Part shown: positions 1-64,000 of the stretch, piece by piece
Layout: every line of letters starts with the position of its first letter
How positions within the stretch are numbered: position 1 is the stretch's first letter
Origin: Escherichia phage vB_EcoM_PTE-Eco09
Strand: one strand, 5' to 3'
Length of the DNA stretch: 64,000 bases
Sequence record: PQ306574.1
Position numbers and translations under genes: made by a program
Notes under the pieces: model-generated
Seen by the model: the letters and a program-made list of their open reading frames with translations, nothing else
What the model was told of the DNA's origin: nothing
Database searches by the model: none

Positions 1-498
1 TCATACTGTCTCACCTTCAATAACTCGCGCTTCCTCGTCTTCGATTTCATCCATTAAATCACTAGGAGAACCCATAAAGACGGTCGCATTCTGGATATTA
101 ACTGGTGCGGCTGGGGTATTATCTTTCTTTTTCTCTCCAGCTTGCTCGGTGATTTTCTTCATATCCTTATGGATGTTCAGCAATTCTTTATTGTTGTTGC
201 TCATTTGCTGCATGAGGCCGTTAAATGCTTGTAGGAACCTCGGAGACTCACTATTTTTTGCAAGTTCAAGATAAATCTTTGCGGCGTCCATCATCATCTG
301 ATTCTGAAAATGAATATTCTGACGTGCCTCATTATAATCTCGTTGTAAGTCAATATTACGATCTTCTGGATGACTTTCGACCGGAGTCAAGACGAGCGGA
401 TCATAGCTCACTCGATCTTCTTCCGCGTCGAATGACCCCGGAAGACCTAGACTTTCGAAATTCATTAATTGCTTCATATCTAAGCCTAGATCTGACAT
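1..498 (-). CDS. 16: Terminase small subunit (T4 gp16-like)
   Basis: 165-aa ORF, ATG at 496-498, stop at 1-3; sequence along its length resembles T4 gp16 as recalled (e.g. NIQNATVFMGSP, LMDEI); lies after gp15 as in T4. Confidence 0.85.
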   Translation of the reverse strand: MSDLGLDMKQLMNFESLGLPGSFDAEEDRVSYDPLVLTPVESHPEDRNIDLQRDYNEARQNIHFQNQMMMDAAKIYLELAKNSESPRFLQAFNGLMQQMSNNNKELLNIHKDMKKITEQAGEKKKDNTPAAPVNIQNATVFMGSPSDLMDEIEDEEARVIEGETV

Positions 499-511
499 AA
501 TAAATTACCTC

Positions 512-1345
512 TTAAAATTCTCTTACACTACGTGGACCCGGTGGAGTCGGTGCAACTGGTATTGGAATATCACTAGAATATGATTCTTTGATAGTTCCGT
601 CCCAATCTTCTTGCTCGACGTCACGTTTAACGACCTCGTGATCCACTGATTCAAAATTACCGCTAGGATTCAATTCACGAGAATTGGCATGAAAATCAAG
701 ATAAATCGTTCTGATTTCCCCCTTAACGTCGGTAGCTGGAGGATATATAAACCCGATAAATTCGAACATAATGGTCCACTCAAGACGACGACGAGAAAAC
801 TTATCTTCGCCTACCTGTTCATCTGGAGTAATAGAACTAATTGTGACCTGAATATCTCGATCAATCCATACATCATTACCGTGTAGTTCTTTAATCTTAC
901 AGTTAAAATGAGGCTGGAAGTAAGGAAGAATCTGTTCAATTATTTGAAACATATCATCTTCGTTACGCGTATAAATCCCTAACTCGAAAGTAAACTTATA
1001 TGGTACAGGATTATATTGTGTTACGCTCCTGATTCCATCAGCCGTATATTTTGGTACTGTCTTATTTGCAATATTGGTTTTAAAGTTCTGGGCGTATGTC
1101 ATATCAATCAAAGAAAGACACATACGCGGTAAAATAGTTTCTACCTTTGCTACGTCTTCCTCACTTGAGATATTGTTATATTTGTCCAGACTCATCATGA
1201 ATTTTTCTTTCTTTGCGTAGGTGATAGGAACTTTAATAAACCGCTCACCGTCACTACGCACCCTTTTAATTTGTACGCCGGAGAATAAATTACCCAGCAA
1301 TACAATATACCGTCTAATTGACGAATTATAGTGCCAACCGAACAT
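512..1345 (-). CDS. 15: Tail sheath stabilizer / completion protein (T4 gp15-like)
   Basis: Resembles T4 gp15 from MFGWHYNSS onward (VPITYAKKEKFMM, YNPVPYKF, DFHANSRELNP); the track start at 1375 is TTG, trimmed to ATG 1343-1345 with AAGGGGG RBS. Confidence 0.85.
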   Translation of the reverse strand: MFGWHYNSSIRRYIVLLGNLFSGVQIKRVRSDGERFIKVPITYAKKEKFMMSLDKYNNISSEEDVAKVETILPRMCLSLIDMTYAQNFKTNIANKTVPKYTADGIRSVTQYNPVPYKFTFELGIYTRNEDDMFQIIEQILPYFQPHFNCKIKELHGNDVWIDRDIQVTISSITPDEQVGEDKFSRRRLEWTIMFEFIGFIYPPATDVKGEIRTIYLDFHANSRELNPSGNFESVDHEVVKRDVEQEDWDGTIKESYSSDIPIPVAPTPPGPRSVREF

Positions 1346-1371
1346 TTGACCCCCTTGTTTATGAGTATTTA

Positions 1372-2112
1372 TCAAAAATCGGCGAAAGGTGAACCCTTGC
1401 CATTAATAGGATCAAACGGATCAATAAAATCTTGTCCTTCGCTTCTGAATTGCTTATCTTCTTTGTACTGATCTAAGTTGATATCTGTTAACCCGTCCAG
1501 ATTAGTGATCGGTGCAAGATCCAGATCCGCAAACTCATCAACATTAATTCCCTCATTGTGTTGTAATTCTGGTCGCAATTCCTCACCGCTATACACGAAT
1601 TTCTCTGCAATAATTTTACGCATGGCATTTTTGCCAGCCTGAAAAAACGGCTGATATGGCTCAACGTAATTAATTTCAAATAAATCATTACTCATCGGAA
1701 TATAAATTAAGTCACCTGATTTTGGCTCTTGATCATCTACTTGATGTTTGAATAGGTTGGGGTTAACCGTAAAAGTTAATTCATCATTAGCTTGATACCC
1801 GAAACTAGAGAAGAAATTACCCGCTCCTTCATACCCATCAAATGAGTTAATATACGCCGCAAATTTCCATGCTTTAGTAAATTTGCTTTGAACATCCTCA
1901 CCAAAGATCATATCTGGCTTGACAAATTCACGAGGGATGTAATATAATTCTACACCTCGCATCTGAATAGCTTCGGCGACCATAACGTCGGCTAACGTCT
2001 GAGTATTTGTATATTTGTGAAAGTTCACATAAGGATTAAGAATCTCTGTTTGTCGTGTATTCTCATAATCCTTTTGCGATTCAAGGCGAGCAAAAAGAGT
2101 GTTGTTAAACAT
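1372..2112 (-). CDS. 14: Neck protein (T4 gp14-like)
   Basis: 246-aa ORF, ATG start; size and position between gp13 and gp15 as in T4 gp14. Confidence 0.85.
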
Positions 2113-2148
2113 ATGTTACTCCAAATGGGGGAATACTCCCCCAATAAA

Positions 2149-3081
2149 TCAAATCATGAGGATGCCGAACGGAGGATCTAATAATTCTAGTTCTTGTCGC
2201 AATTTCTCAATGTCGGCGCGTGCTTCTTCAATGATTCGGATACCATCAACAGTGACACCGCCGAGTAATTGCAGACCTTGATGTTTAGCCATGATAGACC
2301 CCCACACCTCCTTAGTGAAAGCGGTTGCCATGTCTTTAACCCAACGGTTATTATATGCGCCCTGCTTGTTCTCACTGATCGGTCCCATGCCAGCAACAAT
2401 CCCGCTTAAACCAGCAGTTGGATTATCATAAACGGCGCTAATCCCGCCAGCGGTAGAACATCCTCCAGCATGAGCATAACCAGCAACCGCGCCGATCATA
2501 TCAGGAACGTCTACATAGCTTTTAACATATAATTCAACAACAATGAGATCACCTTCTCGGAAGTTTCCTGTTATCTTAAGTTGTCCGTTTGCGCTGTTAT
2601 ACCAATAATCTGGCAGCGGATTGAGCATATTTTGCATAGTGGCTCGATAGCTCATAAGCTGTTCGAAATATCCTAGATCACCACCCATTGCATTTGGACC
2701 ATAAAATTTACTACAGCCAGATCCTAAACCGCCATTTACACCCGCTAAACCCAACAGAAAGTCGGTGAACCACGGATAAACGGCAGTACCATCCATCGTA
2801 GCCGCGCTACCTACGTTTGTTCGAATTATTTTAGTTACTGCAAATACACCAGAATCGCTTAAATCAAATACCCCGTGTTGCGCTTGTTCTGCACTAACAC
2901 GAAATACTTTATATCCTTTATTCACACCATCGAAATGATATTCCCCATAGAGTTCTAGTGCTCTCTGAATACAATCGTAAATCTGGTCTTCTGTTACTTC
3001 TACGTTAATTACTGGTGCGCCTAAACGACGCAGAATAGCGTCTTTTAATTCTCTTGGGTTATTGGTTACATATCCTGACAT
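2149..3081 (-). CDS. 13: Neck protein (T4 gp13-like)
   Basis: 310-aa ORF (T4 gp13 is 309 aa); ATG start; synteny wac-13-14. Confidence 0.85.
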
Positions 3082-3090
3082 AATATCACC

Positions 3091-3120
3091 TATAAACGAA
3101 AAAGGGGCTTAACGCCCCTT
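3091..3120 (-). terminator. Hairpin plus U-run after fibritin gene (minus strand)
   Basis: AAGGGGC-TTAAC-GCCCCTT stem-loop; on the minus strand it is followed by TTTCGTTTATA. Confidence 0.5.
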
Positions 3121-3127
3121 TAATTTC

Positions 3128-4897
3128 TTATACCGGAGAAATCCCAAAGAGGAACTCTTTAATTTGTACTGGCTGTGCTACTGCTTCGGCAGATACACCC
3201 TTAATACGGATGTTAATCTGATCGCCCTTTTCAATATTTAGGAAAGCACTGGTAGAATAGCTGATCAATTCGTCTGTGCCGTAATGACCATTTTTCGCTT
3301 CATGTACCATCTGTCCATTTTTGAAAATCGCAACAATGAATGTTGCATTATGTTGAGCTTGTACAGCACAACGGAATACACAACGGAATAAACCTTTGTC
3401 CTGAACGGTAATAACAGATTCACTTTTCACCATTTGACGCGCATTAACTTCTTCCGCCATGTCGTTAAGCGGAATCTGTTTATAAACATCCTGTTCGTCC
3501 AGTTCAACCGTAATATCTGCGGTATTTTTAAATGCTCCAGCAGCATATGCAACTTGCACCCATTCTCCGCGCTTACGCAGATAATGGAAACCGTCATCAG
3601 GTACATCATCTACTTTGTTTCCGTTAGATGTTTGTAGCTCTTTGACGATTTTAATCACGCCTTTCTGAGTAAATGGATCTTCTGAACCATCATCGCCATA
3701 GATATCACTTGATAGTTTAATAACGCCAGCGGTCAAACCTGATTCGCGATCACCTACAATCTGTTCCATGTCCTGTACGCTTGCTTCTAACCGACCCTGA
3801 GTGTTTTCTACAACTTTAATACGTCCGGCTAGAGTATGTCGATCGCTGTCAGTGCCAATCTCATTGGAAAGTCGAACAACTTCACCGCGCAAACCGTCAG
3901 CACCGCTTACACCAACAACCTGTTTAAGATCTAAAAATTCTCGCTCTGTGTTGGTTAATCGATAATCAATGCTTCCGGCCGATTGAGGCGTTCCGATCTT
4001 ATTCTCGACAGCCAGAAGACGAGGACGAATACCGGAATCTACACCATTAACATCATTGTTTAGACGTTCATAATTAGTTCCCAGCGTAGTGACTTTAGTC
4101 CCGATATCAGGGATTGAATCAAACAAAATTGCTTTCTTGACTTCTAGAACTTCGTTTGATAAGTTAGCAATGTTTCTTGCGTTGGTGCGGAGACGAACAT
4201 ACACATTTTCTTGTGTTGCAAGAGACGTGTCGCCGATCTCACTGCGCATTTTGTTAACTTGTTTTGTTAACTCGCCTACGTCAGAATCTTGCCAGTCGTT
4301 TTCAAGCTGAATGATTCGGCGACCGTGGTCATTTAATGCTGCGGTATTCTGAATAACTCGGTATTTGATGCCAGAACCGGAACTGCCAGCATCAGGGGAA
4401 CCATTGATATTAAAGTTAGGATAAGAACCCATTTCTTGTTTGATGAAAGAAATGTCATCATAGATTGTTCTTGTGCTAGGATCGGCAGCGGGGCGATCAC
4501 CAATCTTGATGTTAAGTTCTGATACAGCGTCTACCGTTGTTTGTAGAGTTCTTGCTGTTTCTCCTAAGTTATCTTCGACGGATTCAACTTTTGCGACAGT
4601 CTGGTTAACCACATCAATGATACTTCCGTCAGAAATTACCCCTAAAGTTGTTTTAATATCGTTAACCGCCGTTACAACCTCGTTAACTTTAGCGACGGTT
4701 GATTTTGCGTTTTCGTTTACGCGTGCAACGTTTTCTTGAATTGCAACCGGGGCGCGGTTAAGCGTCCCGTCATTGCCAGTCTGTGTCGTTGCTGCGCTTA
4801 AACATTCGCCATTCTTGATCCAGTTAATACGGTGCTGTCCTTCGCTTGGTACACCGTCAACATGTGGGATCTCGTGGATGTTTAATTGTTCAATCAT
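3128..4897 (-). CDS. wac: Fibritin (whisker antigen control) with extra C-terminal domain
   Basis: N-terminus (HVDGVPSEGQHRINWIKNGE) matches T4 fibritin (LPFVDGPPAEGQSRISWIKNGE); long coiled-coil region; foldon-like GFHYLRKRGEWVQV followed by about 130 extra residues. Confidence 0.8.
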   Translation of the reverse strand: MIEQLNIHEIPHVDGVPSEGQHRINWIKNGECLSAATTQTGNDGTLNRAPVAIQENVARVNENAKSTVAKVNEVVTAVNDIKTTLGVISDGSIIDVVNQTVAKVESVEDNLGETARTLQTTVDAVSELNIKIGDRPAADPSTRTIYDDISFIKQEMGSYPNFNINGSPDAGSSGSGIKYRVIQNTAALNDHGRRIIQLENDWQDSDVGELTKQVNKMRSEIGDTSLATQENVYVRLRTNARNIANLSNEVLEVKKAILFDSIPDIGTKVTTLGTNYERLNNDVNGVDSGIRPRLLAVENKIGTPQSAGSIDYRLTNTEREFLDLKQVVGVSGADGLRGEVVRLSNEIGTDSDRHTLAGRIKVVENTQGRLEASVQDMEQIVGDRESGLTAGVIKLSSDIYGDDGSEDPFTQKGVIKIVKELQTSNGNKVDDVPDDGFHYLRKRGEWVQVAYAAGAFKNTADITVELDEQDVYKQIPLNDMAEEVNARQMVKSESVITVQDKGLFRCVFRCAVQAQHNATFIVAIFKNGQMVHEAKNGHYGTDELISYSTSAFLNIEKGDQINIRIKGVSAEAVAQPVQIKEFLFGISPV

Positions 4898-6297
4898 TAG
4901 CGCACCCTTATGATATAGTTTAATGCCAGACTCTTGACGCGAGTCTCGTTAGCCGTTCTTACGGATCTTCCTGAGTCAAAGTTAACAGTAGTACCCCAAT
5001 CATCACCACCACCGTTTTTATAGTTCGTGCTCCATTGACCGCGCTGTGCAGTAAATGCTCCACCATACCAACCGCGCCAGCGGTCAGCTACAGGGAATTT
5101 ACCAGTAATTCTCTGCATTGCGTCTTCTTGATAAGAACCAAATCGACGACCTGGATCAAGGTTTCTTCCATGATCGCAACCACGAGCAACTAAACCGCGC
5201 ATATCAGGAAGATTAAAATTGTCACCTGAACCACCAAAGGTATAACCAATCGCAGAAAATAATTGCGGATATTGATTTTTATTCAGTGAACGACCATTAC
5301 AGATCAGAAAGTCACCTCGATCGGCATTGAATCCAGAAAGGATAATACCACCAATTGGCATTGCGTGATTCGCTAATTCATTTTTAGTAACAAACTGGTT
5401 GCCGTCTGAGTTAGAACCTTTATAGACGTTTCCGCTTACCGTACCGCCAGTGCTCGGAAGAACCTTAGCATTTGCTGATAGTGCAGCGTTAGCCTCACTT
5501 CCTACGGTGTCTCGTAGTTTAACAATGCCGTATTGAGACGTTGTTGCCTTAGTGCTTGCAAACTTCTTAGCAGAAACAACTACAGTATCATCTGAACCAG
5601 CATTCATCTGTGACTGGCTGGCGATCTTAACAGTACCCGCCTGATTCTCATTGGCGCGAGCATTTGCAAATGCATAAGGGCTAATTGCAAAACCTTCTCG
5701 AATCTGGCCTTGTAAAACCTGCGCATTAGTTGCTAACTGAACTAAACCCTGTGCGCTTTCGGTTGCTGTGTTTTGATCTGGAATTAATCCCGGCACAATC
5801 TGTGCAATGGCAGTGTGCATCTTTTTCGGTGTTACTGCCATTGTGTCATCGCTGCCAATCTTTGCCGCCTCAAGAGAACATATCTTAATAGTCCCCTGAA
5901 CGCTCTCTGACGCCTTTTTAGTGGTGAAGTAATGGTTTAGTGTGTCTGGACCGATTGCCATGTTCTCGTTGCTCTCTTGCAGCGATTCTTCCATCGTGGC
6001 AAATCGGGTAATGCCTTTTACTTCTTTTGTAGCATCTGGACGTGACATTTTAACAGCTAGTGTTTTTGGAGTCACGATCTTATTGTCTACAGTGCCGTCG
6101 TTTACTTCTTCCTGAGTTGCGATTGCAGCGATCCCGGCTGTATCTTCCGTAGCGTCCGGTAATCCATTTACGGCAAAGCCATTAATAGCGGCTAAAGCCG
6201 CTTGTACGTTGGTAATGCTTTGAGGCCAATCATTTACAGGGTTAAACTTGACGTATTGAGCATCGTCTTTTACATGGTTAATAGTATTGTTTGCCAT
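4897..6297 (-). CDS. 12: Short tail fiber protein (T4 gp12-like)
   Basis: 466 aa; N-terminus MANNTINHV...YVKFNP..VQAALAA resembles T4 gp12 MSNNTYQHV..YVKFDP..VQAAIAA. Confidence 0.85.
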   Translation of the reverse strand: MANNTINHVKDDAQYVKFNPVNDWPQSITNVQAALAAINGFAVNGLPDATEDTAGIAAIATQEEVNDGTVDNKIVTPKTLAVKMSRPDATKEVKGITRFATMEESLQESNENMAIGPDTLNHYFTTKKASESVQGTIKICSLEAAKIGSDDTMAVTPKKMHTAIAQIVPGLIPDQNTATESAQGLVQLATNAQVLQGQIREGFAISPYAFANARANENQAGTVKIASQSQMNAGSDDTVVVSAKKFASTKATTSQYGIVKLRDTVGSEANAALSANAKVLPSTGGTVSGNVYKGSNSDGNQFVTKNELANHAMPIGGIILSGFNADRGDFLICNGRSLNKNQYPQLFSAIGYTFGGSGDNFNLPDMRGLVARGCDHGRNLDPGRRFGSYQEDAMQRITGKFPVADRWRGWYGGAFTAQRGQWSTNYKNGGGDDWGTTVNFDSGRSVRTANETRVKSLALNYIIRVR

Positions 6298-6308
6298 TAT
6301 ACATCACC

Positions 6309-6953
6309 TTATGCAATACGTTTGAAATAATATAGGGTAGTTCCAAATTTCTCTTCTGTACCCATTCGAGACCATGAACCATAACCAACACGAGCAGGAG
6401 AATCAACATTTCCTGTGATTGTAATTCCGTACTTGTTAATATCGGTTGGTGGGTGTTCAAGAGAATCGATATAATGAATTTCTAATTGGTCGTTGCTACT
6501 TCCTTTTCTTTTTACTTCTTTGAACATAATGTTTTTATTCATTAGTTCGGTAAATTTTTCCGTTACTTTCTCACATAGAGAAACGCCGGAAGACCCAACA
6601 TCAACAATAAATGGATAACCCAAAACATCAATTAATACTTTGTTTGCGTCTGGATTATGCTGATTGTTAACAGAACCAGAAAATGACAGAGTTTCAATCT
6701 GTCCTGCGGCTTGTGGTGGAGTTGAGTCGGTTGTAACCAACACATCACCAATTCGGATCATTGACAATGAATAAAGGTCATCAATTGCAGATTGAACGTT
6801 GTTTACATAGGAACCTTTTCTTGATTGATCGACATTAACGCCACCAATTGGACGAGAACCACCGATAACAGGATCTTTCGATCCTGGATCGTATGAAATA
6901 AACGCCGCATCGCTGGAAAATACACTAGCTTTTGAACGTGTTTTAGAAATCAT
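6309..6953 (-). CDS. 11: Baseplate wedge protein (T4 gp11-like)
   Basis: 214 aa (T4 gp11 219 aa); position between gp10 and gp12. Confidence 0.8.
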   Translation of the reverse strand: MISKTRSKASVFSSDAAFISYDPGSKDPVIGGSRPIGGVNVDQSRKGSYVNNVQSAIDDLYSLSMIRIGDVLVTTDSTPPQAAGQIETLSFSGSVNNQHNPDANKVLIDVLGYPFIVDVGSSGVSLCEKVTEKFTELMNKNIMFKEVKRKGSSNDQLEIHYIDSLEHPPTDINKYGITITGNVDSPARVGYGSWSRMGTEEKFGTTLYYFKRIA

Positions 6954-6954
6954 A

Positions 6955-8757
6955 TTAACCTACCCTTAGCCAACGATAGACAGTTCTGTATGGAGGAAGA
7001 ATACCCATCATTGATGGATCGGTATTTCCCTGATTAACTTTAACATTATCTTCTCGATATTTGGTAAACGCTGGACCTACTGCATCAGGGTCTACCTGAC
7101 AACCACCGATAATAATATTTCCGTTATCATCTTTTACAAGAACTCGATCGTTGCTCTGTAATTCAGGAATCATATTTTTCTTGATCTGGTATGCAACATC
7201 ACCACCGTTACCACCTGCGGTGTGTGTAGGTTGACCATGTGTATCAAGATCGTTGTTGTTTAGTGCGAAGTTTTGATCGCTTGCGTCAGAAGACCAACCA
7301 GCCAGAAATTCTCCTTCCGCATAACGTACCCATGTACCAATTCCCATATATGTCGCCGGGTTAGCTGGGTTATGCGCGTTTTCATAAATTGTGCCTATAG
7401 GATGGAAAATATCAAAGATGGAATAGATATCCATCACACGACCTGTATAATCTTCCATTGGGCGTTTAGTTGCTTGGCTTGGATTCTGGAAATCGGTATA
7501 TTCAATTCGATTTGTCAGAGTAACTTCATCTTCGTTATTAAGATAGATTTTATCTGCTTTTTCTTTAATACCGCCTACACCGTCCCATTCCATTAATGTT
7601 CCGATATCATTATTAAACCAGCGAATTGTGATAGTGTCTCTGTTATCTAGTGCTTTAGATAATTTAATACCAGTCACCACGCTGTTTTCGTCAAACATTA
7701 ATGAATAATCTTCACCAGATTCCACCCATTGACCGCCAGCAAGTACGCAGGTTTCTTCCGTTTCACCGTCAGCACCTTCACAAATAAAGGAAGGTAAATC
7801 CGCATCACCCGCTTTAATCATTTGTGTGCCGTTGATCAGCAATTCAAATGAATTTGGGTTAATAAGATCTCGCTTACTTACGCCTAATTCAGCATTAGTA
7901 AACTCTTTCTTATTAGCAAGTTCACCGACCCAAACTTCACCAGGGATGGATTCCAAAGTGGTCATTCCTGTTTCATAAACGCGGATTGTATGAGTAATAT
8001 AGCTTGACCGGAAGGATGCGATACCGTCCATATAAGTGATGATTTGAATGGTATCACCCGCCGAACAAGGGAAGCGTAATTTAATGCTTTTACCGTCAAG
8101 AGGAACAATATCACCGTTTTCACCGATTGAACCATAGTTAGAATCATCGGTTAAATCCTTGCCATAATAAAGCAAGTTACCGCGATAATACACTTCAACA
8201 TTTCGAATATTGTAAGTATTGGAACCAAACACATTAGGGAAGTCTGTTTGTCCTTCGGTTGCAATATAAACTTCCTTAGCGACTGTGCTTAAATCGGAAG
8301 TGGTGATAGTATCTACTCGTTTATTTTCGACATATTCCCAACGTCCGGGCGCACAATAAACCAATTCAACATCCATGAAATCTTTATACAACTCACGGTC
8401 GATTGGAGATCCCTTAATGGTATCACCTTGCGCTGGCTTCAACGTTACGTTATGTGCAGCCCATGAGCGCCAAACATCACGAAGTTTAATTGTTTTATTA
8501 TAATCACTCGCGCTTCCTTTAGGCAATTCAACAGAAACAGCGTTGTTCGTTGTATTAATCGCCCATGCATCACCAAAATTTGGTTTTAATACTGGTTGTG
8601 TGTGAGTTTTCCACGCGCCGGATGCATGAGGGATATCACCATCCCCCAGCTTAGTATAAAGTTCAGAAAAGTTGTCATTAATCTTTTGACCGCCTTTTCT
8701 TAGATAATCACCTGTACCGTCATCAACAACGTTACCGATATTAATTAATTGTTTCAT
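6955..8757 (-). CDS. 10: Baseplate wedge protein (T4 gp10-like)
   Basis: 600 aa (T4 gp10 602 aa); synteny. Confidence 0.85.
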   Translation of the reverse strand: MKQLINIGNVVDDGTGDYLRKGGQKINDNFSELYTKLGDGDIPHASGAWKTHTQPVLKPNFGDAWAINTTNNAVSVELPKGSASDYNKTIKLRDVWRSWAAHNVTLKPAQGDTIKGSPIDRELYKDFMDVELVYCAPGRWEYVENKRVDTITTSDLSTVAKEVYIATEGQTDFPNVFGSNTYNIRNVEVYYRGNLLYYGKDLTDDSNYGSIGENGDIVPLDGKSIKLRFPCSAGDTIQIITYMDGIASFRSSYITHTIRVYETGMTTLESIPGEVWVGELANKKEFTNAELGVSKRDLINPNSFELLINGTQMIKAGDADLPSFICEGADGETEETCVLAGGQWVESGEDYSLMFDENSVVTGIKLSKALDNRDTITIRWFNNDIGTLMEWDGVGGIKEKADKIYLNNEDEVTLTNRIEYTDFQNPSQATKRPMEDYTGRVMDIYSIFDIFHPIGTIYENAHNPANPATYMGIGTWVRYAEGEFLAGWSSDASDQNFALNNNDLDTHGQPTHTAGGNGGDVAYQIKKNMIPELQSNDRVLVKDDNGNIIIGGCQVDPDAVGPAFTKYREDNVKVNQGNTDPSMMGILPPYRTVYRWLRVG

Positions 8758-9608
8758 GTAGCAACCCCGATTTTAATAGTGTCTACGGCTTTAACTGCTA
8801 AACGAATATTTTCGCCAGTAGCCTTATACTCTGCATATACTTTATCGCCGGAACCTATGAAATAACGAACCGTGTATAATTCGTCTTCTGTCTTCTGCAA
8901 AACTGCATATTCCGTCGCATAAACTTTTCCGGCTTTAGAATCAATCATCAGTAGCGTTTCACTTGAACGCATTTTTGAACCGGATGTATTGCTAGCGGTA
9001 GTTAATAATTTGATGGAAACGTATTCTGTTTTTGCGGCAATAGCAACGTTTGTTGCTACTCCAGTTACGTTAACTGTTTTATCTAATGGCGTTGTTGTAT
9101 CGGTAAACATACTTTCGATACCCAATCGCCATGTTGCGCGACTACCTTCAACGGCAGTACACCAAACAGTGACTTTTGAAAATGGTTGTGTTATTGTAGC
9201 ATCACCGGAATAACCGCTAATAGAATCACCTGCTTGAGTTCGAATATTGAGCGGTGTCGTCGTTGAAAAGCTACCGTTACTATTTATGAATACAACACCC
9301 TCACCAACCTTTGCTTTAGGTAGAATAGCAATAAGTGCGCCTTGAGTTGTATCGATATCGTGTAGACTCCCAATCTCAACAGCGGACCCAGAGTAGCTTT
9401 GACGTGGATGTTTCTGATAGTATCCGGTTGCATGAATAACCATTCTTCCTACGCCGTGGTCTACGTCTTTAAACCGTTGATCAGCAAATGCGTCATATAT
9501 TGAATCAAAGTTATCGTTAATTTTATTGCCGCCATCATATAAGATATCGCCAGTCGATGGATTGCCGACAGTACCTGTGTCTATTCTTTTCTTTGGAACT
9601 TGTGCCAT
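8754..9608 (-). CDS. 9: Baseplate wedge / long tail fiber socket protein (T4 gp9-like)
   Basis: 284 aa (T4 gp9 288 aa); overlaps gp10 start by 4 nt; synteny. Confidence 0.8.
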   Translation of the reverse strand: MAQVPKKRIDTGTVGNPSTGDILYDGGNKINDNFDSIYDAFADQRFKDVDHGVGRMVIHATGYYQKHPRQSYSGSAVEIGSLHDIDTTQGALIAILPKAKVGEGVVFINSNGSFSTTTPLNIRTQAGDSISGYSGDATITQPFSKVTVWCTAVEGSRATWRLGIESMFTDTTTPLDKTVNVTGVATNVAIAAKTEYVSIKLLTTASNTSGSKMRSSETLLMIDSKAGKVYATEYAVLQKTEDELYTVRYFIGSGDKVYAEYKATGENIRLAVKAVDTIKIGVAT

Positions 9609-9635
9609 TGTTTAATTCCTCATGTTATGATGTAT

Positions 9636-9643
9636 TATTTATA
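9636..9643 (-). promoter_or_regulatory. T4-type late promoter motif TATAAATA upstream of gp9
   Basis: Plus strand reads TATTTATA (reverse complement TATAAATA) about 28 nt upstream of the gp9 ATG, directly after the cassette terminator. Confidence 0.55.
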
Positions 9644-9652
9644 AAATACATA

Positions 9653-9678
9653 CAAAAAAGCCGCCCACAAGGACGGCT
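9653..9678 (-). terminator. Hairpin plus U-run ending the MTase cassette (minus strand)
   Basis: AGCCGCC-CACAA-GGACGGCT stem (one bulge), then TTTTTT on the minus strand. Confidence 0.55.
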
Positions 9679-9683
9679 TATAA

Positions 9684-10523
9684 TTAAATGTCAAACAAAT
9701 CTGAGAGCGTCCCAGACTCGCTTTCCTGTTTCGGTAAGGTAATCTCCTTACTTTCTTCTATTTGTTCGTTAGGACGTGATTTAGGCGCTTCTACGGCTTC
9801 TTTCTCGTAATACCGAACCTCAACCACTTCTGTTAAAACGTTGGTACTATGCCATTCATCGCGATAGATTGATGTATCGATCCCACATCCGGCGTAAGTC
9901 ACCAAACCAGTTTGTTTGCTCCATTTTAGATATTTATTAGACTTCACTGATTCATCATAATAAGGTCTACCGGAATAAGCAAACCCAGCGGAACTAGCAG
10001 GAACAATAAAATAACCTACATCGGCAAACTTCTGGCCTAACGTCATAACCTTAAATTCAAACTCACCGCCAGTATATTCAAATACATCCTTTGTGTCTGT
10101 AGTATTGATTTTACCGAAAGGTGGATTGCTGATCACCACATCGAATTTTTCGTTTGACTCAAATTCGAATACATCGCTGGTGATCCATTCTGCCTCCGGT
10201 AATAGTCGCTTGCCAATCCGCGCAAATTCTGGATTGAGTTCGACGCATACGATCTTTTCTGGCTTACAACGATGTAACATACAAAAAGATAAGCGACCGA
10301 TCCCCGCACAAAGATCTAATACTTTTCCGGTGCAATATGCATCAATGGTAAAATCCCAGGCAAGCCATTCTGGGGTAAAGAATGCACCGGAACCGCCTAG
10401 ACCATCGCCATGATAGTTATTATAGCAAAATTCTTTTTCTTCATATGTCAATGGGCGATCTGAATTAATCAACTCCATCACCCGATCGTGTAATTTTTGT
10501 TCTTGTTTAGAAAGTCGTGCCAT
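9684..10523 (-). CDS. N6-adenine DNA methyltransferase-like protein (gamma-class motif order)
   Basis: FFTP motif, LDLCAGIG SAM-binding motif and VISNPPFG catalytic motif in that order, then a roughly 140-aa C-terminal region; no T4 counterpart at this position. Confidence 0.65.
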   Translation of the reverse strand: MARLSKQEQKLHDRVMELINSDRPLTYEEKEFCYNNYHGDGLGGSGAFFTPEWLAWDFTIDAYCTGKVLDLCAGIGRLSFCMLHRCKPEKIVCVELNPEFARIGKRLLPEAEWITSDVFEFESNEKFDVVISNPPFGKINTTDTKDVFEYTGGEFEFKVMTLGQKFADVGYFIVPASSAGFAYSGRPYYDESVKSNKYLKWSKQTGLVTYAGCGIDTSIYRDEWHSTNVLTEVVEVRYYEKEAVEAPKSRPNEQIEESKEITLPKQESESGTLSDLFDI

Positions 10524-10855
10524 TATTTAACCTTTGCTGTGACGGTAACGCTATGTCCCAAATAAACATGAGACATAAAGAACACAAAGTTTTTAAATTG
10601 CGGATTCTTACGAATCCATCGTTTCAATTTTCGAATGCAAGTTATACGATGGTCATAATTAGAATAACTAAATTCAATACCCTGTTTCATCATCTCGTGC
10701 ATTTCTTCGTATGTGTGCCATTGGTTATCATGTTTACAAAACCAATGAGTACCATAGAGTTTAGGATCTTGTGCACGTAGACCATAGTAATGCTTTTGCA
10801 TTGGGAACTTAGCTTTATTCATTGTGTAATGCAATTTAATATTTACGCGTGCCAT
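10523..10855 (-). CDS. Hypothetical protein (cassette ORF 2, 110 aa)
   Basis: ATG start; its stop shares one nucleotide with the MTase start codon; His/aromatic-rich; no recognisable motif. Confidence 0.45.
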   Translation of the reverse strand: MARVNIKLHYTMNKAKFPMQKHYYGLRAQDPKLYGTHWFCKHDNQWHTYEEMHEMMKQGIEFSYSNYDHRITCIRKLKRWIRKNPQFKNFVFFMSHVYLGHSVTVTAKVK

Positions 10856-11100
10856 TTTCTATTACCCCACATACCGAAAGTTGGATTATACACAAAATAG
10901 ATAGCTTCGTCGATAGTCTTGAATCGTTTAGTGTCATTCATGAAGTTGATACCCTCCCATAGTTCATCGGTGTAATCGGCTAGTGATGAATGAGTATGAT
11001 CGATGATCTCTCCGATCTTTTCACCGTTCGCGATCACATCCCAACCGCAAGGGGATACCTGAATTGCTTCACAATTATCTGTAAATTTACGACGTGCCAT
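10843..11100 (-). CDS. Hypothetical protein (cassette ORF 1, 85 aa)
   Basis: ATG with GGAGGA RBS; first gene after the cassette promoter; no recognisable motif. Confidence 0.5.
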   Translation of the reverse strand: MARRKFTDNCEAIQVSPCGWDVIANGEKIGEIIDHTHSSLADYTDELWEGINFMNDTKRFKTIDEAIYFVYNPTFGMWGNRKWHA

Positions 11101-11129
11101 AATTTATCCTCCGTTGTTTAGATGTGATC

Positions 11130-11158
11130 ATTATACCTTATCAGACAAGATTGTCAAC
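11130..11158 (-). promoter_or_regulatory. Sigma70-like early promoter driving the inserted cassette
   Basis: Minus strand GGTGTTGACA-N17-TATAAT, same context as the plus-strand early promoter modules at 26-61 kb. Confidence 0.6.
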
Positions 11159-11161
11159 ACC

Positions 11162-11194
11162 CAAAATAGAAAAGCCAACTCTCTCGAATTGGCT
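11162..11194 (-). terminator. Hairpin plus U-run after gp8 (minus strand)
   Basis: AGCCAA-N10-TTGGCT stem followed on the minus strand by TTTCTATTTT. Confidence 0.5.
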
Positions 11195-11208
11195 TTTAAA
11201 TCATACAC

Positions 11209-12204
11209 TTAGAACTCAAACAATACAGAAACAAGTTCTGTTTGATCTAATGACCGAACGATAGGTTGTCGGTTTTCCATGTAGATCATTTCGCCTGAGT
11301 GTGGCTCTAAGTCTTGCGGTCGGTACTTATCTTTGACCGCTTTAACGTCTGGATCGCTAGGGCGTGCTTTCTTTTCCAATGGGTTAAGGATAATGCTTAA
11401 CTGACGGAAACCAGTATTACCCACTAACGCGGTAGTTGGGAATTGCGCAGAGTCCATATAAGCCTGAAAACGCAAAGTTACTACTTTCAGCCGATAAAGC
11501 AGATTATAGTCATTATACCAGGTGGTCACATTGTCATAACCCCAACGCGCCGGATCTTGTCGCAGTTCATCGGGGAACGGTACAACAATATGTTCATTGG
11601 TGCAACGGTTGATCGCCGCATCAGGTGGAATTGTGTACAGATATTCCCAACGATATCCATCACCCATATCAATAGAATCGCCCTTTCCTACAGGTGGCGC
11701 AATTGATTCATGGGTAGGTGTCCACTTTCCGCCCAGCTTCAAACACTCTACTTTAGCGTCAATGCTTGAAATAGAGCAGTAACCGCGATCAGGAACATCG
11801 GTTACACGGTAAACCATCCAGCCGCTACCAACATCTGTACGGTTATATGGTGCTGAGTTTACGACAACAATGTCATTGATAAAGAACGTGCGCGGGTTAT
11901 CCTGTCCGGTATCACCCCAATCTTTACGAGGGATAACCGCATCAAGAAGTGATTTGTTAATCTTAACCGCCCCCATCATATGGGTCCACATGTCAACAAC
12001 ACCAGCCGTTGAATCGGTCGGATAAGGTGGGGCAAAGCCCACCTCTTTTTCGTTTTCTGACCACGGCTCCGAACGTCCAAACGTTCCATAAATTGTAATT
12101 TGATTTGCTCCATCGCCTACAGAATTATAGAAGTTCAGAAGTTTTTCTGTTCTGAATTTGCTAGTAATGATTGAGCGATAGATCACACTATTTTCATTAG
12201 CCAT
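11209..12204 (-). CDS. 8: Baseplate wedge protein (T4 gp8-like)
   Basis: 331 aa; ENSVIYRSIITSKFRTEKLLNFYNS and GFAPPYPTDS resemble T4 gp8 DSSVIYRAIVTSKFRTEKMLNFYNS. Confidence 0.9.
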   Translation of the reverse strand: MANENSVIYRSIITSKFRTEKLLNFYNSVGDGANQITIYGTFGRSEPWSENEKEVGFAPPYPTDSTAGVVDMWTHMMGAVKINKSLLDAVIPRKDWGDTGQDNPRTFFINDIVVVNSAPYNRTDVGSGWMVYRVTDVPDRGYCSISSIDAKVECLKLGGKWTPTHESIAPPVGKGDSIDMGDGYRWEYLYTIPPDAAINRCTNEHIVVPFPDELRQDPARWGYDNVTTWYNDYNLLYRLKVVTLRFQAYMDSAQFPTTALVGNTGFRQLSIILNPLEKKARPSDPDVKAVKDKYRPQDLEPHSGEMIYMENRQPIVRSLDQTELVSVLFEF

Positions 12205-15200
12205 TAATTTTCCTCTGTGTCGGATTCTTCGGATCGCGTGGATTCCCTATATTATCCTTCAACCGTTTATCTACAAGTTCACGGAACATAGAGAATGTTA
12301 CCGCCGACTGGTCAAACAGTGGACTCATTGCAAATCTTCGTTCGCTTGCTTTAAGTCCGTGGAACAATTCGCTGTTCTCCTGATCATATTCAGGAGGAAC
12401 CGGAAATTCTTCACCAATTAAAGGTGAAGTCAAATATAATGCTTTTCCGGTAAGCGGGTCTTTCTTAATGTTTCCGTCAACGTCAAGGTCTGCCACCCGA
12501 TCAGGATACACGCTAGGCAATCCGCTGTCAAACTTATAATTTTTCAGAGATTGAATTATAGTCTCGGTGTGCTTCATGCTTAACCCGCTGTTAATGAACA
12601 TTGTAAGCAGGGTAACACCGATAAACCCAAAGCCGACAGGATGAACGAATCGCATTACATCATTTGCATAGCGCGAAACTGGCAATGCACTTTTAATCTT
12701 CATGGTGTATTGGCTTCGTGAGCGGTTGATATAGTCGATTGAACTACTCAACAACTCTTTACCACGTACACCAACAAGGATCATCCCTTCAAACGCTGTT
12801 TTCTCTGATTTGATCACTTGACCTTCTTCGAACCGCCCGATCAGGTTATGAATGGTTACTCGCCAGCGTAGGCGACCACCTTCATATTCCCTTTCAAGAT
12901 ACGTCACGTTAGCCCGTCCGGTTGGAGTATAAATCGTGCGACCTACGATATCCTCGTCAATGTTCGTTGAACTAACAACAATATCATACTCTAGTCCGGC
13001 TTGTGATTCAACCTCAATTTCCACATCTTCATTATAAAGTAACTTAAACAAGAACTTATAAGAAGCCTCCACGCCCTTAGTGGAATAAAAATCTGATTTG
13101 CGGGATTCAAAGAATCTTACTACCGCATCTCGCTTGTTTTTATCTGCATAGATGTTTCGTTTGTTCATCTCTGACCAAAGATACTCATATGCATCTTTCT
13201 CGCGTGGATATTTGTTTTTAATCAGATTTTTTAGTTTATTATAATATGTTCCTGAACCATCGCTTAAGAATTGCAGATAATATTCAGAGAATTTTCTGAA
13301 ATTTTCGTTCTCAAGTAAAAAGCTATCAGGGGTCATCTTATTCAGTAAAGGCCGCAAATCTGGATCTTGCTCTCGATCGTAGTGAACCGGAACCCAGGGA
13401 ACCTCTCGAACCTGATTTTGCAATTCAGCAACAAATGCTACATTTGTAGGTTTCCAATATACACCAACCTGATCACGAACACGATAATTAAATTGATAGA
13501 ATCCTATGATCTCTCCTGTGTTTTTATGGAACATTACACCGGATGCATATTGTTTGAATCCTTCAAATTTAACATTGTTAAGATAACAGGTCACGGTCCC
13601 TTTATCATAAACTTCTCGGTTGACCCTATTTTGGTCAAGAATGCCAGACGTATCAACTTCTTGAGTATAGATAACCTCTGGATAAACAACCAACGGGCGA
13701 TTATCATTTGTGATCCACACACGGACACCGTTTCGACGCATCCATGTATAATCAGCCTCGTTATAATACGCTTGCGGTCCTAACTCCCAAATACGCAAAT
13801 CATCATAACTTGCTCTGAAAGTAGTTTGATGTATTTTCTTATCAGTTAGATAAGTTGGCTCCTGAGAATATTTTACAGCTTCGCCCAATTCATATTTCTC
13901 GGCAGTTTCTGGATCAGGTAAAATGCTTTCGAAGTGATGATTATAATGGCTTATGAACACCTCATCACCATTGGTTGACATATTACTGAACCCATGCTGA
14001 ATGTATTCCCTTTCCTGCGGAGTGTTGCCAAATACTCTCTGAAAAGACAGACCATCACTCCCTATTAAGTATACACCCGCATCATCTGACGGAACAACGT
14101 TTTCTGGTTTAGTTGGATCTTGATAACGCTGTTTAACTTCACCCGTAACAAATACAAGCAATTTACCGTCGATCACATCCATTTTCTGAATGACAGCTTT
14201 ATCATTTCCTGTTACTCGGATAACATCAGGATCGAATATTTTTTCTCCAAACGTAGGCGAACCCTGTACGGTATCAACAGGAGTATTCTTAAGACGAATC
14301 CGGCGAATAACATCTTTAGCACCAACCCACAAATAGTCATCACTACACGCCATAGCTTCGGCGTATTTTGTGGTATCACCTGTTAATCTGGAAAATACAC
14401 CAAAGACCTCAACGTCAAAGCCTAAATCGTTTTCGTCACCGACCTTTGCAAAAGTGATCGTATCATCACTAAATCGAACATCGTCCGCGCTCCATCGAGT
14501 ATCGCTCGCTTGTCGTCCGTAAAAGATTCGGTCATATCCTAAAACGTAAGTAGTGGTTTTAGACTGATAAACGCATGTACGGGAAACCGGATTGCCTACA
14601 CGGTCATTAAAAGCCTTGTATGCTTTCCATGATTGACCTTTATCATTTGACACTTTCACGATCGGCTGGAACCGTTCGAAAAGGTACAAAACACCGTTCA
14701 TTTCCGCTAACATAGTGCGGTTTATATCAGTACAAACTTTTTCTATATGATCCTGTATTTCATGAAAGTTCTCATCAACTACAATGTAGTTTGAGATATT
14801 TGTCATGTTTGCATATTCAGGACTAAAGACAAAATCTTCCTTCATCAATGATGCTTGAATAAGGTCGGTATTAAACTTGACATACTCTCGATTATCGTAT
14901 GTAAATTTTTCCTTTATAAACTCGTTTGCAAGGTTGAACTCTCGCATCATAGAAAAATTATATGCGTTTGTTTTAAATGTCTGAAACTCTTCTGTCTCAA
15001 CCCATTTACTTTGTTCAAATCCTTCTGCGGCTACTGCTACACGAAACTTGTAATAATATTCTGGAAAAAGGTTTTTATCCTCAAACCAGTTTTGTTCGGC
15101 AGTATATCCCAGGTTTACCCAGCTTAACTCATCGACGGGGATGATCTCCCCGTCTCGTGTTCTGGTTTCGGCTAACTCCACAAAATAAAAGAAGTTTTCG

Positions 15201-15283
15201 CCTACGTCATCCCATGTGATATACGCCTGATTAGCAGACAATTTTTCTATTGTCAAGCTAGTTACACTAGGCGCTTTAATCAT
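12197..15283 (-). CDS. 7: Baseplate wedge initiator (T4 gp7-like)
   Basis: 1028 aa (T4 gp7 1032 aa); synteny between gp6 and gp8. Confidence 0.85.
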   Translation of the reverse strand: MIKAPSVTSLTIEKLSANQAYITWDDVGENFFYFVELAETRTRDGEIIPVDELSWVNLGYTAEQNWFEDKNLFPEYYYKFRVAVAAEGFEQSKWVETEEFQTFKTNAYNFSMMREFNLANEFIKEKFTYDNREYVKFNTDLIQASLMKEDFVFSPEYANMTNISNYIVVDENFHEIQDHIEKVCTDINRTMLAEMNGVLYLFERFQPIVKVSNDKGQSWKAYKAFNDRVGNPVSRTCVYQSKTTTYVLGYDRIFYGRQASDTRWSADDVRFSDDTITFAKVGDENDLGFDVEVFGVFSRLTGDTTKYAEAMACSDDYLWVGAKDVIRRIRLKNTPVDTVQGSPTFGEKIFDPDVIRVTGNDKAVIQKMDVIDGKLLVFVTGEVKQRYQDPTKPENVVPSDDAGVYLIGSDGLSFQRVFGNTPQEREYIQHGFSNMSTNGDEVFISHYNHHFESILPDPETAEKYELGEAVKYSQEPTYLTDKKIHQTTFRASYDDLRIWELGPQAYYNEADYTWMRRNGVRVWITNDNRPLVVYPEVIYTQEVDTSGILDQNRVNREVYDKGTVTCYLNNVKFEGFKQYASGVMFHKNTGEIIGFYQFNYRVRDQVGVYWKPTNVAFVAELQNQVREVPWVPVHYDREQDPDLRPLLNKMTPDSFLLENENFRKFSEYYLQFLSDGSGTYYNKLKNLIKNKYPREKDAYEYLWSEMNKRNIYADKNKRDAVVRFFESRKSDFYSTKGVEASYKFLFKLLYNEDVEIEVESQAGLEYDIVVSSTNIDEDIVGRTIYTPTGRANVTYLEREYEGGRLRWRVTIHNLIGRFEEGQVIKSEKTAFEGMILVGVRGKELLSSSIDYINRSRSQYTMKIKSALPVSRYANDVMRFVHPVGFGFIGVTLLTMFINSGLSMKHTETIIQSLKNYKFDSGLPSVYPDRVADLDVDGNIKKDPLTGKALYLTSPLIGEEFPVPPEYDQENSELFHGLKASERRFAMSPLFDQSAVTFSMFRELVDKRLKDNIGNPRDPKNPTQRKING

Positions 15284-17184
15284 TGAGCAATTGCCTCCAG
15301 ACTAATAGTTGTGTACTGAGGACGGAGATCGTTTTCAAACACGATCAAAGAACCGTCTTTAGTAAAGATGTTATCAGCAATCGGTTTAGCTGTCAACTCA
15401 ATATATGAACCAGTAAAGCGATCGCTATTGATATTCAGTTTACCCAGATCCCATGAAATAAGGTCGTCATAATGCTGAACCTCTCCAACCTCAAAGTATA
15501 GGTCCGCCCCGTCAATAACCTCTTTATCAAAATCAGTGCCGGAATAGTGCGGTAAAGCGATTGTAGAATCAACAGGGAAAGGTCCAACCAGCAATTTAGC
15601 TAAACCGGATTCTTTGTTCATTTCTGTACTTACATAATGGATTGGATATTGCTTGTCGTCCTTTTCGAAGTTGAATGAACTAGACTTGATTCCGCTCTTA
15701 TACTGGTTTAAAAACTTGATTCCAGCCATCGGTGCTTTATAGAAGTTGTCGATCTCTCGCACCATCTCGATTTCTGCACTAGAACCTATCACTGATACAT
15801 CAGCTTTGTCAATACGCGCAAGCATTTTAGACTTACTAAAGGTCTGGTTAAAAATTTCCACTTCGTCGGTATAATATGCATCAATCTGATCAATAACCGC
15901 ACCGCGCAACCACTGCTCTGATTCTGACAAGTCGTTGATTGAATAGGAAACTTTAATATTCTGTTTAATATACAGATAGTTAGGGTCAATGATGCTCGGC
16001 GTGATAGGGGCAAGGTTATATTTTGCCAGATAATCCCGCATATCTTCTTTTTGAACGGTTGTCAAGCGCAAGCCAGATTTAGGCTTAACAGCAACAAAAG
16101 CATAACCCGGTTTTTCTCGGTCGGTGAAACATTGTACCGCCTGAACAATACTACCAAAACGGCTAGACACAAAAGCCTCATAGTCGGAAGCAGTCACACA
16201 ACGACGCTGAGATTCACGCATTACCGGAGCAAGTTCACGGATACGTTCGATTGATTCAGGATCACCACCACCATCTGCACCGACATAATCACGATCATTT
16301 GTCGGATTCTCAATAATTTTAACAATAGAGATAGATGCCAATGTATCCGCGTATGTGAAATTGACAGATCCGTTAGCTTCCGCGCCTTTAGTGCTGATAT
16401 ATTCGATAACAATATTAGCACCAGTTGACGGCTTAAGTCCACCAATATAATTTGCTTCCAGTGCACCGCCAGCAGCAGATAAAGTTGATTCACCTTCACC
16501 AAAGAAGATTTCTGTATGACCGTCTACGGTTTCACGCATATAGAAAATATTACTAGCGCCAGTTGCATTAACAATGCTTTCTCGCGTCCAGTCTTTCCAT
16601 TCAGCACCGTCTACCCACAATTTAACCTGAGCGCGGTCAATATCAGGATCGCGGATCAGAATTTGTTTCTTCGGATCAAATAACATTTCTGTACGAACAA
16701 TACGACCTTGTGCGACTTTAAGCATAGGCGTATATAAACCATTTGAACCTAAAACACTCACAACGTCTTCTGTAGTCACAAACGGATAAGACGTCTGGCG
16801 ATCCACACTTGCAATAAATTTAGTTCCTCGTGGGATTCGAATACTTGCCGGATTTCGCGGATGTGTTACGTGCAACATAATTGTAGTCGATGCACTAGTT
16901 TTACTTGCTGGCAAATATCCTAAATCTTGCGCGGCTTGAACAACTGAACTACGCTTAATTGCCGTTCTGATAAAAGATTCATATAGCGCGGCGTTAGCGA
17001 ATTGCTGAATATAAAGGGTATTATATGCGAGCAAGTCCATCAATACGTTAATACCAGCACCATTAAAATCAAAATCTTTAAATTCTTCCTGGTTTCTCAT
17101 CCAGTCTGTTAATGCGCTTTTAATTTCATCAAACGTAGCAGCATTAAAAATATCAGGAATTTGTGTAATCTTTTGCTTTGTCAT
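15280..17184 (-). CDS. 6: Baseplate wedge protein (T4 gp6-like)
   Basis: 634 aa (T4 gp6 660 aa); synteny. Confidence 0.85.
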
Positions 17185-17474
17185 TTTATGAATACCTTCG
17201 GTGATGCCATAGCGACGGTATCGCCACAGCTAATACGATCTGCCATTTGAATTGCTTTCTTTCCGGTAACAAATACTTTCGGGGTACTGGCGACCGTAGT
17301 TCCCCCGTGTGTATCATAAGGCTTTGTTGTTTTTGTATGTGGTGTAATTGGGTCTCCTTCGACTAATACAGGGATACCCTCAACAAATACCTTAGATTGA
17401 GTTGCATTAATTACCGTAGGTGGGTAGTTTCCGTGCCCTGTAGTTTTAGCTTTATCGTAGGATAATCCAGCCAT
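17181..17474 (-). CDS. 5.4: PAAR-repeat baseplate spike tip protein (T4 gp5.4-like)
   Basis: 97 aa, the same length as T4 gp5.4; lies between gp5 and gp6. Confidence 0.75.
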
Positions 17475-18040
17475 TAAACACCCCTATGTACATAATCTCT
17501 TAACTGTTTACTCCACACATCCCAATTTCCAAAAACGGTTTGAGTATAAACTTTCTCTATTGTGTGTTCTGTTACTACCGGAGGCGGATTAGTTTCACCA
17601 GCACCCTCTCGGCTATTGGAACCACCACTATTTCCTTCACCAGAACCGCCAGAAGACTCTGAAACAGATTGGATATAGGTTAGGGTTACTTTATAAGTAT
17701 AAACCTCCTGTAGACGTGTAGGAGCGTTAAAATAATATAGATCTGCGGTAGTTGGATCTGGTAAATCATCAAAACTTCCGGCAGATTTTTTAATTCTATC
17801 TTTCGTTATATATTTAAGAGAATCCGCGCCAAGCGAAAAACTATCCCGATACTCACCAGATATTTTAGTTTCTTCAACGGTAACGCCCTTATTAGGGCGA
17901 TACTCGCTGATCTTAAACTCTTTAATCGTGTATGTGGTATTTGCATCCGGTGGCGTTGCTTTATAAGAGAACACCACCTCAAAGATTTCTCGCTCGCTGA
18001 TATCCTCCAATTTTGAACTCATCGGAAGAATTTCAACCAT
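17474..18040 (-). CDS. Hypothetical protein in the gp5.1 position
   Basis: 188-aa ORF, ATG start, Gly/Ser-rich C-terminal segment; positional analog of T4 5.1. Confidence 0.5.
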
Positions 18041-18048
18041 TAGTTACC

Positions 18049-19848
18049 TCACCCAAGATCAATACGGCTACCATCAATTTTAACTGTACCAGATGCAATA
18101 TCTTTAACGCTTGCACCACAATTACGGGACCAGTCACCATTAACCTGATCTGATTTAGTGCCATTGACTGTCATATTAAAATTACCCTCAACGGTTAAAT
18201 CATAGTTACCTTTAATTGTTTCGGTAGTGTTACCATCGATCATTAATTCAGCATTACCCTTGACGTTAGCCGTCAAATTAGCGTCAAGCTGTGCGATAAC
18301 ATCACCAACAACATGCATGTTAGCAGCACCTTCAACGGTCTGATTAACATTGCCACGAATAAATTCAGTGACGTTACCATCAACGGTTTGCATCACATTA
18401 CCCATATAATAAACTTGCGCGTCACCTTCAACAACAACTTGCAAATTACCCTTGACGTTTACTTTCCGGCCTTGTTTAACGATCAGATAATCATCACCTT
18501 CAATCTTTTCTACCCTCGTTCCGTCCGGTCTGGTTTCTTCAAATGTACCAGAAGGATGTTTACGATGATATCGCTCATGAGAAGGAGTATCATCAATCTC
18601 GATAATATGACCGCTCTCTGACTCGTACACATGGTTATATGGATACCTTGCAGAATACGAACTCTTAGGCTCTTTAAACATGATTCGTGTGTCTTGTGGG
18701 GTAAACGGTGCTTCTGGGTCTTCTTCTGCTCTCTGCGTCTTATAGGCAGCAATACGGGCATTTCTCAAACGTGCTCGCGGATCATCCGAAATTGATTCCT
18801 CTTTCTTTGGAGCAATTACGCCATATGATTCTAAGTTACCAGTTAAAATAATTTTAGAAACACGGCTGGAGCGTCCTGGAGTTTGGTTAGCCCATACCGA
18901 TTGACGTAATCCATCATAGGCTTGTTTCCATTCTTCCGCTAACATCGCAGCAAGACTATTCTTAAATTTACCCAATCCTCCAACACCCATTTGAAACGCC
19001 ATATTTTCTAATGCCATACGACGTGAGGCATTACATTTATTATAGACAGGTGCAATTCGTGGATGTTTGCGCATATCACGACGAGTCTTTTCTATATCGT
19101 CGGCAAATACTTTACTAACTTCTTCGGCGGTAAGTCTTCCGTTTGTAACTTCACGCCCTACCAGCTTAGAAAGTTCATTATTGATAATACCAAGATCACT
19201 GGTTTTCTTATAAATGATCAAATGCCCGATGCCTATTGTCGGATATCCTTCTGAATCAAGATACCATTTCTCGCGATATCCCTCATCGCCCCGCAGCATT
19301 TTTTCTATTGTAAAATCAGGATTATCATCAACCGGAATTTGGTCTAATGGCTCGTCGTCTGGATTTACTGCAACTCCAGTGTTTTCATCTCTAATATAGA
19401 CACTATCAGGTTTTGTTGTTTGTCCGGTTTCTGGGTTAATACCGCCACGAGCAAGAATATTAACATCATTACCAATATAACGAGGATATGCACCAGAAGG
19501 GTCACAAAAACCCTCTGTAGTGAGTGGTTTCTCTGTATATTGTCCGGCAATAGTACCCAGAATAACGCAGTTTAAATAACGTTCATCTAAAGCCAAACCA
19601 AATACCATTGAACCTTCAACAATACCAGTAGGGCTTTGACCTATACCGGAGATCGCCGCGCTTGTAATATCTTGTACTGGCGTAATCCATAATAGATCTT
19701 CGGTTGGAAGACCTTGAATGTCACCGTGTGCGGATAGCGAGGGATGTATACCATGAATCCTAACCTGAACACGCCCCAGCATTAATGGGTCTTCCCTGTT
19801 TTCTACAATTCCGGTAAACCATTTAACGGAGTTATTAAACATTAGCAT
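18049..19848 (-). CDS. 5: Baseplate central spike with lysozyme domain (T4 gp5-like)
   Basis: 599 aa; central lysozyme-like segment (DSEGYPTIGIGHLI) and C-terminal beta-helix repeats (VxGN..). Confidence 0.9.
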   Translation of the reverse strand: MLMFNNSVKWFTGIVENREDPLMLGRVQVRIHGIHPSLSAHGDIQGLPTEDLLWITPVQDITSAAISGIGQSPTGIVEGSMVFGLALDERYLNCVILGTIAGQYTEKPLTTEGFCDPSGAYPRYIGNDVNILARGGINPETGQTTKPDSVYIRDENTGVAVNPDDEPLDQIPVDDNPDFTIEKMLRGDEGYREKWYLDSEGYPTIGIGHLIIYKKTSDLGIINNELSKLVGREVTNGRLTAEEVSKVFADDIEKTRRDMRKHPRIAPVYNKCNASRRMALENMAFQMGVGGLGKFKNSLAAMLAEEWKQAYDGLRQSVWANQTPGRSSRVSKIILTGNLESYGVIAPKKEESISDDPRARLRNARIAAYKTQRAEEDPEAPFTPQDTRIMFKEPKSSYSARYPYNHVYESESGHIIEIDDTPSHERYHRKHPSGTFEETRPDGTRVEKIEGDDYLIVKQGRKVNVKGNLQVVVEGDAQVYYMGNVMQTVDGNVTEFIRGNVNQTVEGAANMHVVGDVIAQLDANLTANVKGNAELMIDGNTTETIKGNYDLTVEGNFNMTVNGTKSDQVNGDWSRNCGASVKDIASGTVKIDGSRIDLG

Positions 19849-19859
19849 AATTAATCACC

Positions 19860-20414
19860 TTACACATCAGCCTTTTCCATTTCTCGAATGAATGCGTTAA
19901 TAAATTGTTTAATTTGTGTAGGATCTATGATCTTGATCTTGCGTCGTTCCTCATTACGGAGGATCGCATCTTCCAGTGTGTCTACTGCCGATAGTGCACC
20001 TTGAAACTGCAAATGACGATGATGAATATCCCCTTTATCATACCAATTGCTTGATCCTTTCGGATATTCGGTAAGATTCCAATACTTGTTTCCGTCAATA
20101 TCAACGTGGTATAATACTTGATTTCCTCCTACATTTGCATATCGCTGTTCGGCTGATTCATATGCTGTCTCTTGATCGGTGATCCAGTCATGGAATGGAT
20201 CGTATACGTCATTAATCATCAGCAAGATCCAGTAAAGTTGTTGGTTTCCGTATACTTCATATGCAACTTGTTCCGGTCGTGGACTACCTTGAATGTAATA
20301 TGTTTGTATGTTATAATCAGAAATTATTGCGTTGAAATATGCGCGGTAATTGCGCACAATGTCAGTAATCATCTTGCCGTTGTATTCAATGGCAGGGAAG
20401 AAAGAAAAGAGCAT
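19860..20414 (-). CDS. 53: Baseplate wedge protein (T4 gp53-like)
   Basis: 184 aa; YYIQGSPRPE..NQQLYWILLMINDVYDP resembles T4 gp53 YYIKGSPRPE..NPQLYWVLLMCNDNYDP. Confidence 0.85.
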   Translation of the reverse strand: MLFSFFPAIEYNGKMITDIVRNYRAYFNAIISDYNIQTYYIQGSPRPEQVAYEVYGNQQLYWILLMINDVYDPFHDWITDQETAYESAEQRYANVGGNQVLYHVDIDGNKYWNLTEYPKGSSNWYDKGDIHHRHLQFQGALSAVDTLEDAILRNEERRKIKIIDPTQIKQFINAFIREMEKADV

Positions 20415-20446
20415 TTTAGCACCCTCAATTGATAAATAGTATTATG

Positions 20447-20454
20447 TATTTATA
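20447..20454 (-). promoter_or_regulatory. T4-type late promoter motif TATAAATA upstream of gp53
   Basis: Plus strand TATTTATA about 33 nt upstream of the gp53 ATG, inside the inverted repeat GCACCCT..AGGGTGC (20419-20465). Confidence 0.55.
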
Positions 20455-20469
20455 ATAAAGGGTGCTAAA

Positions 20470-21165
20470 ATGGACTATCAAAAACAATATGAACGATTAA
20501 TTGAACGCGCAAAGCATAGAACGCTTGAAGGATATAAAGAAAAACATCATATTATTCCTCGTTGTATGGGAGGCGATGATAGTCCAGAAAATATAGTTGA
20601 GTTAACGGGGTCTGAACATTTTGTTGCTCATCAACTTTTAGCAAAAATGCATCCAACACATCACGGAATTGTACATGCGGCGAAAATATTGATGGGGTCT
20701 ACCAACTATAACAATAAACAATTTGAGTGGGTAAGAAAACTTGCGGTTGAGACTTCAAGAAAATTTCATACAGGAAGAAAAAGATCCGAAGAGACTAGAC
20801 GCAGAATATCAGAAGCAACTAAAGGAAAGAGAAAAGGAATTAAATTATCTGAGGAACATCGACAGAAATTATCTGCTTCATTAAAAGGTAGAGTGTTTAC
20901 AGAAGAACATAAAAGAAATATTGCGTCAAGAGAAATTACACAAGAATGGAGAGACAACATCTCTAAAGCGGGTAAGGGTAGAAAGTTGTCACAAGAAAAC
21001 GTAGAGAAATGGAAACGTATTCATAACACGCCAGAAATGAAACAAAAATATAGTGAATTGTCAAAGTCTCGTCCGTATTTCACCTGTCCTCATTGTGGAA
21101 AAACAGCCAATCAGGGAAATTATGTTAGATGGCATGGTGACAACTGCAAGAAGAAGGTGGTATAA
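20470..21165 (+). CDS. HNH homing endonuclease with NUMOD3-like repeats
   Basis: HHIIPRCMGG..N..EL..EH HNH motif, then repeated basic S/T-E-E-x-R-x-K motifs (GRKRSEETRRRISEATKG, KLSEEHRQKLSASLKG); inserted upstream of gp4. Confidence 0.8.
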   Translation: MDYQKQYERLIERAKHRTLEGYKEKHHIIPRCMGGDDSPENIVELTGSEHFVAHQLLAKMHPTHHGIVHAAKILMGSTNYNNKQFEWVRKLAVETSRKFHTGRKRSEETRRRISEATKGKRKGIKLSEEHRQKLSASLKGRVFTEEHKRNIASREITQEWRDNISKAGKGRKLSQENVEKWKRIHNTPEMKQKYSELSKSRPYFTCPHCGKTANQGNYVRWHGDNCKKKVV

Positions 21166-21638
21166 TGGGTAATTGCAACACATATAGGGGTAAATATAGA
21201 CCTGAAAACCCGGAGAAGTATAAAGGCGACCTGAAAAAAATCGTCTACAGGTCAAGTTGGGAATTACATATAATGAAATTTTTAGACCGCAATCCTAGAG
21301 TTGCAAAATGGGGATCTGAGACCGTAGTAATTCCTTATGAGTCATCAACAGACGGAAAAAGACACAGATACTTTATGGATTTTTACGTTAAGTTTGATGA
21401 TGGCAAGGAGCATTTATGGGAAGTTAAACCAGCTAAAGAGACAAGGCCACCGGAAAAGCCAAAAAGAATGACCGCAAAGACAAAGCAACGATATATGCAT
21501 GAAGTGTGGACGTACACAAAAAATACTGAAAAATGGTTAGCTGCCGTGAAATTATGCCAAAAGCATAACATGGAGTTTAAGATCATCACCGAACATGCAT
21601 TAAAGAAAGTGTTTGGCTTTAAAGGGCTTAACAAATAG
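21165..21638 (+). CDS. 4: Head completion protein (gp4-like), PD-(D/E)xK-like motif
   Basis: 157 aa (T4 gp4 about 150 aa); D..E.K motif (MDFYVKF..EHLWEVKP); position before gp2. Confidence 0.55.
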   Translation: MGNCNTYRGKYRPENPEKYKGDLKKIVYRSSWELHIMKFLDRNPRVAKWGSETVVIPYESSTDGKRHRYFMDFYVKFDDGKEHLWEVKPAKETRPPEKPKRMTAKTKQRYMHEVWTYTKNTEKWLAAVKLCQKHNMEFKIITEHALKKVFGFKGLNK

Positions 21639-21649
21639 AGGATAATATT

Positions 21650-22471
21650 ATGAGCGTATTTGAAATAATCACAGAAGACGAAAAGCCGTCTCCCCAAAAA
21701 CGAAAGTCTAAACAGTGGGTCGAATTGGGTGTAGAATTTGCGAAAGCAAAAGCCAAAGGAATGACAGCTAAAGCATTTGCAGATTCTAAGGGAATAGCCT
21801 ATGCGACTTTCACTAAAAGTATGTCTCGTTATGCAAGCGAAATTAAAACAGCAATAGAAGTTGAAAAACTAAAAGGGAAAGGCGCAAAGGGTCTCAATAA
21901 GCAGCAACGCGCAATGATGATGATTAATGATTTTCGTGCGTCTATGCGTGCTGTATCAAAGAGTCGTCCTAAAGAAAAATCACAGGAGTGGTTTATGAAG
22001 ACCATCAAGGATGGTGTAAAAGGTCATCAGGTAGTAAAACCACAAGTGGGACGGATCTATACTTATGCGTATAACCCAAAATATCGGGATTCTTTGCCAT
22101 TCTTTGACCGATACCCCTTGATTATCTGTCTAGGATTTGGTACATCTAAAGCGGGAAACGAGATTATGCTAGGTTTGAACTTGCACTATGCGCCACCTAA
22201 AGCTCGCCAGCAGTTCTTAGAAGCGTTGTTGCGACAATACGCGAGTACACCTACTCTTAGTAATAAAACTCGTTTAAAAATTAAATGGAGTGATGTTAAA
22301 GGTATGAGAGGCGCAGACCACATGATCAAAGCATATTTGCCTGGACACATCCAAACAAAACTGATTGAGATCGCACCAAAAGATTGGAGCACGGTTGTGT
22401 ATCTTCCGACCTACCAGTTTATGAGCAAAGACAAGAAATATGATGCTCGTAAGGTGTGGAAATTGTTTTAA
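21650..22471 (+). CDS. 2: DNA end protector protein (gp2-like)
   Basis: 273 aa (T4 gp2 274 aa); basic N-terminal region; called on size and synteny only. Confidence 0.5.
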   Translation: MSVFEIITEDEKPSPQKRKSKQWVELGVEFAKAKAKGMTAKAFADSKGIAYATFTKSMSRYASEIKTAIEVEKLKGKGAKGLNKQQRAMMMINDFRASMRAVSKSRPKEKSQEWFMKTIKDGVKGHQVVKPQVGRIYTYAYNPKYRDSLPFFDRYPLIICLGFGTSKAGNEIMLGLNLHYAPPKARQQFLEALLRQYASTPTLSNKTRLKIKWSDVKGMRGADHMIKAYLPGHIQTKLIEIAPKDWSTVVYLPTYQFMSKDKKYDARKVWKLF

Positions 22472-22527
22472 TGATTATAAAAATAGCGCCGCTGGTGACG
22501 GCGCTTTAATTTACAGGATATAAAAAT

Positions 22528-23670
22528 ATGACTAAAGAAAGAAAACCTAATTCAGTTCCTAGACCGTTCGGTGTATATCTAGAGAAGGTAAAAGAACATA
22601 TCCCATGTGGTTATGAATGGTATGGTCTAGTCGGAGAATACACCAACGCAAAGGATACTAGATTTAAGTTAAAATGTGATAAAGGACATACGTCAACTAT
22701 ATTTAGTTTAGATACTCTTAGACTGGGTGTAAAATGTCATGAATGCACTGGTCGCTTACGCTGGACCAAAGAAAGAATAGATGATGCATTAAAGACAATA
22801 TGCGGAAAATACACATTGATCGATATTCCTAAAGGATATACAGGTCAAATGACAGAATTACTAATGCATTGTCCTGATTGCAACAAAAACTTTACTAAGA
22901 AATTTATATATCTTTATCAAGGTCATGGTTGTCTCTGCGTTAAGGGTAAACGCTGGAATAGCGAAGAGTTGCTAACAGAGATGAGGAATAACCAAAAAGA
23001 CCACGAAGTCATTGGCTATGTGTCTGATTATAAAGATTTTTATGAAAGAAATATCTTAGTTAAATGCCCTAATGGACATGAATATACTGCATCCGGTCAC
23101 TCGTTTTTAGTTAATGGATCTAGATGTAAACTATGTTCAGGTAAAAACAAGAAGTCAACTGAGCAAGTAGTAAAGGAAATAACAGATAAGGCGATTGATA
23201 AAGGTGATACATTTGTTGATTTTGTTGGCGGTGAGTATAGAGGAATGCTAAAAACAAAATTGGTAATGCGTTGTAGTAGCGGACATGAATTTACGCCAAA
23301 CTTAGGAGACTACGTATCAAAAAATAGCGGTTGCCCTATGTGTAGCAATCATGGATTTAAGAGGAATAAACCTGCATACATTTATGTACAAACTTTATAC
23401 AAAGAAGATGTTGCGGTTGCTATAAAATTTGGTATAACCAACAACAGATTAATAAAAAGAATACAAAACCAATCTTCAAAATCTATATTTCGTCATGAGT
23501 TGACATTTTATAAAAAATACGATAACGGTGATGATGCTCTTTCTATGGAATGTGCAATAAAGAAAAAGTATAAAGGTTTCTATGTTAGTAAAGAAGATAT
23601 GCCCGATGGATATACAGAAACGCTATCCATATCAGAGCTACAAAACGTCATTGATATGATCAATAGTTAA
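22528..23670 (+). CDS. Zinc-ribbon repeat protein with C-terminal GIY-YIG-like (T5orf172-type) domain
   Basis: Four CxxGHE[FY]..G..CxxC repeats; C-terminal KPAYIYVQ..IKFGIT..R..E resembles a GIY-YIG/T5orf172 fold; splits the gp2-gp3 pair. Confidence 0.5.
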   Translation: MTKERKPNSVPRPFGVYLEKVKEHIPCGYEWYGLVGEYTNAKDTRFKLKCDKGHTSTIFSLDTLRLGVKCHECTGRLRWTKERIDDALKTICGKYTLIDIPKGYTGQMTELLMHCPDCNKNFTKKFIYLYQGHGCLCVKGKRWNSEELLTEMRNNQKDHEVIGYVSDYKDFYERNILVKCPNGHEYTASGHSFLVNGSRCKLCSGKNKKSTEQVVKEITDKAIDKGDTFVDFVGGEYRGMLKTKLVMRCSSGHEFTPNLGDYVSKNSGCPMCSNHGFKRNKPAYIYVQTLYKEDVAVAIKFGITNNRLIKRIQNQSSKSIFRHELTFYKKYDNGDDALSMECAIKKKYKGFYVSKEDMPDGYTETLSISELQNVIDMINS

Positions 23671-23674
23671 GATT

Positions 23675-23700
23675 AAGCCCGTCAATGACGGGCTTTTTTT
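23675..23700 (+). terminator. Rho-independent terminator
   Basis: AAGCCCGTCAATGACGGGCTT hairpin followed by TTTTTTT. Confidence 0.6.
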
Positions 23701-23701
23701 A

Positions 23702-23956
23702 TTATAGATCGATAGCATGAGCATAACCATGTAAGAAGTCTTTTAATTCTTCCTTATTGGTAACACGCTGTAAAATCTCTAATGCCTTGTCGCGATCACG
23801 TAATGCACCTGAAAGGGATTTTATTTGATCATCCCTTTCTGCAATCTGCTTAAGCAGATCTGTATTGCATTTAGACAAATAGAGAACTTCACCCCGCAAT
23901 GTTGCTAATTCGTTATCCAGACGATCATAGAGTTTTAACAAAATGTCTTCTGTCAT
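23702..23956 (-). CDS. Hypothetical coiled-coil protein, antisense to the surrounding plus-strand genes
   Basis: 84-aa ORF, ATG with GAGGA RBS; heptad-like Leu pattern; lone minus-strand gene in a plus block. Confidence 0.35.
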   Translation of the reverse strand: MTEDILLKLYDRLDNELATLRGEVLYLSKCNTDLLKQIAERDDQIKSLSGALRDRDKALEILQRVTNKEELKDFLHGYAHAIDL

Positions 23957-24145
23957 AAGAAGTCCTCGTATAGTACCCGTTTTATTTATTACTGTATAAA
24001 AATATAGTTATTGGTTAAAACATAACCAAAACGAAGAAAGATCTTTAGAATAATAAAAATTTGTTTCGGTTAAAAAGTAGTCAGTGCCTACGGCACGTCG
24101 CAAAGCGACAATTGTTAATAAATATTTTCATTTGAGGAATCAGTA

Positions 24146-24736
24146 ATGTCTAATCTCTTTAACTATGCTAACCCTAGCAACTGGCAGATTGCCATTCCAG
24201 ATGGTCAACTAACAAAAGGCTTTACTTTAAACTGTCAAGGTGTTACACTTCCGGCTATAACCATTCCACCGACTAAGCAAGTTGCTGGTCAATATGGTTT
24301 GGCGGTCGCTGATTATCCGTCTAGTCATGTGGAGTTTGACCCGTTGGTAGTCCGGTTTATCGTTGATGAGCATTTGGAAAGCTATCTAAACCTTTACACA
24401 TGGATGCTTTCTATAGTAGACTACAATAACGGTAACTCCACAGCGTGGAAGGATTCAATGCCGGAAGCCGTTCAAGTTCACATGATGGACAACGAACGAC
24501 GTAACATTGTGTGCACTTTTAACTTTTATGGTTGTTGGTGTTCACAATTGGGGGAACTTGAGTTAACATACACCGATGATATGCATGAATCTCTGGTGTG
24601 TACTGCAATTCTTCCCTTTAAAACAATGAGCATTGAACGTGATGGTCAACTGATCGTTCCTCGCCCAGCAATTCAGGCGGCGGATCGTCAGAGGGTGGAA
24701 GGTATTAAAGCTATGCACCCTGCTTTTAGAAAGTAA
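24146..24736 (+). CDS. 3: Tail completion / sheath stabilizer (gp3-like)
   Basis: 196 aa; GAGGA RBS; position between gp2 and gp1 as in the T4 order 4-2-3-1. Confidence 0.5.
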   Translation: MSNLFNYANPSNWQIAIPDGQLTKGFTLNCQGVTLPAITIPPTKQVAGQYGLAVADYPSSHVEFDPLVVRFIVDEHLESYLNLYTWMLSIVDYNNGNSTAWKDSMPEAVQVHMMDNERRNIVCTFNFYGCWCSQLGELELTYTDDMHESLVCTAILPFKTMSIERDGQLIVPRPAIQAADRQRVEGIKAMHPAFRK

Positions 24737-24751
24737 TAAGAGGCTTATATA

Positions 24752-25408
24752 ATGAAATTGATTGCACTTTGTGGTAAAAAGCGAGTAGGAAAAGACACTG
24801 CCGCGTTAATCATTGATGGACATAGTTATCAACTGGCAGCACCGATCAAAGAAATATTGTGCGAATGTCAACCAGACTTAGGTCTGACTTATCTTGACTT
24901 TGACGGGTTAGGGCGTGACAGAGAAGCCGATCTAGGTATTGATACCTATACCGCGCATAAGTGGTTTATTCAGTGTCTGCTTATGCTAGATTCGAAGTAT
25001 GGCGGTAGTTCCTTTACTTGTGATCGTCTGGCTGAGATTTACAAGGTCGTTAATGAGATTGGCGAAAAACATAATAACGTCTGGTCTATTCGTCTCATGT
25101 TAACCACTCTCGGTACTGATATAATGGTTAACTTGATCAATCCGCTTTATTGGTGTAATCTCTTCGTGAATGAGTTTATGAAGCGAAAAAATGAAGAAGG
25201 GTATTTTGTAGTGGTTGATGTGCGTCAGCCTATTGAAATTGCTCTTATGCGTGCTATGGGTGCTAAGGTGTTGCATATTCAGCGTGATACTGGTATTGTA
25301 TCGACTCACTCCACCGAAAAAGGAATTTTGCCTATTGACGGTGAAACCATTATCATAAATAATGGTACATTAGAAGAATTTGAAAGCGCGATTCTCGCGA
25401 ACATTTAA
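24752..25408 (+). CDS. 1: Deoxynucleoside monophosphate kinase (T4 gp1-like)
   Basis: MKLIALCGKKRVGKDT P-loop; LAAPIKE, TTLGTDIMVN, YWCNLF, AMGAKVLHI resemble T4 gp1. Confidence 0.85.
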   Translation: MKLIALCGKKRVGKDTAALIIDGHSYQLAAPIKEILCECQPDLGLTYLDFDGLGRDREADLGIDTYTAHKWFIQCLLMLDSKYGGSSFTCDRLAEIYKVVNEIGEKHNNVWSIRLMLTTLGTDIMVNLINPLYWCNLFVNEFMKRKNEEGYFVVVDVRQPIEIALMRAMGAKVLHIQRDTGIVSTHSTEKGILPIDGETIIINNGTLEEFESAILANI

Positions 25409-25440
25409 TAAAAAGTTATCAACAAATAGGAGATGTGAAT

Positions 25441-25701
25441 ATGTCCAATCAGCATGAACAAATGATTAATGTCCTGAAAGTACGTCTGTTTGACACTCAA
25501 GAAAAGGCCGCATTCTTAGAAGGCCAACTGAAAGATCGTGAGCGTGTATTGATGGAACTGGTACGCATTCTGGGTATTCAGCCAGACGAAAACGGGACTG
25601 TTTCCCTTGATGCTATTGTCGAAGAAGTGAAAGCACTTCTCCCTAAAGACGAAGCAGCGGAAGACGCAGAAGAGGAAGTAGAACTGATCACGGAGGCTTG
25701 A
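25441..25701 (+). CDS. 57A: Tail fiber assembly chaperone (gp57A-like)
   Basis: 86 aa, coiled-coil with acidic C-terminus; the track start is GTG, moved to ATG 25441 with TAGGAGA RBS; position after gp1. Confidence 0.5.
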   Translation: MSNQHEQMINVLKVRLFDTQEKAAFLEGQLKDRERVLMELVRILGIQPDENGTVSLDAIVEEVKALLPKDEAAEDAEEEVELITEA

Positions 25702-25703
25702 TT

Positions 25704-26168
25704 ATGACCCCGTTTAGAGAATCCGTTAAAGGTACATATGCGGCGGTTAAATTCACTGAGGATACACTAGACCGCATTGAAAAATTGCAGGAGTTCTACG
25801 ATCTGCCTAATGCCGTTCCTCGTGATAAACTGCATAGCACTATCTTATATTCTCGTGTCTATGTTCCGTTTATACCAGAAGAAGGTGAAAAGTTTTTAGG
25901 CTCTCTATGCCATCTGAAAGTGTTTGAAACTCAATCCGGTACTAATGCGCTTGTGTTGGCATTTGAAAGCGACTACATGCAATTCAGACACGATATAGGC
26001 ACTGCTTTAGGCGCGACGTGGGATTATCCTGAATATGTACCGCATATCACGCTTTCTTATGATGTTGGTGCGCGTAAATTTGGCACTGACCTAGAGTTCG
26101 ATTTAGAGATTGTCCGATCTCATGAGTATGTCGAAGATCTAGACCTGGAGTGGACGACCAAACTGTAA
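25704..26168 (+). CDS. 57B: 2H phosphoesterase-like protein (57B-like)
   Basis: Two H-x-T/S-x motifs (LHSTILYS and PHITLSY) typical of the 2H/LigT family; position after 57A. Confidence 0.55.
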   Translation: MTPFRESVKGTYAAVKFTEDTLDRIEKLQEFYDLPNAVPRDKLHSTILYSRVYVPFIPEEGEKFLGSLCHLKVFETQSGTNALVLAFESDYMQFRHDIGTALGATWDYPEYVPHITLSYDVGARKFGTDLEFDLEIVRSHEYVEDLDLEWTTKL

Positions 26169-26175
26169 TTCTATG

Positions 26176-26206
26176 CCCCGAAATTTTTTCGGGGTTTTTT
26201 GTTTTT
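26176..26206 (+). terminator. Rho-independent terminator
   Basis: CCCCGAAATTTTTTCGGGG hairpin followed by TTTTTTGTTTTT. Confidence 0.7.
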
Positions 26207-26211
26207 AGGTG

Positions 26212-26240
26212 TTGACAACCATAAACGACTATAGCATAAT
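26212..26240 (+). promoter_or_regulatory. Early promoter module (TTGACA-N17-CATAAT), conserved-leader type
   Basis: GGTGTTGACA, 17-bp spacer, TAGCATAAT, then conserved leader ATCGAAACGAAACAC..AGGAGAATCAAAATG. Confidence 0.65.
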
Positions 26241-26277
26241 GCACATATCGAAACGAAACACACTTAGGAGAATCAAA

Positions 26278-26655
26278 ATGATGATGATGTTTAAAGATAA
26301 ATTCGAATGTCACTACACCCGTAACTTTGACTTAGTATCCCGCTACTACATTCATAAAGAAACTGGCACGCAAGTAGTTCTTGAATCTCACAGCGAAGTA
26401 GGATTCGATTCAACAAAAGTAGCAATTAGTGCTCGCTTCTGGGATAACGGCAAATTTGCTTATATCGCTTGGAACGACGACGAAAATGTAATTACAGTAG
26501 CTTTCGGTGATGACTACTACACTAAAAAGACTTTCGATAGTAAGCCATCAAATGAATACCTGAAAGCGTATGTGCAGCACATGTTCCAACGTGTTCTGAC
26601 CGGAATGGAAATCAATGTCATGAAAGACATTGTAGACGAAGTAAAATTTTCTTAA
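26278..26655 (+). CDS. Hypothetical protein
   Basis: ORF trimmed to the first ATG after the promoter and AGGAGA RBS (the track N-terminus ran through the promoter). Confidence 0.55.
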   Translation: MMMMFKDKFECHYTRNFDLVSRYYIHKETGTQVVLESHSEVGFDSTKVAISARFWDNGKFAYIAWNDDENVITVAFGDDYYTKKTFDSKPSNEYLKAYVQHMFQRVLTGMEINVMKDIVDEVKFS

Positions 26656-26661
26656 AAACAG

Positions 26662-26690
26662 TTGACAACATGAAACGGGGGTAGTAAGAT
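26662..26690 (+). promoter_or_regulatory. Early promoter module with stem-loop over the -10 box
   Basis: TTGACA-N17-TAAGAT; inverted repeat GGGGGTA/TACCCCC (26677-26696) spans spacer and -10. Confidence 0.6.
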
Positions 26691-26721
26691 ACCCCCACAA
26701 ACAAACGAAAGGAGAATCAAG

Positions 26722-26880
26722 ATGAAATTTATCGGTAAAACTTTTATGTTCGTAGCTGGTACTCTGTTTACTGCAACTCTGTTAGCTGGTGGCTTAGATA
26801 TCTTTACTGCATTTGAAACTTTCGGGTATACTGTAGCATCGGGTGCTCTCTTCGGATTGGGTTTAGCGATTAGCAAATAA
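26722..26880 (+). CDS. Small hydrophobic protein (52 aa)
   Basis: ATG after AAGGAGA RBS; MKFIGKTFMFVAGTLFTATLLAGGLDIFT..; not in the ORF track (under 60 aa). Confidence 0.5.
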   Translation: MKFIGKTFMFVAGTLFTATLLAGGLDIFTAFETFGYTVASGALFGLGLAISK

Positions 26881-26889
26881 GGTGATAAT

Positions 26890-27084
26890 ATGGAATTGGA
26901 TATGGTTAAAGCAAAATTTATGGGTAAGGATAAGAGCGGTAAAACATTTGTTATTAATAGAACATTGTTTCGCTCTGACCTTAAGTGGGTAACACAACAA
27001 TTTGCGGAAGTCAACGAGGCAGTTGTGACATGCTTCGTTGATGATAAAAAAGTTTTTGAAATTGATCGTCGTGGGGGTGTCTAA
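26890..27084 (+). CDS. Hypothetical protein (64 aa)
   Basis: ATG with AAGGTGA RBS. Confidence 0.5.
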   Translation: MELDMVKAKFMGKDKSGKTFVINRTLFRSDLKWVTQQFAEVNEAVVTCFVDDKKVFEIDRRGGV

Positions 27085-27281
27085 TGATCACTAAACTGTT
27101 TAGCAATACTTTGTTTCTGATTGCATTTGTTTTCTTTCTGTGTCTGATGATCGGTGTTGTTACAGTAGGTAGCTATTCCGGTGTTACCTTAGATGATTTT
27201 TGCCAACTTGTTTTAGTCTCGTTTATACCTAGTATTCTGCTCGCTTTATGTGGTGCTTTCAGATGGCTCTGTGATCTATGA
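27084..27281 (+). CDS. Small membrane protein (65 aa)
   Basis: Hydrophobic N-terminal stretch, GGGGGTG RBS. Confidence 0.5.
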   Translation: MITKLFSNTLFLIAFVFFLCLMIGVVTVGSYSGVTLDDFCQLVLVSFIPSILLALCGAFRWLCDL

Positions 27282-27384
27282 ATGAACAGGAACGAATGAT
27301 GTTGATAGGTGGACCGGAGTTCACTAAATTTGATGCAATTCTTATTGCGTTGGGTTTTCTTATGATCTGTTGTATGGTGGCGCT

Positions 27385-27609
27385 ATGAGTAGCATAAAAT
27401 ATTTTGCTTTCTTGTGTTTTATGATGTTCTTTACATTCTTAGCATGTGTTTTCTTTACATGGCTTGCTCATGTTGATAATGCAACCGGACCGTTTTACTT
27501 CTTCTGTGTGTTGTCTGTGTTGACTGGTGCTCTTGTTACGTGGATGATTCGAGATTGTTACGTAATGTATAAGTTTGAAAAGACTCGACCGAAATGGGGC
27601 AAACGATGA
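27385..27609 (+). CDS. Small membrane protein (74 aa)
   Basis: ATG with GGTGG RBS (the track start at 27370 is TTG); two hydrophobic segments. Confidence 0.45.
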   Translation: MSSIKYFAFLCFMMFFTFLACVFFTWLAHVDNATGPFYFFCVLSVLTGALVTWMIRDCYVMYKFEKTRPKWGKR

Positions 27610-27788
27610 AATTATTTGCGTGGCTAATTATTTTAAATGTAATTGTTAAGACCGTTCTCGCTGGTTTACTGATGATACATAGCACGAAACCAGAAGAAGC
27701 ATTAACGTATTTTGTTGCTTATGTGCTGGGATTCTTGCTTACTGCGTGGATGTGTGATGAATATCGAAGAATTGAGGTAAAACCATGA
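27606..27788 (+). CDS. Small membrane protein (60 aa)
   Basis: ATGA start/stop overlap with the upstream ORF; hydrophobic. Confidence 0.45.
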   Translation: MKLFAWLIILNVIVKTVLAGLLMIHSTKPEEALTYFVAYVLGFLLTAWMCDEYRRIEVKP

Positions 27789-28003
27789 AAATGACTTTTT
27801 ATATCTTAGCAAGTATCATGCTTGTGATCTCTTCTGCACTATTTGCATTTCTTACCGTTTGGGGGATCTGTACTGATGCGAAGCCGTGGGATATCGTAGA
27901 AAATACGGTTATGTTCATTATCAGTGTCATGTGTCTTTTTGATGCGTTTAACTCTATCAAGGAAGAAGATCAAAAACGTCGCGAGAGAAAGCGATATAAA
28001 TAA
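27785..28003 (+). CDS. Small membrane protein (72 aa)
   Basis: GAGGTAA RBS; hydrophobic core and basic C-terminus (KRRERKRYK). Confidence 0.5.
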   Translation: MKMTFYILASIMLVISSALFAFLTVWGICTDAKPWDIVENTVMFIISVMCLFDAFNSIKEEDQKRRERKRYK

Positions 28004-28152
28004 TAGTGAACTAAAGACAGCGCGGTTAGAATGATTTGGACGTCACCTAGCCGCATTTATTACAGCGTATGGGGTGACCCGGTACGCTAAAGCATTCACT
28101 TGCTAGGCCGCTAGCAGGTTGGAGACAAGGAAGATTCGCTACCTTCCCTATA
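28004..28152 (+). ncRNA. Candidate structured non-coding RNA
   Basis: About 150 nt with no ORF on either strand and several inverted repeats (GTCACC/GGTGAC, CTAGGCCGCTAG, GGAAG..CTTCC), ending at the terminator at 28153. Confidence 0.25.
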
Positions 28153-28178
28153 AGCCACTCTTCGGAGTGGCTTTTTTA
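28153..28178 (+). terminator. Rho-independent terminator
   Basis: AGCCACTCTTCGGAGTGGCT hairpin followed by TTTTTT. Confidence 0.65.
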
Positions 28179-28204
28179 TTGCCTAAAATTTTTTAAAAAA
28201 GTTG

Positions 28205-28233
28205 TTGACACCAGATCACGCCTATAGCATAAT
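28205..28233 (+). promoter_or_regulatory. Early promoter module (TTGACA-N17-CATAAT), conserved-leader type
   Basis: GTTGTTGACA..TAGCATAAT..ATCGAAACGAAACAC leader. Confidence 0.65.
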
Positions 28234-28279
28234 ACACCCATCGAAACGAAACACACTTTCTTAAACGGAGAATCAAATT

Positions 28280-28465
28280 ATGGCACGTCGCATCACTAAA
28301 GCACTGAAAGCAGTAAGCAAAGAAAACGTAGTAGCTATTCTGGTCATCTGGGGTTATAACGAAGAATCCGCTAAACAGAAAGTTGAAGCAGGGTTTGAAC
28401 TGGCGGTAAAAGCAATGCCGAATGATGACTCTGTAGGACTGGCAAACTATATTGCATATTTCTGA
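28280..28465 (+). CDS. Hypothetical protein (61 aa)
   Basis: ATG after the promoter and ACGGAGAA RBS. Confidence 0.5.
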   Translation: MARRITKALKAVSKENVVAILVIWGYNEESAKQKVEAGFELAVKAMPNDDSVGLANYIAYF

Positions 28466-28473
28466 TAAAAGTG

Positions 28474-28502
28474 TTGACAGGGGAGGATAACTCCCCTACA
28501 AT
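28474..28502 (+). promoter_or_regulatory. Early promoter module with spacer stem-loop
   Basis: TTGACA-N17-TACAAT; spacer palindrome GGGGAGGATAACTCCCC. Confidence 0.55.
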
Positions 28503-28531
28503 ACAACCATCAACGAAACGGGAGGACCAAA

Positions 28532-28759
28532 ATGATTAACTTTAAAGACGCAGCAAAAGAAATTATCGACTTTGAGCGTGAAATGTTTGAGATGGAACCG
28601 CAGATGGGTAAAATGGAACTGGCTAACCAGATCTGGGCTACTAGACTGAATCCGGCTGATCGCTTAGAGATCATGAACATTGTAGGAGCAAGCGACATGA
28701 AAGGTAGTGCTATGGCTAAACTCCGTAAATGCACCGCATACATTGCAGAACAACTTTAA
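28532..28759 (+). CDS. Hypothetical protein (75 aa)
   Basis: ATG with GGGAGGA RBS. Confidence 0.5.
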   Translation: MINFKDAAKEIIDFEREMFEMEPQMGKMELANQIWATRLNPADRLEIMNIVGASDMKGSAMAKLRKCTAYIAEQL

Positions 28760-28771
28760 TTGGAGGGTGTT

Positions 28772-28960
28772 ATGGGAGAGAAACCATTAACGCAACTGAG
28801 AGTACGCTATTATCAGATCTTAGCATTGCTTAACGCTGAGGGCGTAGATCCATCGGACCGCGAGGCTGTAAAAGCGTGCTTATCTGATACGGTACAGCCA
28901 AAACAAAATTATGCTTGCTATATGTACTTTCAAAATCGTTTGAATAGTGTTAAGTGTTGA
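28772..28960 (+). CDS. Hypothetical protein (62 aa)
   Basis: ATG with GGAGGG RBS (the track start is TTG). Confidence 0.45.
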   Translation: MGEKPLTQLRVRYYQILALLNAEGVDPSDREAVKACLSDTVQPKQNYACYMYFQNRLNSVKC

Positions 28961-28969
28961 GGTGATACT

Positions 28970-29158
28970 ATGGAAGACCAAATTGAACAATTACGCGAAT
29001 CCGCTAAAGAGCATGGTATGAGCGAAGCGTTTGTAGAATGGTTTATCTCTAAAAAGGTTGATTCCTGCGGGTGCTTTAACTTCCTTACTATGTCCATTAT
29101 GTGGGAAGGTTGGAAAGGTGCTGTAGAAACTGCTCTAGAAATTATGAAAAAAGACTAA
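28970..29158 (+). CDS. Hypothetical protein (62 aa)
   Basis: ATG with GAGGTGA RBS. Confidence 0.5.
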   Translation: MEDQIEQLRESAKEHGMSEAFVEWFISKKVDSCGCFNFLTMSIMWEGWKGAVETALEIMKKD

Positions 29159-29166
29159 AAAAGTTG

Positions 29167-29195
29167 TTGACACGCGAGAGGGTGTATAGCATAAT
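29167..29195 (+). promoter_or_regulatory. Early promoter module (TTGACA-N17-CATAAT), conserved-leader type
   Basis: AGTTGTTGACA..TAGCATAAT..ATCGAAACGAAACAC. Confidence 0.65.
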
Positions 29196-29237
29196 ACACC
29201 CATCGAAACGAAACACGAACTACTAAGGAGTATCAAA

Positions 29238-29564
29238 ATGAAACCAGTATCTGTTAAAGTTATCTTCTCTGAATCTTCTGTATTCGCTAACGCAAACGAA
29301 GTATTCCACTTCGAAGACTTCGAGCGTAAAGCACAGGACGCGGCAGCAAAAGCCTATGAAAGCGAATATGACAAAACTCAAATCGAGGTTACTTTCGAAA
29401 ACGGCACTACTTACGCTTGCCGCCTTGACCTGGGTGATCGTCTGTCTGGCTTCCGTCACCATGTAGAGAAGACAATCGCTTTCTCTAAAACCGAAAAAGG
29501 AAAACACTACTTTTCTGTTTTCGGTACTGAAAATCTGGATTTCTTGAAAACTGTTTCTTTCTAA
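29238..29564 (+). CDS. Hypothetical protein (108 aa)
   Basis: ATG after the promoter and AAGGAG RBS. Confidence 0.55.
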   Translation: MKPVSVKVIFSESSVFANANEVFHFEDFERKAQDAAAKAYESEYDKTQIEVTFENGTTYACRLDLGDRLSGFRHHVEKTIAFSKTEKGKHYFSVFGTENLDFLKTVSF

Positions 29565-29572
29565 GGTATATT

Positions 29573-29755
29573 ATGAAAAAGATTAATTGGTTAGCGAACA
29601 TAGGCGCGGTCTGCGCCTTTAACATCCTCGGATGGATAATGTTACATTTTGATGAGCGAGTTTCAAAATGTGAGGGTGTATTGATTCTCGGATCTGCTAG
29701 CATATTCATTATGCTGTATGCAATTGCTGTTGACTTAAGCCGCGATGGTTGTTAA
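29573..29755 (+). CDS. Small membrane protein (60 aa)
   Basis: TAAGGT RBS; two hydrophobic segments. Confidence 0.5.
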   Translation: MKKINWLANIGAVCAFNILGWIMLHFDERVSKCEGVLILGSASIFIMLYAIAVDLSRDGC

Positions 29756-29808
29756 TATGACGCTCAAGAATATGTTTTTTTAACTTCGTAGGTGCTTCCA
29801 TTCTTTCA

Positions 29809-29955
29809 ATGCTATATCTTGTGATTGTATGGATGGGCGACTATGAATTAACTAACGATGAAAATTTGACAGTGTTTACTGTCTTGACGATGATCATTTA
29901 CACTGTCTTTCTTGTCTTGGATTTTATTGTGTTTCTTTACAAAACGGTGACTTGA
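29809..29955 (+). CDS. Possible small hydrophobic protein (48 aa)
   Basis: ATG ORF filling the gap between neighbours; weak RBS. Confidence 0.3.
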   Translation: MLYLVIVWMGDYELTNDENLTVFTVLTMIIYTVFLVLDFIVFLYKTVT

Positions 29956-30152
29956 TGACGATTAGTAAAAATGATATTGGTTTTGTTGCGGGTATCGCTA
30001 GCGTCTTTACTGTTGTTATTTTGCTAATGCTTTTACCCGGTGTATTCTCTGACCAGATTGAATTGTATGTAGCTTTTATCTGTTGCATTTATACTTGGTT
30101 TGCAATGTTTGTGATTAGTCTAATTATGCAATTCGTCGTTAACAAATTTTAG
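29955..30152 (+). CDS. Small membrane protein (65 aa)
   Basis: ATG with ACGGTGA RBS (the track start is TTG). Confidence 0.45.
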   Translation: MTISKNDIGFVAGIASVFTVVILLMLLPGVFSDQIELYVAFICCIYTWFAMFVISLIMQFVVNKF

Positions 30153-30173
30153 ATTTAATGTGAGGATTATATT

Positions 30174-30494
30174 ATGAGCAAACTGTTTGAAACTCCGCGT
30201 GAAATTCTAATTGATAAGCTGAAAGAACGTGGTTTTAAAATCAAAGATGCAACCAAATACAGCCGAATTGATGAAATTAAGTTGCATTCTCTTGATGAAC
30301 TGGTAGAATATGTTGCGGCGGTTGCTGATCCGCAGTTTGATGTGATTGTAGGTGACGTTGAATATCTCGATAATGTATATTCATTCTTCACTTATGGTAA
30401 AATTGTGTCTGTGAAAATTTCATTCTGTGAAAATGTGGAGGTGCTTGCTAGTGAACCAGAAAAACCAACTGACAACGGTCCTTCGGCAGCGTAA
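30174..30494 (+). CDS. Hypothetical protein (106 aa)
   Basis: ATG with TGAGGATTATATT leader. Confidence 0.55.
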   Translation: MSKLFETPREILIDKLKERGFKIKDATKYSRIDEIKLHSLDELVEYVAAVADPQFDVIVGDVEYLDNVYSFFTYGKIVSVKISFCENVEVLASEPEKPTDNGPSAA

Positions 30495-30765
30495 CAAGGA
30501 AGACCGTCTGATTTATGCGCTGGCGGTTATCCTTGAAAAAGAATTACCGGATCTTGAGGTAGTTTTTACTGACCGACCAGTAGGCCAACGTTACGGCGGA
30601 TATGATAGCCTAGTTTATCCATCATATAGCCTTGAAATGTGGGTAGAAGATTTTAAAAACTTGGCCGATACATCTAAACCGCTTTATTTGTGGGATGTTG
30701 AGTATAATTGCGATCCTAACTGGCCTGGCATTAATGTTTATGCGTCTATGACTTTAAAGGTGTGA
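30451..30765 (+). CDS. Hypothetical protein (about 104 aa)
   Basis: GTG start with GGAGGTG RBS; overlaps the upstream ORF by 44 nt; start uncertain. Confidence 0.4.
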   Translation: MNQKNQLTTVLRQRNKEDRLIYALAVILEKELPDLEVVFTDRPVGQRYGGYDSLVYPSYSLEMWVEDFKNLADTSKPLYLWDVEYNCDPNWPGINVYASMTLKV

Positions 30766-30767
30766 TA

Positions 30768-30926
30768 ATGGTTGAACAAATGTTAACTTCAATGGTAATG
30801 GCTTTCTGTATGGTTGTTGTTATGATTGCAATGATCCCTAAAGAGAGAATGAATCTTCTTGTAGCTGTCTGTATGGGCGTTGTTTGTGGATGGTTTGGGA
30901 TCGCGCTAGAAGAAGCTCTGCGTTGA
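30768..30926 (+). CDS. Small membrane protein (52 aa)
   Basis: ATG with AAAGGTG RBS; MVEQMLTSMVMAFCMVVVMIAMIP..; not in the ORF track. Confidence 0.45.
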   Translation: MVEQMLTSMVMAFCMVVVMIAMIPKERMNLLVAVCMGVVCGWFGIALEEALR

Positions 30927-30934
30927 TTAACAAA

Positions 30935-30970
30935 GCGGGTAGTACATTCCACTACCCGCACTAATTTATC
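30935..30970 (+). terminator. Hairpin (possible terminator or RNA stability element)
   Basis: GCGGGTAGT-ACATTCC-ACTACCCGC 9-bp stem; weak U-run. Confidence 0.35.
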
Positions 30971-30987
30971 TCGCTGGAGGGCTTTCT

Positions 30988-31176
30988 ATGGCGTTTTGTC
31001 TATGGTTGCTTATAGTATGCTTTGTAATGGGTTTATGCTTCTATACTGGCGTATTCTGTTTTGTCGCCTGGATAGACGGCGGTTTCTCTAATATCATTTT
31101 GCTTGCCGGATCAATTGCCTCGTTTCTGTTGATATGGCTTTTTTCTTATTTGTTTGGTGAATGGGATTTATTATGA
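30988..31176 (+). CDS. Small membrane protein (62 aa)
   Basis: TGGAGGG RBS; hydrophobic. Confidence 0.5.
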   Translation: MAFCLWLLIVCFVMGLCFYTGVFCFVAWIDGGFSNIILLAGSIASFLLIWLFSYLFGEWDLL

Positions 31177-31352
31177 ACAAATATATGTTTTGGGCGACCC
31201 TTGCCTATGTTGTGATTGCGGTAGTATGGGGATTCTGTGTTATTGTCGCTTCTCTGATCTGGTGGGAATCACTTGGCGCGGGTTGTCTTATTAGCGGCGC
31301 ATCATGTCTTATCACTGGCGTGATTGTTGGTTTTCTTGTGTCGGAGGATTGA
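31173..31352 (+). CDS. Small membrane protein (59 aa)
   Basis: ATGA overlap with the upstream ORF; hydrophobic. Confidence 0.45.
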   Translation: MNKYMFWATLAYVVIAVVWGFCVIVASLIWWESLGAGCLISGASCLITGVIVGFLVSED

Positions 31353-31354
31353 CA

Positions 31355-31570
31355 ATGGTTTTCTTCGGTCTTATTATAATGGTGCTTAATGTCATTTGTG
31401 GCGTTGCTATGTTAGCTATGGCCTTTACTGTTCCTATGTCTGTTGACAGCGCCGCGTCAGTAGGTGTGTTGGGAATTGTAAACCTGTTTACTGCCATAGC
31501 ATGTTGGATCACCGGACGCGATGAGGTAATGTATTACTTTTATAAACGTAAACAGAGAAAAGGAAAATAA
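31355..31570 (+). CDS. Small membrane protein (71 aa)
   Basis: ATG with GGAGGA RBS; hydrophobic. Confidence 0.5.
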   Translation: MVFFGLIIMVLNVICGVAMLAMAFTVPMSVDSAASVGVLGIVNLFTAIACWITGRDEVMYYFYKRKQRKGK

Positions 31571-31571
31571 T

Positions 31572-31763
31572 ATGAAATTTGCATTTGGTTTTACCGTGAT
31601 GTTGATTATTGCTCTGAGTATGTGTACCGGAATGCTTGTCTTTGGCTTAACAAACGGATTTAGCATTTATAATAATCCGTGGGTTGATTGTGGAATGGTT
31701 GTCGTTAATGCTATCCTTATTGGTGCTAATACAAGAACTCTATGCAGGATCGCCGGAATCTAA
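31572..31763 (+). CDS. Small membrane protein (63 aa)
   Basis: ATG; hydrophobic; directly upstream of the endolysin. Confidence 0.5.
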   Translation: MKFAFGFTVMLIIALSMCTGMLVFGLTNGFSIYNNPWVDCGMVVVNAILIGANTRTLCRIAGI

Positions 31764-31791
31764 ATATTATCACTCACAAAGGGGGTGAATA

Positions 31792-32181
31792 ATGTTTAAA
31801 TTATCTCAAAGAAGCAAAGATCGGCTTGTTGGTGTACATCCAGACCTGGTAAAAGTCGTTCATCGTGCGTTAGAACTGACTCCGGTCGATTTTGGTATTA
31901 CGGAAGGTGTGCGTAGTCTAGAAACGCAAAAGAAATATGTTGCGGAAGGTAAATCTAAGACTATGAAATCTCGTCATCTTCACGGTTTCGCGGTTGATGT
32001 TGTAGCGTATCCGAAAGATAAAGATACATGGAACATGAAATATTACCGCATGATCGCTGATGCGTTTAAACAAGCTGGTCGAGAATTGGGTGTTCCTGTT
32101 ATCTGCGGTGTTGATTGGGTTACTTTTAAAGACGGACCGCATATGGAACTCGATAAAAAGGTATATCCAGACCCGGTATAA
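31792..32181 (+). CDS. Endolysin, L-alanyl-D-glutamate peptidase (M15 family, T5 Lys-like)
   Basis: RALELTPVDFGITEGVRS, SRHLHGFAVD, AFKQAGRELGV, GPHMELD resemble T5 endolysin as recalled; H-x6-D and H zinc ligands. Confidence 0.8.
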   Translation: MFKLSQRSKDRLVGVHPDLVKVVHRALELTPVDFGITEGVRSLETQKKYVAEGKSKTMKSRHLHGFAVDVVAYPKDKDTWNMKYYRMIADAFKQAGRELGVPVICGVDWVTFKDGPHMELDKKVYPDPV

Positions 32182-32190
32182 CTAAAATAA

Positions 32191-32213
32191 AGCCAGCTTA
32201 GTCTCTGGCTTTG
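32191..32213 (+). terminator. Hairpin after the endolysin (weak terminator)
   Basis: AGCCAG-CTTAGTCT-CTGGCT stem; short U-run. Confidence 0.35.
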
Positions 32214-32226
32214 TGAGGATTATAAA

Positions 32227-32802
32227 ATGGCTTTTAAATATTGGGATGAATCCCTACAAAACGAGATAAAACTTAGATATGCTCATATAGAGGGTATCTT
32301 ATATTATAGAGTCGATAGTAAAGCTATCAAAGGACGACCATTAGGGAGTAGATATAAACACGGCGATTTAGTTAAAGTCAGAACAAATAAAGATGGTCAT
32401 CTTAGATTTTGGCATAGTAGAGATGACGGTCTTCCTAGAGTTCATCTATTCGTGCATAGGGTTGTTTGGTTTCTAGAACATGGGACGCAAGTTAGATTAA
32501 TTGATCATATTGACGGTAATCCTGCGAATAACAATCCTCCAAATCTTAGGGAGGCAACCGACGCGCAAAATCAACATAATAGAAAGAAGAAGTCTAAAAA
32601 GTTTTCTAGTGTGTATAAGGGTGTTAGTAAGTGTAACAGGAAGGATTTGCGTAAGAAATGGAGAGCTAGTATAATGGTCAACCTACAAAGACATGTTCTT
32701 GGACAATATGACACAGAAATCGAAGCTGCAATCGCTTATGATAATGCAGCTAGGAAATTTTATGGAGAATATGCTCTATTGAATTTCCCAGATCCAAAAT
32801 GA
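32227..32802 (+). CDS. HNH homing endonuclease with AP2 DNA-binding domain
   Basis: HIDGNPANNNPPNLREATDAQNQHN HNH motif plus AP2-like YKGVS..WRASI..YDTEIEAAIAYDNAARKFYGE. Confidence 0.75.
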   Translation: MAFKYWDESLQNEIKLRYAHIEGILYYRVDSKAIKGRPLGSRYKHGDLVKVRTNKDGHLRFWHSRDDGLPRVHLFVHRVVWFLEHGTQVRLIDHIDGNPANNNPPNLREATDAQNQHNRKKKSKKFSSVYKGVSKCNRKDLRKKWRASIMVNLQRHVLGQYDTEIEAAIAYDNAARKFYGEYALLNFPDPK

Positions 32803-32864
32803 AATATTAACCATCAACGGGGAGACAATCTAAGGATCTCTCCCCGTTCACTGGAGACTTGACA

Positions 32865-33350
32865 ATGAATATTGATGTAAAATTAGAAAGTAAAGATTTG
32901 ATTTATGCTGCGTGTGTTTCTGCCGTAGATGGCATCATAGAACGCCGTAAGCGACGCAATTTTGCTGATGACCTAGATTCCATTGTCTCAATCAATTTAG
33001 GCCGTCAGACAGGGCATACAGACGCTACAATCAAGTTATATGACCATTATACGAGAAAAGGCTATAGTGTCTTTATCGTTTCAACGACGCGGGAACATGC
33101 CAAAACGATCCGAGATCGCGGTCGCGGTGAAAATGTAAATATTTCAAATGTAGATTGTACGTCGATCCGAACTTTCCTGAATCCGATCACATGGCGAGGT
33201 CGTAGTCTTGACAAAACAATTTTTATCCTAGATACTACCATGCGCGGATTTACTGACAGCGTATTGCAGTTTTTAGAATTGAATCGACTTAGTGTTGGGA
33301 TGGGTAATGTAGAAGACCAACCTATTTTCATTGGCTTAGGTATCAACTAA
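32865..33350 (+). CDS. Hypothetical protein (161 aa)
   Basis: ATG with CTGGAGA RBS (the track start is TTG). Confidence 0.5.
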   Translation: MNIDVKLESKDLIYAACVSAVDGIIERRKRRNFADDLDSIVSINLGRQTGHTDATIKLYDHYTRKGYSVFIVSTTREHAKTIRDRGRGENVNISNVDCTSIRTFLNPITWRGRSLDKTIFILDTTMRGFTDSVLQFLELNRLSVGMGNVEDQPIFIGLGIN

Positions 33351-33475
33351 TGAAAAATAAAGATAGCGTAGCTCGTCGATTTCGTGCTACAATTAAAAAG
33401 AATCGTAAAGTCCAACCTGATAAACTCTATGGTGTTTTGGTTGGTAAAATTAATGACGAACGTCCTGATCTATAA
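33350..33475 (+). CDS. Possible small basic protein (41 aa)
   Basis: ATG overlapping the upstream stop; MKNKDSVARRFRATIKKNRK..; speculative. Confidence 0.25.
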   Translation: MKNKDSVARRFRATIKKNRKVQPDKLYGVLVGKINDERPDL

Positions 33476-33485
33476 GAGGTGATTT

Positions 33486-33902
33486 ATGGAATTTAAAGCA
33501 ATTCAAATCATGAAAGGTGAGCATAAAGGTACTATTATCGGTGGACATTTCGCGCCTATGATTCTGGTATCCGAACCGAAAGCCCTGATCGGCGCTAAAG
33601 TAATTGTTAGTAAAACTTTCGCAGAAGACCATGTGATCACCGCAGAAGACGTCGATTCGCTGGCACTGCACACAACTAGCTTCCGTCCGGTGATTGTAGA
33701 TAATGGTGCTCCGGTTGTCGAAGGTGGTCAGCATTTGAATGTTAACGTATTGTTACGAGAAATGTTGCTGGACGCTGTTGAACATCCTGAGAAGTACCCG
33801 CAGCTTACAATTCGCGTTTCTGGTTACGCAGTGCGCTTCAATAGTCTGACTCCAGACCAGCAGCGTGACGTTATCGCTCGTACCTTTACCGAATCTCTCT
33901 AA
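33486..33902 (+). CDS. grcA: Autonomous glycyl radical cofactor (GrcA/YfiD-like)
   Basis: C-terminal [49 protein letters not shown] is near-identical to E. coli GrcA as recalled. Confidence 0.85.
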
Positions 33903-33912
33903 TTTTTCATCA

Positions 33913-33946
33913 AGCCAATCCGAAAAGGGTTGGCTTTTTCTTTTTA
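33913..33946 (+). terminator. Rho-independent terminator
   Basis: AGCCAATCCGAAAAGGGTTGGCT hairpin followed by TTTTTCTTTTT. Confidence 0.65.
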
Positions 33947-33988
33947 TGATGTTATGATGTAATCTCTTAATCAATTGAGGGTTTAATT

Positions 33989-34687
33989 ATGCATACAATG
34001 GTTAAAATGGTCTTCGGATCTCACTTATACGGCCTTGATACTGAAAACTCCGATAAAGATTATCGTGGTATCTTTGTTCCGACTGCGAAAGAAATTATCT
34101 TAGGATCGATGAAAGAACACTATGATCAAAGCACTAGCGGTCAAGGGATCAAGAACACCAAAGACGACATTGACGTTAATATGTTCAGTCTAAAACGGTT
34201 TATCAATCTGGCATGTAAAGGCGATATCGGCGCTATTGACATGGTGCACGCTCCTAGTAACATGTTGATTGAATCCTCCAGAGAATGGGAATACATCCGA
34301 ACACATCGCGATAAATTCTATCATGTTGGGATGTGTGGTTTGTCTGGTTATCTCAAAAAGCAGGTAGCAAAATCTGAAAAGTATTTCAGTAACTGGAAAG
34401 ATCTTTCTCATGCTCTGCGTGTTGGTTATCAGCTACTTGAAATCTATCAGACAGGTGATTTACAATTCCCGCTCGCGCGACGTTCTTCTATTTTAGCGTG
34501 TAAGTTAGGAGAAAGAACCTTTGATAATGTGCGGGAAGAATTGAAAGATCTCTACGAGCGTGTTAAACTCGCTCGTGAAGAGGCAAAGAAAAACGGTATG
34601 CCGGAAGAACCAGATGTTGACTTTTGGAAAGATCTATTAGAATATATTCATCTGACAGTTGTTCTGGAACACTATACCCGTGGTTAG
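33989..34687 (+). CDS. Pol-beta-superfamily nucleotidyltransferase-like protein
   Basis: N-terminal GSHLYGLDTENSDKDYRGIF matches the GS-x(9-11)-DxD nucleotidyltransferase signature; helical C-terminal half. Confidence 0.55.
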   Translation: MHTMVKMVFGSHLYGLDTENSDKDYRGIFVPTAKEIILGSMKEHYDQSTSGQGIKNTKDDIDVNMFSLKRFINLACKGDIGAIDMVHAPSNMLIESSREWEYIRTHRDKFYHVGMCGLSGYLKKQVAKSEKYFSNWKDLSHALRVGYQLLEIYQTGDLQFPLARRSSILACKLGERTFDNVREELKDLYERVKLAREEAKKNGMPEEPDVDFWKDLLEYIHLTVVLEHYTRG

Positions 34688-34708
34688 TTAATATAGGAGA
34701 TTAAGAAA

Positions 34709-34903
34709 ATGAAAGTTTATACCAATAGTAATAAAGGACAAGATATTACGCCCGGAAAGATGTATGATTTTACCCCGACACGAGACGACGAAAATCCACC
34801 GACAATCGGTTACATCAAAGATGATATAGGTTATCGTATTACGATCCTTCTTGATGGTGGATGTTCTCATCTTCGCGGTGATCGTTGGGAGTTAGTACCA
34901 TGA
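34709..34903 (+). CDS. Small paralog family member A (64 aa)
   Basis: TAGGAGA RBS; motif IGYIKDDIGYRITILLDGGCSHLRGDRWEL shared with the next two ORFs. Confidence 0.5.
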   Translation: MKVYTNSNKGQDITPGKMYDFTPTRDDENPPTIGYIKDDIGYRITILLDGGCSHLRGDRWELVP

Positions 34904-35145
34904 TGTATGTGATGACACCTTATAGTAACCGCAGGTATATTACACCAAATACACTGTATGAATATACACCACATGAAAGATTTGCGAATAGTGGTTATAT
35001 CCGTGATGATAAGGGACACCAGATTTTTATTTGTCTTAAAAATTGTGCACACTTAGACGGTCGAACATGGACACTAATCGAAGAACCAAAACAACCTGAG
35101 AATAAAGGTCTTTGGAACGCAATTAAAAAAATCTTGAAAAAGTAG
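34900..35145 (+). CDS. Small paralog family member B (81 aa)
   Basis: ATGA overlap; GYIRDDKGHQIFICLKNCAHLDGRTWTL. Confidence 0.5.
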   Translation: MMYVMTPYSNRRYITPNTLYEYTPHERFANSGYIRDDKGHQIFICLKNCAHLDGRTWTLIEEPKQPENKGLWNAIKKILKK

Positions 35146-35173
35146 TTGACACAACAAAACGGGGGTAGTAATA
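35146..35173 (+). promoter_or_regulatory. Early promoter module with stem-loop over the -10 box
   Basis: TTGACA-N16-TAATAT; inverted repeat GGGGGTA/TACCCCC (35161-35180). Confidence 0.55.
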
Positions 35174-35202
35174 TACCCCCATCGAAACAAAGGAGTATTA
35201 AA

Positions 35203-35538
35203 ATGAGTATTAAAGAAGTGTTTGTTTATACCGACTATGACGGGTGCGCCTATCTCACTGCTGGAAAACTTTACCGTTGTGAGATTATTCATGGTACGCT
35301 AGGTCGAATTATGTGCGATCCTATTACAAAATTGTGGAAAAATAATCCTAGTGAGCGAGAAACTCTTATTAACCTAGATCCAGACGGTTGTTCACATTTG
35401 GACTATAGAAAATGGCATATCGTGACACATGATGCTTATGGTATTCATCTTGCTACTAAAGAATTAACTATAGAGAAATTCAAGTTTAAAGAAATCCCGT
35501 TTGTATACTGGCTTCGCAATTTGTTTAAGAAAGGATAA
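35203..35538 (+). CDS. Small paralog family member C (111 aa)
   Basis: ATG after the promoter and AAGGAG RBS; DPDGCSHLDYRKWHIV motif. Confidence 0.5.
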   Translation: MSIKEVFVYTDYDGCAYLTAGKLYRCEIIHGTLGRIMCDPITKLWKNNPSERETLINLDPDGCSHLDYRKWHIVTHDAYGIHLATKELTIEKFKFKEIPFVYWLRNLFKKG

Positions 35539-35542
35539 TAAA

Positions 35543-35965
35543 ATGGAAACAATTAACGTACATGTTCGCCGTAGTAAGCTGCGTAGATTCTTCGAAACCG
35601 AAATGCGCAAAACCAATGCGCAGATCAAAGAAAAGTGCTTGAATGATGGTTATGGTGAGTATATTTTCATTCGCTTTAGTCCGCATATGATCGACCGTCT
35701 AACCGATCGTCATATCGATGAACATAAGACAATGGAACTATTCAATAAGATAGAAACTCGTTTGCCGGAGATCTTCGACTTCCTGAAAATGGAAGACCGA
35801 CCTAATCGATTAGAAATTACTGACGGTAACATGTGGATCGGGATGACAGTAGACCTAATTGAAGACGGTAAGCCATATCACGGTCTATGCTGCCGAATGA
35901 TTATAGAGAATCCAAAACGACTGGCGGGTAAAATGTCGGCTGTTGTTTTGAAAGTTGACCAATAA
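35543..35965 (+). CDS. Hypothetical protein (140 aa)
   Basis: ATG with AGAAAGGA RBS. Confidence 0.5.
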   Translation: METINVHVRRSKLRRFFETEMRKTNAQIKEKCLNDGYGEYIFIRFSPHMIDRLTDRHIDEHKTMELFNKIETRLPEIFDFLKMEDRPNRLEITDGNMWIGMTVDLIEDGKPYHGLCCRMIIENPKRLAGKMSAVVLKVDQ

Positions 35966-36050
35966 TGGAGATTGGTTAAAATAATGCTTGACTTTCTGGT
36001 GATATGGCTATATTATGGAATCAGAAAGTTAAGCCAAACAGGAGAAATTA

Positions 36051-36641
36051 ATGTTAAAAGTTCTAAAAGCGATAGTATTGAGTCTGTCACTAGCCGTTGG
36101 TGCTACACACGCATCGACTAGCGCACCGATCAAAAAAGCGCCGATAGACAACTTTACAGCACACCAACTAGATAATTTACATTTCGCCTATCAATACGGC
36201 GAACAATTCGAGAAAAGCGGTAAGTTGAAAAAGGACCATCCGAATATTCGCTATAACGGAAAGGGTTTAGGTCACATCCTGGCGGGTATCGCATGGCAAG
36301 AATCAAGCGCGGGTGCAAACTTAGCACCAAAGAAAAATCATCATGCTTATGGATTATTTCAAAATTACCTTAAAACGGTGAAAGCGAAAAATGCAAAGCG
36401 CGGTGTTAAAATGAGTGATCGCCAGACTATCAACTTTATCATGAATCGCGAGGTTTCTGCATTCTACGCGATGGATGAGTTAGCATACTGGCTGGATGTT
36501 CGAAACGGTAATATCCGACTCGCGCTAGCTTCTTACAATGCTGGATGGAACTATAAAGCCGGATTAGGTTATGCTGATGACGTACTAAAAAAGGCTAACC
36601 ATCTAAAGAGTAAAGGCATTCTTAAGACTAAACGCTATTGA
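36051..36641 (+). CDS. Secreted lytic transglycosylase (SLT domain) with signal peptide
   Basis: N-terminal signal peptide (MLKVLKAIVLSLSLAVGATHA); SLT motifs GIAWQESS, YGLFQ, YNAG. Confidence 0.65.
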   Translation: MLKVLKAIVLSLSLAVGATHASTSAPIKKAPIDNFTAHQLDNLHFAYQYGEQFEKSGKLKKDHPNIRYNGKGLGHILAGIAWQESSAGANLAPKKNHHAYGLFQNYLKTVKAKNAKRGVKMSDRQTINFIMNREVSAFYAMDELAYWLDVRNGNIRLALASYNAGWNYKAGLGYADDVLKKANHLKSKGILKTKRY

Positions 36642-36648
36642 GGAATAT

Positions 36649-37008
36649 ATGAAAAAGTTGACAATAGTTGCTATGATTGCTATGATGTTCTCGGCTGGTG
36701 CGCTTGCTAGTAATGAGCGCCCTTATCCAAAGTTCGAATACAAAGGATTTGAGATCAACAAAAAGATCATTAAAACCTTCTGTGATGATGATAACATGTG
36801 TAGCGATTTTATCGCACTTGAACTTGACGAGGCATACAAACAAGGTCGAGACGAAAAACGAAAAAATCGAGCGTGGGATCTGAGTATTGCCAGCTTTGCT
36901 AAAACAAAACGTAACCTGTGTGATACTGCCCCTGATAAGCAATTATGCTTTGCTTATCGCGACACACTGTTAAGCCGTTTTATGGCTGGGTTGTCTTCCC
37001 GTGACTAA
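36649..37008 (+). CDS. Secreted Cys-containing protein of unknown function
   Basis: Signal peptide (MKKLTIVAMIAMMFSAGALA); four Cys; 8 nt after the SLT gene. Confidence 0.5.
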   Translation: MKKLTIVAMIAMMFSAGALASNERPYPKFEYKGFEINKKIIKTFCDDDNMCSDFIALELDEAYKQGRDEKRKNRAWDLSIASFAKTKRNLCDTAPDKQLCFAYRDTLLSRFMAGLSSRD

Positions 37009-37023
37009 TTAGAGGTTTATAAT

Positions 37024-37479
37024 ATGATTATTGATACTGTAAAGGGCGATCTCATCGCCCTGTTTAAACAAGGAAACGGTCATTTAATTCATGGTTGTAA
37101 TTGTTTTCATACTATGGGCGCTGGTATTGCTGCGGATATCGCGAAAGAGTTCCCGCAAGCGTTAGAGATTGACAAGCAAACTTCTCGCGGTAAGGTAGAA
37201 AAGTTGGGTGGGTTTAGTGTCTGGACGCATCAAGTTAATGGTTATAACTGGTGCGTGGTGAATCTCTATACCCAATTCCGACCGGGTCCAAATGCTGAAT
37301 ATGGTGCTATCCTGAAAGGATTTGAGACTCTCAATGATGTTTTTGAAGGTGCTATACAGCCTTTCTATATCCCTAAAATCGGTTGCGGTATCGGTGGCCT
37401 TGAGTGGGAATGTGTAGAAGAAATCATTAATATTGCTACTCCAGACATTAACATTGTGGTGGTGGAATATGACAAATAA
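37024..37479 (+). CDS. Macro-domain-like protein (possible ADP-ribose binding/hydrolase)
   Basis: HGCNCFHTMGAGIAADI and IPKIGCGIGGL resemble the two glycine-rich macro-domain motifs. Confidence 0.45.
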   Translation: MIIDTVKGDLIALFKQGNGHLIHGCNCFHTMGAGIAADIAKEFPQALEIDKQTSRGKVEKLGGFSVWTHQVNGYNWCVVNLYTQFRPGPNAEYGAILKGFETLNDVFEGAIQPFYIPKIGCGIGGLEWECVEEIINIATPDINIVVVEYDK

Positions 37480-37663
37480 AAATGACCTCTATTCCGGTTA
37501 TTGGGTGAAACGTCAGTCTGTGGAAAACGTAACTTGTTTTCGTTGTTTCACCGAATACAATATAAAAACCGCTCCTGTTAGTGTTCCAAAGACAGACGGG
37601 TATTATATTAAAGAACCGCATTGCCCTAAATGTAAATGTCGATTATATTGGAGTCATCTATGA
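37469..37663 (+). CDS. Small zinc-ribbon-like protein (64 aa)
   Basis: CFRC..CPKCKC cysteine pairs; GGTGGTGG RBS. Confidence 0.4.
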   Translation: MTNKNDLYSGYWVKRQSVENVTCFRCFTEYNIKTAPVSVPKTDGYYIKEPHCPKCKCRLYWSHL

Positions 37664-37878
37664 AGAAGCCTAATACCGCTCACATGAAGGAAAACTGCCG
37701 ATGTGTTAGATGTGGTTGGCCTATTGTCTTCACTTGCTGTAACGACGATATGCAGCGTTTACCGTGGGGAATGTGGGATTGGTGGATGTATTGTAGCAAT
37801 AAAGGATGCATCCACCACGAAGGCGAAGGAGTATTTCAGGAAACGCCTGATTGGGTGGAGGTGATAGAAAATGCTTGA
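37660..37878 (+). CDS. Small Cys/Trp-rich protein (72 aa)
   Basis: CRCVRCGW..CCNDD..C..C; TTGGAG RBS. Confidence 0.4.
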   Translation: MKKPNTAHMKENCRCVRCGWPIVFTCCNDDMQRLPWGMWDWWMYCSNKGCIHHEGEGVFQETPDWVEVIENA

Positions 37879-38164
37879 GACTACCATTAACCTTGTTATG
37901 TGGACTTTCAATTTCGTTATTGTTATTATGGCGGGTATTGAGATTGTCAAGCAATATCTGTTACAATCCAGAAATAAACATGTTGTAATTGATATGGACT
38001 CTCAAGGAAATAAGCTGATCCGGTTAGAAGATGGTCGGGAATATTGGGTAGGTTATCCAAAGACACTACGCGGATTTATCTTTGCTATGGGGGTTTGCTT
38101 CTTTTTCCTTTGTATCTGGACTTATATCGGTTTAGGCCTTGTTGGATTTTTGGAGATTAATTAA
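37871..38164 (+). CDS. Small membrane protein (97 aa)
   Basis: Two hydrophobic segments; overlaps neighbours by a few nt. Confidence 0.5.
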   Translation: MLETTINLVMWTFNFVIVIMAGIEIVKQYLLQSRNKHVVIDMDSQGNKLIRLEDGREYWVGYPKTLRGFIFAMGVCFFFLCIWTYIGLGLVGFLEIN

Positions 38165-38760
38165 TGGCGCAATTATATTTCTACTATGCATCTATGAACG
38201 CTGGCAAATCAACTTCTCTGTTACAAAGTGCTTATAACTATACCGAACGTGATATGCGAGTATTAATTCTTAAGCCAGCGATTGATAATCGAGATTCAGA
38301 AAGTGAAGTTGTTTCCCGAATTGGTCTAAGTGCTCCAGCGATCACCTTCACTAAATCGGATGATCTTTTCGATTTGGTTTATCGTGAATCATTAGGTAAG
38401 CGTAGACCGGATCGCTGGCGTCCTGATGCTGTATTTGTAGATGAAGCCCAATTTATGACTAAAGAGCATGTTTTAGGCTTGTGTGCGCTTGTTGATGATG
38501 CAAATATCCCTGTACTGTGCTATGGCCTTCGCACCGACTTTCAGGGCAATCTATTTGAAGGATCTGCGGCATTAATGGCATTTGCTGATAAACTGGTCGA
38601 AATGAAGGGTATTTGTCATTGTGGCAAGAAAGCAACAATGGTCCTTCGTGTAGATAAAGAGGGTAATGTTATTCGCGATGGTGCTCAAATAGAAGTTGGT
38701 GCAGAGGATAAATATGTCTCTGTGTGCCGTAAACATTTTATTGACGGTACTACCAAATAA
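38164..38760 (+). CDS. tk: Thymidine kinase
   Basis: YASMNAGKSTSLLQ P-loop, VFVDEAQF, YGLRTDFQGNLFEGS, CHCGKKA resemble T4 Tk. Confidence 0.9.
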   Translation: MAQLYFYYASMNAGKSTSLLQSAYNYTERDMRVLILKPAIDNRDSESEVVSRIGLSAPAITFTKSDDLFDLVYRESLGKRRPDRWRPDAVFVDEAQFMTKEHVLGLCALVDDANIPVLCYGLRTDFQGNLFEGSAALMAFADKLVEMKGICHCGKKATMVLRVDKEGNVIRDGAQIEVGAEDKYVSVCRKHFIDGTTK

Positions 38761-38779
38761 GAGTTAATCATAAATAAAG

Positions 38780-38819
38780 CCCCAGATTATAAATATAACT
38801 GAATATTTTTAATCTGGGG
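38780..38819 (+). promoter_or_regulatory. Long hairpin carrying a TATAAATA late-promoter motif in its loop
   Basis: CCCCAGATT..(22-nt loop containing TATAAATA at 38788-38795)..AATCTGGGG, about 33 nt upstream of the ATG at 38829. Confidence 0.35.
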
Positions 38820-38828
38820 GAATGACTT

Positions 38829-39131
38829 ATGTCATTTATTCGTAAAACTCTAACAGCGGCAATATGCTTGACTGCGGTCGGAAGTGTCAGTGCTGATCAA
38901 TATGATCCAACTGGTGACTTTACTGATTATTTCGACGGTGCAATGATAGTATATGTAAACAAAATATCTCCTTCCATTGAAACCAGCCAGAAATTTCATG
39001 CCCATATTATGAAGATGTATGCTCGTAGTAAATGTATGGATTCTAAGCAGTGTTTTATTATGGGGGAATATGCCGCACAACAGTTTGTTATGTTGCATAA
39101 TATGGAGAATCGAGAACATGAAATTCAGTGA
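38829..39131 (+). CDS. Secreted protein of unknown function (100 aa)
   Basis: Signal peptide MSFIRKTLTAAICLTAVGSVSA; GGGGGAA RBS. Confidence 0.5.
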   Translation: MSFIRKTLTAAICLTAVGSVSADQYDPTGDFTDYFDGAMIVYVNKISPSIETSQKFHAHIMKMYARSKCMDSKQCFIMGEYAAQQFVMLHNMENREHEIQ

Positions 39132-39516
39132 TTTTCGAAAGACGTCCGAAGATGGGAAAGCTAATAAAGTTGACCGCTTTATCGGTGAATGTCTGATGAG
39201 TGTTACTTATATGCATTCTGCGCATTTTGGAGTAACTGGTCCTGGATCTTATGCAAAACATAAGGCTCTAGAAGAGTTCTATCTTGAAATGCAAGAATTG
39301 GTTGATGATTTCACTGAAACCAATATTGGGATCACTGGTCGTTATCAGCCAACGTTGGTCGTCCGCAAGGAGATGAGCGAAATTGCCTATTTGCAAGAGT
39401 TAACGCAAATGGCTAGTGAGATTTATAATGATGTTGATAGCTCGTTACAGAGCGTTTTAGACGATATCAAAGCTCTATGCTTTAAAACAATTTATAAACT
39501 CACTCGATTGGCTTAA
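39118..39516 (+). CDS. Hypothetical protein (132 aa)
   Basis: First ATG with a weak RBS in a long track ORF; start uncertain. Confidence 0.45.
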   Translation: MKFSDFRKTSEDGKANKVDRFIGECLMSVTYMHSAHFGVTGPGSYAKHKALEEFYLEMQELVDDFTETNIGITGRYQPTLVVRKEMSEIAYLQELTQMASEIYNDVDSSLQSVLDDIKALCFKTIYKLTRLA

Positions 39517-39750
39517 TGTTAGTCACATTGGGATACATACCAGAAGTAAAAGAATACTAGCATCAACACAACTATTTGTCTTCCTCATACTTTCGCGTGT
39601 TCAATTACTGCCGAATCGGAAGACCCGTCTAAGACGAGGAAGGGTTATCATTGGAAAGGGATGGTGAATTGGTTACTATGTTTAACTAGTTTAGCAAAGG
39701 TCGATTCAAACACTACTATACAAATGGACGTGAATAAAATATAATCAAAA

Positions 39751-39780
39751 AGCCATCCGAAAGGGTGGCTTTTTCGTTTT
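39751..39780 (+). terminator. Rho-independent terminator
   Basis: AGCCATCCGAAAGGGTGGCT hairpin followed by TTTTTCGTTTT. Confidence 0.65.
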
Positions 39781-39786
39781 TAGGTG

Positions 39787-39815
39787 TTGACAACCGGAAT
39801 AGGGTATAGCATAAT
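39787..39815 (+). promoter_or_regulatory. Early promoter module (TTGACA-N17-CATAAT)
   Basis: GGTGTTGACA..TAGCATAAT. Confidence 0.65.
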
Positions 39816-39844
39816 GCACACATTGACAACAAAGGAGAATCAAA

Positions 39845-40054
39845 ATGATTAATCCAGTAGCCGCAGCACTTGCTTCCGAAGAAACTTTGAAGTATATGGT
39901 AGAACATGCAGCAAAGAAAGGAGAAATTGTTACTGCCGATGAGATCGTAGAAACCATGCTCCGCGATCCGAAGGGTAACACTGCAAAGTTTTTCGGTGAT
40001 CATCTTAAGCTGGCTTACAAAACAATTATGGAGACCGTGAAGAATGCAAAATGA
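39845..40054 (+). CDS. Hypothetical protein (69 aa)
   Basis: AAGGAGAATCAAAATG leader. Confidence 0.55.
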   Translation: MINPVAAALASEETLKYMVEHAAKKGEIVTADEIVETMLRDPKGNTAKFFGDHLKLAYKTIMETVKNAK

Positions 40055-40382
40055 TGTGATTGAAATTATTATGAATCAATACCGAAACCGGATTTGGTCT
40101 GGACGTATCAAAGAAGAAAAGGCAAAACGGATCATCGAAAAATATGCTGAAAAGACTAAGCAAGCGCCAACGGCTAACAGAGTTATGATTCTTAAATGTC
40201 TGGTGCTTTCCGGTGACGATATGCCTATTGATGCAGAGACAGCCACCGATTTTCATAAGACCTATCGCCAGTGTGATGTAATTTTTACTTCTGGCTTCGG
40301 TAGTTATGACTCTATTATGTGGAATTTAATGCACCTTGACTCAACGATCTGGGATGTGCTTTCAGAGGAGGGTTACAAATGA
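40044..40382 (+). CDS. Hypothetical protein (112 aa)
   Basis: ATG overlapping the upstream ORF end. Confidence 0.5.
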   Translation: MQNDVIEIIMNQYRNRIWSGRIKEEKAKRIIEKYAEKTKQAPTANRVMILKCLVLSGDDMPIDAETATDFHKTYRQCDVIFTSGFGSYDSIMWNLMHLDSTIWDVLSEEGYK

Positions 40383-40729
40383 ACATTGACATTCAACGAC
40401 TAATTGATCATCTTCATGCGGGAATACCTTATCATGGCGACGTTACCCGCGATATTCTTGATGTGTTGGAATATACCCAGCAAGTGATCAACGAAAAGCA
40501 AGCATTAGAATCACGGATCGACGAGGCAATAGGAAACATTGCAACCGAAGATGAATTAGATAATCACTTTGGACCTGTTCTTGATGCTCTTATGGCTGCG
40601 CGTGATACCAAACTGAAACAGGATAAACAAGAATTTATCCTTGATGGTTTAGCTCGTTATCACAATGCAATCGATATTATGAATAACCAGCATGATTATG
40701 CTATTAGTGTTTTGCGAGGTCTGGCATGA
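40379..40729 (+). CDS. Hypothetical protein (116 aa)
   Basis: GAGGAGGG RBS; ATGA overlap. Confidence 0.5.
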   Translation: MNIDIQRLIDHLHAGIPYHGDVTRDILDVLEYTQQVINEKQALESRIDEAIGNIATEDELDNHFGPVLDALMAARDTKLKQDKQEFILDGLARYHNAIDIMNNQHDYAISVLRGLA

Positions 40730-41010
40730 AAGACACAAACGAATTTAACGGTATTCAGGTAAGCCCGAATTTTATTGTTCCATCACTGGTGACTAAGCTG
40801 AATGGTCATATGGTCGCTTTGTCTTCCACACCGCCAGAATCAGGAAAGTTTATTACTATCGTAGTTTATGCGGGGCAAATTTTCTCTCATGATTGCTGCA
40901 TGAAAAATGGTCAGTTGATGGTTGCAAATTATGACTACGGCGACCTTGAATGGGAAGTTTTAGGTCTGGCTAAAGGTGCTGAAATTCTGGGCTACATTCG
41001 ATTAGTTTAA
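40726..41010 (+). CDS. Hypothetical protein (94 aa)
   Basis: GCGAGGT RBS; ATGA overlap. Confidence 0.5.
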   Translation: MKDTNEFNGIQVSPNFIVPSLVTKLNGHMVALSSTPPESGKFITIVVYAGQIFSHDCCMKNGQLMVANYDYGDLEWEVLGLAKGAEILGYIRLV

Positions 41011-41028
41011 AATTTTTCTTAGAAAGTG

Positions 41029-41057
41029 TTGACAGCGTTCCGGTGTTATTGCATAAT
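41029..41057 (+). promoter_or_regulatory. Early promoter module (TTGACA-N17-CATAAT), conserved-leader type
   Basis: AGTGTTGACA..TTGCATAAT..ATCGAAACGAGATAC..AGGAGAATCAAAATG. Confidence 0.65.
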
Positions 41058-41097
41058 ACACACATCGAAACGAGATACACTTTCTAGGAGAATCAAA

Positions 41098-41319
41098 ATG
41101 GCAACTGTTAAAATTATCAAATCTTCCGCTGGTTTCGGTTTCATGCGTGGCGCTAAGTACCCGATGATTATTGAAAACGTTGCCATCGAAGATGGTATGG
41201 CTAAAGTAACCAGCCGTCAATTGTTCGAAGCTGGTGTTAAAACCGCTGAATCATGGGCGCTTCGCTATCCTAACAAAACATGGTCTTTCTTCCTGGATGG
41301 TGAAGCAGAGGTCATCTAA
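41098..41319 (+). CDS. Hypothetical protein (73 aa)
   Basis: ATG after the promoter and AGGAGA RBS. Confidence 0.55.
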   Translation: MATVKIIKSSAGFGFMRGAKYPMIIENVAIEDGMAKVTSRQLFEAGVKTAESWALRYPNKTWSFFLDGEAEVI

Positions 41320-41337
41320 GTAATATTATCAATCAAT

Positions 41338-41360
41338 GCCCCTTAATTGGGGCTTTTCTT
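41338..41360 (+). terminator. Rho-independent terminator
   Basis: GCCCCTTAATTGGGGC hairpin followed by TTTTCTT. Confidence 0.6.
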
Positions 41361-41373
41361 GTGAGGAAATTTT

Positions 41374-42150
41374 ATGGCAATATCTTCTGGATGGGTAGGA
41401 TCATCTGCGGTGTCCGAGACTGGTCAACGGTGGATGAGCGCCGCAATGCAAGCTGTACGCTTAGGTCGTCCGGCGTATATGTCGGCAATGGTCGGACGCT
41501 CTAAAGAGATTCATTATAGCATTGGTGCTAGTAACTCTTACAATAAAGACACTCTTATTAACTGGATGAAAGCACAAGGATCTACTCCTGTAGTAATTAC
41601 TATCACGGGTGATATTGTTTCCCAATCTACTGGAGTTCCTTGTCTTGACTTCCCTAGCTCGTTAACAAACGAATATGTAACATTGATCATTAACTCCGGT
41701 GTGACTGTCTACGGACGTGGGGGTAATGGTGGTAGTAACGCTGCTGGCGCTGCTGGTGGAAACGCAATCAATAACGCTATCGGTACACGTCTACGAATTA
41801 CAAATAACGGTGCTATCGCTGGTGGCGGCGGTGGCGGCGGTGGCGGTAACAGGGGTAAACTATCATTTGGTGGTGGCGGTGGTCGCCCATTCGGTGCTGC
41901 CGGGTCTTCCTCTAATATGGGTTCTGGTGCAACCGCTGGCTCCATTTCCGCTCCGGGTAAAGGATCTGTTGGTTCGGGGTCTCTTAGTGCATATACAGGC
42001 GGTGCGGGCGGTAACGTTGGTGCTGCTGGAGGAAGATGTAATACTCATGGGAACTGTACAGAATATAACGGTGGTGCTGCTGGTAAAGCCGTTACTGGTA
42101 ATGCTCCACGCTGGGATAAAGTAGGCACGATCTACGGCGATCGCGTGTAA
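41374..42150 (+). CDS. Glycine-rich receptor-binding adhesin-like protein (T2/T6-type gp38-like), orphan
   Basis: N-terminal GWVGSSAVSETGQRWMSAAMQAVRLG..ITITGDIV resembles the gp37-binding domain of T2-type gp38 as recalled; C-terminal poly-Gly motifs (GGGGGGGGGN, FGGGGGRPFGAAG) alternating with variable segments. Confidence 0.55.
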   Translation: MAISSGWVGSSAVSETGQRWMSAAMQAVRLGRPAYMSAMVGRSKEIHYSIGASNSYNKDTLINWMKAQGSTPVVITITGDIVSQSTGVPCLDFPSSLTNEYVTLIINSGVTVYGRGGNGGSNAAGAAGGNAINNAIGTRLRITNNGAIAGGGGGGGGGNRGKLSFGGGGGRPFGAAGSSSNMGSGATAGSISAPGKGSVGSGSLSAYTGGAGGNVGAAGGRCNTHGNCTEYNGGAAGKAVTGNAPRWDKVGTIYGDRV

Positions 42151-42157
42151 TTTTATG

Positions 42158-42190
42158 GGCTATCCTTCGGGATAGCCTTTTTTTGTTTTT
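42158..42190 (+). terminator. Rho-independent terminator
   Basis: GGCTATCCTTCGGGATAGCC hairpin followed by TTTTTTTGTTTTT. Confidence 0.7.
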
Positions 42191-42195
42191 GGGTG

Positions 42196-42223
42196 TTGAC
42201 AAAGATAATCACAATGCTATAAT
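42196..42223 (+). promoter_or_regulatory. Early promoter module (TTGACA-N16-TATAAT)
   Basis: GGGTGTTGACA..GCTATAAT. Confidence 0.65.
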
Positions 42224-42252
42224 GCACGCATACCAACTAAGGAGAATCAAAG

Positions 42253-42543
42253 ATGACCACTGAACAATTAATCAAGCATACCCGAAACATCATCTGGGAT
42301 CTGTCTGGAGATAAAGAGGAACAAGCTGAACGCATTTTGGCTAAACTCTATAAGCGCCGTGACCGTGGAGTATCAGCAAAGAAAGTAGAAACTTTCAAAG
42401 AATTGTCTTTCATCGAAGCTAAAAAGGATGGATTAATTTATCAGTTGACAGATGGTTATTGGTGCTATGATAATACTCGCTATGACACCGCGACCGATGC
42501 ATTAAAAGCATGTAATGACCATCTTCGCAAAACTACAATTTGA
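42253..42543 (+). CDS. Hypothetical protein (96 aa)
   Basis: AAGGAGAATCAAAGATG leader. Confidence 0.55.
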   Translation: MTTEQLIKHTRNIIWDLSGDKEEQAERILAKLYKRRDRGVSAKKVETFKELSFIEAKKDGLIYQLTDGYWCYDNTRYDTATDALKACNDHLRKTTI

Positions 42544-42553
42544 GGATTATATT

Positions 42554-42751
42554 ATGAAGGTTAAAACATTGGCTGATATGGATGAGATCGAGACTCAAGT
42601 ACATGCGGCGCTAGTCGGTTATGAGTTCGGGCGATTCCTTAATAAGTTCCATGATTATAAATGCTTAAATTGTGGTGCTCATAACGTAATTGGTGCTTGC
42701 TGTATTAATCCGGTTATAGTACCATATAAAAGAAATGAAACAGAAGAGTGA
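42554..42751 (+). CDS. Small Cys-containing protein (65 aa)
   Basis: TGAGGATTATATTATG leader; CLNCGAHNVIGACC. Confidence 0.5.
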   Translation: MKVKTLADMDEIETQVHAALVGYEFGRFLNKFHDYKCLNCGAHNVIGACCINPVIVPYKRNETEE

Positions 42752-42761
42752 GGAATATAGA

Positions 42762-43196
42762 ATGAAAAAGTTGATGGCGACCTTTCATGATATGCGAGAT
42801 CTACCAGGTTTAGCACATGTCGATTTTCCTGTTACTATGGAAGTGTCGGAATATGACGGTTATCATGATATTCTGTTTATTAAAAACACTGAGTTTATCC
42901 GCTTAGGCGCTAAACCTGCTGTGCTATACCCAGAAGGAAACCGGACAGCGGTCAGAAAAACAAATTCTGTTAAATTGGCATTTAGTTCAGATGTTGGCTT
43001 GGAACCCGCTTTCGGATATACTCCGGTCGAGATCACAAAATCGAATACTTCTTTCGTGAAAGTTGGAGAGAAAACGCATATTTCAACTATGCCGAACGGT
43101 GCACAATATCTATGGTCCGATTTCTGCCAGCGTTATGAGCGTTTATCATGGGCTACCCGCTTATGGTGTGTTGAGTATAAGGAGATCACAAAATGA
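42762..43196 (+). CDS. Hypothetical protein (144 aa)
   Basis: GAGGAA RBS. Confidence 0.5.
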   Translation: MKKLMATFHDMRDLPGLAHVDFPVTMEVSEYDGYHDILFIKNTEFIRLGAKPAVLYPEGNRTAVRKTNSVKLAFSSDVGLEPAFGYTPVEITKSNTSFVKVGEKTHISTMPNGAQYLWSDFCQRYERLSWATRLWCVEYKEITK

Positions 43197-43447
43197 TCAC
43201 CGGATATATTCCATATTCAACGACAAAACACATTATCGGATTCGAAGACATAGAAAAGTCTTGCTTTCCTCTCAAGGTTGAAGTAGACTTTATTACAGCG
43301 AACGGGTGGGCTTATATTACCGTAGAAGAAATGAAGCGAGTGGGGTGGGAAAACTGCATACACCTACCGCATCTTATCCTAGATGTTCGCGCTGGTGAAA
43401 TTGATATTGCTGGAAAGATCTATGGAGATAATGTAAATGAAAATTGA
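43193..43447 (+). CDS. Hypothetical protein (84 aa)
   Basis: AAGGAGA RBS; ATGA overlap. Confidence 0.5.
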   Translation: MITGYIPYSTTKHIIGFEDIEKSCFPLKVEVDFITANGWAYITVEEMKRVGWENCIHLPHLILDVRAGEIDIAGKIYGDNVNEN

Positions 43448-43694
43448 AATTATTGACCGTGCTGGGTATACTTTCATGGAAAAAGTTAAACTTCCTATCA
43501 TTGTTGAAGGTCGCCCCTTATGTCAAGGATTCATGATAAAGACCAGAGAACTACGAAATGCGGGTGTTCCTGTTGAATCATGTTTCAGTGATGATTATGA
43601 ATGGTGTTTCAGTGGTTTACGTGCACATAAAGTAAAAGAAGCACGAAAAGCATCATGGTTTACTCGCTTGAATAACTGGTTGAGGAAACTGTGA
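43437..43694 (+). CDS. Hypothetical protein (85 aa)
   Basis: TGGAGATA RBS; N-terminal AGYTF motif shared with the next ORF. Confidence 0.5.
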   Translation: MKIEIIDRAGYTFMEKVKLPIIVEGRPLCQGFMIKTRELRNAGVPVESCFSDDYEWCFSGLRAHKVKEARKASWFTRLNNWLRKL

Positions 43695-44032
43695 TGTGTG
43701 AAATGAAAAAGTATATGATTCTAAGTGATTCAGGATACACCTTCTTACAAGGTATTGATAGTGACTCGCGTCCTATTGTATATGGCAAGGAACATCCGAC
43801 CATTCCTGGGATCATTCTTGTTACGACAACATCACTTCGTAGAGTGTCAGAAAGTCCATACCTACAAAACGTAAAGCAGGACCGAGAATGGGCTTTCGAG
43901 TTAGGTAAAGACCTTGTTGAATGGGTAAACTGTGAAGACAAGAACCAACGAAATCATGAAGGGAAGATTTCACGAATTGTACTGAGAGGAAAACTTGATG
44001 AAATCAAAAACAGGATTCTACAATCAATGTAA
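43694..44032 (+). CDS. Hypothetical protein (112 aa)
   Basis: ATG (the track start is GTG); SGYTF motif. Confidence 0.5.
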   Translation: MCEMKKYMILSDSGYTFLQGIDSDSRPIVYGKEHPTIPGIILVTTTSLRRVSESPYLQNVKQDREWAFELGKDLVEWVNCEDKNQRNHEGKISRIVLRGKLDEIKNRILQSM

Positions 44033-44252
44033 CAGGGTATTCATTGTCCTGCTGGATTCGGAAAACTATCCAGAACTCTCTAAAACGCGTTTTCCGTGCG
44101 TTGTTGAAGCACGCAAGGCATATGCACCAGATAAACAGTTTATAGTGTTAGCGAGCGAAATAGAGCGGTTAGGGGCGATTCCTAAACATGATGAATATGT
44201 GTTTTGTAAGGCGTTCTCTGTGCCTCATTTTGGTGTAGAGTTAATTCACTAA
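43998..44252 (+). CDS. Hypothetical protein (84 aa)
   Basis: ATG with GAGAGGA RBS (the track start is TTG). Confidence 0.45.
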   Translation: MKSKTGFYNQCNRVFIVLLDSENYPELSKTRFPCVVEARKAYAPDKQFIVLASEIERLGAIPKHDEYVFCKAFSVPHFGVELIH

Positions 44253-44268
44253 AATCATAAAAAAGTTG

Positions 44269-44297
44269 TTGACAGGGGATCGGTGATCCCCTATACT
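44269..44297 (+). promoter_or_regulatory. Early promoter module with spacer stem-loop
   Basis: TTGACA-N17-TATACT; spacer palindrome GGGGATCGGTGATCCCC; conserved leader ATCAAAACGAAACAC. Confidence 0.6.
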
Positions 44298-44339
44298 ACA
44301 CACATCAAAACGAAACACACTTTCTTAAGGAGAATCAAA

Positions 44340-44618
44340 ATGAGCAACCTGTCTTTCGCTAAAGTAGAAATTTCTAAAACTCGCGGTGGCTTTAAAATCA
44401 AAACTTCCAACATCACTTCCTGTCGTGGTTGCGTCCGGTTTGCGTTCGACTTGGCAGCGAAGCTGGGTATTAAAACCTTTACCGTTGAGAGCGGATCTAC
44501 CTGGACCACTCTGATTGTTACTGCCGCTTGGATCAATGGCGAGTATGTAGAAAAAGCATACTTTGACATTTTCTATGACTACGAAGAAAAATGCTTTTAT
44601 GCACTGCAAGACATGTAA
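44340..44618 (+). CDS. Hypothetical protein (92 aa)
   Basis: ATG after the promoter and AAGGAGAATCAAAATG leader. Confidence 0.55.
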   Translation: MSNLSFAKVEISKTRGGFKIKTSNITSCRGCVRFAFDLAAKLGIKTFTVESGSTWTTLIVTAAWINGEYVEKAYFDIFYDYEEKCFYALQDM

Positions 44619-44628
44619 GGAGGACAAT

Positions 44629-44937
44629 TTGACAACACAAGATATTGTTAATGTACTTTATATCTGGATTACTGGTGCAATGATCTCGTATCTAGTATTC
44701 TGCTTGTATGCCAGATTCGACAAGGACACCAAAGAGGTCGATACAGGAGCATATGCCATTTGTTCTATTGTATGGCCTTTAACGTGGGTAGTTGTGATCA
44801 TCGCTTACTCATACAAACTTCTTAAATGGCTTGGACTATCGATCGCGGGGAAACCGGAAGCGAAGCCGCGCACGCATAAAGGATTTACTCCAAAACAAGA
44901 AGACGACGGTCGATATAAACCGGAAGAAGATTTTTAA
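44629..44937 (+). CDS. Membrane protein (about 102 aa), TTG start
   Basis: AGGAGGA RBS 5 nt before TTG; two hydrophobic segments; start uncertain. Confidence 0.4.
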   Translation: MTTQDIVNVLYIWITGAMISYLVFCLYARFDKDTKEVDTGAYAICSIVWPLTWVVVIIAYSYKLLKWLGLSIAGKPEAKPRTHKGFTPKQEDDGRYKPEEDF

Positions 44938-44943
44938 AAACTG

Positions 44944-44972
44944 TTGACATGAAAATGCGGTTATCATATAAT
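44944..44972 (+). promoter_or_regulatory. Early promoter module with stem-loop over the -10 box
   Basis: TTGACA-N17-TATAAT; inverted repeat GCGGTTA/TAACCGC (44957-44978) encloses the -10. Confidence 0.6.
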
Positions 44973-45006
44973 AACCGCATCAAATGAACGATGTGAGGAT
45001 TATATT

Positions 45007-45315
45007 ATGTTTATCTCTTCTGCTACTCCAGTTAAAGTTTACGGCGAAACTGTGTATCTTCCGGCTGGCTATCGCTATGTTATCGTTGACCGTCACGGTG
45101 TAGTGTATGCTTTTAAAGGCCGTCCGGTTGAGATTGATTCTGAATACGGTACATGGGGATATAAAGCCGCATACATGGATATTCCTGATTTGGGAGTACG
45201 TTTAGGAAGATTTGATAATGATGTTAAACCATGCTTGATTAAGTATGCATCCTATGGTAAAACTGTTAAACCAAATAGCGTCGGCTGGATTGATAACGGC
45301 GTTAACGTGAAATAA
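45007..45315 (+). CDS. Hypothetical protein (102 aa)
   Basis: TGAGGATTATATTATG leader. Confidence 0.55.
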   Translation: MFISSATPVKVYGETVYLPAGYRYVIVDRHGVVYAFKGRPVEIDSEYGTWGYKAAYMDIPDLGVRLGRFDNDVKPCLIKYASYGKTVKPNSVGWIDNGVNVK

Positions 45316-45329
45316 TGTGAGGTGAATTT

Positions 45330-45623
45330 ATGCTGTCTACTCGTAAAATGGTTGTTGGTGTCGCTGAAAATGCTTTAGAAATCGCTGATGAGGCTTTGAC
45401 CGTAGCTTATGTTCGACGTGAAGAATTGCTATTGAAACACGCGGATCTATTGGTTGAACGGAAAGAGACTATGAAAGCTGGTAAAAGCACGCTCGCGATT
45501 GCCATTAAACTATCTGATAGTGAAGATGAGATCGTGGAGATCCACACTAAGATCAAGGAAGTAGAAAAATACTCTGAAATGCTGCGACATAATCTTGATG
45601 AATTAGGGGTAAATCATGGCTAA
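45330..45623 (+). CDS. Hypothetical protein (97 aa)
   Basis: TGAGGTGA RBS. Confidence 0.5.
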   Translation: MLSTRKMVVGVAENALEIADEALTVAYVRREELLLKHADLLVERKETMKAGKSTLAIAIKLSDSEDEIVEIHTKIKEVEKYSEMLRHNLDELGVNHG

Positions 45624-45837
45624 GTTACGATCTGGGCGAGTTTTAACGCTGGCTGAACTGAAAGAAAAAGGTTTAGACCCTGATTCTGTAGGTATTAGAC
45701 CTATTAATTACATTCTGTTTCTAGAGGGTAAACTCTTTACTAATGCTCATCCAGCATTAAATGCACCACATTTTTATAAGTGTAATGACTTTAACGGTTA
45801 TATCGTTCCAGAATATTTCTTAGAATTTGATGATTAG
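45616..45837 (+). CDS. Hypothetical protein (73 aa)
   Basis: AGGGGTAAA RBS. Confidence 0.5.
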   Translation: MAKLRSGRVLTLAELKEKGLDPDSVGIRPINYILFLEGKLFTNAHPALNAPHFYKCNDFNGYIVPEYFLEFDD

Positions 45838-46123
45838 TATAAAACACTCACCGACCGGAAAGGGGTCGGTGATCTTCAATGATGATAAACCGTTAATCTT
45901 AATTCGAAATGGTGACTGGACATTACATGATACCCGTGTTACTATCCATTCACCGCCTAAAGAGATTCAACGGGAATTGGTTAGGATCGCCCTAACCGAT
46001 AAGCATAAAGAGGCGGTAGGCTATTCTCTTTTGAAGTTGGGTGTTGACTTTCCTTTCGAGTATACGCTAACATTCAGAGAGCAGTCAGTGAAGCTAACAG
46101 AGATTCTATTCTCTGAGATATGA
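45830..46123 (+). CDS. Hypothetical protein (97 aa)
   Basis: ATG (the track start is TTG); weak RBS. Confidence 0.45.
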   Translation: MISIKHSPTGKGSVIFNDDKPLILIRNGDWTLHDTRVTIHSPPKEIQRELVRIALTDKHKEAVGYSLLKLGVDFPFEYTLTFREQSVKLTEILFSEI

Positions 46124-46133
46124 GGATTATATA

Positions 46134-46565
46134 ATGGTTTATCCAACCCCTAGTAAGATTTACATTGACGATACTCATTTTCTTGTTGAAATTATGGGTA
46201 TCAAGTTTAGTGGTAATGTTAAAATTGTAGAATGGGAATTGCACGGTCAATCTGTAACCGATCATGACCATTATATCCCTTTCGGTGGCGATGATAACTT
46301 TGTTTCATTCGACCATGAAGGTTACATGAACTTTGAGCAAGACGATGTACCTTTGTATCTGGCAATGATGGATATTCCTACTAAAACAGAATATACAGAG
46401 GGTGATTGCGATTGTTGCGGATACTACAGCGTAACAGATATTAAGCTGCTATCCGGTAAAGAACTTTACAAAGAGGATCATTTCGGAAACTGCAATTTTC
46501 CGTGTGATTGGCAAGAATTTTTCGAACTGGTAGAGATTGAGCGAACTTATGTGAGGAAGGGATAA
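46134..46565 (+). CDS. Hypothetical Cys-rich protein (143 aa)
   Basis: TGAGGATTATATAATG leader; CDCCGYY and CNFPCDW motifs. Confidence 0.5.
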   Translation: MVYPTPSKIYIDDTHFLVEIMGIKFSGNVKIVEWELHGQSVTDHDHYIPFGGDDNFVSFDHEGYMNFEQDDVPLYLAMMDIPTKTEYTEGDCDCCGYYSVTDIKLLSGKELYKEDHFGNCNFPCDWQEFFELVEIERTYVRKG

Positions 46566-47377
46566 TGAAGAAAGCATTAGGTTTAATTCCCTATACTGGC
46601 AATAAGGAAAAGTTATTGCCGGGTGTTAGTAAGTATTTCCCTAAGCACTATAACCGCTTTGTTGATGCCTTTTGTGGCGGCTTGAGCGTGTCTCTGTACG
46701 TAGAAGGGGATGTGCTGGCTAATGACTATGATCACCGCTTAATTGAAGCGTACAAAGCGATTGACGAGTGTCCTGATCCGGTTTCTACGATCAAGCGGAT
46801 TATTGCCGAGAATGATTTGTCTCGTGATGATAAAGATGCTTACATGGCATTCCGTAAGAAGTATAATGAGAATCCAGATCCGCTATCTCTGTTTGTTCTG
46901 ATTCAGCACAGTTTTAGCAACATTAACCGTCATAACAGGAAGGGCGAATTTAATGCTAATTTTGGTCGCCGGACTTTTAACGAAAACGCGGTAGAGCGTG
47001 TCCTGAATTTTAAGGAAGAAAACAAAGACGGTCGAATCAGTTTTACGTCTGGTCGTTATGACGAGATCGAGATCTTGCCAGGTGATTTCGTTTATTTGGA
47101 CCCGCCGTACCTTATCACTTCTGCGGAATATAATAAGTTCTGGAGTGACGAGGAAGAGATTAAATTCTATCAGTGGGTAGAATCTATTATGGCGCGTGGT
47201 TTTCAGTTTGGTATAAGTAATGTCACGCATCATAAGGGAAAGGCAAATGATCATCTTCTTGACTTTATCAAGCGGAATGATTTAAACTGCGTCTTGTTGA
47301 ATAAGACCTATTGCCTAGATCGTTCAGGTGGCAAGTCTTCTGATACGCAAGAAGTTTATGTAACTAACGTAGATTGA
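46565..47377 (+). CDS. dam: DNA adenine methyltransferase (T4 Dam-like)
   Basis: YTGNK, FVDAFCGGLSVSL, LAND, DPPYLITSAEYNKFWSDEEE resemble T4 Dam. Confidence 0.9.
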   Translation: MKKALGLIPYTGNKEKLLPGVSKYFPKHYNRFVDAFCGGLSVSLYVEGDVLANDYDHRLIEAYKAIDECPDPVSTIKRIIAENDLSRDDKDAYMAFRKKYNENPDPLSLFVLIQHSFSNINRHNRKGEFNANFGRRTFNENAVERVLNFKEENKDGRISFTSGRYDEIEILPGDFVYLDPPYLITSAEYNKFWSDEEEIKFYQWVESIMARGFQFGISNVTHHKGKANDHLLDFIKRNDLNCVLLNKTYCLDRSGGKSSDTQEVYVTNVD

Positions 47378-47385
47378 GGTATAAC

Positions 47386-47667
47386 ATGGTAGAAATTTTT
47401 GGTTTTGAAGGTTACAACTGTAAGTATTGCCAGAATGCAAAGCGCCTTTGTGAAGCGCGTAAGATCCCTTACATCTACATTCCGGTTAATGATGGTGTGG
47501 ACGAAAACGGTCGCCCGGTAAAGATTGATTCTATCATTGCCGATATTCAGGATCGCGCAGGGGTAGAAGTTATTGCCACCATGCCGCAGATTTTCTATGA
47601 TGGTGATTATATCGGTGGCTTTGATGAGTTCCGATCCTTTGTAGTCAAAAACAAGATTAATGGTTAA
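47386..47667 (+). CDS. nrdC: Thioredoxin/glutaredoxin (T4 NrdC-like)
   Basis: CKYCQNAKRL, TMPQIF, IGGFDEF resemble T4 NrdC CVYCDNAKRL, TMPQVF, IGGFDQL; the track start is TTG, moved to ATG. Confidence 0.8.
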   Translation: MVEIFGFEGYNCKYCQNAKRLCEARKIPYIYIPVNDGVDENGRPVKIDSIIADIQDRAGVEVIATMPQIFYDGDYIGGFDEFRSFVVKNKING

Positions 47668-47691
47668 ATACCTTCTTTGGAGGGTGAATTT

Positions 47692-48165
47692 ATGTTACTG
47701 ACTGCTAAGAGTGCTAAAGAGTACAAACAAGAACTATTCGAAAAACAGGGGGGCATTTGCCCCCTTTGTCAATTGCCACTTTTTGAGGATATGAGCAAAA
47801 ACCATCTTGACCACGACCACGATCTAGATGGGAAAGGGCAAGGCCGCGTAAGGGGATTGCTTCATTCGTGTTGCAACCGCCTAGAAGGATCGTTGACCGG
47901 AGACTTTAAACGGTTTGGTGTTGGTGCTTTAGGTGCTGATTTCGTTGTTTGGGCTACAAACTATGTTAATTACATCAAAGGAGACTACACCAACAATCAT
48001 TTACATCCTCAATATGCTGTTGATAAAGTAAAACGATTTTCACGCTTGACACGCGCGGAGATGGTTGATATTATGGACGCAGAAGGTTTCGATTACTGCG
48101 ACGCTGATACAAGAGAAGAGATCACGAAGAAGTATAAGAAACAATTTATACAAAGATTAAGATAG
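47692..48165 (+). CDS. 49: Endonuclease VII, Holliday junction resolvase (T4 gp49-like)
   Basis: MLLTAK.., HLDHDHDLDGKGQGRVRGLL, NYIKGDYTNNHLHP resemble T4 endo VII. Confidence 0.85.
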   Translation: MLLTAKSAKEYKQELFEKQGGICPLCQLPLFEDMSKNHLDHDHDLDGKGQGRVRGLLHSCCNRLEGSLTGDFKRFGVGALGADFVVWATNYVNYIKGDYTNNHLHPQYAVDKVKRFSRLTRAEMVDIMDAEGFDYCDADTREEITKKYKKQFIQRLR

Positions 48166-48168
48166 TAG

Positions 48169-48197
48169 TTGACAATAAGAAATGGGAGTAGTAAAAT
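48169..48197 (+). promoter_or_regulatory. Early promoter module with stem-loop over the -10 box
   Basis: TTGACA-N17-TAAAAT; inverted repeat GGGAGTA/TACTCCC (48184-48203). Confidence 0.6.
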
Positions 48198-48228
48198 ACT
48201 CCCATCTAATCAAGAAGGAGAATCAACA

Positions 48229-48501
48229 ATGCGTAAGATGTTTAAATCCGGTGTTGCCTATGTTTTTAAATCTGAGCAAGCACATAAAGACTTCTTAGAT
48301 GATGAATACGAAGGGGTGAAAGATACCTACGAAGTCATCAAGAATGGGTTTACTGTTCTTAAAGTGTCACCTGTTGGTTATGTAAGTGAAATCTCGGTTG
48401 ATGGGAAAACATACACCGCTAAAGACTTTGATCCGCGTTGGGAATTTATGCTGCTTCCGTGTGAGCGCATTCTGTTCCGTGCTGTTCAATTAGTGAAATG
48501 A
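48229..48501 (+). CDS. Modular family protein, short form (90 aa)
   Basis: AAGGAGAATCAACAATG leader; a K/E..GF.VLKV.. module also present in the next two ORFs. Confidence 0.5.
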   Translation: MRKMFKSGVAYVFKSEQAHKDFLDDEYEGVKDTYEVIKNGFTVLKVSPVGYVSEISVDGKTYTAKDFDPRWEFMLLPCERILFRAVQLVK

Positions 48502-48515
48502 TAGAGGATTATATT

Positions 48516-49082
48516 ATGGTACAGAAAACGTATAAATTGTATCCGGCTAAGTCTTCAAATGATGCTGTTTTTGAACGAGGTCGTTATTACACTTTCCGTA
48601 ATGCTGAGTCCGCAGAGGAATTTGTTAAACGCTACCAACAACATAACAAGTTCCTGTATGGTGTGCTTCACAGGGGCTTTAAAGTTCTTACGGTTAATGT
48701 TATGGGTAAAGTGTATTTGGTAGAAACTCATGATTATGAGGGTGCGTCAATCATGATTGATGCAAGCGAGCGCAAATACTTTAAACGCATCACTAAAAAG
48801 CAGTTTGAAGAAATGAAACCAGTTAAGAAAGAAGAATCTCTGGAAGATCTGATTAACTTGTTTGGTAAAGTTCGCTCTATCTCCTTTGCGATTGAAGATG
48901 ACATTACCGACAATAAAATCTTTATCAAGAACGCGGAAGACCTGAAAGAGTTCCTTATTGAAAATAGATCTCGGCTGGAAACCTTTCTTGAAAGTGAAAT
49001 TATTCGACATGATACCTACGCTAAATTCAGCGCCGATAAAGTAGCTGAACTGAAAGAGATCCAAAAGTCATTTAACGCTTGA
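48516..49082 (+). CDS. Modular family protein (188 aa)
   Basis: AGAGGATTATATTATG leader; shares NERKYFKRI(T/S)K and a C-terminal LFG..xxLKxFLI module with 49139..50317. Confidence 0.5.
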   Translation: MVQKTYKLYPAKSSNDAVFERGRYYTFRNAESAEEFVKRYQQHNKFLYGVLHRGFKVLTVNVMGKVYLVETHDYEGASIMIDASERKYFKRITKKQFEEMKPVKKEESLEDLINLFGKVRSISFAIEDDITDNKIFIKNAEDLKEFLIENRSRLETFLESEIIRHDTYAKFSADKVAELKEIQKSFNA

Positions 49083-49107
49083 CATGATGAAACGGGAGTA
49101 GTAAGAT
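49079..49107 (+). promoter_or_regulatory. Early promoter module with stem-loop over the -10 box
   Basis: TTGACA-N17-TAAGAT; inverted repeat GGGAGTA/TACTCCC; the -35 overlaps the upstream stop codon. Confidence 0.6.
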
Positions 49108-49138
49108 ACTCCCGTCTAAACAACGAGAGGATTATATT

Positions 49139-50317
49139 ATGGCTAAATTCTTTGAAGGTCATTACTATGCATTCCGTGAAGGCGGTAAAGATGAGTTTCT
49201 AGACTTTTCTCGCTATTCAATTATTCTGACCGATGCTTCGCGCCGTGGTCATATTCGGGTTGCTGAAATCGTAGAAAAGGGCTTTAAAGTATTAGAAAAA
49301 GATGACCACGGTCATGTTATTACTATTGAAGCTGGAGATGTAGTTTATTCCGCTGAGGATATCGTTTATTATTGGTCTACTATGATTATGCACAATGAGC
49401 GCAAATACTTTAAACGTATCTCAAAAGAGGCATACGAAGCGATGAACAAGAAAGAGGATGCAATGCCGACTTACTTTGAAAAAGGTAAATGTTATTCGTT
49501 TACCCCAGAAGGTTTGCAAGAATTTAAGCGATTCTGGGGAGAGCATGACCCAGAGCACAAAGAAGCCATGAAACTTGTTGATTTTGTCGAATATGGCTTT
49601 TTAGTTGAAGAAGAATTGCACGGATCAGCTACCATGATCACCGCGAAAGGTGAAACCGTCAAGGCGGACCGTTTTTGTGACCAATGGAATTGCTTGTTTG
49701 ACGGTAGCGAATTTGAATACTTCGCGGAAATCACGAAACAACAATTTCATTCTATGCAAGCGGATGGTCAGAGATTTAAAGTAGGTGAACGCTACAAACC
49801 AAATCAGCATAATTTGCCATATTGGTTTACCGCTGAAACTGTATCAAGTCATGTTGTTGAAATTGTTCAAAAGCTGGGACAAGGATTTAAGGTAACTAAA
49901 GTAGATGATTATGGAAGTGTTGACGCGGTTGAAATTGATGGTGTAGAATATACACCGAAATCTTTCGGTCTTTGCTGGTATCACTTGATCAGCAATGATG
50001 AACGTTATAACTTTGTTGAACTGCCATCTGAACCGGAAGAAGCACTAGAAGATCATGATCATCTGTCTGAACTGGTTAAGCTGTTTGGTGATCTGCCGGA
50101 TGGTGTAGGCGTGGCGGTAATGGGTGAAGGTGCTGTTATCCGAAACCTGAAAGACTTTAAAAAGTTCTTGATTGACATGCTGCCTAAACTTGATGATAAT
50201 CTAGATACAGATATTCAGAATCGCAAAGAAATTGTTAAAGAGACTGAAAAAGAGATCGAAGAGATTCGAGCAATTCGCCAGAAGGTGAAAGCAGTAAAGA
50301 AAAAAGTTAGTGCTTGA
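49139..50317 (+). CDS. Modular family protein, long form (392 aa)
   Basis: AGAGGATTATATTATG leader; internal repeats of the module seen in the two preceding ORFs. Confidence 0.55.
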   Translation: MAKFFEGHYYAFREGGKDEFLDFSRYSIILTDASRRGHIRVAEIVEKGFKVLEKDDHGHVITIEAGDVVYSAEDIVYYWSTMIMHNERKYFKRISKEAYEAMNKKEDAMPTYFEKGKCYSFTPEGLQEFKRFWGEHDPEHKEAMKLVDFVEYGFLVEEELHGSATMITAKGETVKADRFCDQWNCLFDGSEFEYFAEITKQQFHSMQADGQRFKVGERYKPNQHNLPYWFTAETVSSHVVEIVQKLGQGFKVTKVDDYGSVDAVEIDGVEYTPKSFGLCWYHLISNDERYNFVELPSEPEEALEDHDHLSELVKLFGDLPDGVGVAVMGEGAVIRNLKDFKKFLIDMLPKLDDNLDTDIQNRKEIVKETEKEIEEIRAIRQKVKAVKKKVSA

Positions 50318-50341
50318 CATGCGAAGGGAGTATGCTATAAT
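50314..50341 (+). promoter_or_regulatory. Early promoter module with stem-loop over the -10 box
   Basis: TTGACA-N16-TATAAT; inverted repeat GGGAGTA/TACTCCC (50326-50347). Confidence 0.6.
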
Positions 50342-50371
50342 ACTCCCACTTAACAACGAGAGGATTATATT

Positions 50372-50866
50372 ATGTGGGTACAAGATGTTTGGTATACTGT
50401 AACTAAAGAAAACCTTGACGCATTCAGCGACCAATCTTGCGCTAATAGCTCAATTGCTGGTATACTTACTGATGTGTTTGGTGGTGTAGATAAAATTCGT
50501 TTTAAAGTTGTTGTTAGTTCGCTGGGTCAGGTGAAAGATCTTTACACCGAAGATAAAGACCTTGATCTTGAACTTCGTCTTCGTATTGATAATGCAAGTC
50601 TAGGTTATTGGTTTGAAGATAACGAATATGAATACTTCACGCCAGCAATTAAAGTTTTTGCGACTAAACTGGAAGCTGTACTGAATCTCCGACCAATTAA
50701 TGTTGACGGATACATTATCAAAAATATTCAGGATTGGGAGTTGTATCTAGATCAGGTTATCCGAAATAGTAAGCAGGAAGCCGCTAATAAGAAGCGACAA
50801 GAGATTAAACAGCTTAAAGCTGAACTAGAAGCTAAAGAAAAAGAATTAGCAGAACTGGTAAAATAA
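50372..50866 (+). CDS. Hypothetical protein with C-terminal coiled coil (164 aa)
   Basis: AGAGGATTATATTATG leader; KKRQEIKQLKAELEAKEKELAELVK. Confidence 0.55.
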   Translation: MWVQDVWYTVTKENLDAFSDQSCANSSIAGILTDVFGGVDKIRFKVVVSSLGQVKDLYTEDKDLDLELRLRIDNASLGYWFEDNEYEYFTPAIKVFATKLEAVLNLRPINVDGYIIKNIQDWELYLDQVIRNSKQEAANKKRQEIKQLKAELEAKEKELAELVK

Positions 50867-50875
50867 CTATCAACG

Positions 50876-50898
50876 AGCGGGAGAAATCCCGCTTTTTC
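50876..50898 (+). terminator. Rho-independent terminator
   Basis: AGCGGGAGAAATCCCGCT hairpin followed by TTTTT. Confidence 0.6.
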
Positions 50899-50910
50899 AT
50901 AGGTGATACA

Positions 50911-52773
50911 ATGGAAAAACTAATCAAAGACATTACAGAGATCGCAACGGGTAAAGAAAACGAAGTAAGCAAAGAGAACGCGAACAAAGACGCGCGAACA
51001 TTCCCGACACGTCGAGATCTGATTGCTGGCGCTGTGTCTAAACAGATTGCTAAAACCGTGTTACCTGAGCACATCTATAAAGCGCATGTAGACGGTGATA
51101 TTCATTATCATGATATGGATTATGCACCAGCTATGCCGTTTACTAACTGCTGTCTTGTTAATCTCAAAGACATGTTAGAGAATGGTTTTAAATTGGGTAG
51201 CGCACAAATCGAAAGTCCGAAATCAATCGGCGTTGCTTGTGCTGTAACCGCTCAAATTATCGCACAGGTGGCAAGTCATCAATATGGCGGGACCACAATT
51301 GCAAACATCGATCAGGTTTTAGCGCCATACGTTGAGAAAACATATCATAAACACCTTGCTGATGCCGAAACCTACGGAATCAAAGCTGATACTCTCTATG
51401 CACAAGAGAAGACAGAAAAAGAAACTTTAGACGGGTATCAAGCGTTGGAATATGAAATCAACACTTTGTTCTCCACCAACGGTCAAACGCCTTTTGTGAC
51501 TTTAACCTTTGGTATGGGTACTAGCTGGGAAGAAAAACTGATTCAGAAAGCGATCCTGAACGTTCGAACTAAAGGTTTAGGTAAAGATGGTATCACTCCG
51601 GTGTTTCCTAAGCTGGTGATGTTCTTAGAAGAAGGATTAAACCTTAAACCGGAAGATCCGAACTACGACATTAAGCAACTTGCATTGGAATGTTCGAGTA
51701 AGCGTCTTTACCCTGATTATATCTCTGCGAAGAATAACCGTAGCATCACTGGATCTAGTGTTCCGGTTAGCCCGATGGGTTGTCGTAGCTTCCTGGGTGT
51801 GTGGCATAATGAGAAAGGCGAAGAAGTATTAGACGGACGTAATAACTTAGGTGTTGTGACTCTGAATCTTCCGCGTATTGCCCTTATTGCCGCGCGTCGT
51901 GCTGGTAAAGCGTCTGTAATGCGCAGAATTGAGCTATTCGAACAAGAGCTAGCTAATCGTATGCCTATTTGTTTTGATGCGCTCATGAGTCGCGTAGACG
52001 CTTTAAAAGGCGCTAAAGCCAATGTTGCTCCTGTACTATATACCGAAGGTGCATTTTTCCGTATTCATCAAAACGATGAAATTTTGGAAGTGTTGAAAGA
52101 TGGTCGCGCTAGTATCTCTCTTGGATATATTGGTTTACATGAGGTATTGAGCGTCCTGTTTGATGTTCATCCGTTTGATTCGGAAGATGCGCAGCGATAC
52201 GGTAAACATATTCTTAAGATCTTGCGTCATTATACTGAAAAATGGAAGGACGAAACCGGACTTGGGTTTAGTCTTTACGGTACTCCAGCCGAGAGCCTTT
52301 GCTATCGATTTAATCGACTGGACCGAGAGCAATTTGGTATTGTTAAGGGTGCTACCGATAAAGACTGGTACACCAACTCATTCCACCTTGACGTAGACCG
52401 GAAAGTCACTCCATTTGAGAAAATTGACTTTGAGAAAGATTATCACTGGCTGGCGTCCGGTGGCATGATCTCTTATGTTGAGTTCCCAGACATGAAAAAC
52501 AACCTGAAAGGTCTTGAAACTGTAGTAGACTATGCAATGGATAAATTGCACTACTTCGGTGTTAATACTCCTTCTGATGTATGTCATGTATGCGGATCTA
52601 CTAAGGAAATGAGAGCGACCGAGTCTGGTTTTGTTTGTCCTGATTGCGGTAATGACAATCTGGAAAAGATGAATGTTATCCGTCGCGTTAGTGGATATCT
52701 TGGATCTGTTGATCTGCGTCCATTCAACCACGGGAAACACTCCGAGATGGTAAACCGCGTTAAGCACATGTAA
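50911..52773 (+). CDS. nrdD: Anaerobic ribonucleoside-triphosphate reductase
   Basis: 620 aa; long stretches resemble T4 NrdD (NANKDARTFPTRRDL, PFTNCCLVNLKDMLENGFKLGSAQIE, C-terminal glycyl-radical RRVSGYLG); no intron. Confidence 0.9.
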   Translation: MEKLIKDITEIATGKENEVSKENANKDARTFPTRRDLIAGAVSKQIAKTVLPEHIYKAHVDGDIHYHDMDYAPAMPFTNCCLVNLKDMLENGFKLGSAQIESPKSIGVACAVTAQIIAQVASHQYGGTTIANIDQVLAPYVEKTYHKHLADAETYGIKADTLYAQEKTEKETLDGYQALEYEINTLFSTNGQTPFVTLTFGMGTSWEEKLIQKAILNVRTKGLGKDGITPVFPKLVMFLEEGLNLKPEDPNYDIKQLALECSSKRLYPDYISAKNNRSITGSSVPVSPMGCRSFLGVWHNEKGEEVLDGRNNLGVVTLNLPRIALIAARRAGKASVMRRIELFEQELANRMPICFDALMSRVDALKGAKANVAPVLYTEGAFFRIHQNDEILEVLKDGRASISLGYIGLHEVLSVLFDVHPFDSEDAQRYGKHILKILRHYTEKWKDETGLGFSLYGTPAESLCYRFNRLDREQFGIVKGATDKDWYTNSFHLDVDRKVTPFEKIDFEKDYHWLASGGMISYVEFPDMKNNLKGLETVVDYAMDKLHYFGVNTPSDVCHVCGSTKEMRATESGFVCPDCGNDNLEKMNVIRRVSGYLGSVDLRPFNHGKHSEMVNRVKHM

Positions 52774-52778
52774 ATTTC

Positions 52779-52810
52779 AGCCGATCCGAAAGGGTCGGCT
52801 TTTTCGTTTT
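52779..52810 (+). terminator. Rho-independent terminator
   Basis: AGCCGATCCGAAAGGGTCGGCT hairpin followed by TTTTTCGTTTT. Confidence 0.7.
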
Positions 52811-52816
52811 GGGGTG

Positions 52817-52844
52817 TTGACAACATGATTAGCTAATGTATAAT
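52817..52844 (+). promoter_or_regulatory. Early promoter module (TTGACA-N16-TATAAT)
   Basis: GGGGTGTTGACA..TGTATAAT. Confidence 0.65.
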
Positions 52845-52873
52845 GCTCACATCGAAAACAACGAGAGGACAAC

Positions 52874-53413
52874 ATGATGATGTTTTGTGTACTGAACAAA
52901 GAAGTTAAACTTCGTAAACTGGAAATTGGCGATGGTGTTGTTGTTAAAATGCACGCTAGCACATTGACTAGTTTTAATTTAAAGGAAAGTTTTTTTATTA
53001 GAGGAACGGTGGTTAATATCTGCTGGAGTCAAGGCGAAGGAATCCGTAGCTTTTGCGTAATTGACGATGATAATAACCTGTATGTGATTCGCTATCATAA
53101 TAATTCTGTATTGGTCTATACCGACAATTCACGAGAATTGTATACTCTTGAATTTGTTAAGCGTACTGATTGCGATCGATTTGTTCGTGCTTATGAAGAA
53201 GATGGCTGTTTTGCGACTGAAACAGAAACAAATGAATATGTTCCTATGGAAGTAGGGGCAGAAATTAAACACAAGATCACGGATCGTATTTTTAAGGTTG
53301 TGGCGGTTGCTCATACTCAATTTGTAGCGCAAGCGCCGGATGAAGAATTTATTATCTACAATATTGGTAATGCAAGTTCTCATTTTCATAATGTACTATA
53401 TCGCGACCTTTGA
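52874..53413 (+). CDS. Hypothetical protein (179 aa)
   Basis: ATG after the promoter; GAGAGGA RBS. Confidence 0.55.
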   Translation: MMMFCVLNKEVKLRKLEIGDGVVVKMHASTLTSFNLKESFFIRGTVVNICWSQGEGIRSFCVIDDDNNLYVIRYHNNSVLVYTDNSRELYTLEFVKRTDCDRFVRAYEEDGCFATETETNEYVPMEVGAEIKHKITDRIFKVVAVAHTQFVAQAPDEEFIIYNIGNASSHFHNVLYRDL

Positions 53414-53430
53414 TAATGTGTGAGGTGAAT

Positions 53431-53958
53431 ATGAAATCATTAAACCGTAAGCGTAAAGCACAACGACACAAAGAACGAGCTAAAAAGATTGCTATTGAAC
53501 TTGTAGAGCGAGAAGATAACTATTTGTCTACGGGTCGTTTGTATACATTCCATGCATTGATTGATGGTAAGCCAGTGTTGCATAATCATGATTGCTTAGC
53601 ACTGTTTCACGAGATCGAACCAATCCATCGTGAATGGGATGACAACAAAGCAAAAGGACAATATTTCCTTACTTGTTCGTGTGGTCATGCTGGATGTGCT
53701 GGATATTGGGAACCTGTTACGATCCGTGAGAAAACTGATACTATTCAATGGGTCGCCAGTACCCGCGATGGTTATGATAAAGGGGTTGATGGTACTGGTG
53801 ATAACGTAGTTTACTTTAATCGTGATTGGTATTGTATGGCGCGATGTATGATCCTGTTTTATCTTGACTCGATGCCGTATGAATATTTCAGTTTCCAGAA
53901 CGGGTCCGAAATGACAGGGAAGGAATGGTCTGAATACATTCGAAAAAATTTAAAATAA
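53431..53958 (+). CDS. Hypothetical protein (175 aa)
   Basis: ATG with GAGGTGA RBS (the track start is TTG); basic N-terminus; CSCGHAGCAGYW. Confidence 0.5.
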   Translation: MKSLNRKRKAQRHKERAKKIAIELVEREDNYLSTGRLYTFHALIDGKPVLHNHDCLALFHEIEPIHREWDDNKAKGQYFLTCSCGHAGCAGYWEPVTIREKTDTIQWVASTRDGYDKGVDGTGDNVVYFNRDWYCMARCMILFYLDSMPYEYFSFQNGSEMTGKEWSEYIRKNLK

Positions 53959-53962
53959 ATGC

Positions 53963-53991
53963 TTGACGGGGATCGCGAGATCCCCTATACT
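53963..53991 (+). promoter_or_regulatory. Early promoter module with spacer stem-loop
   Basis: TTGACG-N17-TATACT; spacer palindrome GGGGATCGCGAGATCCCC. Confidence 0.55.
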
Positions 53992-54033
53992 ATATTCATC
54001 AAGACGAGATACAACTTTACAGGAGAATCAAAT

Positions 54034-54186
54034 ATGTGGACTTTACTGATTTGGGAAACTGAAAACGCACAAGTAGAAATCCGTGAATACGAATACCTAA
54101 GCCCAGCTTATCTATTAGCATCTCGCGGTGGTTACTATAAAGCGCAGATTGTAAACGAGTTCGGGGTAATTGAATATGAGTTCTGA
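54034..54186 (+). CDS. Small protein (50 aa)
   Basis: ATG after the promoter and CAGGAGAATCAAATATG leader. Confidence 0.45.
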   Translation: MWTLLIWETENAQVEIREYEYLSPAYLLASRGGYYKAQIVNEFGVIEYEF

Positions 54187-54679
54187 TACATACGGCAAGC
54201 TACGCTATGCCGATATTAAAGATTGTGATATGGTGAACGGTGAGGGAGTGAGAGTCTCCCTTTACGTTACCGGATGTTCACACGCATGTGATGGTTGCTT
54301 TAATGCTAGCCTACTCAATCCTAAGAACGGGGAACCATTCACCGATGATACAATGGGATTGATTCTGGATCTGCTTAGACCTGATTTTATTCAGGGGCTA
54401 ACATTCTTAGGTGGCGATCCATTGTATAAACGCAATTTAAAGGGTGTACAGCGGATCATCGATGAAGTAAAATCATGGATGCCAAATAAAGATATTTGGC
54501 TATGGTCTGGTTATACCCTTGACCAATTGAATGATGAGCAAAGAAAAATTGTAGAATCAGTTGACATGTTCATCGATGGGCGTTATATTAAAGATATGCC
54601 AACGAAGAAGCCGTGGCGGGGGTCTGACAATCAAGTACAATACAAGATTGTTAATAGTATTCCAGTGAAAATTATTTGA
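54176..54679 (+). CDS. nrdG: Anaerobic ribonucleotide reductase activating protein (radical SAM)
   Basis: YVTGCSHACDGCFN CxxxCxxC cluster; 167 aa; adjacent to nrdD. Confidence 0.8.
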   Translation: MSSDTYGKLRYADIKDCDMVNGEGVRVSLYVTGCSHACDGCFNASLLNPKNGEPFTDDTMGLILDLLRPDFIQGLTFLGGDPLYKRNLKGVQRIIDEVKSWMPNKDIWLWSGYTLDQLNDEQRKIVESVDMFIDGRYIKDMPTKKPWRGSDNQVQYKIVNSIPVKII

Positions 54680-54689
54680 GGTGATTATT

Positions 54690-55217
54690 ATGGAATGGGA
54701 AGTTGGTAAAACTTACAAGATTGAATGCGAAGCGTCGAAAGCCGAACTGACTAAATTTTCGTCGTCTATTAACAGATGTATTGTTGACTTGTTGGCTGGT
54801 CGCCCGTTTAGGGTAGAAGACCTTGACGATGATGGTGATGTTAGAGAAATTACTATTATTGGTAGTAATTTCGACTCTATGACGTTAAAAGAATCCCCTA
54901 TTGGCTGTTCCGGTGTGTGGTTTTGGTCGGGTGAGCGTCGTTTCTTTACCGAAGTTACTATTGAACCTAAGATTCCAGAATCGGAAGAAAAAGAAGAAGA
55001 CCTAACTTTAGAACGTCTGGGTCTGCTTATGGAAGCCTACGACATTCAGTTGATCGATAAGATGGGGTTACATAATAGCATTGCCAAAATTACTACCATA
55101 GAAGGTATTAAGAGCGTACTGGATGGTATGCCTAGCCGGATCGGTGCTATCCGCGAATACAAGCAAACGCGCGACCGTATGATCCAATTAGAATCACGTA
55201 TCAAAAATGAGAGATGA
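54690..55217 (+). CDS. Repeat-module family protein 1 (WEVGKTY module)
   Basis: MEWEVGKTYK..WFWSGERRFFTEV; GAGGTGA RBS. Confidence 0.5.
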   Translation: MEWEVGKTYKIECEASKAELTKFSSSINRCIVDLLAGRPFRVEDLDDDGDVREITIIGSNFDSMTLKESPIGCSGVWFWSGERRFFTEVTIEPKIPESEEKEEDLTLERLGLLMEAYDIQLIDKMGLHNSIAKITTIEGIKSVLDGMPSRIGAIREYKQTRDRMIQLESRIKNER

Positions 55218-55221
55218 TATT

Positions 55222-55707
55222 ATGAAATGGGAAGAAGGGAAGACATATAAGTTGGTTGGTGAGGACGAAAAGCGCATTTTGCGTGATTGTTGGCGTTACG
55301 AACAAAAACCTAATATTGATGGTGTGTTTACATATCTAGATAAACCATTTACTGTCGCTACGGTAGACCGTTGGGGTAATGTACGTTCAATCTATAATCA
55401 CGAAGGGGATTATATTAGTTCTATCGATGTTGGTGATAATATATGGTTTTCCGATGGCGACCGAGCGTGCTTCAAAGAAGTTTTATTGCCTGGTCATGAA
55501 TATGATCTAATAGACCTTCTCAAATTGGCGATGGATAATTATAAAATTCGCTTTGAATGCAAATCACATGCGGCTATCGGTGCTAATGCCTTGCGTCATA
55601 TCTCCAGTTTTGAAGAGTTGAAAGATTTTCTTGACAAAATGCCGGAAAGAGTGCAAGCTATACAGGAAGCAGAGAAAGCATTAAACGAACTTGATAAAAT
55701 CGGTTAA
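55222..55707 (+). CDS. Repeat-module family protein 2
   Basis: MKWEEGKTYK..WFSDGDRACFKEV; C-terminal helical tail similar to protein 1. Confidence 0.5.
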   Translation: MKWEEGKTYKLVGEDEKRILRDCWRYEQKPNIDGVFTYLDKPFTVATVDRWGNVRSIYNHEGDYISSIDVGDNIWFSDGDRACFKEVLLPGHEYDLIDLLKLAMDNYKIRFECKSHAAIGANALRHISSFEELKDFLDKMPERVQAIQEAEKALNELDKIG

Positions 55708-55719
55708 GGGGAATATATT

Positions 55720-56286
55720 ATGAAATGGGAAATTGGTAAAACTTACACCTGGAAAGATGAAAACGCTAAAACTGAGTTTATTACTAACGGAGAAGGTGTT
55801 CTTTCTCCACTTAACAGCGATATTAGTGCAGCTATTGGTGACAAGCCATTTACCATCATCGAGATCGATGGTAACGGTTGGATTGATGCAATAGAGCTAG
55901 ACGGTGTTTATCATACGGCGAAAACTGCTACAGGAAAAGACATTTGGACTGCAACATATTTCTTTAGTCCATTCGATCGAAAATTCTTTCGTGAAGTTGA
56001 AGAAGTTCCCCAGAAATGGGAAGTTGGTAAAACTTATACTTGGAAAGATGCGAATGCTATGACCGACTTCTGTCATTATGCTGAAAACGTATCTAATCTT
56101 AATTATGTTATTGCACGAGCAATAAATTATAGACCTTTTACTGTTAAAAATGTTCGTCCATGTGGGCAAATTGATGTAATTGAAATTGATGGTAAAGACC
56201 ATACTCTAATGAGCGCAACCGAAGATAGAGACCATAAGGAACTAGCTGGTTTATTGATTCTGATAGAAAATTCTTTCGTGAAGTAG
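55720..56286 (+). CDS. Repeat-module family protein 3 (two tandem modules; second module frameshifted at its end)
   Basis: MKWEIGKTYTWKDENA..FDRKFFREVEEV then KWEVGKTYTWKDANA..; the reading frame loses the module end about 56235-56250. Confidence 0.45.
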   Translation: MKWEIGKTYTWKDENAKTEFITNGEGVLSPLNSDISAAIGDKPFTIIEIDGNGWIDAIELDGVYHTAKTATGKDIWTATYFFSPFDRKFFREVEEVPQKWEVGKTYTWKDANAMTDFCHYAENVSNLNYVIARAINYRPFTVKNVRPCGQIDVIEIDGKDHTLMSATEDRDHKELAGLLILIENSFVK

Positions 56287-56291
56287 AAGAA

Positions 56292-56543
56292 TTGGAAGTT
56301 ATAACCACTGATTCTAAGATCGTTGGACAGTTGAAACGTCTGTTTAGTAGTCGTTACGGCCTGACAATGGTTAAATTTGGCGAAGCAAATGAAGGTAAAA
56401 CCTTTGAACGTTTCGATGATTTCATTGCGGCACTTGACAAGATGGATGAAATCATGCAAGATCGCCAGAAGATTAAAGACCTTCAAGAAGACATTAAACG
56501 TCGTGAAGTTGAATTTTTGATTGGTAAAGAGCGAGGTTGGTAA
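56292..56543 (+). pseudogene. Frame-shifted continuation of repeat-module protein 3 (probable disrupted gene segment)
   Basis: In the -1 frame from 56238 the DNA encodes GTSWFIDSDRKFFREVEEL.., homologous to the module end and continuing to 56543; there is no ATG start (the track start is TTG). Confidence 0.4.
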
Positions 56544-56544
56544 T

Positions 56545-57021
56545 ATGTTTGTTGTTGGTATGACCTATCAGTGGAAAAACGAACAAGCGCGTAAAGCATT
56601 TGCAACCAGTGATGCGAATCGTGTGATCTCCGAGTTTATCGGGGACCGTGCGTTTAAAGTCTTAGCTATTGATTCATCTAGTATACCTGAGTATGTTTCT
56701 GTGATTGAAATCGATGGTAAGGCTTACCAGTGTCCAGACAATGAAAAGGTTTATCTTTATGCTTGTAATTGGTTTTCGCCTACAGAAGATCAATATTTTA
56801 AAGTGGTATCAGCAGAGCTATCATCCGAAGCAATGATGCAACAATTCTTCAATAACTACGAAGTTTCTGTGCGTCGCTATGGCGAAGAAGAAGTGTTTAA
56901 AATCGATGATTACAATCAGTTTAAACGAGTATTCGCCACTAAGTTACAGCGTGACTTTGAACGTGACCAACGGATCAAGGAACTGGAAGAAGAACTAGAA
57001 AGATTAAAGGCTGAGAAATGA
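56545..57021 (+). CDS. Repeat-module family protein 4
   Basis: MFVVGMTYQWKNEQA..WFSPTEDQYFKVV; CGAGGTTGG RBS. Confidence 0.5.
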   Translation: MFVVGMTYQWKNEQARKAFATSDANRVISEFIGDRAFKVLAIDSSSIPEYVSVIEIDGKAYQCPDNEKVYLYACNWFSPTEDQYFKVVSAELSSEAMMQQFFNNYEVSVRRYGEEEVFKIDDYNQFKRVFATKLQRDFERDQRIKELEEELERLKAEK

Positions 57022-57287
57022 TCGAGATATACGGTATACCGAAAGAGGCTTATCATTGTTATGGTTGTATTAGTGCAATGAAGCTACTGGATGATCTGGG
57101 TATTCCGTATACACTTAAACCAGTATTCAAGCAGGTCGGGGTTGACATTATTCCCGACCGTGATATGATTGAAGAACTGGCGGGGAGGCTAAACTCAAAG
57201 AGCCTCCGGTTTGTATACCCCCAGATATTCATTGACAACGAGCACATTGGAGGCTATAAAGAACTGAGGGCGATTTATGATTATTGA
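57018..57287 (+). CDS. nrdH: Glutaredoxin-like protein (NrdH-like)
   Basis: CYGC redox motif near the N-terminus; IGGYKEL near the C-terminus; ATGA overlap with the upstream gene. Confidence 0.6.
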   Translation: MIEIYGIPKEAYHCYGCISAMKLLDDLGIPYTLKPVFKQVGVDIIPDRDMIEELAGRLNSKSLRFVYPQIFIDNEHIGGYKELRAIYDY

Positions 57288-57435
57288 GAATTTAGTTTCG
57301 GTGTTCATTATTGCTTTATTTGCTATAATGGCTTTACCGTTGAAGAAGTGTAAACACTGTAACGGAACAGGATTGCGTGGTGATGGGTGTTGCGCTCATT
57401 GTCACGGATCTGGTAAAGTAAGTATCATTAAGTAA
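57277..57435 (+). CDS. Small membrane-anchored DnaJ-type zinc-finger protein (52 aa)
   Basis: Hydrophobic N-terminus then CKHCNGTG..CAHCHGSG (two CxxCxGxG motifs); overlaps the nrdH stop; not in the ORF track. Confidence 0.4.
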   Translation: MIIENLVSVFIIALFAIMALPLKKCKHCNGTGLRGDGCCAHCHGSGKVSIIK

Positions 57436-57456
57436 TTCTTGAGTGAGGAATATATT

Positions 57457-57744
57457 ATGTTAGTACACAATGCAATCGCACACATGGTTTATTCTCGATT
57501 TGGGCGCATGGAAGAAATCAATATTACCGACGCGGATTTAGATCTGATGCAAGTCGAAGGCCAGACATATCTGAAAAATAACGGCGTGAATATCGGTAAA
57601 GCGCGTGTGCGTGAATTGTTGGTTGAATATATTCTCTCTGAATTTGGCATTAGTGCTTTCGGTGTGAAAGAGATTGCACCTAAGCGCGAAATTTCTGATA
57701 AAATGATCAAGAAATGCCAGAAAGCACGACGTAAGGGTTTCTAA
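57457..57744 (+). CDS. Hypothetical protein (95 aa)
   Basis: GTGAGGAATATATTATG leader. Confidence 0.5.
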   Translation: MLVHNAIAHMVYSRFGRMEEINITDADLDLMQVEGQTYLKNNGVNIGKARVRELLVEYILSEFGISAFGVKEIAPKREISDKMIKKCQKARRKGF

Positions 57745-59213
57745 TGAAGATTGAAACATTAATCGCATTGCCAGCGGCGGGGAAAACTGATGCTATACTT
57801 TCCCACGTCCTAGAGACAAAAGAAAAAGCGGTTATTGCTTCGCCATCTCGTGTTTTAAGTGAACAATCTTACAATAAGTTTAAAAGAATGGGCGGTCGTG
57901 CTGTCTTGATTGATAGCACAAGACTAAGAAGCCTTAAGACAGTGCAAGCGTCGATAATGCAATCAGTTAAAGACGGTGCTGATGTGATATTCATTACACA
58001 TACAGCGTTATCTAATATGGAACGTTCAAAAATGTTTGGTGATTATGCTCTTTACATTGATGAAGTTCCTCAACTGGTTGAATTTAATGAGTATCCGTTT
58101 AAGTCTAATCTTGAACTTATCACGAAGCATTGCGAACCAATCGCCGACGAATCGGAATGCCTACAGAACTTAGTTCTAAAAGACTCTGAGAAGGCCGCTA
58201 TCAAAGAAAAGATAGAAAGTGCGAAGGATGGTACTGATATGATCGATTCTTCTCTTAGAGGGCTTTATGAGGCGTTATTAGAGAAGAAAATCAACGTTAT
58301 GGTAAAACATAACGAAGGACACCGGAAGAATGGGTCGAAAATTGTTTTCTTGAACGATAACAAACACGGTACGTGGGGAGACTTTAAAAAGGTTACGATA
58401 GCATGTGCAAATCTCTTTGATACATATAGTGGGAAGTATCTACGATACTATGCAAATTGCGATTTTGTTCCGAGTGCGCTAGAATCCAGACTATATTTCA
58501 AAGAGTATAAAAATACAGATAGAGTTAATATCATCCTTATGACGGACTCTGAACGATGGTCGCGTCACCAGTCAGAAACAAACAATACCTTTGAACGTCT
58601 TGTTGATATGGTTAAAAATGAATGTGGCGATGACTTCATTTATACCGTGAATCGGGACCGAGAAGCGTGTACAAATGGTATTGGTGAGCGGATACCTTAC
58701 GGATCTTATGGTCTTAACTCTTACATTCATCATAAAAATGTTGCTGTGATGTTCAGCTTTAACCCTCAACGATGGGAGATTGATATTTTAAAAGGTCTTG
58801 CTAATAGTTGTGATCTCCCGACAAATGAGTTTTTGAAAGCGCGTCATGTGTCTGATTATCTGGAACCAGCATTTCAATTATGTTTGCGTTGTAACCTGAG
58901 AGACAACGAGAGCAAGGAGAATGTTAATCTATATGTTCCTGATTGGGCGTTGGTGGATTATCTAAAAACGTTTCTACCTAATGCCAATGTAATAACAGAC
59001 CGAATGATTCCGCTAGAATGTGGTGAGCGTAAAGGGCGAAAATCATTTAAAAAGATGTTCGACTTTAACGAGCAAGAGAATGCAAGATTTAACGGATTTA
59101 AGTACCGCATGAAGAAAAAAGGAAAAACTCTTGATCCGTCTGACGGTGAATCAGTAGAGATGGTTAGAGTGTGGATAACTAAGCAAAGAAAGTATAATGG
59201 TAATGGGGAATAG
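57744..59213 (+). CDS. P-loop NTPase (helicase/translocase-like) of unknown function
   Basis: Walker A-like ALPAAGKTDA, then VIASPSRVL and Walker B-like YIDEVPQ; 489 aa. Confidence 0.5.
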   Translation: MKIETLIALPAAGKTDAILSHVLETKEKAVIASPSRVLSEQSYNKFKRMGGRAVLIDSTRLRSLKTVQASIMQSVKDGADVIFITHTALSNMERSKMFGDYALYIDEVPQLVEFNEYPFKSNLELITKHCEPIADESECLQNLVLKDSEKAAIKEKIESAKDGTDMIDSSLRGLYEALLEKKINVMVKHNEGHRKNGSKIVFLNDNKHGTWGDFKKVTIACANLFDTYSGKYLRYYANCDFVPSALESRLYFKEYKNTDRVNIILMTDSERWSRHQSETNNTFERLVDMVKNECGDDFIYTVNRDREACTNGIGERIPYGSYGLNSYIHHKNVAVMFSFNPQRWEIDILKGLANSCDLPTNEFLKARHVSDYLEPAFQLCLRCNLRDNESKENVNLYVPDWALVDYLKTFLPNANVITDRMIPLECGERKGRKSFKKMFDFNEQENARFNGFKYRMKKKGKTLDPSDGESVEMVRVWITKQRKYNGNGE

Positions 59214-59253
59214 CCCGAAAGGGTTATTTCCTAAATAATAGCGAGGGTGCGAA

Positions 59254-59787
59254 GTGTCTGATTATGTAAACAATAAAGAGCTTTACGAAGAAATTTGCCG
59301 TTGGAAACAACGAATTGCAGCAGAAGGTCGGCAAGTTCCAATGAGCGATCAAATCGGCCTAGCAATTATGCAAATCTCTAAAAATCTATCACGTCGTTTT
59401 AACTTTTCTGGTTATAGTCAAACATGGCGCGAAGAAATGATCGACGACGGAATCGAAGCGGCGGTCAAGGGTTTGATTAATTTTGACGAGACAAAGTATA
59501 AAAATCCTCATGCTTACATCACGCAAGCGTGCTTTAATGCTTTTGTACAGCGCATTAAAAAAGAGAGAACAGCGACAGCCGCAAAATACAAATATTTTGT
59601 GCATCATGTATATGACGAACGCGACGCTGATATGTGCCAGATTGCTGATGAGGCATTCATACAGGACATTTACGATAAAATCAACAACTACGAGGAATCG
59701 GTCAATAAACCGAAAGCGCCAAAGGTTGAAGATGTATTGGCCGAGGAATTGCCTAGCTTGGACCAATTTTATGAGATTGAAAATTAA
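59254..59787 (+). CDS. 55: Late-transcription sigma factor (T4 gp55-like)
   Basis: YVNNKEL, GLAIM.I...[39 protein letters not shown] resemble T4 gp55; GTG start after GAGGGTG. Confidence 0.9.
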
Positions 59788-60004
59788 CATTTCCCGTTTG
59801 CTGGAAGAAGCAGAGTTTGAAACTGACCTTGTGCCGTATTTCGCCAAATTATTTTTGAGAGATTGCGGCGTTCCGGTGATTATCGATCCGTGCAATATCA
59901 AATCACCGGATCTTGAGGTCTTTACGGGTACAATCTCACATAGCTATAATGTATCAGAAGATGAATTTTCTTTAATAATTGATTATATCCCAGAGGTAAA
60001 ATAA
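59771..60004 (+). CDS. Hypothetical protein (77 aa)
   Basis: ATG ORF overlapping the gp55 end by 17 nt; start uncertain. Confidence 0.4.
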
Positions 60005-60005
60005 T

Positions 60006-60293
60006 ATGACTTGCAATGAACAGCATGACCAGATTGCAGTGAATGAAGTAGACAAAGTACAAGCAGAACTAGAGGCTAAAGCCGCTAAGAAAGCGGAAAA
60101 GATCTTGCGTAAGAACTCGCGAGAGATTGCACGCCTTAAGCGGTGGGCTGAACAAGCTATCATCGATGATAACCGTGATGCGTATATCTACGCTATCGGA
60201 AAGTTACGTGATATCTACAAACAGCCACACACGCCAGAACTGCTTTCTGCTATGTGGATTAGTACACGGCAAACGGTATTAAGTATGCTGTAA
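60006..60293 (+). CDS. Hypothetical protein (95 aa)
   Basis: CAGAGGTAAA RBS; Lys/Ala-rich coiled-coil N-terminus. Confidence 0.5.
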   Translation: MTCNEQHDQIAVNEVDKVQAELEAKAAKKAEKILRKNSREIARLKRWAEQAIIDDNRDAYIYAIGKLRDIYKQPHTPELLSAMWISTRQTVLSML

Positions 60294-60315
60294 TGGCTTT
60301 ATAAGGGAGACTCTG

Positions 60316-60340
60316 AAAGGGGTTTCCCTTTTTATTTTTC
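60316..60340 (+). terminator. Hairpin plus U-run
   Basis: AAGGGG-TTT-CCCTTT followed by TTTATTTTTC. Confidence 0.4.
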
Positions 60341-60383
60341 TGTGATATAGTGAGAGCATCGAAAACGAAGAGAGGAAGAGACT

Positions 60384-61409
60384 ATGAAAATTTTGCTTTT
60401 AGGTGATCTGCATACTGGTATCGGTGGCGATGATCCGTGGGTGCATGAGTATATTCTTGATACCATCAAGAAGGCGGTTGAATACTCCAAAGAGCATAAT
60501 ATTAAGACATGGATTCAAACAGGGGATTGGTTTGATTGCCGAAAAGCAATTACCCATGAAACCATGAAATTTAACCGTACTAAGGTCATCCCATTACTGG
60601 AAGAGGCTGGAATTACTTGTTATATCACGGTCGGGAACCATGATATGTTTAAACGAAACAAGATCCAGCCTAACGCACCGCGTGAAGTGTTAAGCCAGTA
60701 TGATTGCATTAAGGTTATCGATAAACCGGAAACAGTTACCTTTGATGGTGTATCATTTGATCTGTTCCCGTGGTTTTGTGATGACAATAAATCAGAGATT
60801 TTAGAGTTTATTCAAAACTCATTCAGCGAATATTGTGTAGGCCATTGGGAATTGTCCGGTTACTATTTCTATAAAGGGCTAAAATCCGAAGGTTATAGCG
60901 CGGACTTCCTCAAGAAATACCGTGAAGTGTTTTCCGGTCATTTTCATACTATCAGCGATGGCGGTAATGTAACGTATATCGGTACACCATACACACTAAC
61001 GGCGGGTGACGAAAACGATCCGCGTGGGTTTTGGGTATTCGATACCGATACACACAAAAAAGAGTTTATCCAGAATGACAAAACTTATCATGTGCGTATC
61101 ACTTACCCGTCAGATGATAAAATCGATGTAGAACGCTTTAAGGGGCTTAGTGTGCGTCTTATTGCAACGGTTGCTGATAATGGGTTAACTAAGTTAGAAA
61201 GCGCGTTAGAGGCCGTTGTACACAAGCTAAAAGTGGTCCATAAACTGGAGAGTAGCGCATCACAGGAGACAGGTGTTATTGAAGTTAAAAGCACTATTCA
61301 GATGGTATATGAATATCTGGAAGAACAAAACCTAGAACCGGAAGAACTTGCGGCGGTCAAGCGTATTTCTGATGAACTTTTAGCCGAGGTAAATAGCGCA
61401 AAAAGTTAG
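60384..61409 (+). CDS. 47: Recombination endonuclease subunit (Mre11-like, T4 gp47-like)
   Basis: MKILLLGDLH, TWIQTGDWFDCRKAITHETM, VGNHD, CVGHWELSGYYFYKG, SGHFHT, GTPYTLTAGDENDPRGFWVFD resemble T4 gp47. Confidence 0.9.
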   Translation: MKILLLGDLHTGIGGDDPWVHEYILDTIKKAVEYSKEHNIKTWIQTGDWFDCRKAITHETMKFNRTKVIPLLEEAGITCYITVGNHDMFKRNKIQPNAPREVLSQYDCIKVIDKPETVTFDGVSFDLFPWFCDDNKSEILEFIQNSFSEYCVGHWELSGYYFYKGLKSEGYSADFLKKYREVFSGHFHTISDGGNVTYIGTPYTLTAGDENDPRGFWVFDTDTHKKEFIQNDKTYHVRITYPSDDKIDVERFKGLSVRLIATVADNGLTKLESALEAVVHKLKVVHKLESSASQETGVIEVKSTIQMVYEYLEEQNLEPEELAAVKRISDELLAEVNSAKS

Positions 61410-61438
61410 TTGACGCGGGGAGAAATCCCCGTTATACT
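61410..61438 (+). promoter_or_regulatory. Early promoter module with spacer stem-loop
   Basis: TTGACG-N17-TATACT; spacer palindrome CGGGGAGAAATCCCCG. Confidence 0.55.
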
Positions 61439-61463
61439 CTCTAAAAATTGATTGGAGGTTGTT

Positions 61464-61715
61464 ATGATTACTAATGCATTGAAAGAAATCAACGAAGGTT
61501 TATCGAAATTCACTAAGATCCATGTATTTGAGGTTGTGCGAGATGGTCAGTATATGCTATCATTTCGATCTAACTATGGTTTGTGGACTCATGACGAAAT
61601 CCCATTTGATCGTGAAAATATCACCAAAGAGGGGCTAACAAACATCGTATCCCGTAAGGTTGCTGATATTACCCAGAATGTTATTGCGCGTGGATCTATG
61701 GGGTCTGTACGATGA
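61464..61715 (+). CDS. Hypothetical protein (83 aa)
   Basis: ATG with TTGGAGG RBS. Confidence 0.5.
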   Translation: MITNALKEINEGLSKFTKIHVFEVVRDGQYMLSFRSNYGLWTHDEIPFDRENITKEGLTNIVSRKVADITQNVIARGSMGSVR

Positions 61716-62029
61716 AAACACTTGCACAAAAGGTAATGGAATTTAATGAGGCATTGCCTATGTTTGCTCGACGTAAGGGGATCTCCGTTGATGTATGGTA
61801 TTCCAAAGAGCATGAAGAAGTTCGGATGATGGTCGAAAAGCGACTCACTGATACTACCGTTAAGTGTAAGTTTCGCTCTATTCCTCGCGCGGAAATAGAA
61901 TTTGATGAAAGCTATTACTTTACGCTGCGTCATGTACTGAAACAAGCAGTGGATGAACTTTTAGAAGACCTGAAACAATATGAGATTGAACGAGGAACAT
62001 ATTATGAATACGACTATGGTCGCGGCTGA
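61712..62029 (+). CDS. Hypothetical protein (105 aa)
   Basis: ATGA overlap with the upstream ORF. Confidence 0.5.
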   Translation: MKTLAQKVMEFNEALPMFARRKGISVDVWYSKEHEEVRMMVEKRLTDTTVKCKFRSIPRAEIEFDESYYFTLRHVLKQAVDELLEDLKQYEIERGTYYEYDYGRG

Positions 62030-62576
62030 TTCTGATTTGTTGGTAATGGAACATTTTATTAAATTGGTGCACACATACACACTAAAACAATCACATTGCA
62101 AGAATCCGATCTATGGCTATCTGAAAGCGAGTATTGCTAAAATGTGGGGTCAGCCAGTGGTTAAGATGTGGTATGATGACGGTTATCGTCGTTACCTTAA
62201 AGTGATTCATCCACAGGATTTGATGGTAACTATGGACATTGGCGACTTTGTAAAAGACAAAGTAGAATCCATTATTAAGAGTGTGGTTGGTGAATATAAT
62301 CCGATTGTATATGGTGCTTTCGTACAGTGGAAACAATCCAGCAAGTATTATTTTCCGAATACTCCATTGACGTTAACAGGTTGGATCTCTGTCATGCATA
62401 GTGGGGTATTCCTGGAAGCGTCAGAGACAATGTATAAAGGGTATATTCTCCCGCATCGACTGGTGAAATGTGATTACCGCTTGACTGTAGGTGAATTTCG
62501 CGATATTCTGGAACAGCAAGCGGAAGACCTGCAAGGTGAAATTGAAGAATTTTTAGAGGAACATAAACTAAAATGA
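62004..62576 (+). CDS. Hypothetical protein (190 aa)
   Basis: ATG with GAGGAA RBS; overlaps the upstream ORF by 26 nt. Confidence 0.5.
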   Translation: MNTTMVAADSDLLVMEHFIKLVHTYTLKQSHCKNPIYGYLKASIAKMWGQPVVKMWYDDGYRRYLKVIHPQDLMVTMDIGDFVKDKVESIIKSVVGEYNPIVYGAFVQWKQSSKYYFPNTPLTLTGWISVMHSGVFLEASETMYKGYILPHRLVKCDYRLTVGEFRDILEQQAEDLQGEIEEFLEEHKLK

Positions 62577-62836
62577 TTCTATCGATGACCTACCTTAGAC
62601 ACAGGGTTATAGAAGGTCTTCGCGAATATCTGGCATTGAATAAAGGGATTTATGTTGATCCCTTTATGACATATGATCCTGCGACACTGGATTATGTGAT
62701 CATGTTGCCAGATCGCAGAGACACATTAGTTAAAGTGAAGGCGGCAAGTGTTTACAACATTGATGAAGATGTGTTAGCATTTAATATTATGGAATGTGTG
62801 ATTGCGGAGTGGATTAATGGCAAAGTTAAATTTTAA
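62573..62836 (+). CDS. Hypothetical protein (87 aa)
   Basis: ATGA overlap. Confidence 0.5.
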   Translation: MILSMTYLRHRVIEGLREYLALNKGIYVDPFMTYDPATLDYVIMLPDRRDTLVKVKAASVYNIDEDVLAFNIMECVIAEWINGKVKF

Positions 62837-64000
62837 AACCTTGCGCTATCAAAATATAATGAGCGTGGGTGCTGAACCTGTAGAGATTCAGCTAGACGGA
62901 TTCAAAAAGACACTAATCACTGGTGTTAACGGTGCTGGTAAATCAACAATGATCGAGGCGCTTTGCTTTGTGTTGTTCGGTAAACCGTTTCGTAGTATCA
63001 AGAAAGGCCAATTGATTAACAGCGTCAACAAAAAGAAACTGTTAGTCGAAGTCTGGTTTGAACTGGACGGGAAAGAGTTTTATATCAAACGTGGTCAAAA
63101 ACCGGAAGTATTCGAAGTGCATCGCGACGGTCAAAAGATCGACGAGAGCGCAAGCACCAAAGACTTTCAGGAATATTTTGAAGGTATCATAGGAATGAAC
63201 CTAGCCAGCTTTAAACAGATCGTTGTTTTAGGCACTGCTGGTTATGTTCCGTTTATGAGTCTTCCGGCAGCGGGTCGCCGTAAACTGGTCGAGGATTTGC
63301 TTGATATTGCTACGCTAGGCGAAATGGATAAACTGAATAAAGCGTATGTGCGCGAGATTACCCAGAATATCCAAATGCAGGAAATGAAAGCTAATCACGT
63401 TCAGCAACAAATCAACACTCATAAAAAGTACATAGAAGACGCTAGCAAGGCGAGTGCCGAGAATCTACAGCGTTTGCAGAATATGTACGAGAAAGAAGTA
63501 GAATCAGCTAAAGCGTTTAAAGCCGAAGAAACGCGCTTGACCGATGAGCTATTGGCTGTTGTTATGCCGGAAGATCCTAGCGCAGCATTGGCTAAAATTA
63601 ATACTGCTATCGCACAGATTGGTGCGCAGATCCAGAACTTTGACCGTGTTATCCATATGCACGAGAAAGGCGGGATCTGTCCTACGTGCACACAACCGAT
63701 CATTCAGGGTAATGATCAGGCTGTACGCGAACAAAAAGCACAAGCCGAACATAAACTGTCTCTTATTGACGAGAAACGCGTAGAATACGCAGAGAAAGCC
63801 AATTCTTTCCAGACAGCACAAACTAAGGTCTTGGAAATTAAACGCGCTATAGAGTCACAGAGAGCGAATTTAACGGCATCTGTAGGTCGGGCTAAACAGA
63901 TCCAGAAAGCAATTCAGGAATTACAAAAAGAAAGGGTTGACAATTCCGAAGAACTTGCTAAACTGGAACACGAACTGGTAGAGATTACTAATGAAAAATC
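62817..64000 (+). CDS. 46: Recombination endonuclease ATPase subunit (Rad50-like, T4 gp46-like), 5' partial
   Basis: MAKLNFKTLRYQNIMSVGAEPVEIQLDGFKKTLITGVNGAGKSTMIEALCFVLFGKPFR resembles the T4 gp46 N-terminus; the ORF runs off the window end. Confidence 0.9.
   Translation, partial: MAKLNFKTLRYQNIMSVGAEPVEIQLDGFKKTLITGVNGAGKSTMIEALCFVLFGKPFRSIKKGQLINSVNKKKLLVEVWFELDGKEFYIKRGQKPEVFEVHRDGQKIDESASTKDFQEYFEGIIGMNLASFKQIVVLGTAGYVPFMSLPAAGRRKLVEDLLDIATLGEMDKLNKAYVREITQNIQMQEMKANHVQQQINTHKKYIEDASKASAENLQRLQNMYEKEVESAKAFKAEETRLTDELLAVVMPEDPSAALAKINTAIAQIGAQIQNFDRVIHMHEKGGICPTCTQPIIQGNDQAVREQKAQAEHKLSLIDEKRVEYAEKANSFQTAQTKVLEIKRAIESQRANLTASVGRAKQIQKAIQELQKERVDNSEELAKLEHELVEITNEK

Follow-up and report, generated by a model that had tools for sequence, protein, structure and literature searches.

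A methyltransferase cassette between baseplate genes 8 and 9 of Krischvirus phages, with its own transcription signals and a polymerase-like tail predicted to bind the sliding clamp

The DNA analysed here is a stretch of 64,000 nucleotides ("the window") from Escherichia phage vB_EcoM_PTE-Eco09 (PQ306574.1), a Krischvirus, i.e. a T4-type coliphage of the RB49/Phi1/JSE kind. In the window the gp8/gp9 junction is interrupted by a 1.6-kb insert on the minus strand, in which a terminator, a sigma70 promoter, ORF85, ORF110, the gene of a 279-aa methyltransferase (MTase), a second terminator and the motif TATAAATA follow one another. The upstream flank is gp8, a baseplate wedge subunit (11209..12204, minus strand like all features below; PF09215, E 5.8e-143; phrog_977) and the end of the late 53-5-6-7-8 transcription unit, and the downstream flank is gp9, the baseplate wedge/tail-fibre connector (8754..9608; PF07880, E 8e-40). 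ORF85 (10843..11100), which has a GGAGG Shine-Dalgarno sequence, and ORF110 (10523..10855), whose product is basic and contains His and Cys, are ORFans that match only phrog_16603 and phrog_12630, respectively. The MTase gene occupies 9684-10523 in the ORF list and carries motifs X, I and IV. Its catalytic core (aa 1-240; 9804..10523), with N-terminal helices, GAFFTP, LDLCAGIG, NPPFG and a Rossmann fold, is followed by a disordered acidic linker (aa 241-270; 9714..9803; pLDDT about 50) and by GTLSDLFDI (aa 271-279; 9687..9713), a predicted gp45-binding motif on account of its likeness to the gp43 C-terminus. ORF85 and ORF110 overlap by 13 nt (10843-10855), and ORF110 and the MTase gene share TAATG (10521-10525); for these three co-oriented frames and their overlaps, our coordinates agree with those of an initial annotation made by a model from the letters of the window.

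That annotation had also stated that genes 8 and 9 are neighbours in T4, and in four other genera (Tequatrovirus, Slopekvirus, Karamvirus and Tulanevirus) they are indeed adjacent, with gaps of only 9-63 nt. Being inserted between genes that adjoin each other elsewhere, and having a promoter and a terminator of its own, the cassette has the marks of a moron. It is present in 58/58 Krischvirus records, which bears on an observation that was to have spoken against an independent module, namely that the cassette is a conserved, late-transcribed part of the baseplate operon in related phages: the conservation is there, genus-wide, and the question of late transcription is taken up below. Compared with Rfam, the region produced a single match, which was below threshold and due to chance.

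The promoter (11130..11157) reads TTGACA-16 nt-TATAAT and agrees with the sigma70 consensus at 12/12 positions; a sigma70-type promoter had been recognised at this place before (11130-11158), with a spacer of 17 nt that proves to be 16. The window contains 12 sequences of the form GTTGACA-N15-18-TANNAT, where 0.3 would be expected (40-fold enrichment), and only two of them, that of the cassette included, are on the minus strand, the others lying on the early (plus) strand. The cassette promoter is putatively early, a timing predicted from the consensus match alone. Twelve nucleotides 5' of it and 3' of gp8 there is an intrinsic terminator (11170..11197; 12-bp stem and T-run) that folds, as 11197..11170, at -16.4 kcal/mol (z -3.8), and the cassette is closed by another (9658..9679; 9-bp stem with six GC pairs, then TTTTTTG) at -15.9 kcal/mol (z -5.0). 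Both had been seen earlier, at coordinates that were a few nucleotides off (11162-11194 and 9653-9678). The last element is an exact T4-type late promoter motif, TATAAATA, at 9636..9643, 28 nt 5' of the gp9 ATG, from which transcription of gp9-gp10 is predicted to restart. The motif is not enriched in the window overall (4 found, 6.4 expected) and is informative by placement alone, its only two minus-strand copies being directly upstream of gene 53 and of gene 9.

The same frame, i.e. terminator, TTGACA-N16/17 promoter, MTase, terminator, TATAAATA and gp9, is found in uncultured relatives whose gp8 is 80-88% identical and whose MTase is 64% identical to those of the window. At the position of the cassette promoter, the relative L022 has TTGACA-16-TATAAT and the relative L025 has GGTGTTGACA-17-GATACT; both have a hairpin at the position equivalent to the upstream terminator, and in both the equivalent downstream hairpin is directly followed by TATAAATA, so that the late-promoter motif proposed earlier as the restart of gp9 recurs in each of them. 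Since the frame is kept around an MTase of only 64% identity, selection is a better explanation of it than chance, and the signals together with their retention in relatives bear out the earlier description of a self-contained cassette that brings along an early-type promoter.

The PeSL modules of RB49 and phi1 (Arbiol et al. 2010, PMC2839356; Comeau et al. 2014, PMC4122927) likewise consist of a stem-loop 12 nt 5' of a near-perfect sigma70 promoter, proposed by the authors to be early promoters with terminators (PMC2839356), and likewise border variable ORFan cargo that differs between close relatives (PMC2839356, PMC4122927). Hairpin and promoter of the cassette are the two halves of such a PeSL, and its cargo is variable as well, since the MTase is accompanied by zero, one or two small ORFs in L022, L025 and the window, respectively. 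Published PeSLs, however, lie mainly in hyperplastic early regions and are rare in structural blocks, whereas this one interrupts the late baseplate operon, has the orientation of the late genes and, unlike those, is paired with a downstream terminator and a late-promoter restart. The cassette locus at gp8/gp9 is absent from the discussion in the main text of the PeSL paper (PMC2839356); it documents a PeSL-type module that is fixed within a core structural operon while its cargo is still being shuffled.

One may also consider that the cassette is merely reached by read-through from the late baseplate genes, in which case the sigma70 site would be inactive and the MTase would be made late, e.g. 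to methylate DNA before packaging. In favour of this, the cassette runs in the same direction as the late genes and has been kept throughout the genus, and the T-run of the upstream terminator is interrupted (TTTTCTATTTT) and may leak. Such an explanation must nevertheless account for a perfect promoter whose position is kept in divergent relatives, for conserved terminators on both sides, for a TATAAATA restart dedicated to gp9 and for an architecture that matches the published PeSLs (PMC2839356), and we consider it quite improbable.

The two small ORFs have no match in Pfam, NCBIfam or PADLOC, in keeping with the initial remark that they lack recognisable motifs, and a search of 5.8 billion proteins returned only Krischvirus-level relatives. 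For ORF110 the AF2 model, built from a 4-sequence alignment, reached a pLDDT of 62, too poor for a fold search. The ORF110 alleles of the genus are 72% identical, next to an MTase that is >=95% identical across the genus, and the 5' half of the gene is hypervariable, positions 10638-10838 being 61-76% identical to RB49 compared with 94-100% in the flanks. In their distribution, too, the genes of the cassette go separate ways. The MTase was found in 293 phage records, about 235 of them without ORF85/ORF110; ORF110 in 88 (Krischvirus, with two alleles, and about 26 Vequintavirus); and ORF85 in 61 (Krischvirus and 3 Vequintavirus). Both small ORFs are absent from the uncultured relatives, where the MTase either stands alone in the equivalent frame (L022-L024) or is paired with an unrelated 154-aa ORF (ORF154 of L025) that has no BLAST match, and they are missing beside the MTase homologs of plasmids and islands. 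Vequintavirus genomes, on the other hand, have ORF110 with or without ORF85 and no MTase at all, as in FV3, which has the ORF pair.

The initial annotation had raised a novel multi-component system as one possibility. As an obligate system, this could be, for example, an MTase with subunits for specificity or regulation, or a new kind of anti-defence complex. Three co-oriented, translationally coupled genes behind one promoter, all of them in 58/58 Krischvirus records, would suit such a system, and for an MTase without a target-recognition domain (TRD) of its own a specificity partner is conceivable. Yet the three genes do not co-occur across lineages, relatives lack the small ORFs or have another ORF in their place, Vequintavirus has them without the MTase, and diverged ORF110 alleles sit beside a nearly constant MTase; a three-gene system was thus rejected on the differing distributions, and we hold it to be very improbable indeed. 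A restriction-modification system was rejected on gene distributions as well, and no cognate endonuclease or specificity subunit was recognised next to the MTase: neither small ORF resembles anything in the three databases named above, and other members of the MTase family have no consistent neighbour.

The motifs that had been noted in the MTase are all present in the gamma-class order X, I, IV (GAFFTP at 46-51, with FFTP at aa 48-51; LDLCAGIG at 69-76; NPPFG at 133-137), and FFTP, LDLCAGIG and NPPFG are nearly invariant in the family, phrog_3820, whose members are borne by phages, plasmids and islands. Across 43 homologs, residues G74, G76, N133, P134 and F136 show no variation. A D12-class Dam (PF02086, E 8e-31) is encoded at 46565-47377, whereas the MTase has no PF02086 match and gave a non-significant result when compared pairwise with that Dam, so that the two are distinct, as had been stated. 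The evidence supports assigning the enzyme to the amino-methyltransferases whose motifs are in gamma-class order, and keeping it apart from Dam. PF07669 (Eco57I) is passed narrowly, at 26.5 with a cutoff of 25.3, while PF02384 (N6_Mtase) stays below its cutoff (15.9 vs 20.4); the best profile matches spanning motif X are PADLOC mad2 (E 7e-17, for a profile without a curated cutoff) and a Type II MTase (E 2e-9). Compared with established gamma-class enzymes (M.TaqI, the Eco57I family, HsdM, Mad2 of MADS), the window MTase has only ~240 core residues, resembles them in sequence only over motifs X-IV, and lacks both an HsdS-like partner and a C-terminal TRD; in its AF2 model motif IV is followed by loops and short elements, with no separate TRD.

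As regards the substrate, the closest folds and sizes are those of the METTL5/PH1948/Erm rRNA N6-adenine MTases, with NPPF common to both groups. The enzyme could be an RNA (rRNA/tRNA) N6-adenine MTase, similar to METTL5, Erm or TrmN6, that serves translational takeover, the tail being irrelevant or meant for another partner. Its best PDB sequence match is METTL5-like PH1948 (E 2e-4), it is compact and lacks a TRD, and the neighbours of the phiM12 member of the family encode a CCA-adding enzyme, RelA/SpoT and Pth2. A homolog goes by the name "Predicted RNA methylase" in one source, and a resemblance to an rRNA m2G MTase is mentioned in the RB49 record. In addition, HPLC/MS of virion DNA from the Krischvirus TB34 revealed no detectable modified nucleosides (PMC13390438), which argues against dense methylation, although low-level m6A may have gone unscored. 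We found no Krischvirus methylome in the literature, and the Durham-collection paper reports cytosine modifications only. Identity to the METTL5/PH1948/Erm enzymes is only 16-25% over the Rossmann core, these enzymes have no clamp-binding tails and, unlike them, the family of the cassette MTase is borne on mobile elements. Against an RNA substrate, the profile matches that span motif X favour DNA MTases; structural alignments are longer with the DNA MTases HsdM, lmo1582 and MmeI (206-228 residues) than with RNA-type enzymes (168-173), the highest query-normalised TM-score being that of M.TaqI (0.50); and one family member is fused to a PF01555 DNA methylase fragment. Adding the tails described below, which fit only an enzyme on clamp-loaded DNA, we judge that the MTase most likely acts on DNA and that an RNA MTase is unlikely.

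The most informative feature of the cassette is the C-terminal tail of the MTase, predicted to be clamp-binding, which the initial annotation did not mention. The MTase ends in TLSDLFDI and RB49 gp43, the polymerase, in ASLTDLFDI, so that 6/8 terminal residues are identical and both differences are S/T swaps. Among 742 ORFs (129 kb) only the MTase reaches 6/8 with the polymerase tail, the next best reaching 3/8, and this gp43 tail is identical in 58/58 Krischvirus records (the query for this second comparison began with five arbitrary residues, and the match is limited to residues 6-35, the true gp43 tail). A recent copy of the gp43 3' end was considered and rejected, because the terminal eight codons differ at 7/24 positions. 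In the AF2 model, residues 245-279 are disordered (pLDDT about 50 for 245-270); between the window MTase and P0002 the terminal motif is kept and the linker has diverged; and bacterial and prophage homologs, even the closest prophage ones, have neither linker nor tail. In Pseudotevenvirus and Slopekvirus the members end in [ND]LFTFTIE, a partial likeness to the SLN[TD]LFG of their polymerases, and within about 50 kb of the replication genes of RB43 and KP15 no other protein has an [ND]LFTFTIE-like end. The C-terminus of gp55 was also set beside those of the MTase and gp43; most of gp45 itself is beyond the limits of the window.

In T4-type phages, gp43, gp55 and gp33 each have a C-terminus that is borne on a flexible linker and serves as a gp45 ligand, and these ligands can replace one another (PMC2988020, PMC7892883); for T4 ligase gp45 binding was predicted from similarity to the gp43 tail and later confirmed (PMC6212786). 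The MTase has what characterises these sliding-clamp-binding motifs (SCBMs): its very last residues form a short hydrophobic and acidic peptide like that of gp43, and a flexible linker of low conservation precedes them. It differs in that the carrier, a methyltransferase, is not among the gp45 ligands of those studies (PMC2988020, PMC7892883, PMC6212786). By this likeness the MTase tail probably binds the gp45 clamp. Annotations of the MTase gene go back to 2006, and the PeSL frame is likewise already known; in the literature we found no report of a clamp-binding phage MTase or of a clamp tail on this one.

Clamp-like peptides are not confined to the T4-type phages. Among 142 family representatives with a complete core, 90 are tailed and about a third of the members are tailless. 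Of the tailed ones, 48/90 end with [LMF]F among their 12 final residues (in shuffles 5.7 on average and 14 at most), and 36 representatives have Q-x(1-3)-[LMF][FL] (shuffled mean 3.3). Tails such as QLSLFDAA, QLALF, QLTLF and QLALGL are of the QL[SD]LF type, matching the beta-clamp motif QL(S/D)LF (PMC9690074), and the members bearing them lie on plasmid, island and phage contigs, where they would use the clamp of the host. A review of clamp ligands lists no prokaryotic or phage methyltransferase (PMC9690074). The nearest parallels are DNMT1 with PCNA and the bacterial beta-clamp ligands (PMC9690074), in which a DNA enzyme is likewise recruited to new DNA by a short clamp peptide; DNMT1, however, maintains C5-cytosine methylation and has its PIP box internally, whereas the family of the cassette MTase consists of orphan amino-MTases of mobile elements. 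Both the family-wide enrichment of clamp peptides and the near-identity of the MTase tail to the cognate polymerase tail can be understood only if the enzyme acts on DNA that carries a loaded clamp.

Could the tail itself be the active part? Since gp43, gp55 and gp33 compete for the same gp45 sites through SCBMs that can be exchanged for one another (PMC2988020), an early protein with the polymerase's peptide could compete with them, and the tail might act as a clamp competitor or regulator that governs access of gp43, gp55 and gp33, and hence the timing of replication or late transcription, methylation being secondary; or the tail might be convergent and without function. The catalytic residues, however, are invariant across the family, and the motif tracks the type of clamp across hundreds of divergent MTases whose elements lack T4-type late transcription, which points to enzyme recruitment. 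Convergence by chance is excluded by the 6/8 match against at most 3/8 elsewhere together with the shuffling controls. We therefore regard the competitor or non-functional tail as very improbable.

The explanation that we find probable on balance is that of a PeSL-bounded moron carrying a clamp-tethered, replication-coupled orphan N6-adenine DNA MTase, with the small ORFs as passengers. Such a moron would have become fixed at the gp8/gp9 junction in an ancestor of Krischvirus and the uncultured relatives, with an orphan S-adenosylmethionine-dependent N6-adenine methyltransferase of phrog_3820 as its constant cargo and ORF85 and ORF110 as interchangeable passenger ORFans, presumably not subunits. 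Host sigma70 RNA polymerase would transcribe the MTase gene early, the upstream terminator would insulate the cassette from the late baseplate transcript, and the downstream terminator would be followed by the late promoter that restarts gp9. From the compact core without a target-recognition domain, a disordered acidic linker of ~30 residues would lead to TLSDLFDI, which appears to copy the clamp-binding C-terminus of the phage polymerase (SLTDLFDI) and may occupy the hydrophobic pocket of gp45, the sliding clamp; docked there, the enzyme would be held on replicating phage DNA and would methylate adenines during synthesis. Clamp binding, if true, would also explain how a minimal enzyme without a DNA-recognition domain can match very fast phage replication. 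We counted against a clamp-tethered DNA MTase the lack of a separate TRD, the only partly polymerase-like [ND]LFTFTIE tails, the tailless third of the family and the TB34 DNA without detectable modified nucleosides (PMC13390438).

The likely benefit would be that a phage with unmodified cytosines is shielded from host restriction, and an anti-restriction role, which the initial annotation had suggested, is plausible. Other orphan MTases with which phages counter restriction (Dam of T4 and RB49; those of lactococcal 936-type phages, PMC4190342) are likewise phage-borne, lack a cognate nuclease and are expected to be protective, although the MTase of the cassette is unrelated to the D12-class Dam of the same window. 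Restriction evasion by this route would be testable in a T4-like phage that lacks modified cytosines. One may go a step further and suppose that the clamp tether limits methylation to DNA copied by the replisome of the element itself or by one that it has co-opted, which would turn methylation into a replication-coupled "self" label; this we consider a rather unlikely extension. If true, the label could let phage nucleases (denA and others) or host restriction enzymes distinguish phage from host DNA, and in the cytosine-unmodified Krischvirus it would stand in for the hydroxymethylcytosine system of the T-even phages. The docking peptide would then co-evolve with the clamp in use, and with the large family of phage, plasmid and island MTases, PCNA-coupled maintenance methylation would for the first time have a counterpart in prokaryotes or viruses.

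Binding of the tail to the clamp, if confirmed, would in itself be the first demonstration that a sliding clamp recruits methyltransferases of phages or prokaryotes, with a peptide matched to the clamp at hand (gp45 in T4-type phages; in plasmids, islands and other phages the beta clamp of the host), and would provide a sequence signature by which clamp clients could be predicted. For annotation, labels such as "release factor glutamine methyltransferase" can be corrected, and an overlooked methyltransferase is flagged in RB43-like and KP15-like phages.

Positions 9400-11400 of the window share 90-99% identity with 58 phage records, and every one of these is an RB49/Phi1/JSE-like coliphage of the genus Krischvirus. 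As the initial annotation had claimed, three genes lie here between gp8 (PF09215, E 6e-143) and gp9 (PF07880, E 8e-40), and coordinates, overlaps and Pfam flanks agree: ORF85 (10843-11100), ORF110 (10523-10855) and a 279-aa methyltransferase (MTase, 9684-10523), all on the minus strand and overlapping by 13 nt (ORF85/ORF110) and by TAATG (ORF110/MTase). Its further claim, that gp8 and gp9 are adjacent in T4, holds in the four other genera in which we compared the junction (Tequatrovirus, Slopekvirus, Karamvirus and Tulanevirus), where the gap is 9-63 nt. The cassette was found in all 58 records with a gp8 at least 95% identical. Among uncultured metagenomic relatives (80-88% identity in gp8, 56-77% in gp9 and 64% in the MTase), three contigs (L022-L024) carry gp8, a terminator, TTGACA-16-TATAAT, the MTase, a terminator, TATAAATA and gp9, with the small ORFs absent, and a fourth (L025) has the same frame plus one unrelated 154-aa ORF before the MTase. 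These arrangements indicate that the MTase and the regulatory frame are constant and that the small ORFs are exchangeable cargo; the cassette is thus an insertion specific to the genus, and its regulatory frame is conserved. This fits the published concept of promoter-early stem-loops (PeSLs), in which a stem-loop and an early promoter border shuffled ORFans in RB49 and phi1, but the cassette lies inside a structural operon, a place that the PeSL authors call uncommon (PMC2839356, PMC4122927).

The MTase belongs to phrog_3820 (E 2.5e-116), and its family comprises 340 clusters at 50% identity (E at most 1e-30). Homologs occur in 293 phage records, including RB43, KP15/Slopekvirus, jumbo, Aeromonas and Sinorhizobium phages and a Brevibacterium siphovirus; in RB43 and KP15 the gene lies among primase and helicase genes, and in Enterobacteriaceae at prophage edges. 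The methyltransferase motifs X (GAFFTP), I (LCAGIG) and IV (NPPF), which had been recognised initially, are invariant or nearly so across the family. The AF2 model, which is of good quality (pLDDT 85, pTM 0.80), shows a compact Rossmann enzyme that begins with two helices and lacks a separate recognition domain; residues 245-279 are disordered. Both the fold and the sequence point to an amino-methyltransferase of the N6-adenine type, although they are not sufficient by themselves to decide between a DNA and an RNA substrate. An enzyme acting on RNA, which we consider unlikely, would fit the presence of rRNA enzymes among the closest folds and the setting of a tail-less member in phiM12 (L017 1-6000), which is flanked by CCA-adding enzyme, RelA/SpoT-family and peptidyl-tRNA hydrolase genes; the profile matches that cover motif X are to DNA enzymes (PADLOC mad2, E 7e-17; Type II MTases, E 2e-9), and the Eco57I profile scores just above its Pfam cutoff. 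Matches to PrmC and RsmC do not extend beyond the Rossmann core and score far below their cutoffs, so the GenBank label "release factor glutamine methyltransferase" is unsupported. The Dam homolog at 46565-47377 is D12-class and unrelated, in line with the distinction drawn initially. Within 9938-10137 (aa ~129-195), the amino acid differences between the window and RB49 enzymes are concentrated at residues 176-177 and 191-193. These residues belong to the loop that follows strand 5, which is a candidate for contacting the substrate in an enzyme that has no separate recognition domain. Three homologs carry other additions: P0131 joins the core to a C-terminal fragment of a PF01555 DNA methylase, P0220 joins it to a DnaJ-type CXXCXGXG zinc finger, and P0136 (476 aa) is extended by 234 aa and retains a QLTLF end.

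Bacterial and prophage homologs stop directly after the core (236-241 aa), and the T4-like phage versions have extensions. The window MTase ends in ...KQESESGTLSDLFDI and the RB49 DNA polymerase gp43 in ...YEKVASLTDLFDI, with six of the eight terminal residues in common and both differences being S/T swaps. In a scan of 742 ORFs (minimum length 40 aa) from 129 kb of Krischvirus sequence, the next-best ORFs matched the gp43 tail at no more than 3/8 residues, and [ST]L-x(1-3)-[LFM][FY] in the last 12 residues was limited to gp43, the late sigma factor gp55 and the MTase, apart from one antisense ORF that we discounted as spurious. The MTase tail is not a recent copy of the gp43 end, since the codons differ at 7/24 positions. 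In P0002, a homolog with 67% identity, the linker has diverged but the protein ends in TLTDLFDI, and the gp43 tail is identical across 58/58 Krischvirus records. The sliding clamp gp45 binds the hydrophobic-acidic C-termini of gp43, gp55 and gp33, which can replace one another as ligands and are attached through flexible linkers of variable sequence (PMC2988020, PMC7892883). For T4 DNA ligase, gp45 binding was predicted from a loop resembling the gp43 tail (EKASLDFLFG) and later confirmed by ITC and crystallography (PMC6212786).

When core ends were set by HMM in 142 family representatives, tails were present in 90 and absent in 52, and this tail-less third of the family counts against a clamp tether. 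Ala, Pro, Glu, Arg, Ser and Gln abound in the linkers. [LMF]F occurs in the last 12 residues of 48/90 tails (5.7 ± 2.2 after shuffling, maximum 14 in 1000 shuffles) and Q-x(1-3)-[LMF][FL] in 36/90 (3.3 ± 1.8 after shuffling), against control rates of 5% and 1%, respectively, in 298 unrelated long ORFs. Common endings are QLSLFDAA, QLSLFA, QLALF, QLTLF, QFSLF and QQDLFGAAA, and many tails outside the motif count end in QLALGL, QLSLLS or QLAMAI. By sequence, the typical endings are the bacterial beta-clamp motif QL(S/D)LF, which is usually C-terminal (PMC9690074). The members that we examined lie on a mobilisable plasmid beside parAB, a chromosomal island and a phage-like contig, elements that would use the host clamp, and thus the docking peptide seems to vary with the clamp that serves the element, with a beta-type peptide in most members and a polymerase-type one in Krischvirus. 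The plasmid member (L028 10001-12836) ends in PQLSLFA directly upstream of parA-parB, and the plasmid also has a relaxase and several toxin-antitoxin pairs. The match is partial in Pseudotevenvirus and Slopekvirus (RB43, L014 17851-18585; KP15, L015 17138-17914; L026; L027), where PEPEPE-type linkers lead to an MTase end of (Q)NLFTFTIE or SDLFTFTIE and the polymerase ends in SLNTLFGDDW or SLNDLFGDW, with only a [DN]LF core in common.

The cassette itself is not new: a 2006 list already gave weak methyltransferase Pfam hits for RB49ORF143w (PMC1524935), dozens of records annotate this gene, and the description of PeSLs dates from 2010. What seems to be new is an orphan mobile-element methyltransferase with a predicted clamp-binding tail fitting the clamp in use. 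We found no report in the literature of a methyltransferase from a phage or a prokaryote that acts as a clamp ligand, and a review of clamp partners cites only the eukaryotic Dnmt1-PCNA case (PMC9690074). A study of the KP15 group named no methyltransferase other than Dam and Dcm (PMC5219037), thereby overlooking the family member in those genomes. The prediction does not define a new category, but it is specific, readily testable and reaches well beyond vB_EcoM_PTE-Eco09.

The sigma70-type promoter proposed initially is present at 11157..11130 on the minus strand and matches the consensus at 12/12 positions, although its spacer is 16 nt rather than 17. GTTGACA-N15-18-TANNAT occurs 12 times in the 64-kb window (0.3 expected), 10 times between 26 and 57 kb on the early (+) strand and twice on the late (-) strand, the cassette promoter included; the other late-strand site (GTTGACA-N17-TAACAT, 15368-15397) is within the gp6 3' end, just upstream of the gp7 start. 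Folding recovered the terminator-like hairpins expected on both sides, at 11197-11170 (-16.4 kcal/mol, z -3.8) and 9679-9658 (-15.9 kcal/mol, z -5.0), and the late-promoter motif TATAAATA does lie between the downstream one and gp9 (9636-9643, minus strand). This motif is not enriched in the window overall (4 found, 6.4 expected); its only two minus-strand copies lie shortly before genes 53 and 9, the expected late-unit starts. Early in infection, host RNA polymerase would initiate at 11130-11157, the upstream hairpin would stop late read-through from gp8, and the downstream hairpin would close the unit, with TATAAATA restarting gp9 late. The MTase tail may then dock on gp45, which we propose makes up for the absent DNA-recognition domain, so that the enzyme would travel along clamp-loaded phage DNA and methylate adenines during replication. 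The likely benefit would be protection from restriction for a phage with unmodified cytosines. Dense methylation is unlikely, since HPLC/MS of DNA from the Krischvirus TB34 detected no modified nucleosides (PMC13390438); sparse m6A may have gone unscored. SAP, an isolate 99.96% identical to TB34, has glucosylated hmC-type bases where TB34 has none, and no genes for this are known (PMC13390438). Both carry the cassette (97% identical to the window), and an amino-methyltransferase does not explain this cytosine difference.

The suggestion that the three genes form one multi-component system did not survive comparison of their distributions (293 records for the MTase, 88 for ORF110 and 61 for ORF85): MTase homologs in RB43, KP15, other phages and Enterobacteriaceae prophage edges all lack ORF85 and ORF110, and Vequintavirus FV3 has the pair in an early ORFan block from which the methyltransferase is absent. 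Neither small ORF matched any Pfam, NCBIfam or PADLOC model, deep searches returned close relatives only, and AF2 gave no reliable model for ORF110; we treat both as passenger ORFans. ORF110 has two Krischvirus alleles (~72% aa identity) whose difference is limited to 10638-10838 in the 5' half (61-76% nt identity to RB49, flanks 94-100%), which suggests allelic replacement or diversifying selection. The FV3 homolog is nearer the RB49 allele (69%) than that of the window (59%). In the 2003 RB49 reference (NC_005066.1, 1938-2184; window ~10940-11040), an 11-nt indel splits ORF85 into RB49p140 and RB49p141. ORF85 is intact in resequenced RB49 (OZ035808.1) and every other record, and the indel is likely a sequencing error or a laboratory mutation, with a hint that ORF85 is dispensable. 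A 14-nt direct repeat (TAAATAATGGCACG-like) lies at the start codons of gp9 (9601-9614), the MTase (10516-10529), ORF110 (10848-10861) and ORF85 (11093-11106); three of the four occurrences of ATGGCACG in 64 kb are starts among these sites, and all three cassette proteins begin with Met-Ala-Arg. The repeat could be a sequence context common to translation initiation at these genes, or it could supply microhomology by which genes are shuffled in register.

Follow-up and report, generated by a model that had tools for sequence, protein, structure and literature searches.

The 55-bp divergent junction between gene 53 and an HNH endonuclease gene in Escherichia phage vB_EcoM_PTE-Eco09 (sequence record PQ306574.1) is, judging from its sequence, the native and strongly conserved 53/4 divergent late control module of T4-type phages, and the endonuclease gene appears to have entered it as a cassette that lives on the signals of gene 4. 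We consider this explanation, taken as a whole, to be likely. The cassette, consisting of the endonuclease ORF and about 150 bp of diverged sequence at the 5' end of gene 4, is inserted directly after gene 4's ATGG. Because it stands at that point, the endonuclease would be transcribed from the late promoter of gene 4 and translated from gene 4's Shine-Dalgarno (SD) site and ATG, and genes 4 and 2 would now lie downstream of it in the same message. The window analyzed here, a stretch of 64,000 nucleotides, comes from a Krischvirus (an RB49/JSE-like coliphage); coordinates refer to the window, and the features discussed are collected in Table 1.

Table 1. Features at and around the junction of gene 53 and the HNH gene
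Feature	Position	Strand	Basis or remark
gp5	18049-19848	-	
Gene 53 (baseplate wedge subunit)	19860-20414	-	184-aa ORF; Pfam Phage_gp53, E = 2e-58; gp53 annotation in relatives
Left arm of inverted repeat, CATTTTAGCACCCT	20412-20425	.	gp53 start codon, spacer and complement of the gp53 SD; extends to 20430 at 89%
gp53 Shine-Dalgarno site, GAGGGTG	20420-20426	-	5 nt before the ATG; read from sequence
Sigma70-like site, TTGATA (20429-34), 16 nt, TATAAT (20451-56)	20429-20456	+	Start would be ~20463-64, inside the SD
Late-type (gp55) box GATAAATA, G at -13, native to gene 4	20431-20438	+	Predicted start ~20444
Consensus late promoter TATAAATA, for genes 53-5 and genes downstream	20447-20454	-	Predicted start ~20441
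Right arm of inverted repeat, AGGGTGCTAAAATG	20459-20472	.	SD AGGGTG (20459-64), spacer, ATG (20470-72)
Putative free-standing HNH/NUMOD3/CCHC-finger homing endonuclease gene	20470-21165	+	231-aa ORF, 696 bp
New gene 4 Shine-Dalgarno site, AAGGTGG	21154-21160	+	Inside the 3' end of the HNH gene
Gene 4 (head completion/head closure)	21165-21638	+	Pfam TnsA-like N-terminal domain, 4e-21; gp4 in relatives
Diverged gene 4 5' tract, moving with the endonuclease	21165-21315	+	Presumed immune or co-converted target region
Gene 2	21650-22471	+	

The anatomy of the junction can be read directly from the letters. ORF coordinates place the start of gp53 at 20414 on the minus strand and that of the HNH ORF at 20470 on the plus strand, which confirms the 55-bp divergent gap (20415-20469) described in an earlier, sequence-only reading of this DNA. 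The same reading had assigned gp53 a late promoter, TATAAATA, on the minus strand at 20454->20447, and the assignment stands: T4, Pm5461, Klebsiella phage Mineola, and VR25 have theirs likewise placed, and Nolan et al. 2006 predicted a late promoter of RB49, Pl:64518, at the position of this box (PMC1524935, supplementary file). Absent from that reading was a second box, GATAAATA on the plus strand, which now precedes the HNH gene, gene 4, and gene 2. The minus-strand box matches the TATAAATA consensus at eight of eight positions and the plus-strand box at seven of eight, its sole deviation falling at -13, the most tolerant position in T4 late promoters (PMC2988020; PMC1524935).

The two boxes are crossed; that is, each lies nearer to the start of the other gene than to its own. 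They stand 8 bp apart, with 32 nt between the minus-strand box and the ATG of gp53 and 31 nt between the plus-strand box and the ATG of gene 4 or, here, of the HNH gene. Each is then followed by a 26-27-nt leader ending in an identical SD-spacer-ATG block (AGGGTGCTAAAATG). Both boxes therefore show, in their sequence, the match expected of a late promoter together with a short distance to a gene in the right orientation and conservation in relatives. We infer that both fire; by the T4 rule, which puts the box at -13 to -6, their transcripts would start at ~20444 (+) and ~20441 (-). The gene 4-side box is not among the 17 late promoters that Nolan et al. predicted in RB49 (PMC1524935); in position it is the homologue of the boxes that precede gene 4 in T4, Pm5461, Mineola, VR25, and TG1. 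Crossed, overlapping promoters would imply that the junction can accommodate polymerase in just one of the two orientations at any moment, and such occupancy could determine how many head-completion transcripts are made relative to baseplate transcripts. Our literature searches returned nothing usable on a divergent 4/53 late-promoter pair or on a T4 transcription-start map.

Across both strands of the window we found 13 NATAAATA motifs, compared with about 25 expected from first-order composition, and 8 of the 13 lie 20-52 nt before ORF starts. This scarcity is consistent with avoidance of stray late promoters. A second copy of GATAAATA, at 1373->1366, precedes the tail-sheath-stabiliser gene and overlaps the stop codon of the gene upstream; it is not in the set predicted for RB49 and lends weak support to the use of boxes with G at -13. 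The window also holds a second divergent late junction, at 23956-24146, where AATAAATA boxes stand on both strands, about 125 bp apart and not crossed. The one at 23990->23983 precedes an 84-aa ORF, and the one at 24117-24124 precedes a gene that matches the PHROG tail-tube family, at the position of RB49 gene 3.

Conservation of the junction was observed at two levels. Within Krischvirus, a 94-nt segment spanning it is at least 97.9% identical in 58 of 58 matching records, 33 of them without any difference, and most of the 58 carry no HNH gene. The closest relatives of the window, G37-3 (99.4%) and JSE (99%), match it on both sides of the 696-bp ORF, which they lack. In such HNH-less phages the same 55-bp gap separates gene 53 from gene 4, and the ATG aligned with 20470 is the one that opens gene 4. 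When we aligned 12 Krischvirus junctions, the only variants within the 55 bp were a G/T difference at 20419 and one extra A, which sits in the A-run before the ATG of some relatives; both late boxes were unchanged in all 12.

Beyond the genus, the same layout is found in T4, Pm5461, Mineola, VR25, TG1, and two IMG/VR contigs, with a gap of 46-55 bp, mirrored SDs, and crossed NATAAATA boxes 7-10 bp apart. The record of Proteus phage Pm5461 annotates both promoters. The design of crossed boxes and mirrored SDs is common to T4, Bragavirus, Jiaodavirus, Gaprivervirus, and Tegunavirus. It is because this design recurs among T4-like phages, and because the gp53 promoter of RB49 is predicted at the same place, that we assign the 55-bp segment to genes 53 and 4 as their native module.

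The product of the 231-aa ORF matches PHROG 655, 'homing endonuclease', at 3e-64, and a NUMOD3 match of 29.6 bits exceeds the cut-off. The Pfam models HNH, HNH_4, and HNH_5 match residues 21-43, all below the cut-off (18.2 bits versus 21.4). Across 39 homologues, residues H26, H27, N41, H50, and H54 are invariant, as is a C-terminal CCHC finger (C206/C209/H222/C226). Membership of the HNH class is thus proposed from a sub-threshold Pfam match together with conserved H-N-H columns. The protein family has more than 1,600 members, some of which are named free-standing HNH homing endonucleases, and some homologues carry PF01844. An AlphaFold model of the protein is confident (pLDDT 89.6). The best Foldseek matches to it in the PDB were HNH domains, although these were weak and local, with E above 0.1, a result probably owed to the extended chain of small modules that the model presents. 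A PDB sequence search with the endonuclease gave no meaningful relative, and an NCBIfam search gave nothing relevant.

The boundaries of the insertion and its polymorphism are evident from the comparison of genomes. Foreign DNA begins at 20474, immediately after the ATGG held in common with gene 4. Five Krischvirus records in the phage collection (MIZ2, MIZ3, MIZ6, Brandy, and ELT4) have the gene, and the other records matching the region lack it. On the far side, the first 150 nt of gene 4 differ from G37-3, JSE, and RB49 by 44 mismatches, amounting to about 12 amino-acid changes, with near identity beyond; against MIZ6, which has the HNH gene, the same tract shows 3 mismatches. A search of the phage collection for the source of the diverged tract found nothing closer than native Krischvirus gene 4 (~75%). 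Divergence of this kind beside the insertion is expected where the target flank of a homing endonuclease is immune or has been co-converted (PMC2988022), and here it accompanies presence or absence at a single site among near-identical genomes. The HNH gene appears to be a polymorphic, free-standing homing endonuclease gene that was inserted together with ~150 bp of diverged gene 4 5' sequence. Its product would presumably cleave the gene 4 alleles of phages without it.

Homologues of the endonuclease with 52-60% identity adjoin gene 4 on its upstream side in UPEC07, TG1, Aeromonas phage 25, and KpV477, so that the lineage spans five genera (Krischvirus, Gaprivervirus, Tegunavirus, Tulanevirus, and Jiaodavirus). 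Their stop codons overlap or abut the start of gene 4. UPEC07, TG1, and KpV477, the three with an intergenic gap, have a NATAAATA box 18-27 nt ahead of the ATG. Aeromonas phage 25 has gene 5.1, on the same strand, as the upstream neighbour in place of gene 53, which ties the lineage to gene 4 rather than to the palindrome described below. In KpV477 (L024:1496-1600) and TG1 (L022:1496-1600), gene 4 is annotated ~85 nt short; its conserved MAYSGKF start overlaps the 3' end of the HNH gene. The gene 4 frame of KpV477 appears to shift after ~20 codons, and a frameshift or a sequencing error is possible.

How the endonuclease gene is expressed follows, in our reading, from where it stands. The gene does lack signals of its own, and the cassette brings no promoter. 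The sequence-only reading had supposed that its expression may hinge on the structure of the inverted repeat or on read-through from the antisense direction, and a weak sigma70-like site does lie antisense within gp53. That supposition now has very little probability: the native late-type box, SD, and ATG of gene 4 stand directly before the HNH ORF, and the folding of a read-through RNA would hide the ribosome site and so hinder expression. The box GATAAATA, the SD, and the ATG are identical in HNH-less phages, where gene 4 uses them. We found no further NATAAATA box on the plus strand between 20439 and 24116, so no other late promoter is available to the HNH gene and genes 4 and 2, and the three most likely share that of the junction. 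Reliance on upstream phage promoters would be nothing unusual, since promoter-less free-standing endonuclease cassettes that use them are the norm in T4, with seven cases described by Edgell et al. (PMC2988022).

Insertion has also changed the start of gene 4. The TAA stop of the HNH gene overlaps the gene 4 ATG as TAATG (21163-21167), and gene 4 would be translated through this stop/start overlap from the new SD within the HNH 3' end. At the same 3' end there is a GTGACA-18-TATAAT sequence (21137-21166, +) that scores 11/12 and has a TG. Its -10 hexamer (21161-21166) ends one base into the ATG at 21165-21167; for that reason it cannot serve translation of gp4, and it is probably fortuitous.

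The sequence-only reading also stated that the HNH gene has no recognisable sigma70 promoter. A sigma70-like site is in fact recognisable: on the plus strand of the junction, TTGATA-16-TATAAT scores 11/12, a match whose chance is 0.004 in shuffles of the 55 bp. It would permit early transcription of the HNH gene, and of gene 4 with it, through host sigma70, and the plus strand accounts for 22 of the 24 strong sigma70-like sites of the window (11/12 or better; about 2.5 expected in total). In T4, genes 4 and 2 are late genes. The hexamers are largely by-products of the late boxes, with TT+GATA coming from GATAAATA and TATA+AT from the complement of TATAAATA, and their spacing is fixed by the 8-bp distance between those boxes. 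A start inside the SD would leave a 6-7-nt leader without an SD. Moreover, in the likely early promoters of the window TTGACA is nearly always perfect and the spacer is mostly 17 nt long, and the site is not among the 51 early promoters that Nolan et al. predicted in RB49, where the sequence is the same. Because its hexamers derive mostly from the late boxes, its start would fall inside the SD, and it is absent from the RB49 early set, it is unlikely to be a productive promoter, and we regard early transcription of the HNH gene from it as improbable.

The other strong sigma70-like sites nearly all lie beyond 26 kb (26000-58000, +), have a perfect TTGACA, and presumably mark the early-gene region. 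Elsewhere, a 12/12 site, TTGACA-18-TATAAT (1919-1948, +), runs antisense within a late-gene ORF (1372-2112, -). A 10/12 site, TTGAAT-17-TGtTATAAT (20289-20317, +), runs antisense within gp53, and RNA from there would cross the palindrome. Both are possible sources of anti-late RNA.

We turn to the inverted repeat that brackets the junction. The sequence-only reading gave it as GCACCCT (20419-20425) and AGGGTGC (20459-20465). Those letters are where it placed them, but 7 bp is too short: the perfect match is 14 bp, CATTTTAGCACCCT and AGGGTGCTAAAATG, and the arms reach 19 nt at 89% match (20412-20430 and 20454-20472). The 14-bp arms contain both start codons, both spacers (5-6 nt), and both SD sites. 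Inside the loop is an inner repeat, ATAAATA (20432-38) and TATTTAT (20447-53), formed by the two late-promoter boxes on opposite strands. This is the sole perfect inverted repeat of at least 12 bp with a loop of at most 60 in the 64-kb window; in first-order Markov simulations, chance gives a mean of 0.2 such 12-mers and 0 such 14-mers.

The 61-bp quasi-palindrome is, then, the DNA across both back-to-back sets of signals, and it is a quasi-palindrome because two like sets stand back to back. It had been presented as a repeat in which the gp53 promoter is nested; for the most part, however, it is no device around that promoter but arises because one signal set mirrors the other. The 14-bp arms are not wholly explained in this way, because the match of the spacers exceeds functional need. 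Specifically, the 6-nt SD-to-ATG spacers TTTAGC and GCTAAA match perfectly, although function does not demand such a match, and we estimate the probability of its arising by chance at roughly 1e-3 given local composition.

As a candidate intrinsic terminator the repeat was rejected. A terminator scan made no call, and the structure lacks the G+C-rich stem, short loop, and U run of such elements: the stem is A/U-rich at its base, its loop measures 33 nt (8 nt should the inner repeat pair as well), and no U run comes after it on the plus strand. An Rfam scan of 20200-20700, with E up to 1, returned generic hairpin noise only (miRNA and CRISPR-repeat models far below threshold), and a tRNA scan of the junction region found none.

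The excess of pairing leads to the question of whether the repeat also acts in RNA. RNA that reads through the junction is predicted to fold at -27.9 kcal/mol (+) and -28.4 kcal/mol (-), with z = -7.7 and -7.3, in a strong hairpin that covers the SD and AUG on either strand. The late transcripts would start inside the 'loop', at the two positions given above. Since they start there, each late RNA would carry one arm only and an open ribosome site; the leaders of these RNAs, folded alone, come out as unstructured (-3.0 and -7.1 kcal/mol, z about 0). The repeat could be a selected two-way translational gate, in which any RNA crossing the junction folds at about -28 kcal/mol and buries the downstream SD and AUG, and loop-started late transcripts escape. 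It would act like the hairpins of T4 e, soc, I-TevI, and segB and of Aeh1 mobE, and the endonuclease would inherit the gate ready-made. Such a gate is compatible with our preferred explanation as an added layer.

Several observations speak for a gate. Both late boxes lie in the loop, and the arms are longer than the signals alone need. TG1 has, independently, a strong repeat in the corresponding place. Control by such hairpins is well established in other T4 late genes and in homing endonucleases (PMC2988022), and the sigma70-like site at 20289-20317 (+) could supply the read-through RNA. In TG1 the 53/HNH junction (L022:752-803) has a perfect 16-bp repeat, GCCTCCTTAATAAATA and TATTTATTAAGGAGGC, that fuses SD and late box, and its read-through RNA folds at -26 kcal/mol (z = -7.6).

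On the other hand, both natural variants in the arms, the G/T difference at 20419 and the additional A ahead of the ATG, make pairing weaker, and neither has a compensating change. Covariation in support of the hairpin could not be found within Krischvirus, where there is too little variation, and the changes that exist are not matched on the opposite arm. Across genera the z of the hairpin ranges from -0.25 to -7.6, and in T4 and Pm5461 the hairpin is weak (z between -0.25 and -1.9), so hairpin strength has not been conserved among these junctions. The pairing of SD with anti-SD and of box with anti-box is automatic whenever like signals stand back to back. The supply of RNA is a further difficulty. 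From the RB49 predicted promoter set, no upstream early unit is predicted to read through: the nearest predicted early promoter in the direction of gene 4 is ~34 kb upstream (Pe:98401), and none is near the junction. Only the 10/12 sigma70-like site at 20289 lies close by, and the genes on either side are divergent late genes. Known RBS-sequestering hairpins with an internal late promoter are those of T4 e, soc, and I-TevI and of Aeh1 mobE (PMC2988022). The junction shares with them a stable hairpin over SD and AUG with late starts, here predicted ones, inside it; compensatory changes in pairing and an upstream early or middle unit were not found. On balance we think a selected gate unlikely.

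The variant at 20419 deserves mention in its own right. It is G in the window, G37-3, and MIZ6 and T in RB49, JSE, and ELT4, with no compensating change, and it decides among near-identical genomes whether the 14-bp repeat is perfect. Even two deposits of RB49 differ there: NC_005066 has T, and the junction of OZ035808 is 100% identical to that of the window. Recurrent quasi-palindrome template-switch mutation, recombination, and sequencing error are all possible causes. A more elaborate form of the gate would link these facts: the 61-bp quasi-palindrome would be a selected symmetric gate, the HNH lineage would insert at ATG+1 for the sake of late-only control, and the arms would be kept by template-switch correction, which would explain the G/T state of 20419. 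We judge this form quite unlikely.

Finally, the palindrome might act at the level of DNA, either as an operator for a dimeric protein (for example, through autorepression by the endonuclease, like that of I-TevI) or as a cruciform. Ahead of the HNH ORF, the presumed homing site still has its left half, as far as ATGG; I-TevI is known to repress itself at its own late promoter (PMC2988022); and the single-stranded DNA would fold at -17 kcal/mol (z = -5.8). The palindrome, however, is older than the endonuclease and unchanged in phages that lack the HNH gene. We know of no protein that binds it, and we hold a DNA-level role to be very improbable.

A second polymorphic insertion is found just downstream of gene 2. 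This 380-aa ORF (22528-23670, +) combines a CapR-homology domain with a treble-clef zinc finger. The window shares it with G37-3 and JSE (annotated 'endonuclease'); RB49 and MIZ6 lack it. Between this ORF and a convergent one (23702-23956, -) lies a perfect 10-bp inverted repeat with a 1-nt gap (23675-23695), which is probably a two-way terminator. The terminator annotation of G37-3 falls between gene 2 and the 380-aa ORF and not at this repeat.

The results do not overturn current understanding; they describe ordinary biology of known kinds, and their value is mainly for annotation. The ATG at 20470 and the signals upstream of it are historically those of gene 4. The HNH gene and genes 4 and 2 are probably united in a single late operon that relies on a variant late box, and an endonuclease tied in this way to two essential genes would be favoured for retention. 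Across genera, a single HNH lineage is specialised for the 5' end of gene 4, and it offers a natural and convenient system for the study of signal capture by free-standing endonucleases.

The nearest known counterpart of the junction itself is the 4/53 region of T4, together with those of Bragavirus, Jiaodavirus, Gaprivervirus, and Tegunavirus. The same genes stand head to head at 46-55 bp, the boxes are 7-10 bp apart with each ~26-32 nt before its own ATG, and RNA reading through would pair box with anti-box and SD with anti-SD. The Krischvirus junction differs in the G at -13 on the gene 4 side and in its outer arms, which are 14 bp, perfect, and inclusive of the start codons, compared with box-centred repeats of 7-10 bp in T4, Pm5461, and Mineola. 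The window differs further in having an endonuclease gene in gene 4's place.

With T4 e, soc, I-TevI, I-TevII, I-TevIII, and segB and with Aeh1 mobE, the junction shares a hairpin over SD and AUG, a late box within it, and a late RNA without the 5' arm. Unlike that class, it is symmetrical and concerns both strands, no upstream early or middle unit is evident, its arm variants are uncompensated, and its pairing follows mostly automatically from the mirrored signals. The cassette resembles the free-standing endonucleases of T4, which are likewise HNH-type genes between conserved genes, expressed from an existing phage promoter in a polycistronic message, present or absent among close relatives, and accompanied by diverged sequence beside the insertion (PMC2988022). 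It differs from them in taking over an SD and start codon exactly and giving the displaced gene a replacement SD, and in having no embedded promoter for the essential genes downstream; its activity and target are putative. Further parallels are the homologues in Yersinia phage TG1/phiR1-RT, Escherichia phage UPEC07, Aeromonas phage 25, and Klebsiella phage KpV477, which share its position upstream of gene 4, although in UPEC07 and KpV477, unlike in the window, part of the intergenic region has come with the cassette or been rearranged by it.

Follow-up and report, generated by a model that had tools for sequence, protein, structure and literature searches.

Two free-standing HNH genes in the genome of Escherichia phage vB_EcoM_PTE-Eco09, here designated ORF A and ORF B, are very probably homing endonuclease genes, passed by intronless homing from one Krischvirus to another during co-infection. 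Both occur sporadically at a fixed site among collinear relatives, and in both cases carriers and empty-site genomes differ directly beside the insertion, in the form expected of a co-conversion tract or immune target. Judged from their sequence, these linked recoded patches bear the hallmark of intronless homing accompanied by co-conversion and target-site immunity. The analysis covered a stretch of 64,000 nucleotides of record PQ306574.1 (the window), for which a preliminary description had proposed two free-standing HNH endonuclease genes of different architecture; both open reading frames were found (Table 1), and their interpretation as homing endonucleases is supported. The count of two proved incomplete, as a third nuclease cassette (ORF C) had been overlooked.

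The window derives from a Krischvirus, that is, an RB49/JSE-like T4-type coliphage; megablast searches with positions 19000-23800 and 31000-34000 returned Krischvirus records only (RB49, JSE, Phi1, GEC-3S and others), at 91-99.5% identity. ORF A is surrounded by the T4-type genes 5.1, 5 and 53 on the minus strand and 4 and 2 on the plus strand. The proposed location of both genes at junctions between conserved genes, namely between genes 53 and 4 and between the endolysin gene and its downstream neighbour, holds, with the correction that the ORF B cassette reaches back into the endolysin gene, starting at position 32101 with the recoded 3' end of the latter.

Table 1. Positions of the genes, recoded patches and signals of the window that are discussed in the text.
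Feature	Position	Strand	Basis or remark
Gene 53	19860-20414	-	Pfam Phage_gp53, 2e-58
Intergenic region between genes 53 and 4	20415-20469	+	Comparison with HNH-less phages
Near-consensus late promoter GATAAATA	20431-20438	+	Intergenic region between genes 53 and 4
Perfect TATAAATA for gene 53	20447-20454	-	Intergenic region between genes 53 and 4
ORF A, mob-like free-standing HNH endonuclease (231 aa, ATG start)	20470-21165	+	Pfam, PHROG, alignment; HNH motif at residues 22-54, about 5 NUMOD3-like helical repeats at about 102-185, CCHC zinc knuckle at 206-226
Gene 4 (head completion/closure), host gene of the ORF A cassette	21165-21638	+	phrog_218 head closure, 5e-61
ORF A-linked recoded patch at the 5' end of gene 4 (nt 1-118, codons 1-40)	21165-21282	+	Comparison with RB49 and JSE
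Recoded 3' part of gene 2 (nt about 347-822), linked to ORF C	21996-22471	+	About 30% divergent from RB49, MIZ6 and Brandy
ORF C, third sporadic nuclease gene (380 aa)	22528-23670	+	CapR, DUF4379, T5orf172, phrog_681
M15 endolysin	31792-32181	+	Upstream neighbour of ORF B
ORF B-linked recoded patch at the 3' end of the endolysin gene (last 81 nt, 27 codons)	32101-32181	+	Comparison with RB49
Hairpin AAAGCCAGCTTAGTCTCTGGCTTT, part of the ORF B cassette	32189-32212	+	Between the endolysin stop and ORF B
ORF B, HNH(H-N-N)-AP2 free-standing endonuclease (191 aa, ATG start)	32227-32802	+	Pfam, alignment
vs.8	32859-33350		Downstream neighbour of ORF B

Domain architecture of the three nuclease genes

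ORF A displays the features of the T4 MobA-E type, being a free-standing gene whose product carries an N-terminal HNH motif, NUMOD3 repeats and a C-terminal zinc knuckle. The NUMOD3 match exceeded the Pfam cut-off (29.6 bits, cut-off 20.4), and phrog_655, annotated as 'homing endonuclease', matched at 3e-64. The HNH motif itself was sub-threshold in Pfam (PF01844, 18.3 bits, cut-off 21.4), and a single-sequence phmmer search against the PDB retrieved no HNH structure; it was the family profile alone that found one, with the motif YkEkHHiiPrcmGGsDdkdNlVeLtareH aligning to the HNH of McrA (6ghc, E 1e-3) and, in addition, to the HNH motif of a group II intron maturase (En, E 7e-3). The His base, structural Asn and His/Asn metal ligand that define the HNH (beta-beta-alpha-Me) superfamily were all identified, residues H26, H27, N41, H50 and H54 being invariant in an alignment of 24 homologues, in which the zinc-knuckle ligands C206-C209-H222-C226 were nearly invariant as well. 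An AlphaFold2 model (overall pLDDT of 87, about 96 over residues 1-70) contains the corresponding beta-beta-alpha element, with strands at residues 24-27 and 42-45 and a helix at 47-60; a fold search of the PDB with this model gave only non-significant local matches to HNH and zinc-finger structures (best E 0.4).

ORF B belongs to the HNH-AP2 class, with an HNH_3-type nuclease of the D-H...N...N form (40.2 bits, Pfam cut-off 24.8) and a C-terminal AP2/ERF domain. The latter fell below the Pfam cut-off (25.2 bits against 33.3, E 2e-5), and phmmer comparison with plant AP2 structures gave matches to WRI1 (1.4e-9), TEM1 (4.8e-5) and ERF1 (8e-4) that included the motif YD.AA...G..A..NFP. Residues D93-H94, N106 and N115 align with the D-H...N...N motif of I-HmuI. 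Thus, the HNH motifs are intact, as the preliminary description had stated, and closer alignment revealed no loss of catalytic residues in either protein. Distinct DNA-binding modules had likewise been recognized correctly as NUMOD3 in ORF A and AP2 in ORF B, and to these the C-terminal zinc knuckle of ORF A, previously missed, has to be added.

The product of ORF C matches CapR (6e-13), DUF4379 zinc-finger repeats (3e-8) and phrog_681 (2e-81), and its isolated C-terminus scored 20.1 bits against the GIY-YIG-related T5orf172 domain, whose cut-off is 20. Its architecture is that of the T5orf172 homing endonucleases described in PMC10448857, and both the T5orf172/CapR-type domains and a variable presence near essential genes were found: ORF C occurs in 4 of 64 matching Krischvirus records, the named carriers being JSE, G37-3 and AV108, and is absent from RB49, MIZ6, Brandy and ELT4. 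No paralogue of ORF A, B or C turned up in a search of the rest of the window.

Neither ORF A nor ORF B is new in kind or in annotation. Database entries match both proteins at 99-100% identity, and several of these entries carry the label 'homing endonuclease', including the ORF A copies of MIZ6 and ELT4, and the gene classes were tabulated for JSE and RB49 between 2006 and 2010: Table 5 of PMC2993671 lists one HNH-AP2 and one other HNH gene in RB49, and two mob-like and two HNH-AP2 genes in JSE, and the AP2-HNH class was noted in RB49 and RB43 (PMC1524935).

Insertion sites and recoded patches among Krischviruses

Neither gene is universally present at its site. ORF A was found in 5 of the 64 matching Krischvirus records (Brandy, ELT4, MIZ2, MIZ3 and MIZ6), at 99-99.7% identity, and ORF B in 13 of 79, corresponding to 12 phages including JSE. 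The original RB49 record, Phi1, MIZ6 and the majority of the others lack the latter gene; where it occurs, most of the 13 records share a product of 100% identity, the value for phiS being 99.5%. Comparison of the insertion sites with those of relatives, as the preliminary description had suggested, showed RB49 to be empty at both sites, JSE to be empty for ORF A and MIZ6 to be empty for ORF B.

Gene 4 of RB49 and JSE starts at exactly the position at which ORF A starts in the window. Upstream of it, the intergenic region is the same in carriers and non-carriers through the sequence ATGG, save a single SNP at 20419, where RB49 and JSE carry T and the window, MIZ6 and KMB43 carry G. It follows that ORF A uses the upstream signals and the RBS of gene 4 (AAAGGGTG). 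No sigma-70-like or TATAAATA promoter private to ORF A or ORF B was found, and the ORF A leader contains no RBS-sequestering hairpin of the kind known from mobE, segB and I-TevI (folding z = 0.0). At the other end, the TAA stop of ORF A overlaps the ATG of gene 4 (TAATG), and a new Shine-Dalgarno sequence for gene 4, AAGGTGG, lies inside the 3' end of ORF A.

The gene 4 reading frame that follows is sharply divided. Relative to RB49 and JSE, 43 mismatches fall within the 118 nt of the patch and 3-5 within the remaining 356 nt, the codon changes in the patch being 14 synonymous and 12 non-synonymous, and at 97% identity or above this allele occurs in the five ORF A records only. The whole cassette differs between the window and Brandy at about 3 sites in about 1 kb, the flanks differing by 1-4%. 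From its sequence, the patch region as it stands in HNH-less phages is predicted to be the target position of ORF A, and the patch to be the self-immunity determinant. A third gene 4 allele, of the KMB43 type, is found without any HNH gene; thus, variation at the gene 4 site is not always HNH-linked.

The patch beside ORF B lies at the opposite end of its neighbouring gene. The endolysin gene differs from that of RB49 by 31 mismatches in its last 81 nt and by 5 in its first 309 nt, so that nucleotide divergence of the two linked patches amounts to 36-38%. The recoded endolysin end keeps the D-W..FKDGPH motif, and this allele was found in the 13 ORF B records only; the corresponding region in HNH-less phages is the predicted target position of ORF B. 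At the right end, the last 13-14 nt or so of ORF B before its stop (CCCAGATCCAAAAT, encoding PDPK) are the retained end of the recipient's RB49-type endolysin ORF. The stop that follows is TGA in the window and TAA in RB49, CCCAGATCCAAAAT(G/A)A thus being the original end of the endolysin ORF; this places the right junction of the cassette at about 32786, and ORF B therefore terminates in a remnant (PDPK and stop) of the invaded gene. The hairpin AAAGCCAGCTTAGTCTCTGGCTTT that precedes ORF B may be a leaky terminator or may occlude the RBS. The ORF B leader can pair its Shine-Dalgarno sequence, although weakly (z = -1.7, 11 of 200 shuffles folding as well), and at this value an RBS-sequestering hairpin comparable with those of mobE, segB and I-TevI is not claimed for ORF B.

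The recoded 3' part of gene 2, linked to ORF C, is identical to that of JSE. The window thus joins an ORF A cassette of the Brandy/ELT4 type with a JSE-type cassette 1 kb away, a combination seen in no GenBank phage record and in one metagenomic contig (L011). The earlier suggestion that the nuclease genes mark likely recombination hot-spots is borne out by this combination, as well as by the sharply bounded diverged patch that adjoins each nuclease gene and is restricted to nuclease-carrying genomes. Over 49 kb compared between the window and JSE, 4 of the 5 indels are endonuclease genes; nuclease cassettes constitute most indels between close Krischviruses, which matters for engineering and comparing therapeutic coliphages. 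As a separate observation, nrdD is intact in the window and split in JSE.

The ORF A lineage and gene 4 in other genera

Relatives of ORF A with 40-62% identity immediately precede gene 4 in several Straboviridae genera besides Krischvirus, as represented by Yersinia phage phiR1-RT (Tegunavirus), Pectobacterium phage PM2 (Mosugukvirus, a truncated copy of 129 aa), Aeromonas phage 25 (Tulanevirus, gene order 5.1, HNH, 4), Escherichia phage UPEC07 (Gaprivervirus) and Klebsiella phage Roth16, whose nearest relatives are Jiaodaviruses. The same placement, at the same 40-62% identity, was seen in all 6 metagenomic contigs examined. It is gene 4, not gene 53, with which this single HNH lineage is associated, and it has followed gene 4 through several genera of the Straboviridae. 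A scan of IMG/VR with the ORF A clade profile gave relatives of at most 41% full-length identity, higher values being reached by short segments only, and gene 4 lay directly downstream of the relative in 4 of 80 loci. At the nrdA/nrdB (MobE) site lies a 213-aa paralogue that shares 41% identity with ORF A across 99% of its length, and a more distant paralogue lies between the terminase and portal genes of a P22-like phage.

Between genera, identity of the HNH proteins to ORF A of the window (45-61%) is about that of the flanking gp4, gp2, gp53 and gp5 (46-59%), so long vertical co-residence with loss could account for the distribution. The conservation of the site across genera fits such ancient co-residence as well as cross-genus transfer; a 2010 review saw 'no convincing evidence' of such elements moving across phage clusters (PMC2993671).

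In some of these relatives gene 4 itself is interrupted. A single extra nucleotide breaks the gene at the same place in phiR1-RT, PM2, Roth16 and two metagenomic contigs, all of which carry an ORF A orthologue. The first 36 codons or so are conserved in one frame and the other 117-118 codons, from the conserved Met37, in the +1 frame, with a break sequence that reads ...TGG GAR NNN TTT N and then ATG (R/K) TGG...; in Jiaodavirus, Tegunavirus and Mosugukvirus the form is GGGAR-NNN-UUU-N directly before the Met37 codon. The break lies 9 nt upstream of the position matching the end of the patch in the window. Gene 4 is intact in the HNH-less relatives JEC (a Jiaodavirus, like the nearest relatives of Roth16), VR5 and PEi26. 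Roth16 and JEC are identical in gene 4 downstream of the Met37 ATG and highly diverged upstream of it, exactly as is seen at the patch of the window. The frame-broken patch was found at 90% identity or above in at least 39 Klebsiella phage records, so the arrangement is viable and does not stem from faulty sequencing; in the annotated frame-broken records the patch adjoins a homing-endonuclease or HNH gene, and many of them list two 'head closure/completion' coding sequences.

A +1 slip on UUU_N would restore a gp4 of normal length (WEQF-MMRWLD, compared with WEQY-MMRWLD in JEC), and a GGGAR element is located 3 nt upstream of the slip site, as in prfB; the GGGAG could equally serve as a Shine-Dalgarno sequence for independent initiation at the ATG. 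On this basis we tentatively suggest, while regarding it as rather less probable than its contrary, that the ORF A lineage is a gene-4-specific 'Mob' element, composed of the HNH gene and a recoded 5' segment of gene 4 as immunity determinant, which became frame-broken in Jiaodavirus, with at least 39 viable isolates, and in Tegunavirus and Mosugukvirus, in all of which gp4 would have to be made by Shine-Dalgarno-stimulated +1 frameshifting of the prfB type or as two polypeptides. If true, it would join mobA/gene 60 as the second natural example of a homing endonuclease tied to translational recoding, or to fracture, of the gene it targets. In the literature searched we found no prior description of the gene 4 site or of a split gene 4, which does not prove that there is none. 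The frame-broken gene 4 is the only part of this work possibly of interest to specialists in recoding and mobile elements.

Homing, rival readings and known systems

T4 MobE provides the closest guide to how ORF A might act: its gene is promoterless and co-transcribed with the gene upstream, the enzyme introduces a strand-specific nick at nt 122-126 of the downstream nrdB of T2, and the recombination points fall within the first 189 nt, at the 5' end, of nrdB (PMC2790892). By virtue of the same geometry, ORF A would nick or cut HNH-less gene 4 within its first 120 nt or so, probably around codons 35-40, binding DNA through its NUMOD3 repeats and zinc knuckle; repair would then copy ORF A together with the 5' end of the donor gene 4, the recoded patch conferring immunity on the carrier. 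The same logic would apply to ORF B and the endolysin 3' end, with binding through the AP2 domain and a site within the last 80 nt or so of the endolysin gene. In each case the enzyme would attack the abutting essential gene of a genome without the nuclease, and recombinational repair from the carrier genome would bring in the nuclease gene along with an adjoining donor stretch that keeps the protein functional and, through its nucleotide differences, shields the carrier from its own enzyme. Having no promoter of their own, ORF A would be expressed from the promoter and RBS of gene 4, with translational coupling to gene 4, and ORF B by read-through from the endolysin gene past the hairpin. We infer cleavage activity, target position and patch-conferred immunity for both proteins by analogy. 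Cleavage itself and marker exclusion, the latter raised in the preliminary description as a possible contribution against related phages, are likewise inferred from the behaviour of T4 MobE (PMC2790892).

Two other readings of the same genes were weighed. The first, which we consider improbable, holds that benefit to the phage, more than selfish homing as such, explains why the nucleases are kept, be it through exclusion of competing Krischviruses, by stimulating recombination or the amplification of genes close by, or, in the case of ORF A, through a role in head completion or the processing of DNA ends beside genes 4 and 2. T4 homing endonucleases do partly exclude T2 markers (reviewed in PMC2988022), and SegB is reported to promote amplification of anti-defence loci (PMC13096335). 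ORF A is co-transcribed and translationally coupled with gene 4, whose product has a TnsA-like nuclease fold, and between genera the conservation of the HNH protein equals or exceeds that of the structural proteins on either side. Against this, just 8% of Krischvirus records contain ORF A and about 16% contain ORF B, so both genes are dispensable, and benefit alone leaves the tightly linked recoded patches unexplained. T4-type headful packaging is not known to require an HNH partner, which also counts against such a role, and the idea of ORF A as a packaging accessory of the HNH-terminase kind was rejected, the gene being dispensable and sporadic. A phage benefit is, moreover, largely compatible with homing and not exclusive of it.

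According to the second, equally doubtful reading, ORF A and ORF B are relics in decay or without catalytic activity, or else DNA-binding proteins recruited as regulators (for instance with AP2 acting as a transcription factor), which hitch-hike on ordinary recombination, the patches being its joints. In principle, ordinary mosaic recombination might have left its joints beside nuclease genes by chance, and the KMB43-type allele shows gene 4 varying in the absence of any HNH gene. Defunct endonucleases are known, such as I-TevIII (PMC2790892), AP2 and CapR domains have taken on regulatory roles in other systems (PMC10448857), the PM2 orthologue of ORF A is truncated, and the activity of ORF A and ORF B is putative. 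However, both genes are of full length with all catalytic ligands invariant and the zinc ligands invariant or nearly so, near-identical copies on different backbones point to recent spread, the patch alleles were never found without the nuclease, and the same lineage holds the same site in several genera.

Intronless homing thus remains our preferred reading, and under it the behaviour of ORF A and ORF B mainly confirms the textbook biology of homing endonucleases in the T4 family. The exact cassette boundaries yield concrete target predictions, namely nt 1-120 or so of RB49 gene 4 and the last 81 nt of the RB49 endolysin gene.

Among known systems, ORF B resembles the HNH-AP2 proteins of RB49 (ORF040c), JSE, RB43, RB16 and FelixO1, the class of Magnani et al. 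(2004), in joining an N-terminal I-HmuI-like H-N-N nuclease to a C-terminal AP2 domain, and it is 100% identical to a JSE protein; paralogues with 42-49% identity occupy other sites in RB49, G37-3, RB16 and Klebsiella phages (PMC1524935). It differs from them in that its lineage was found only at the endolysin 3' end of Krischviruses, where the cassette has displaced the end of the endolysin ORF, whose old remnant now supplies the last codons of ORF B. The similarity to I-HmuI of SPO1 (PDB 1U3E) is weak, the core aligning to residues 25-102 with D-H, N and N conserved (E 6e-3); I-HmuI is intron-encoded and carries a NUMOD/helix-turn-helix tail, whereas ORF B is free-standing and has an AP2 module. 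Since I-HmuI, like MobE, is a strand-specific nickase, nicking would be the expected chemistry for ORF B.

ORF A shares with MobE the HNH type (HHIiP...GG...N...EH..AH), the NUMOD3 repeats and a C-terminal zinc knuckle of the form CPHCGK...WH..C. Both genes are promoterless and lie directly upstream of the targeted essential gene (predicted, for ORF A), and the MobE nick site in nrdB is paralleled by the end of the ORF A-linked patch at gene 4 nt 118. The two differ in site, gene 4 instead of nrdB, and so presumably in specificity; furthermore, ORF A overlaps the start codon of its predicted target gene and mobilises no neighbouring intron.

The T4 mobA/gene 60 'hop' cassette is an HNH gene linked to a translational recoding element in its target gene. 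The present case resembles it in that the nuclease gene forms one mobile unit with a modified segment of the essential gene beside it, which in the Jiaodavirus, Tegunavirus and Mosugukvirus relatives holds a +1 frame break; the comparison draws partly on bioRxiv 10.1101/2022.08.31.505936. In the window, by contrast, the gene 4 patch is in frame and consists of substitutions only, and the relatives of the window display a frame break of 1 nt in place of a 50-nt bypass.

A third nuclease cassette and indels relative to JSE

The preliminary description named two endonuclease genes in the window, a count that proved incomplete, as a third sporadic nuclease cassette had been overlooked, constituted by ORF C together with the gene 2 3' portion to which it is linked, which is diverged. 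The JSE copy of this cassette is identical to that of the window, and RB49, MIZ6, Brandy and ELT4 all lack it. Two further endonuclease genes are carried by JSE at sites that are empty in the window, including one within nrdD, which in the window is a single intact ORF. Across 49 kb, the sole non-nuclease indel with respect to JSE was found in a small-ORF region.

Coordinates of nuclease cassettes, indels and associated genes
Feature	Sequence	Coordinates	Strand	Description
ORF C	window	22528-23670	+	380-aa protein; CapR/DUF4379 zinc fingers and T5orf172 domain
Gene 2, 3' part	window	21996-22471	+	~30% diverged
Empty site	window	33959-33976		vs.6/nrdC.11 junction; 525 nt extra in JSE
Empty site	window	about 51780		within nrdD; JSE gene split by 760 nt extra
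nrdD	window	50911-52773		620 aa
Non-nuclease indel	window	29760-30158		397-nt segment in place of 197 nt of JSE
Four hydrophobic ORFs	window	30988-31763		62-88 aa
ORF B 3' end	window	32785-32802		PDPK and stop
Gene 4	window	21165-21638		encodes the head completion protein gp4
Gene 4, third allele	KMB43 (L114)	689-1165		no HNH gene
Frame-broken gene 4	Klebsiella phage Roth16 (L031)	1202-1652		
Frame-broken gene 4	phiR1-RT (L004)	3220-3670		
Frame-broken gene 4	PM2 (L005)	3018-3468		
Frame-broken gene 4	metagenomic contigs L018, L022			

Endolysin surroundings

The 3' end of ORF B, the HNH-AP2 endonuclease gene, consists of the last codons of the displaced RB49-type endolysin ORF; therefore, the endolysin C-terminus YPDP(V/K) occurs twice, on either side of the inserted nuclease gene. 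Directly 5' of the endolysin gene, four small and very hydrophobic ORFs are arranged in a row. Their annotation in RB49 and JSE does not go beyond "hypothetical"; they could encode holin-like or other membrane proteins.

Gene 4 alleles and the fold of gp4

In phages of other genera carrying an orthologue of ORF A, the mob-like HNH endonuclease gene, the reading frame of gene 4 is broken by 1 nt (+1) at GGGAR-NNN-TTT-N, directly 5' of the conserved Met37 codon. This broken patch is present in at least 39 Klebsiella phage isolates, and gene 4 is intact in the HNH-less relatives JEC, VR5 and PEi26. The break implies that gp4 is produced either by +1 frameshifting or in two pieces, and may represent an immunity scar left where the HNH enzyme has its target.

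Within Krischvirus, a third gene 4 allele, found in KMB43 as well as in JEP8, Whisky, ELT3, FL04 and JK32, displays ~24% divergence spread across the whole gene, and shares with the window gene the residues ELHIMKF at the patch junction. The background that donated cassette A (ORF A and the linked recoded 5' patch of gene 4) may be similar to this allele, or the allele may constitute a naturally resistant site. The window gp4 matches Pfam Tn7_TnsA-like_N at 4e-21, a restriction-endonuclease-like fold, and because of this match the product of the "structural" target gene itself looks like a nuclease-fold protein.
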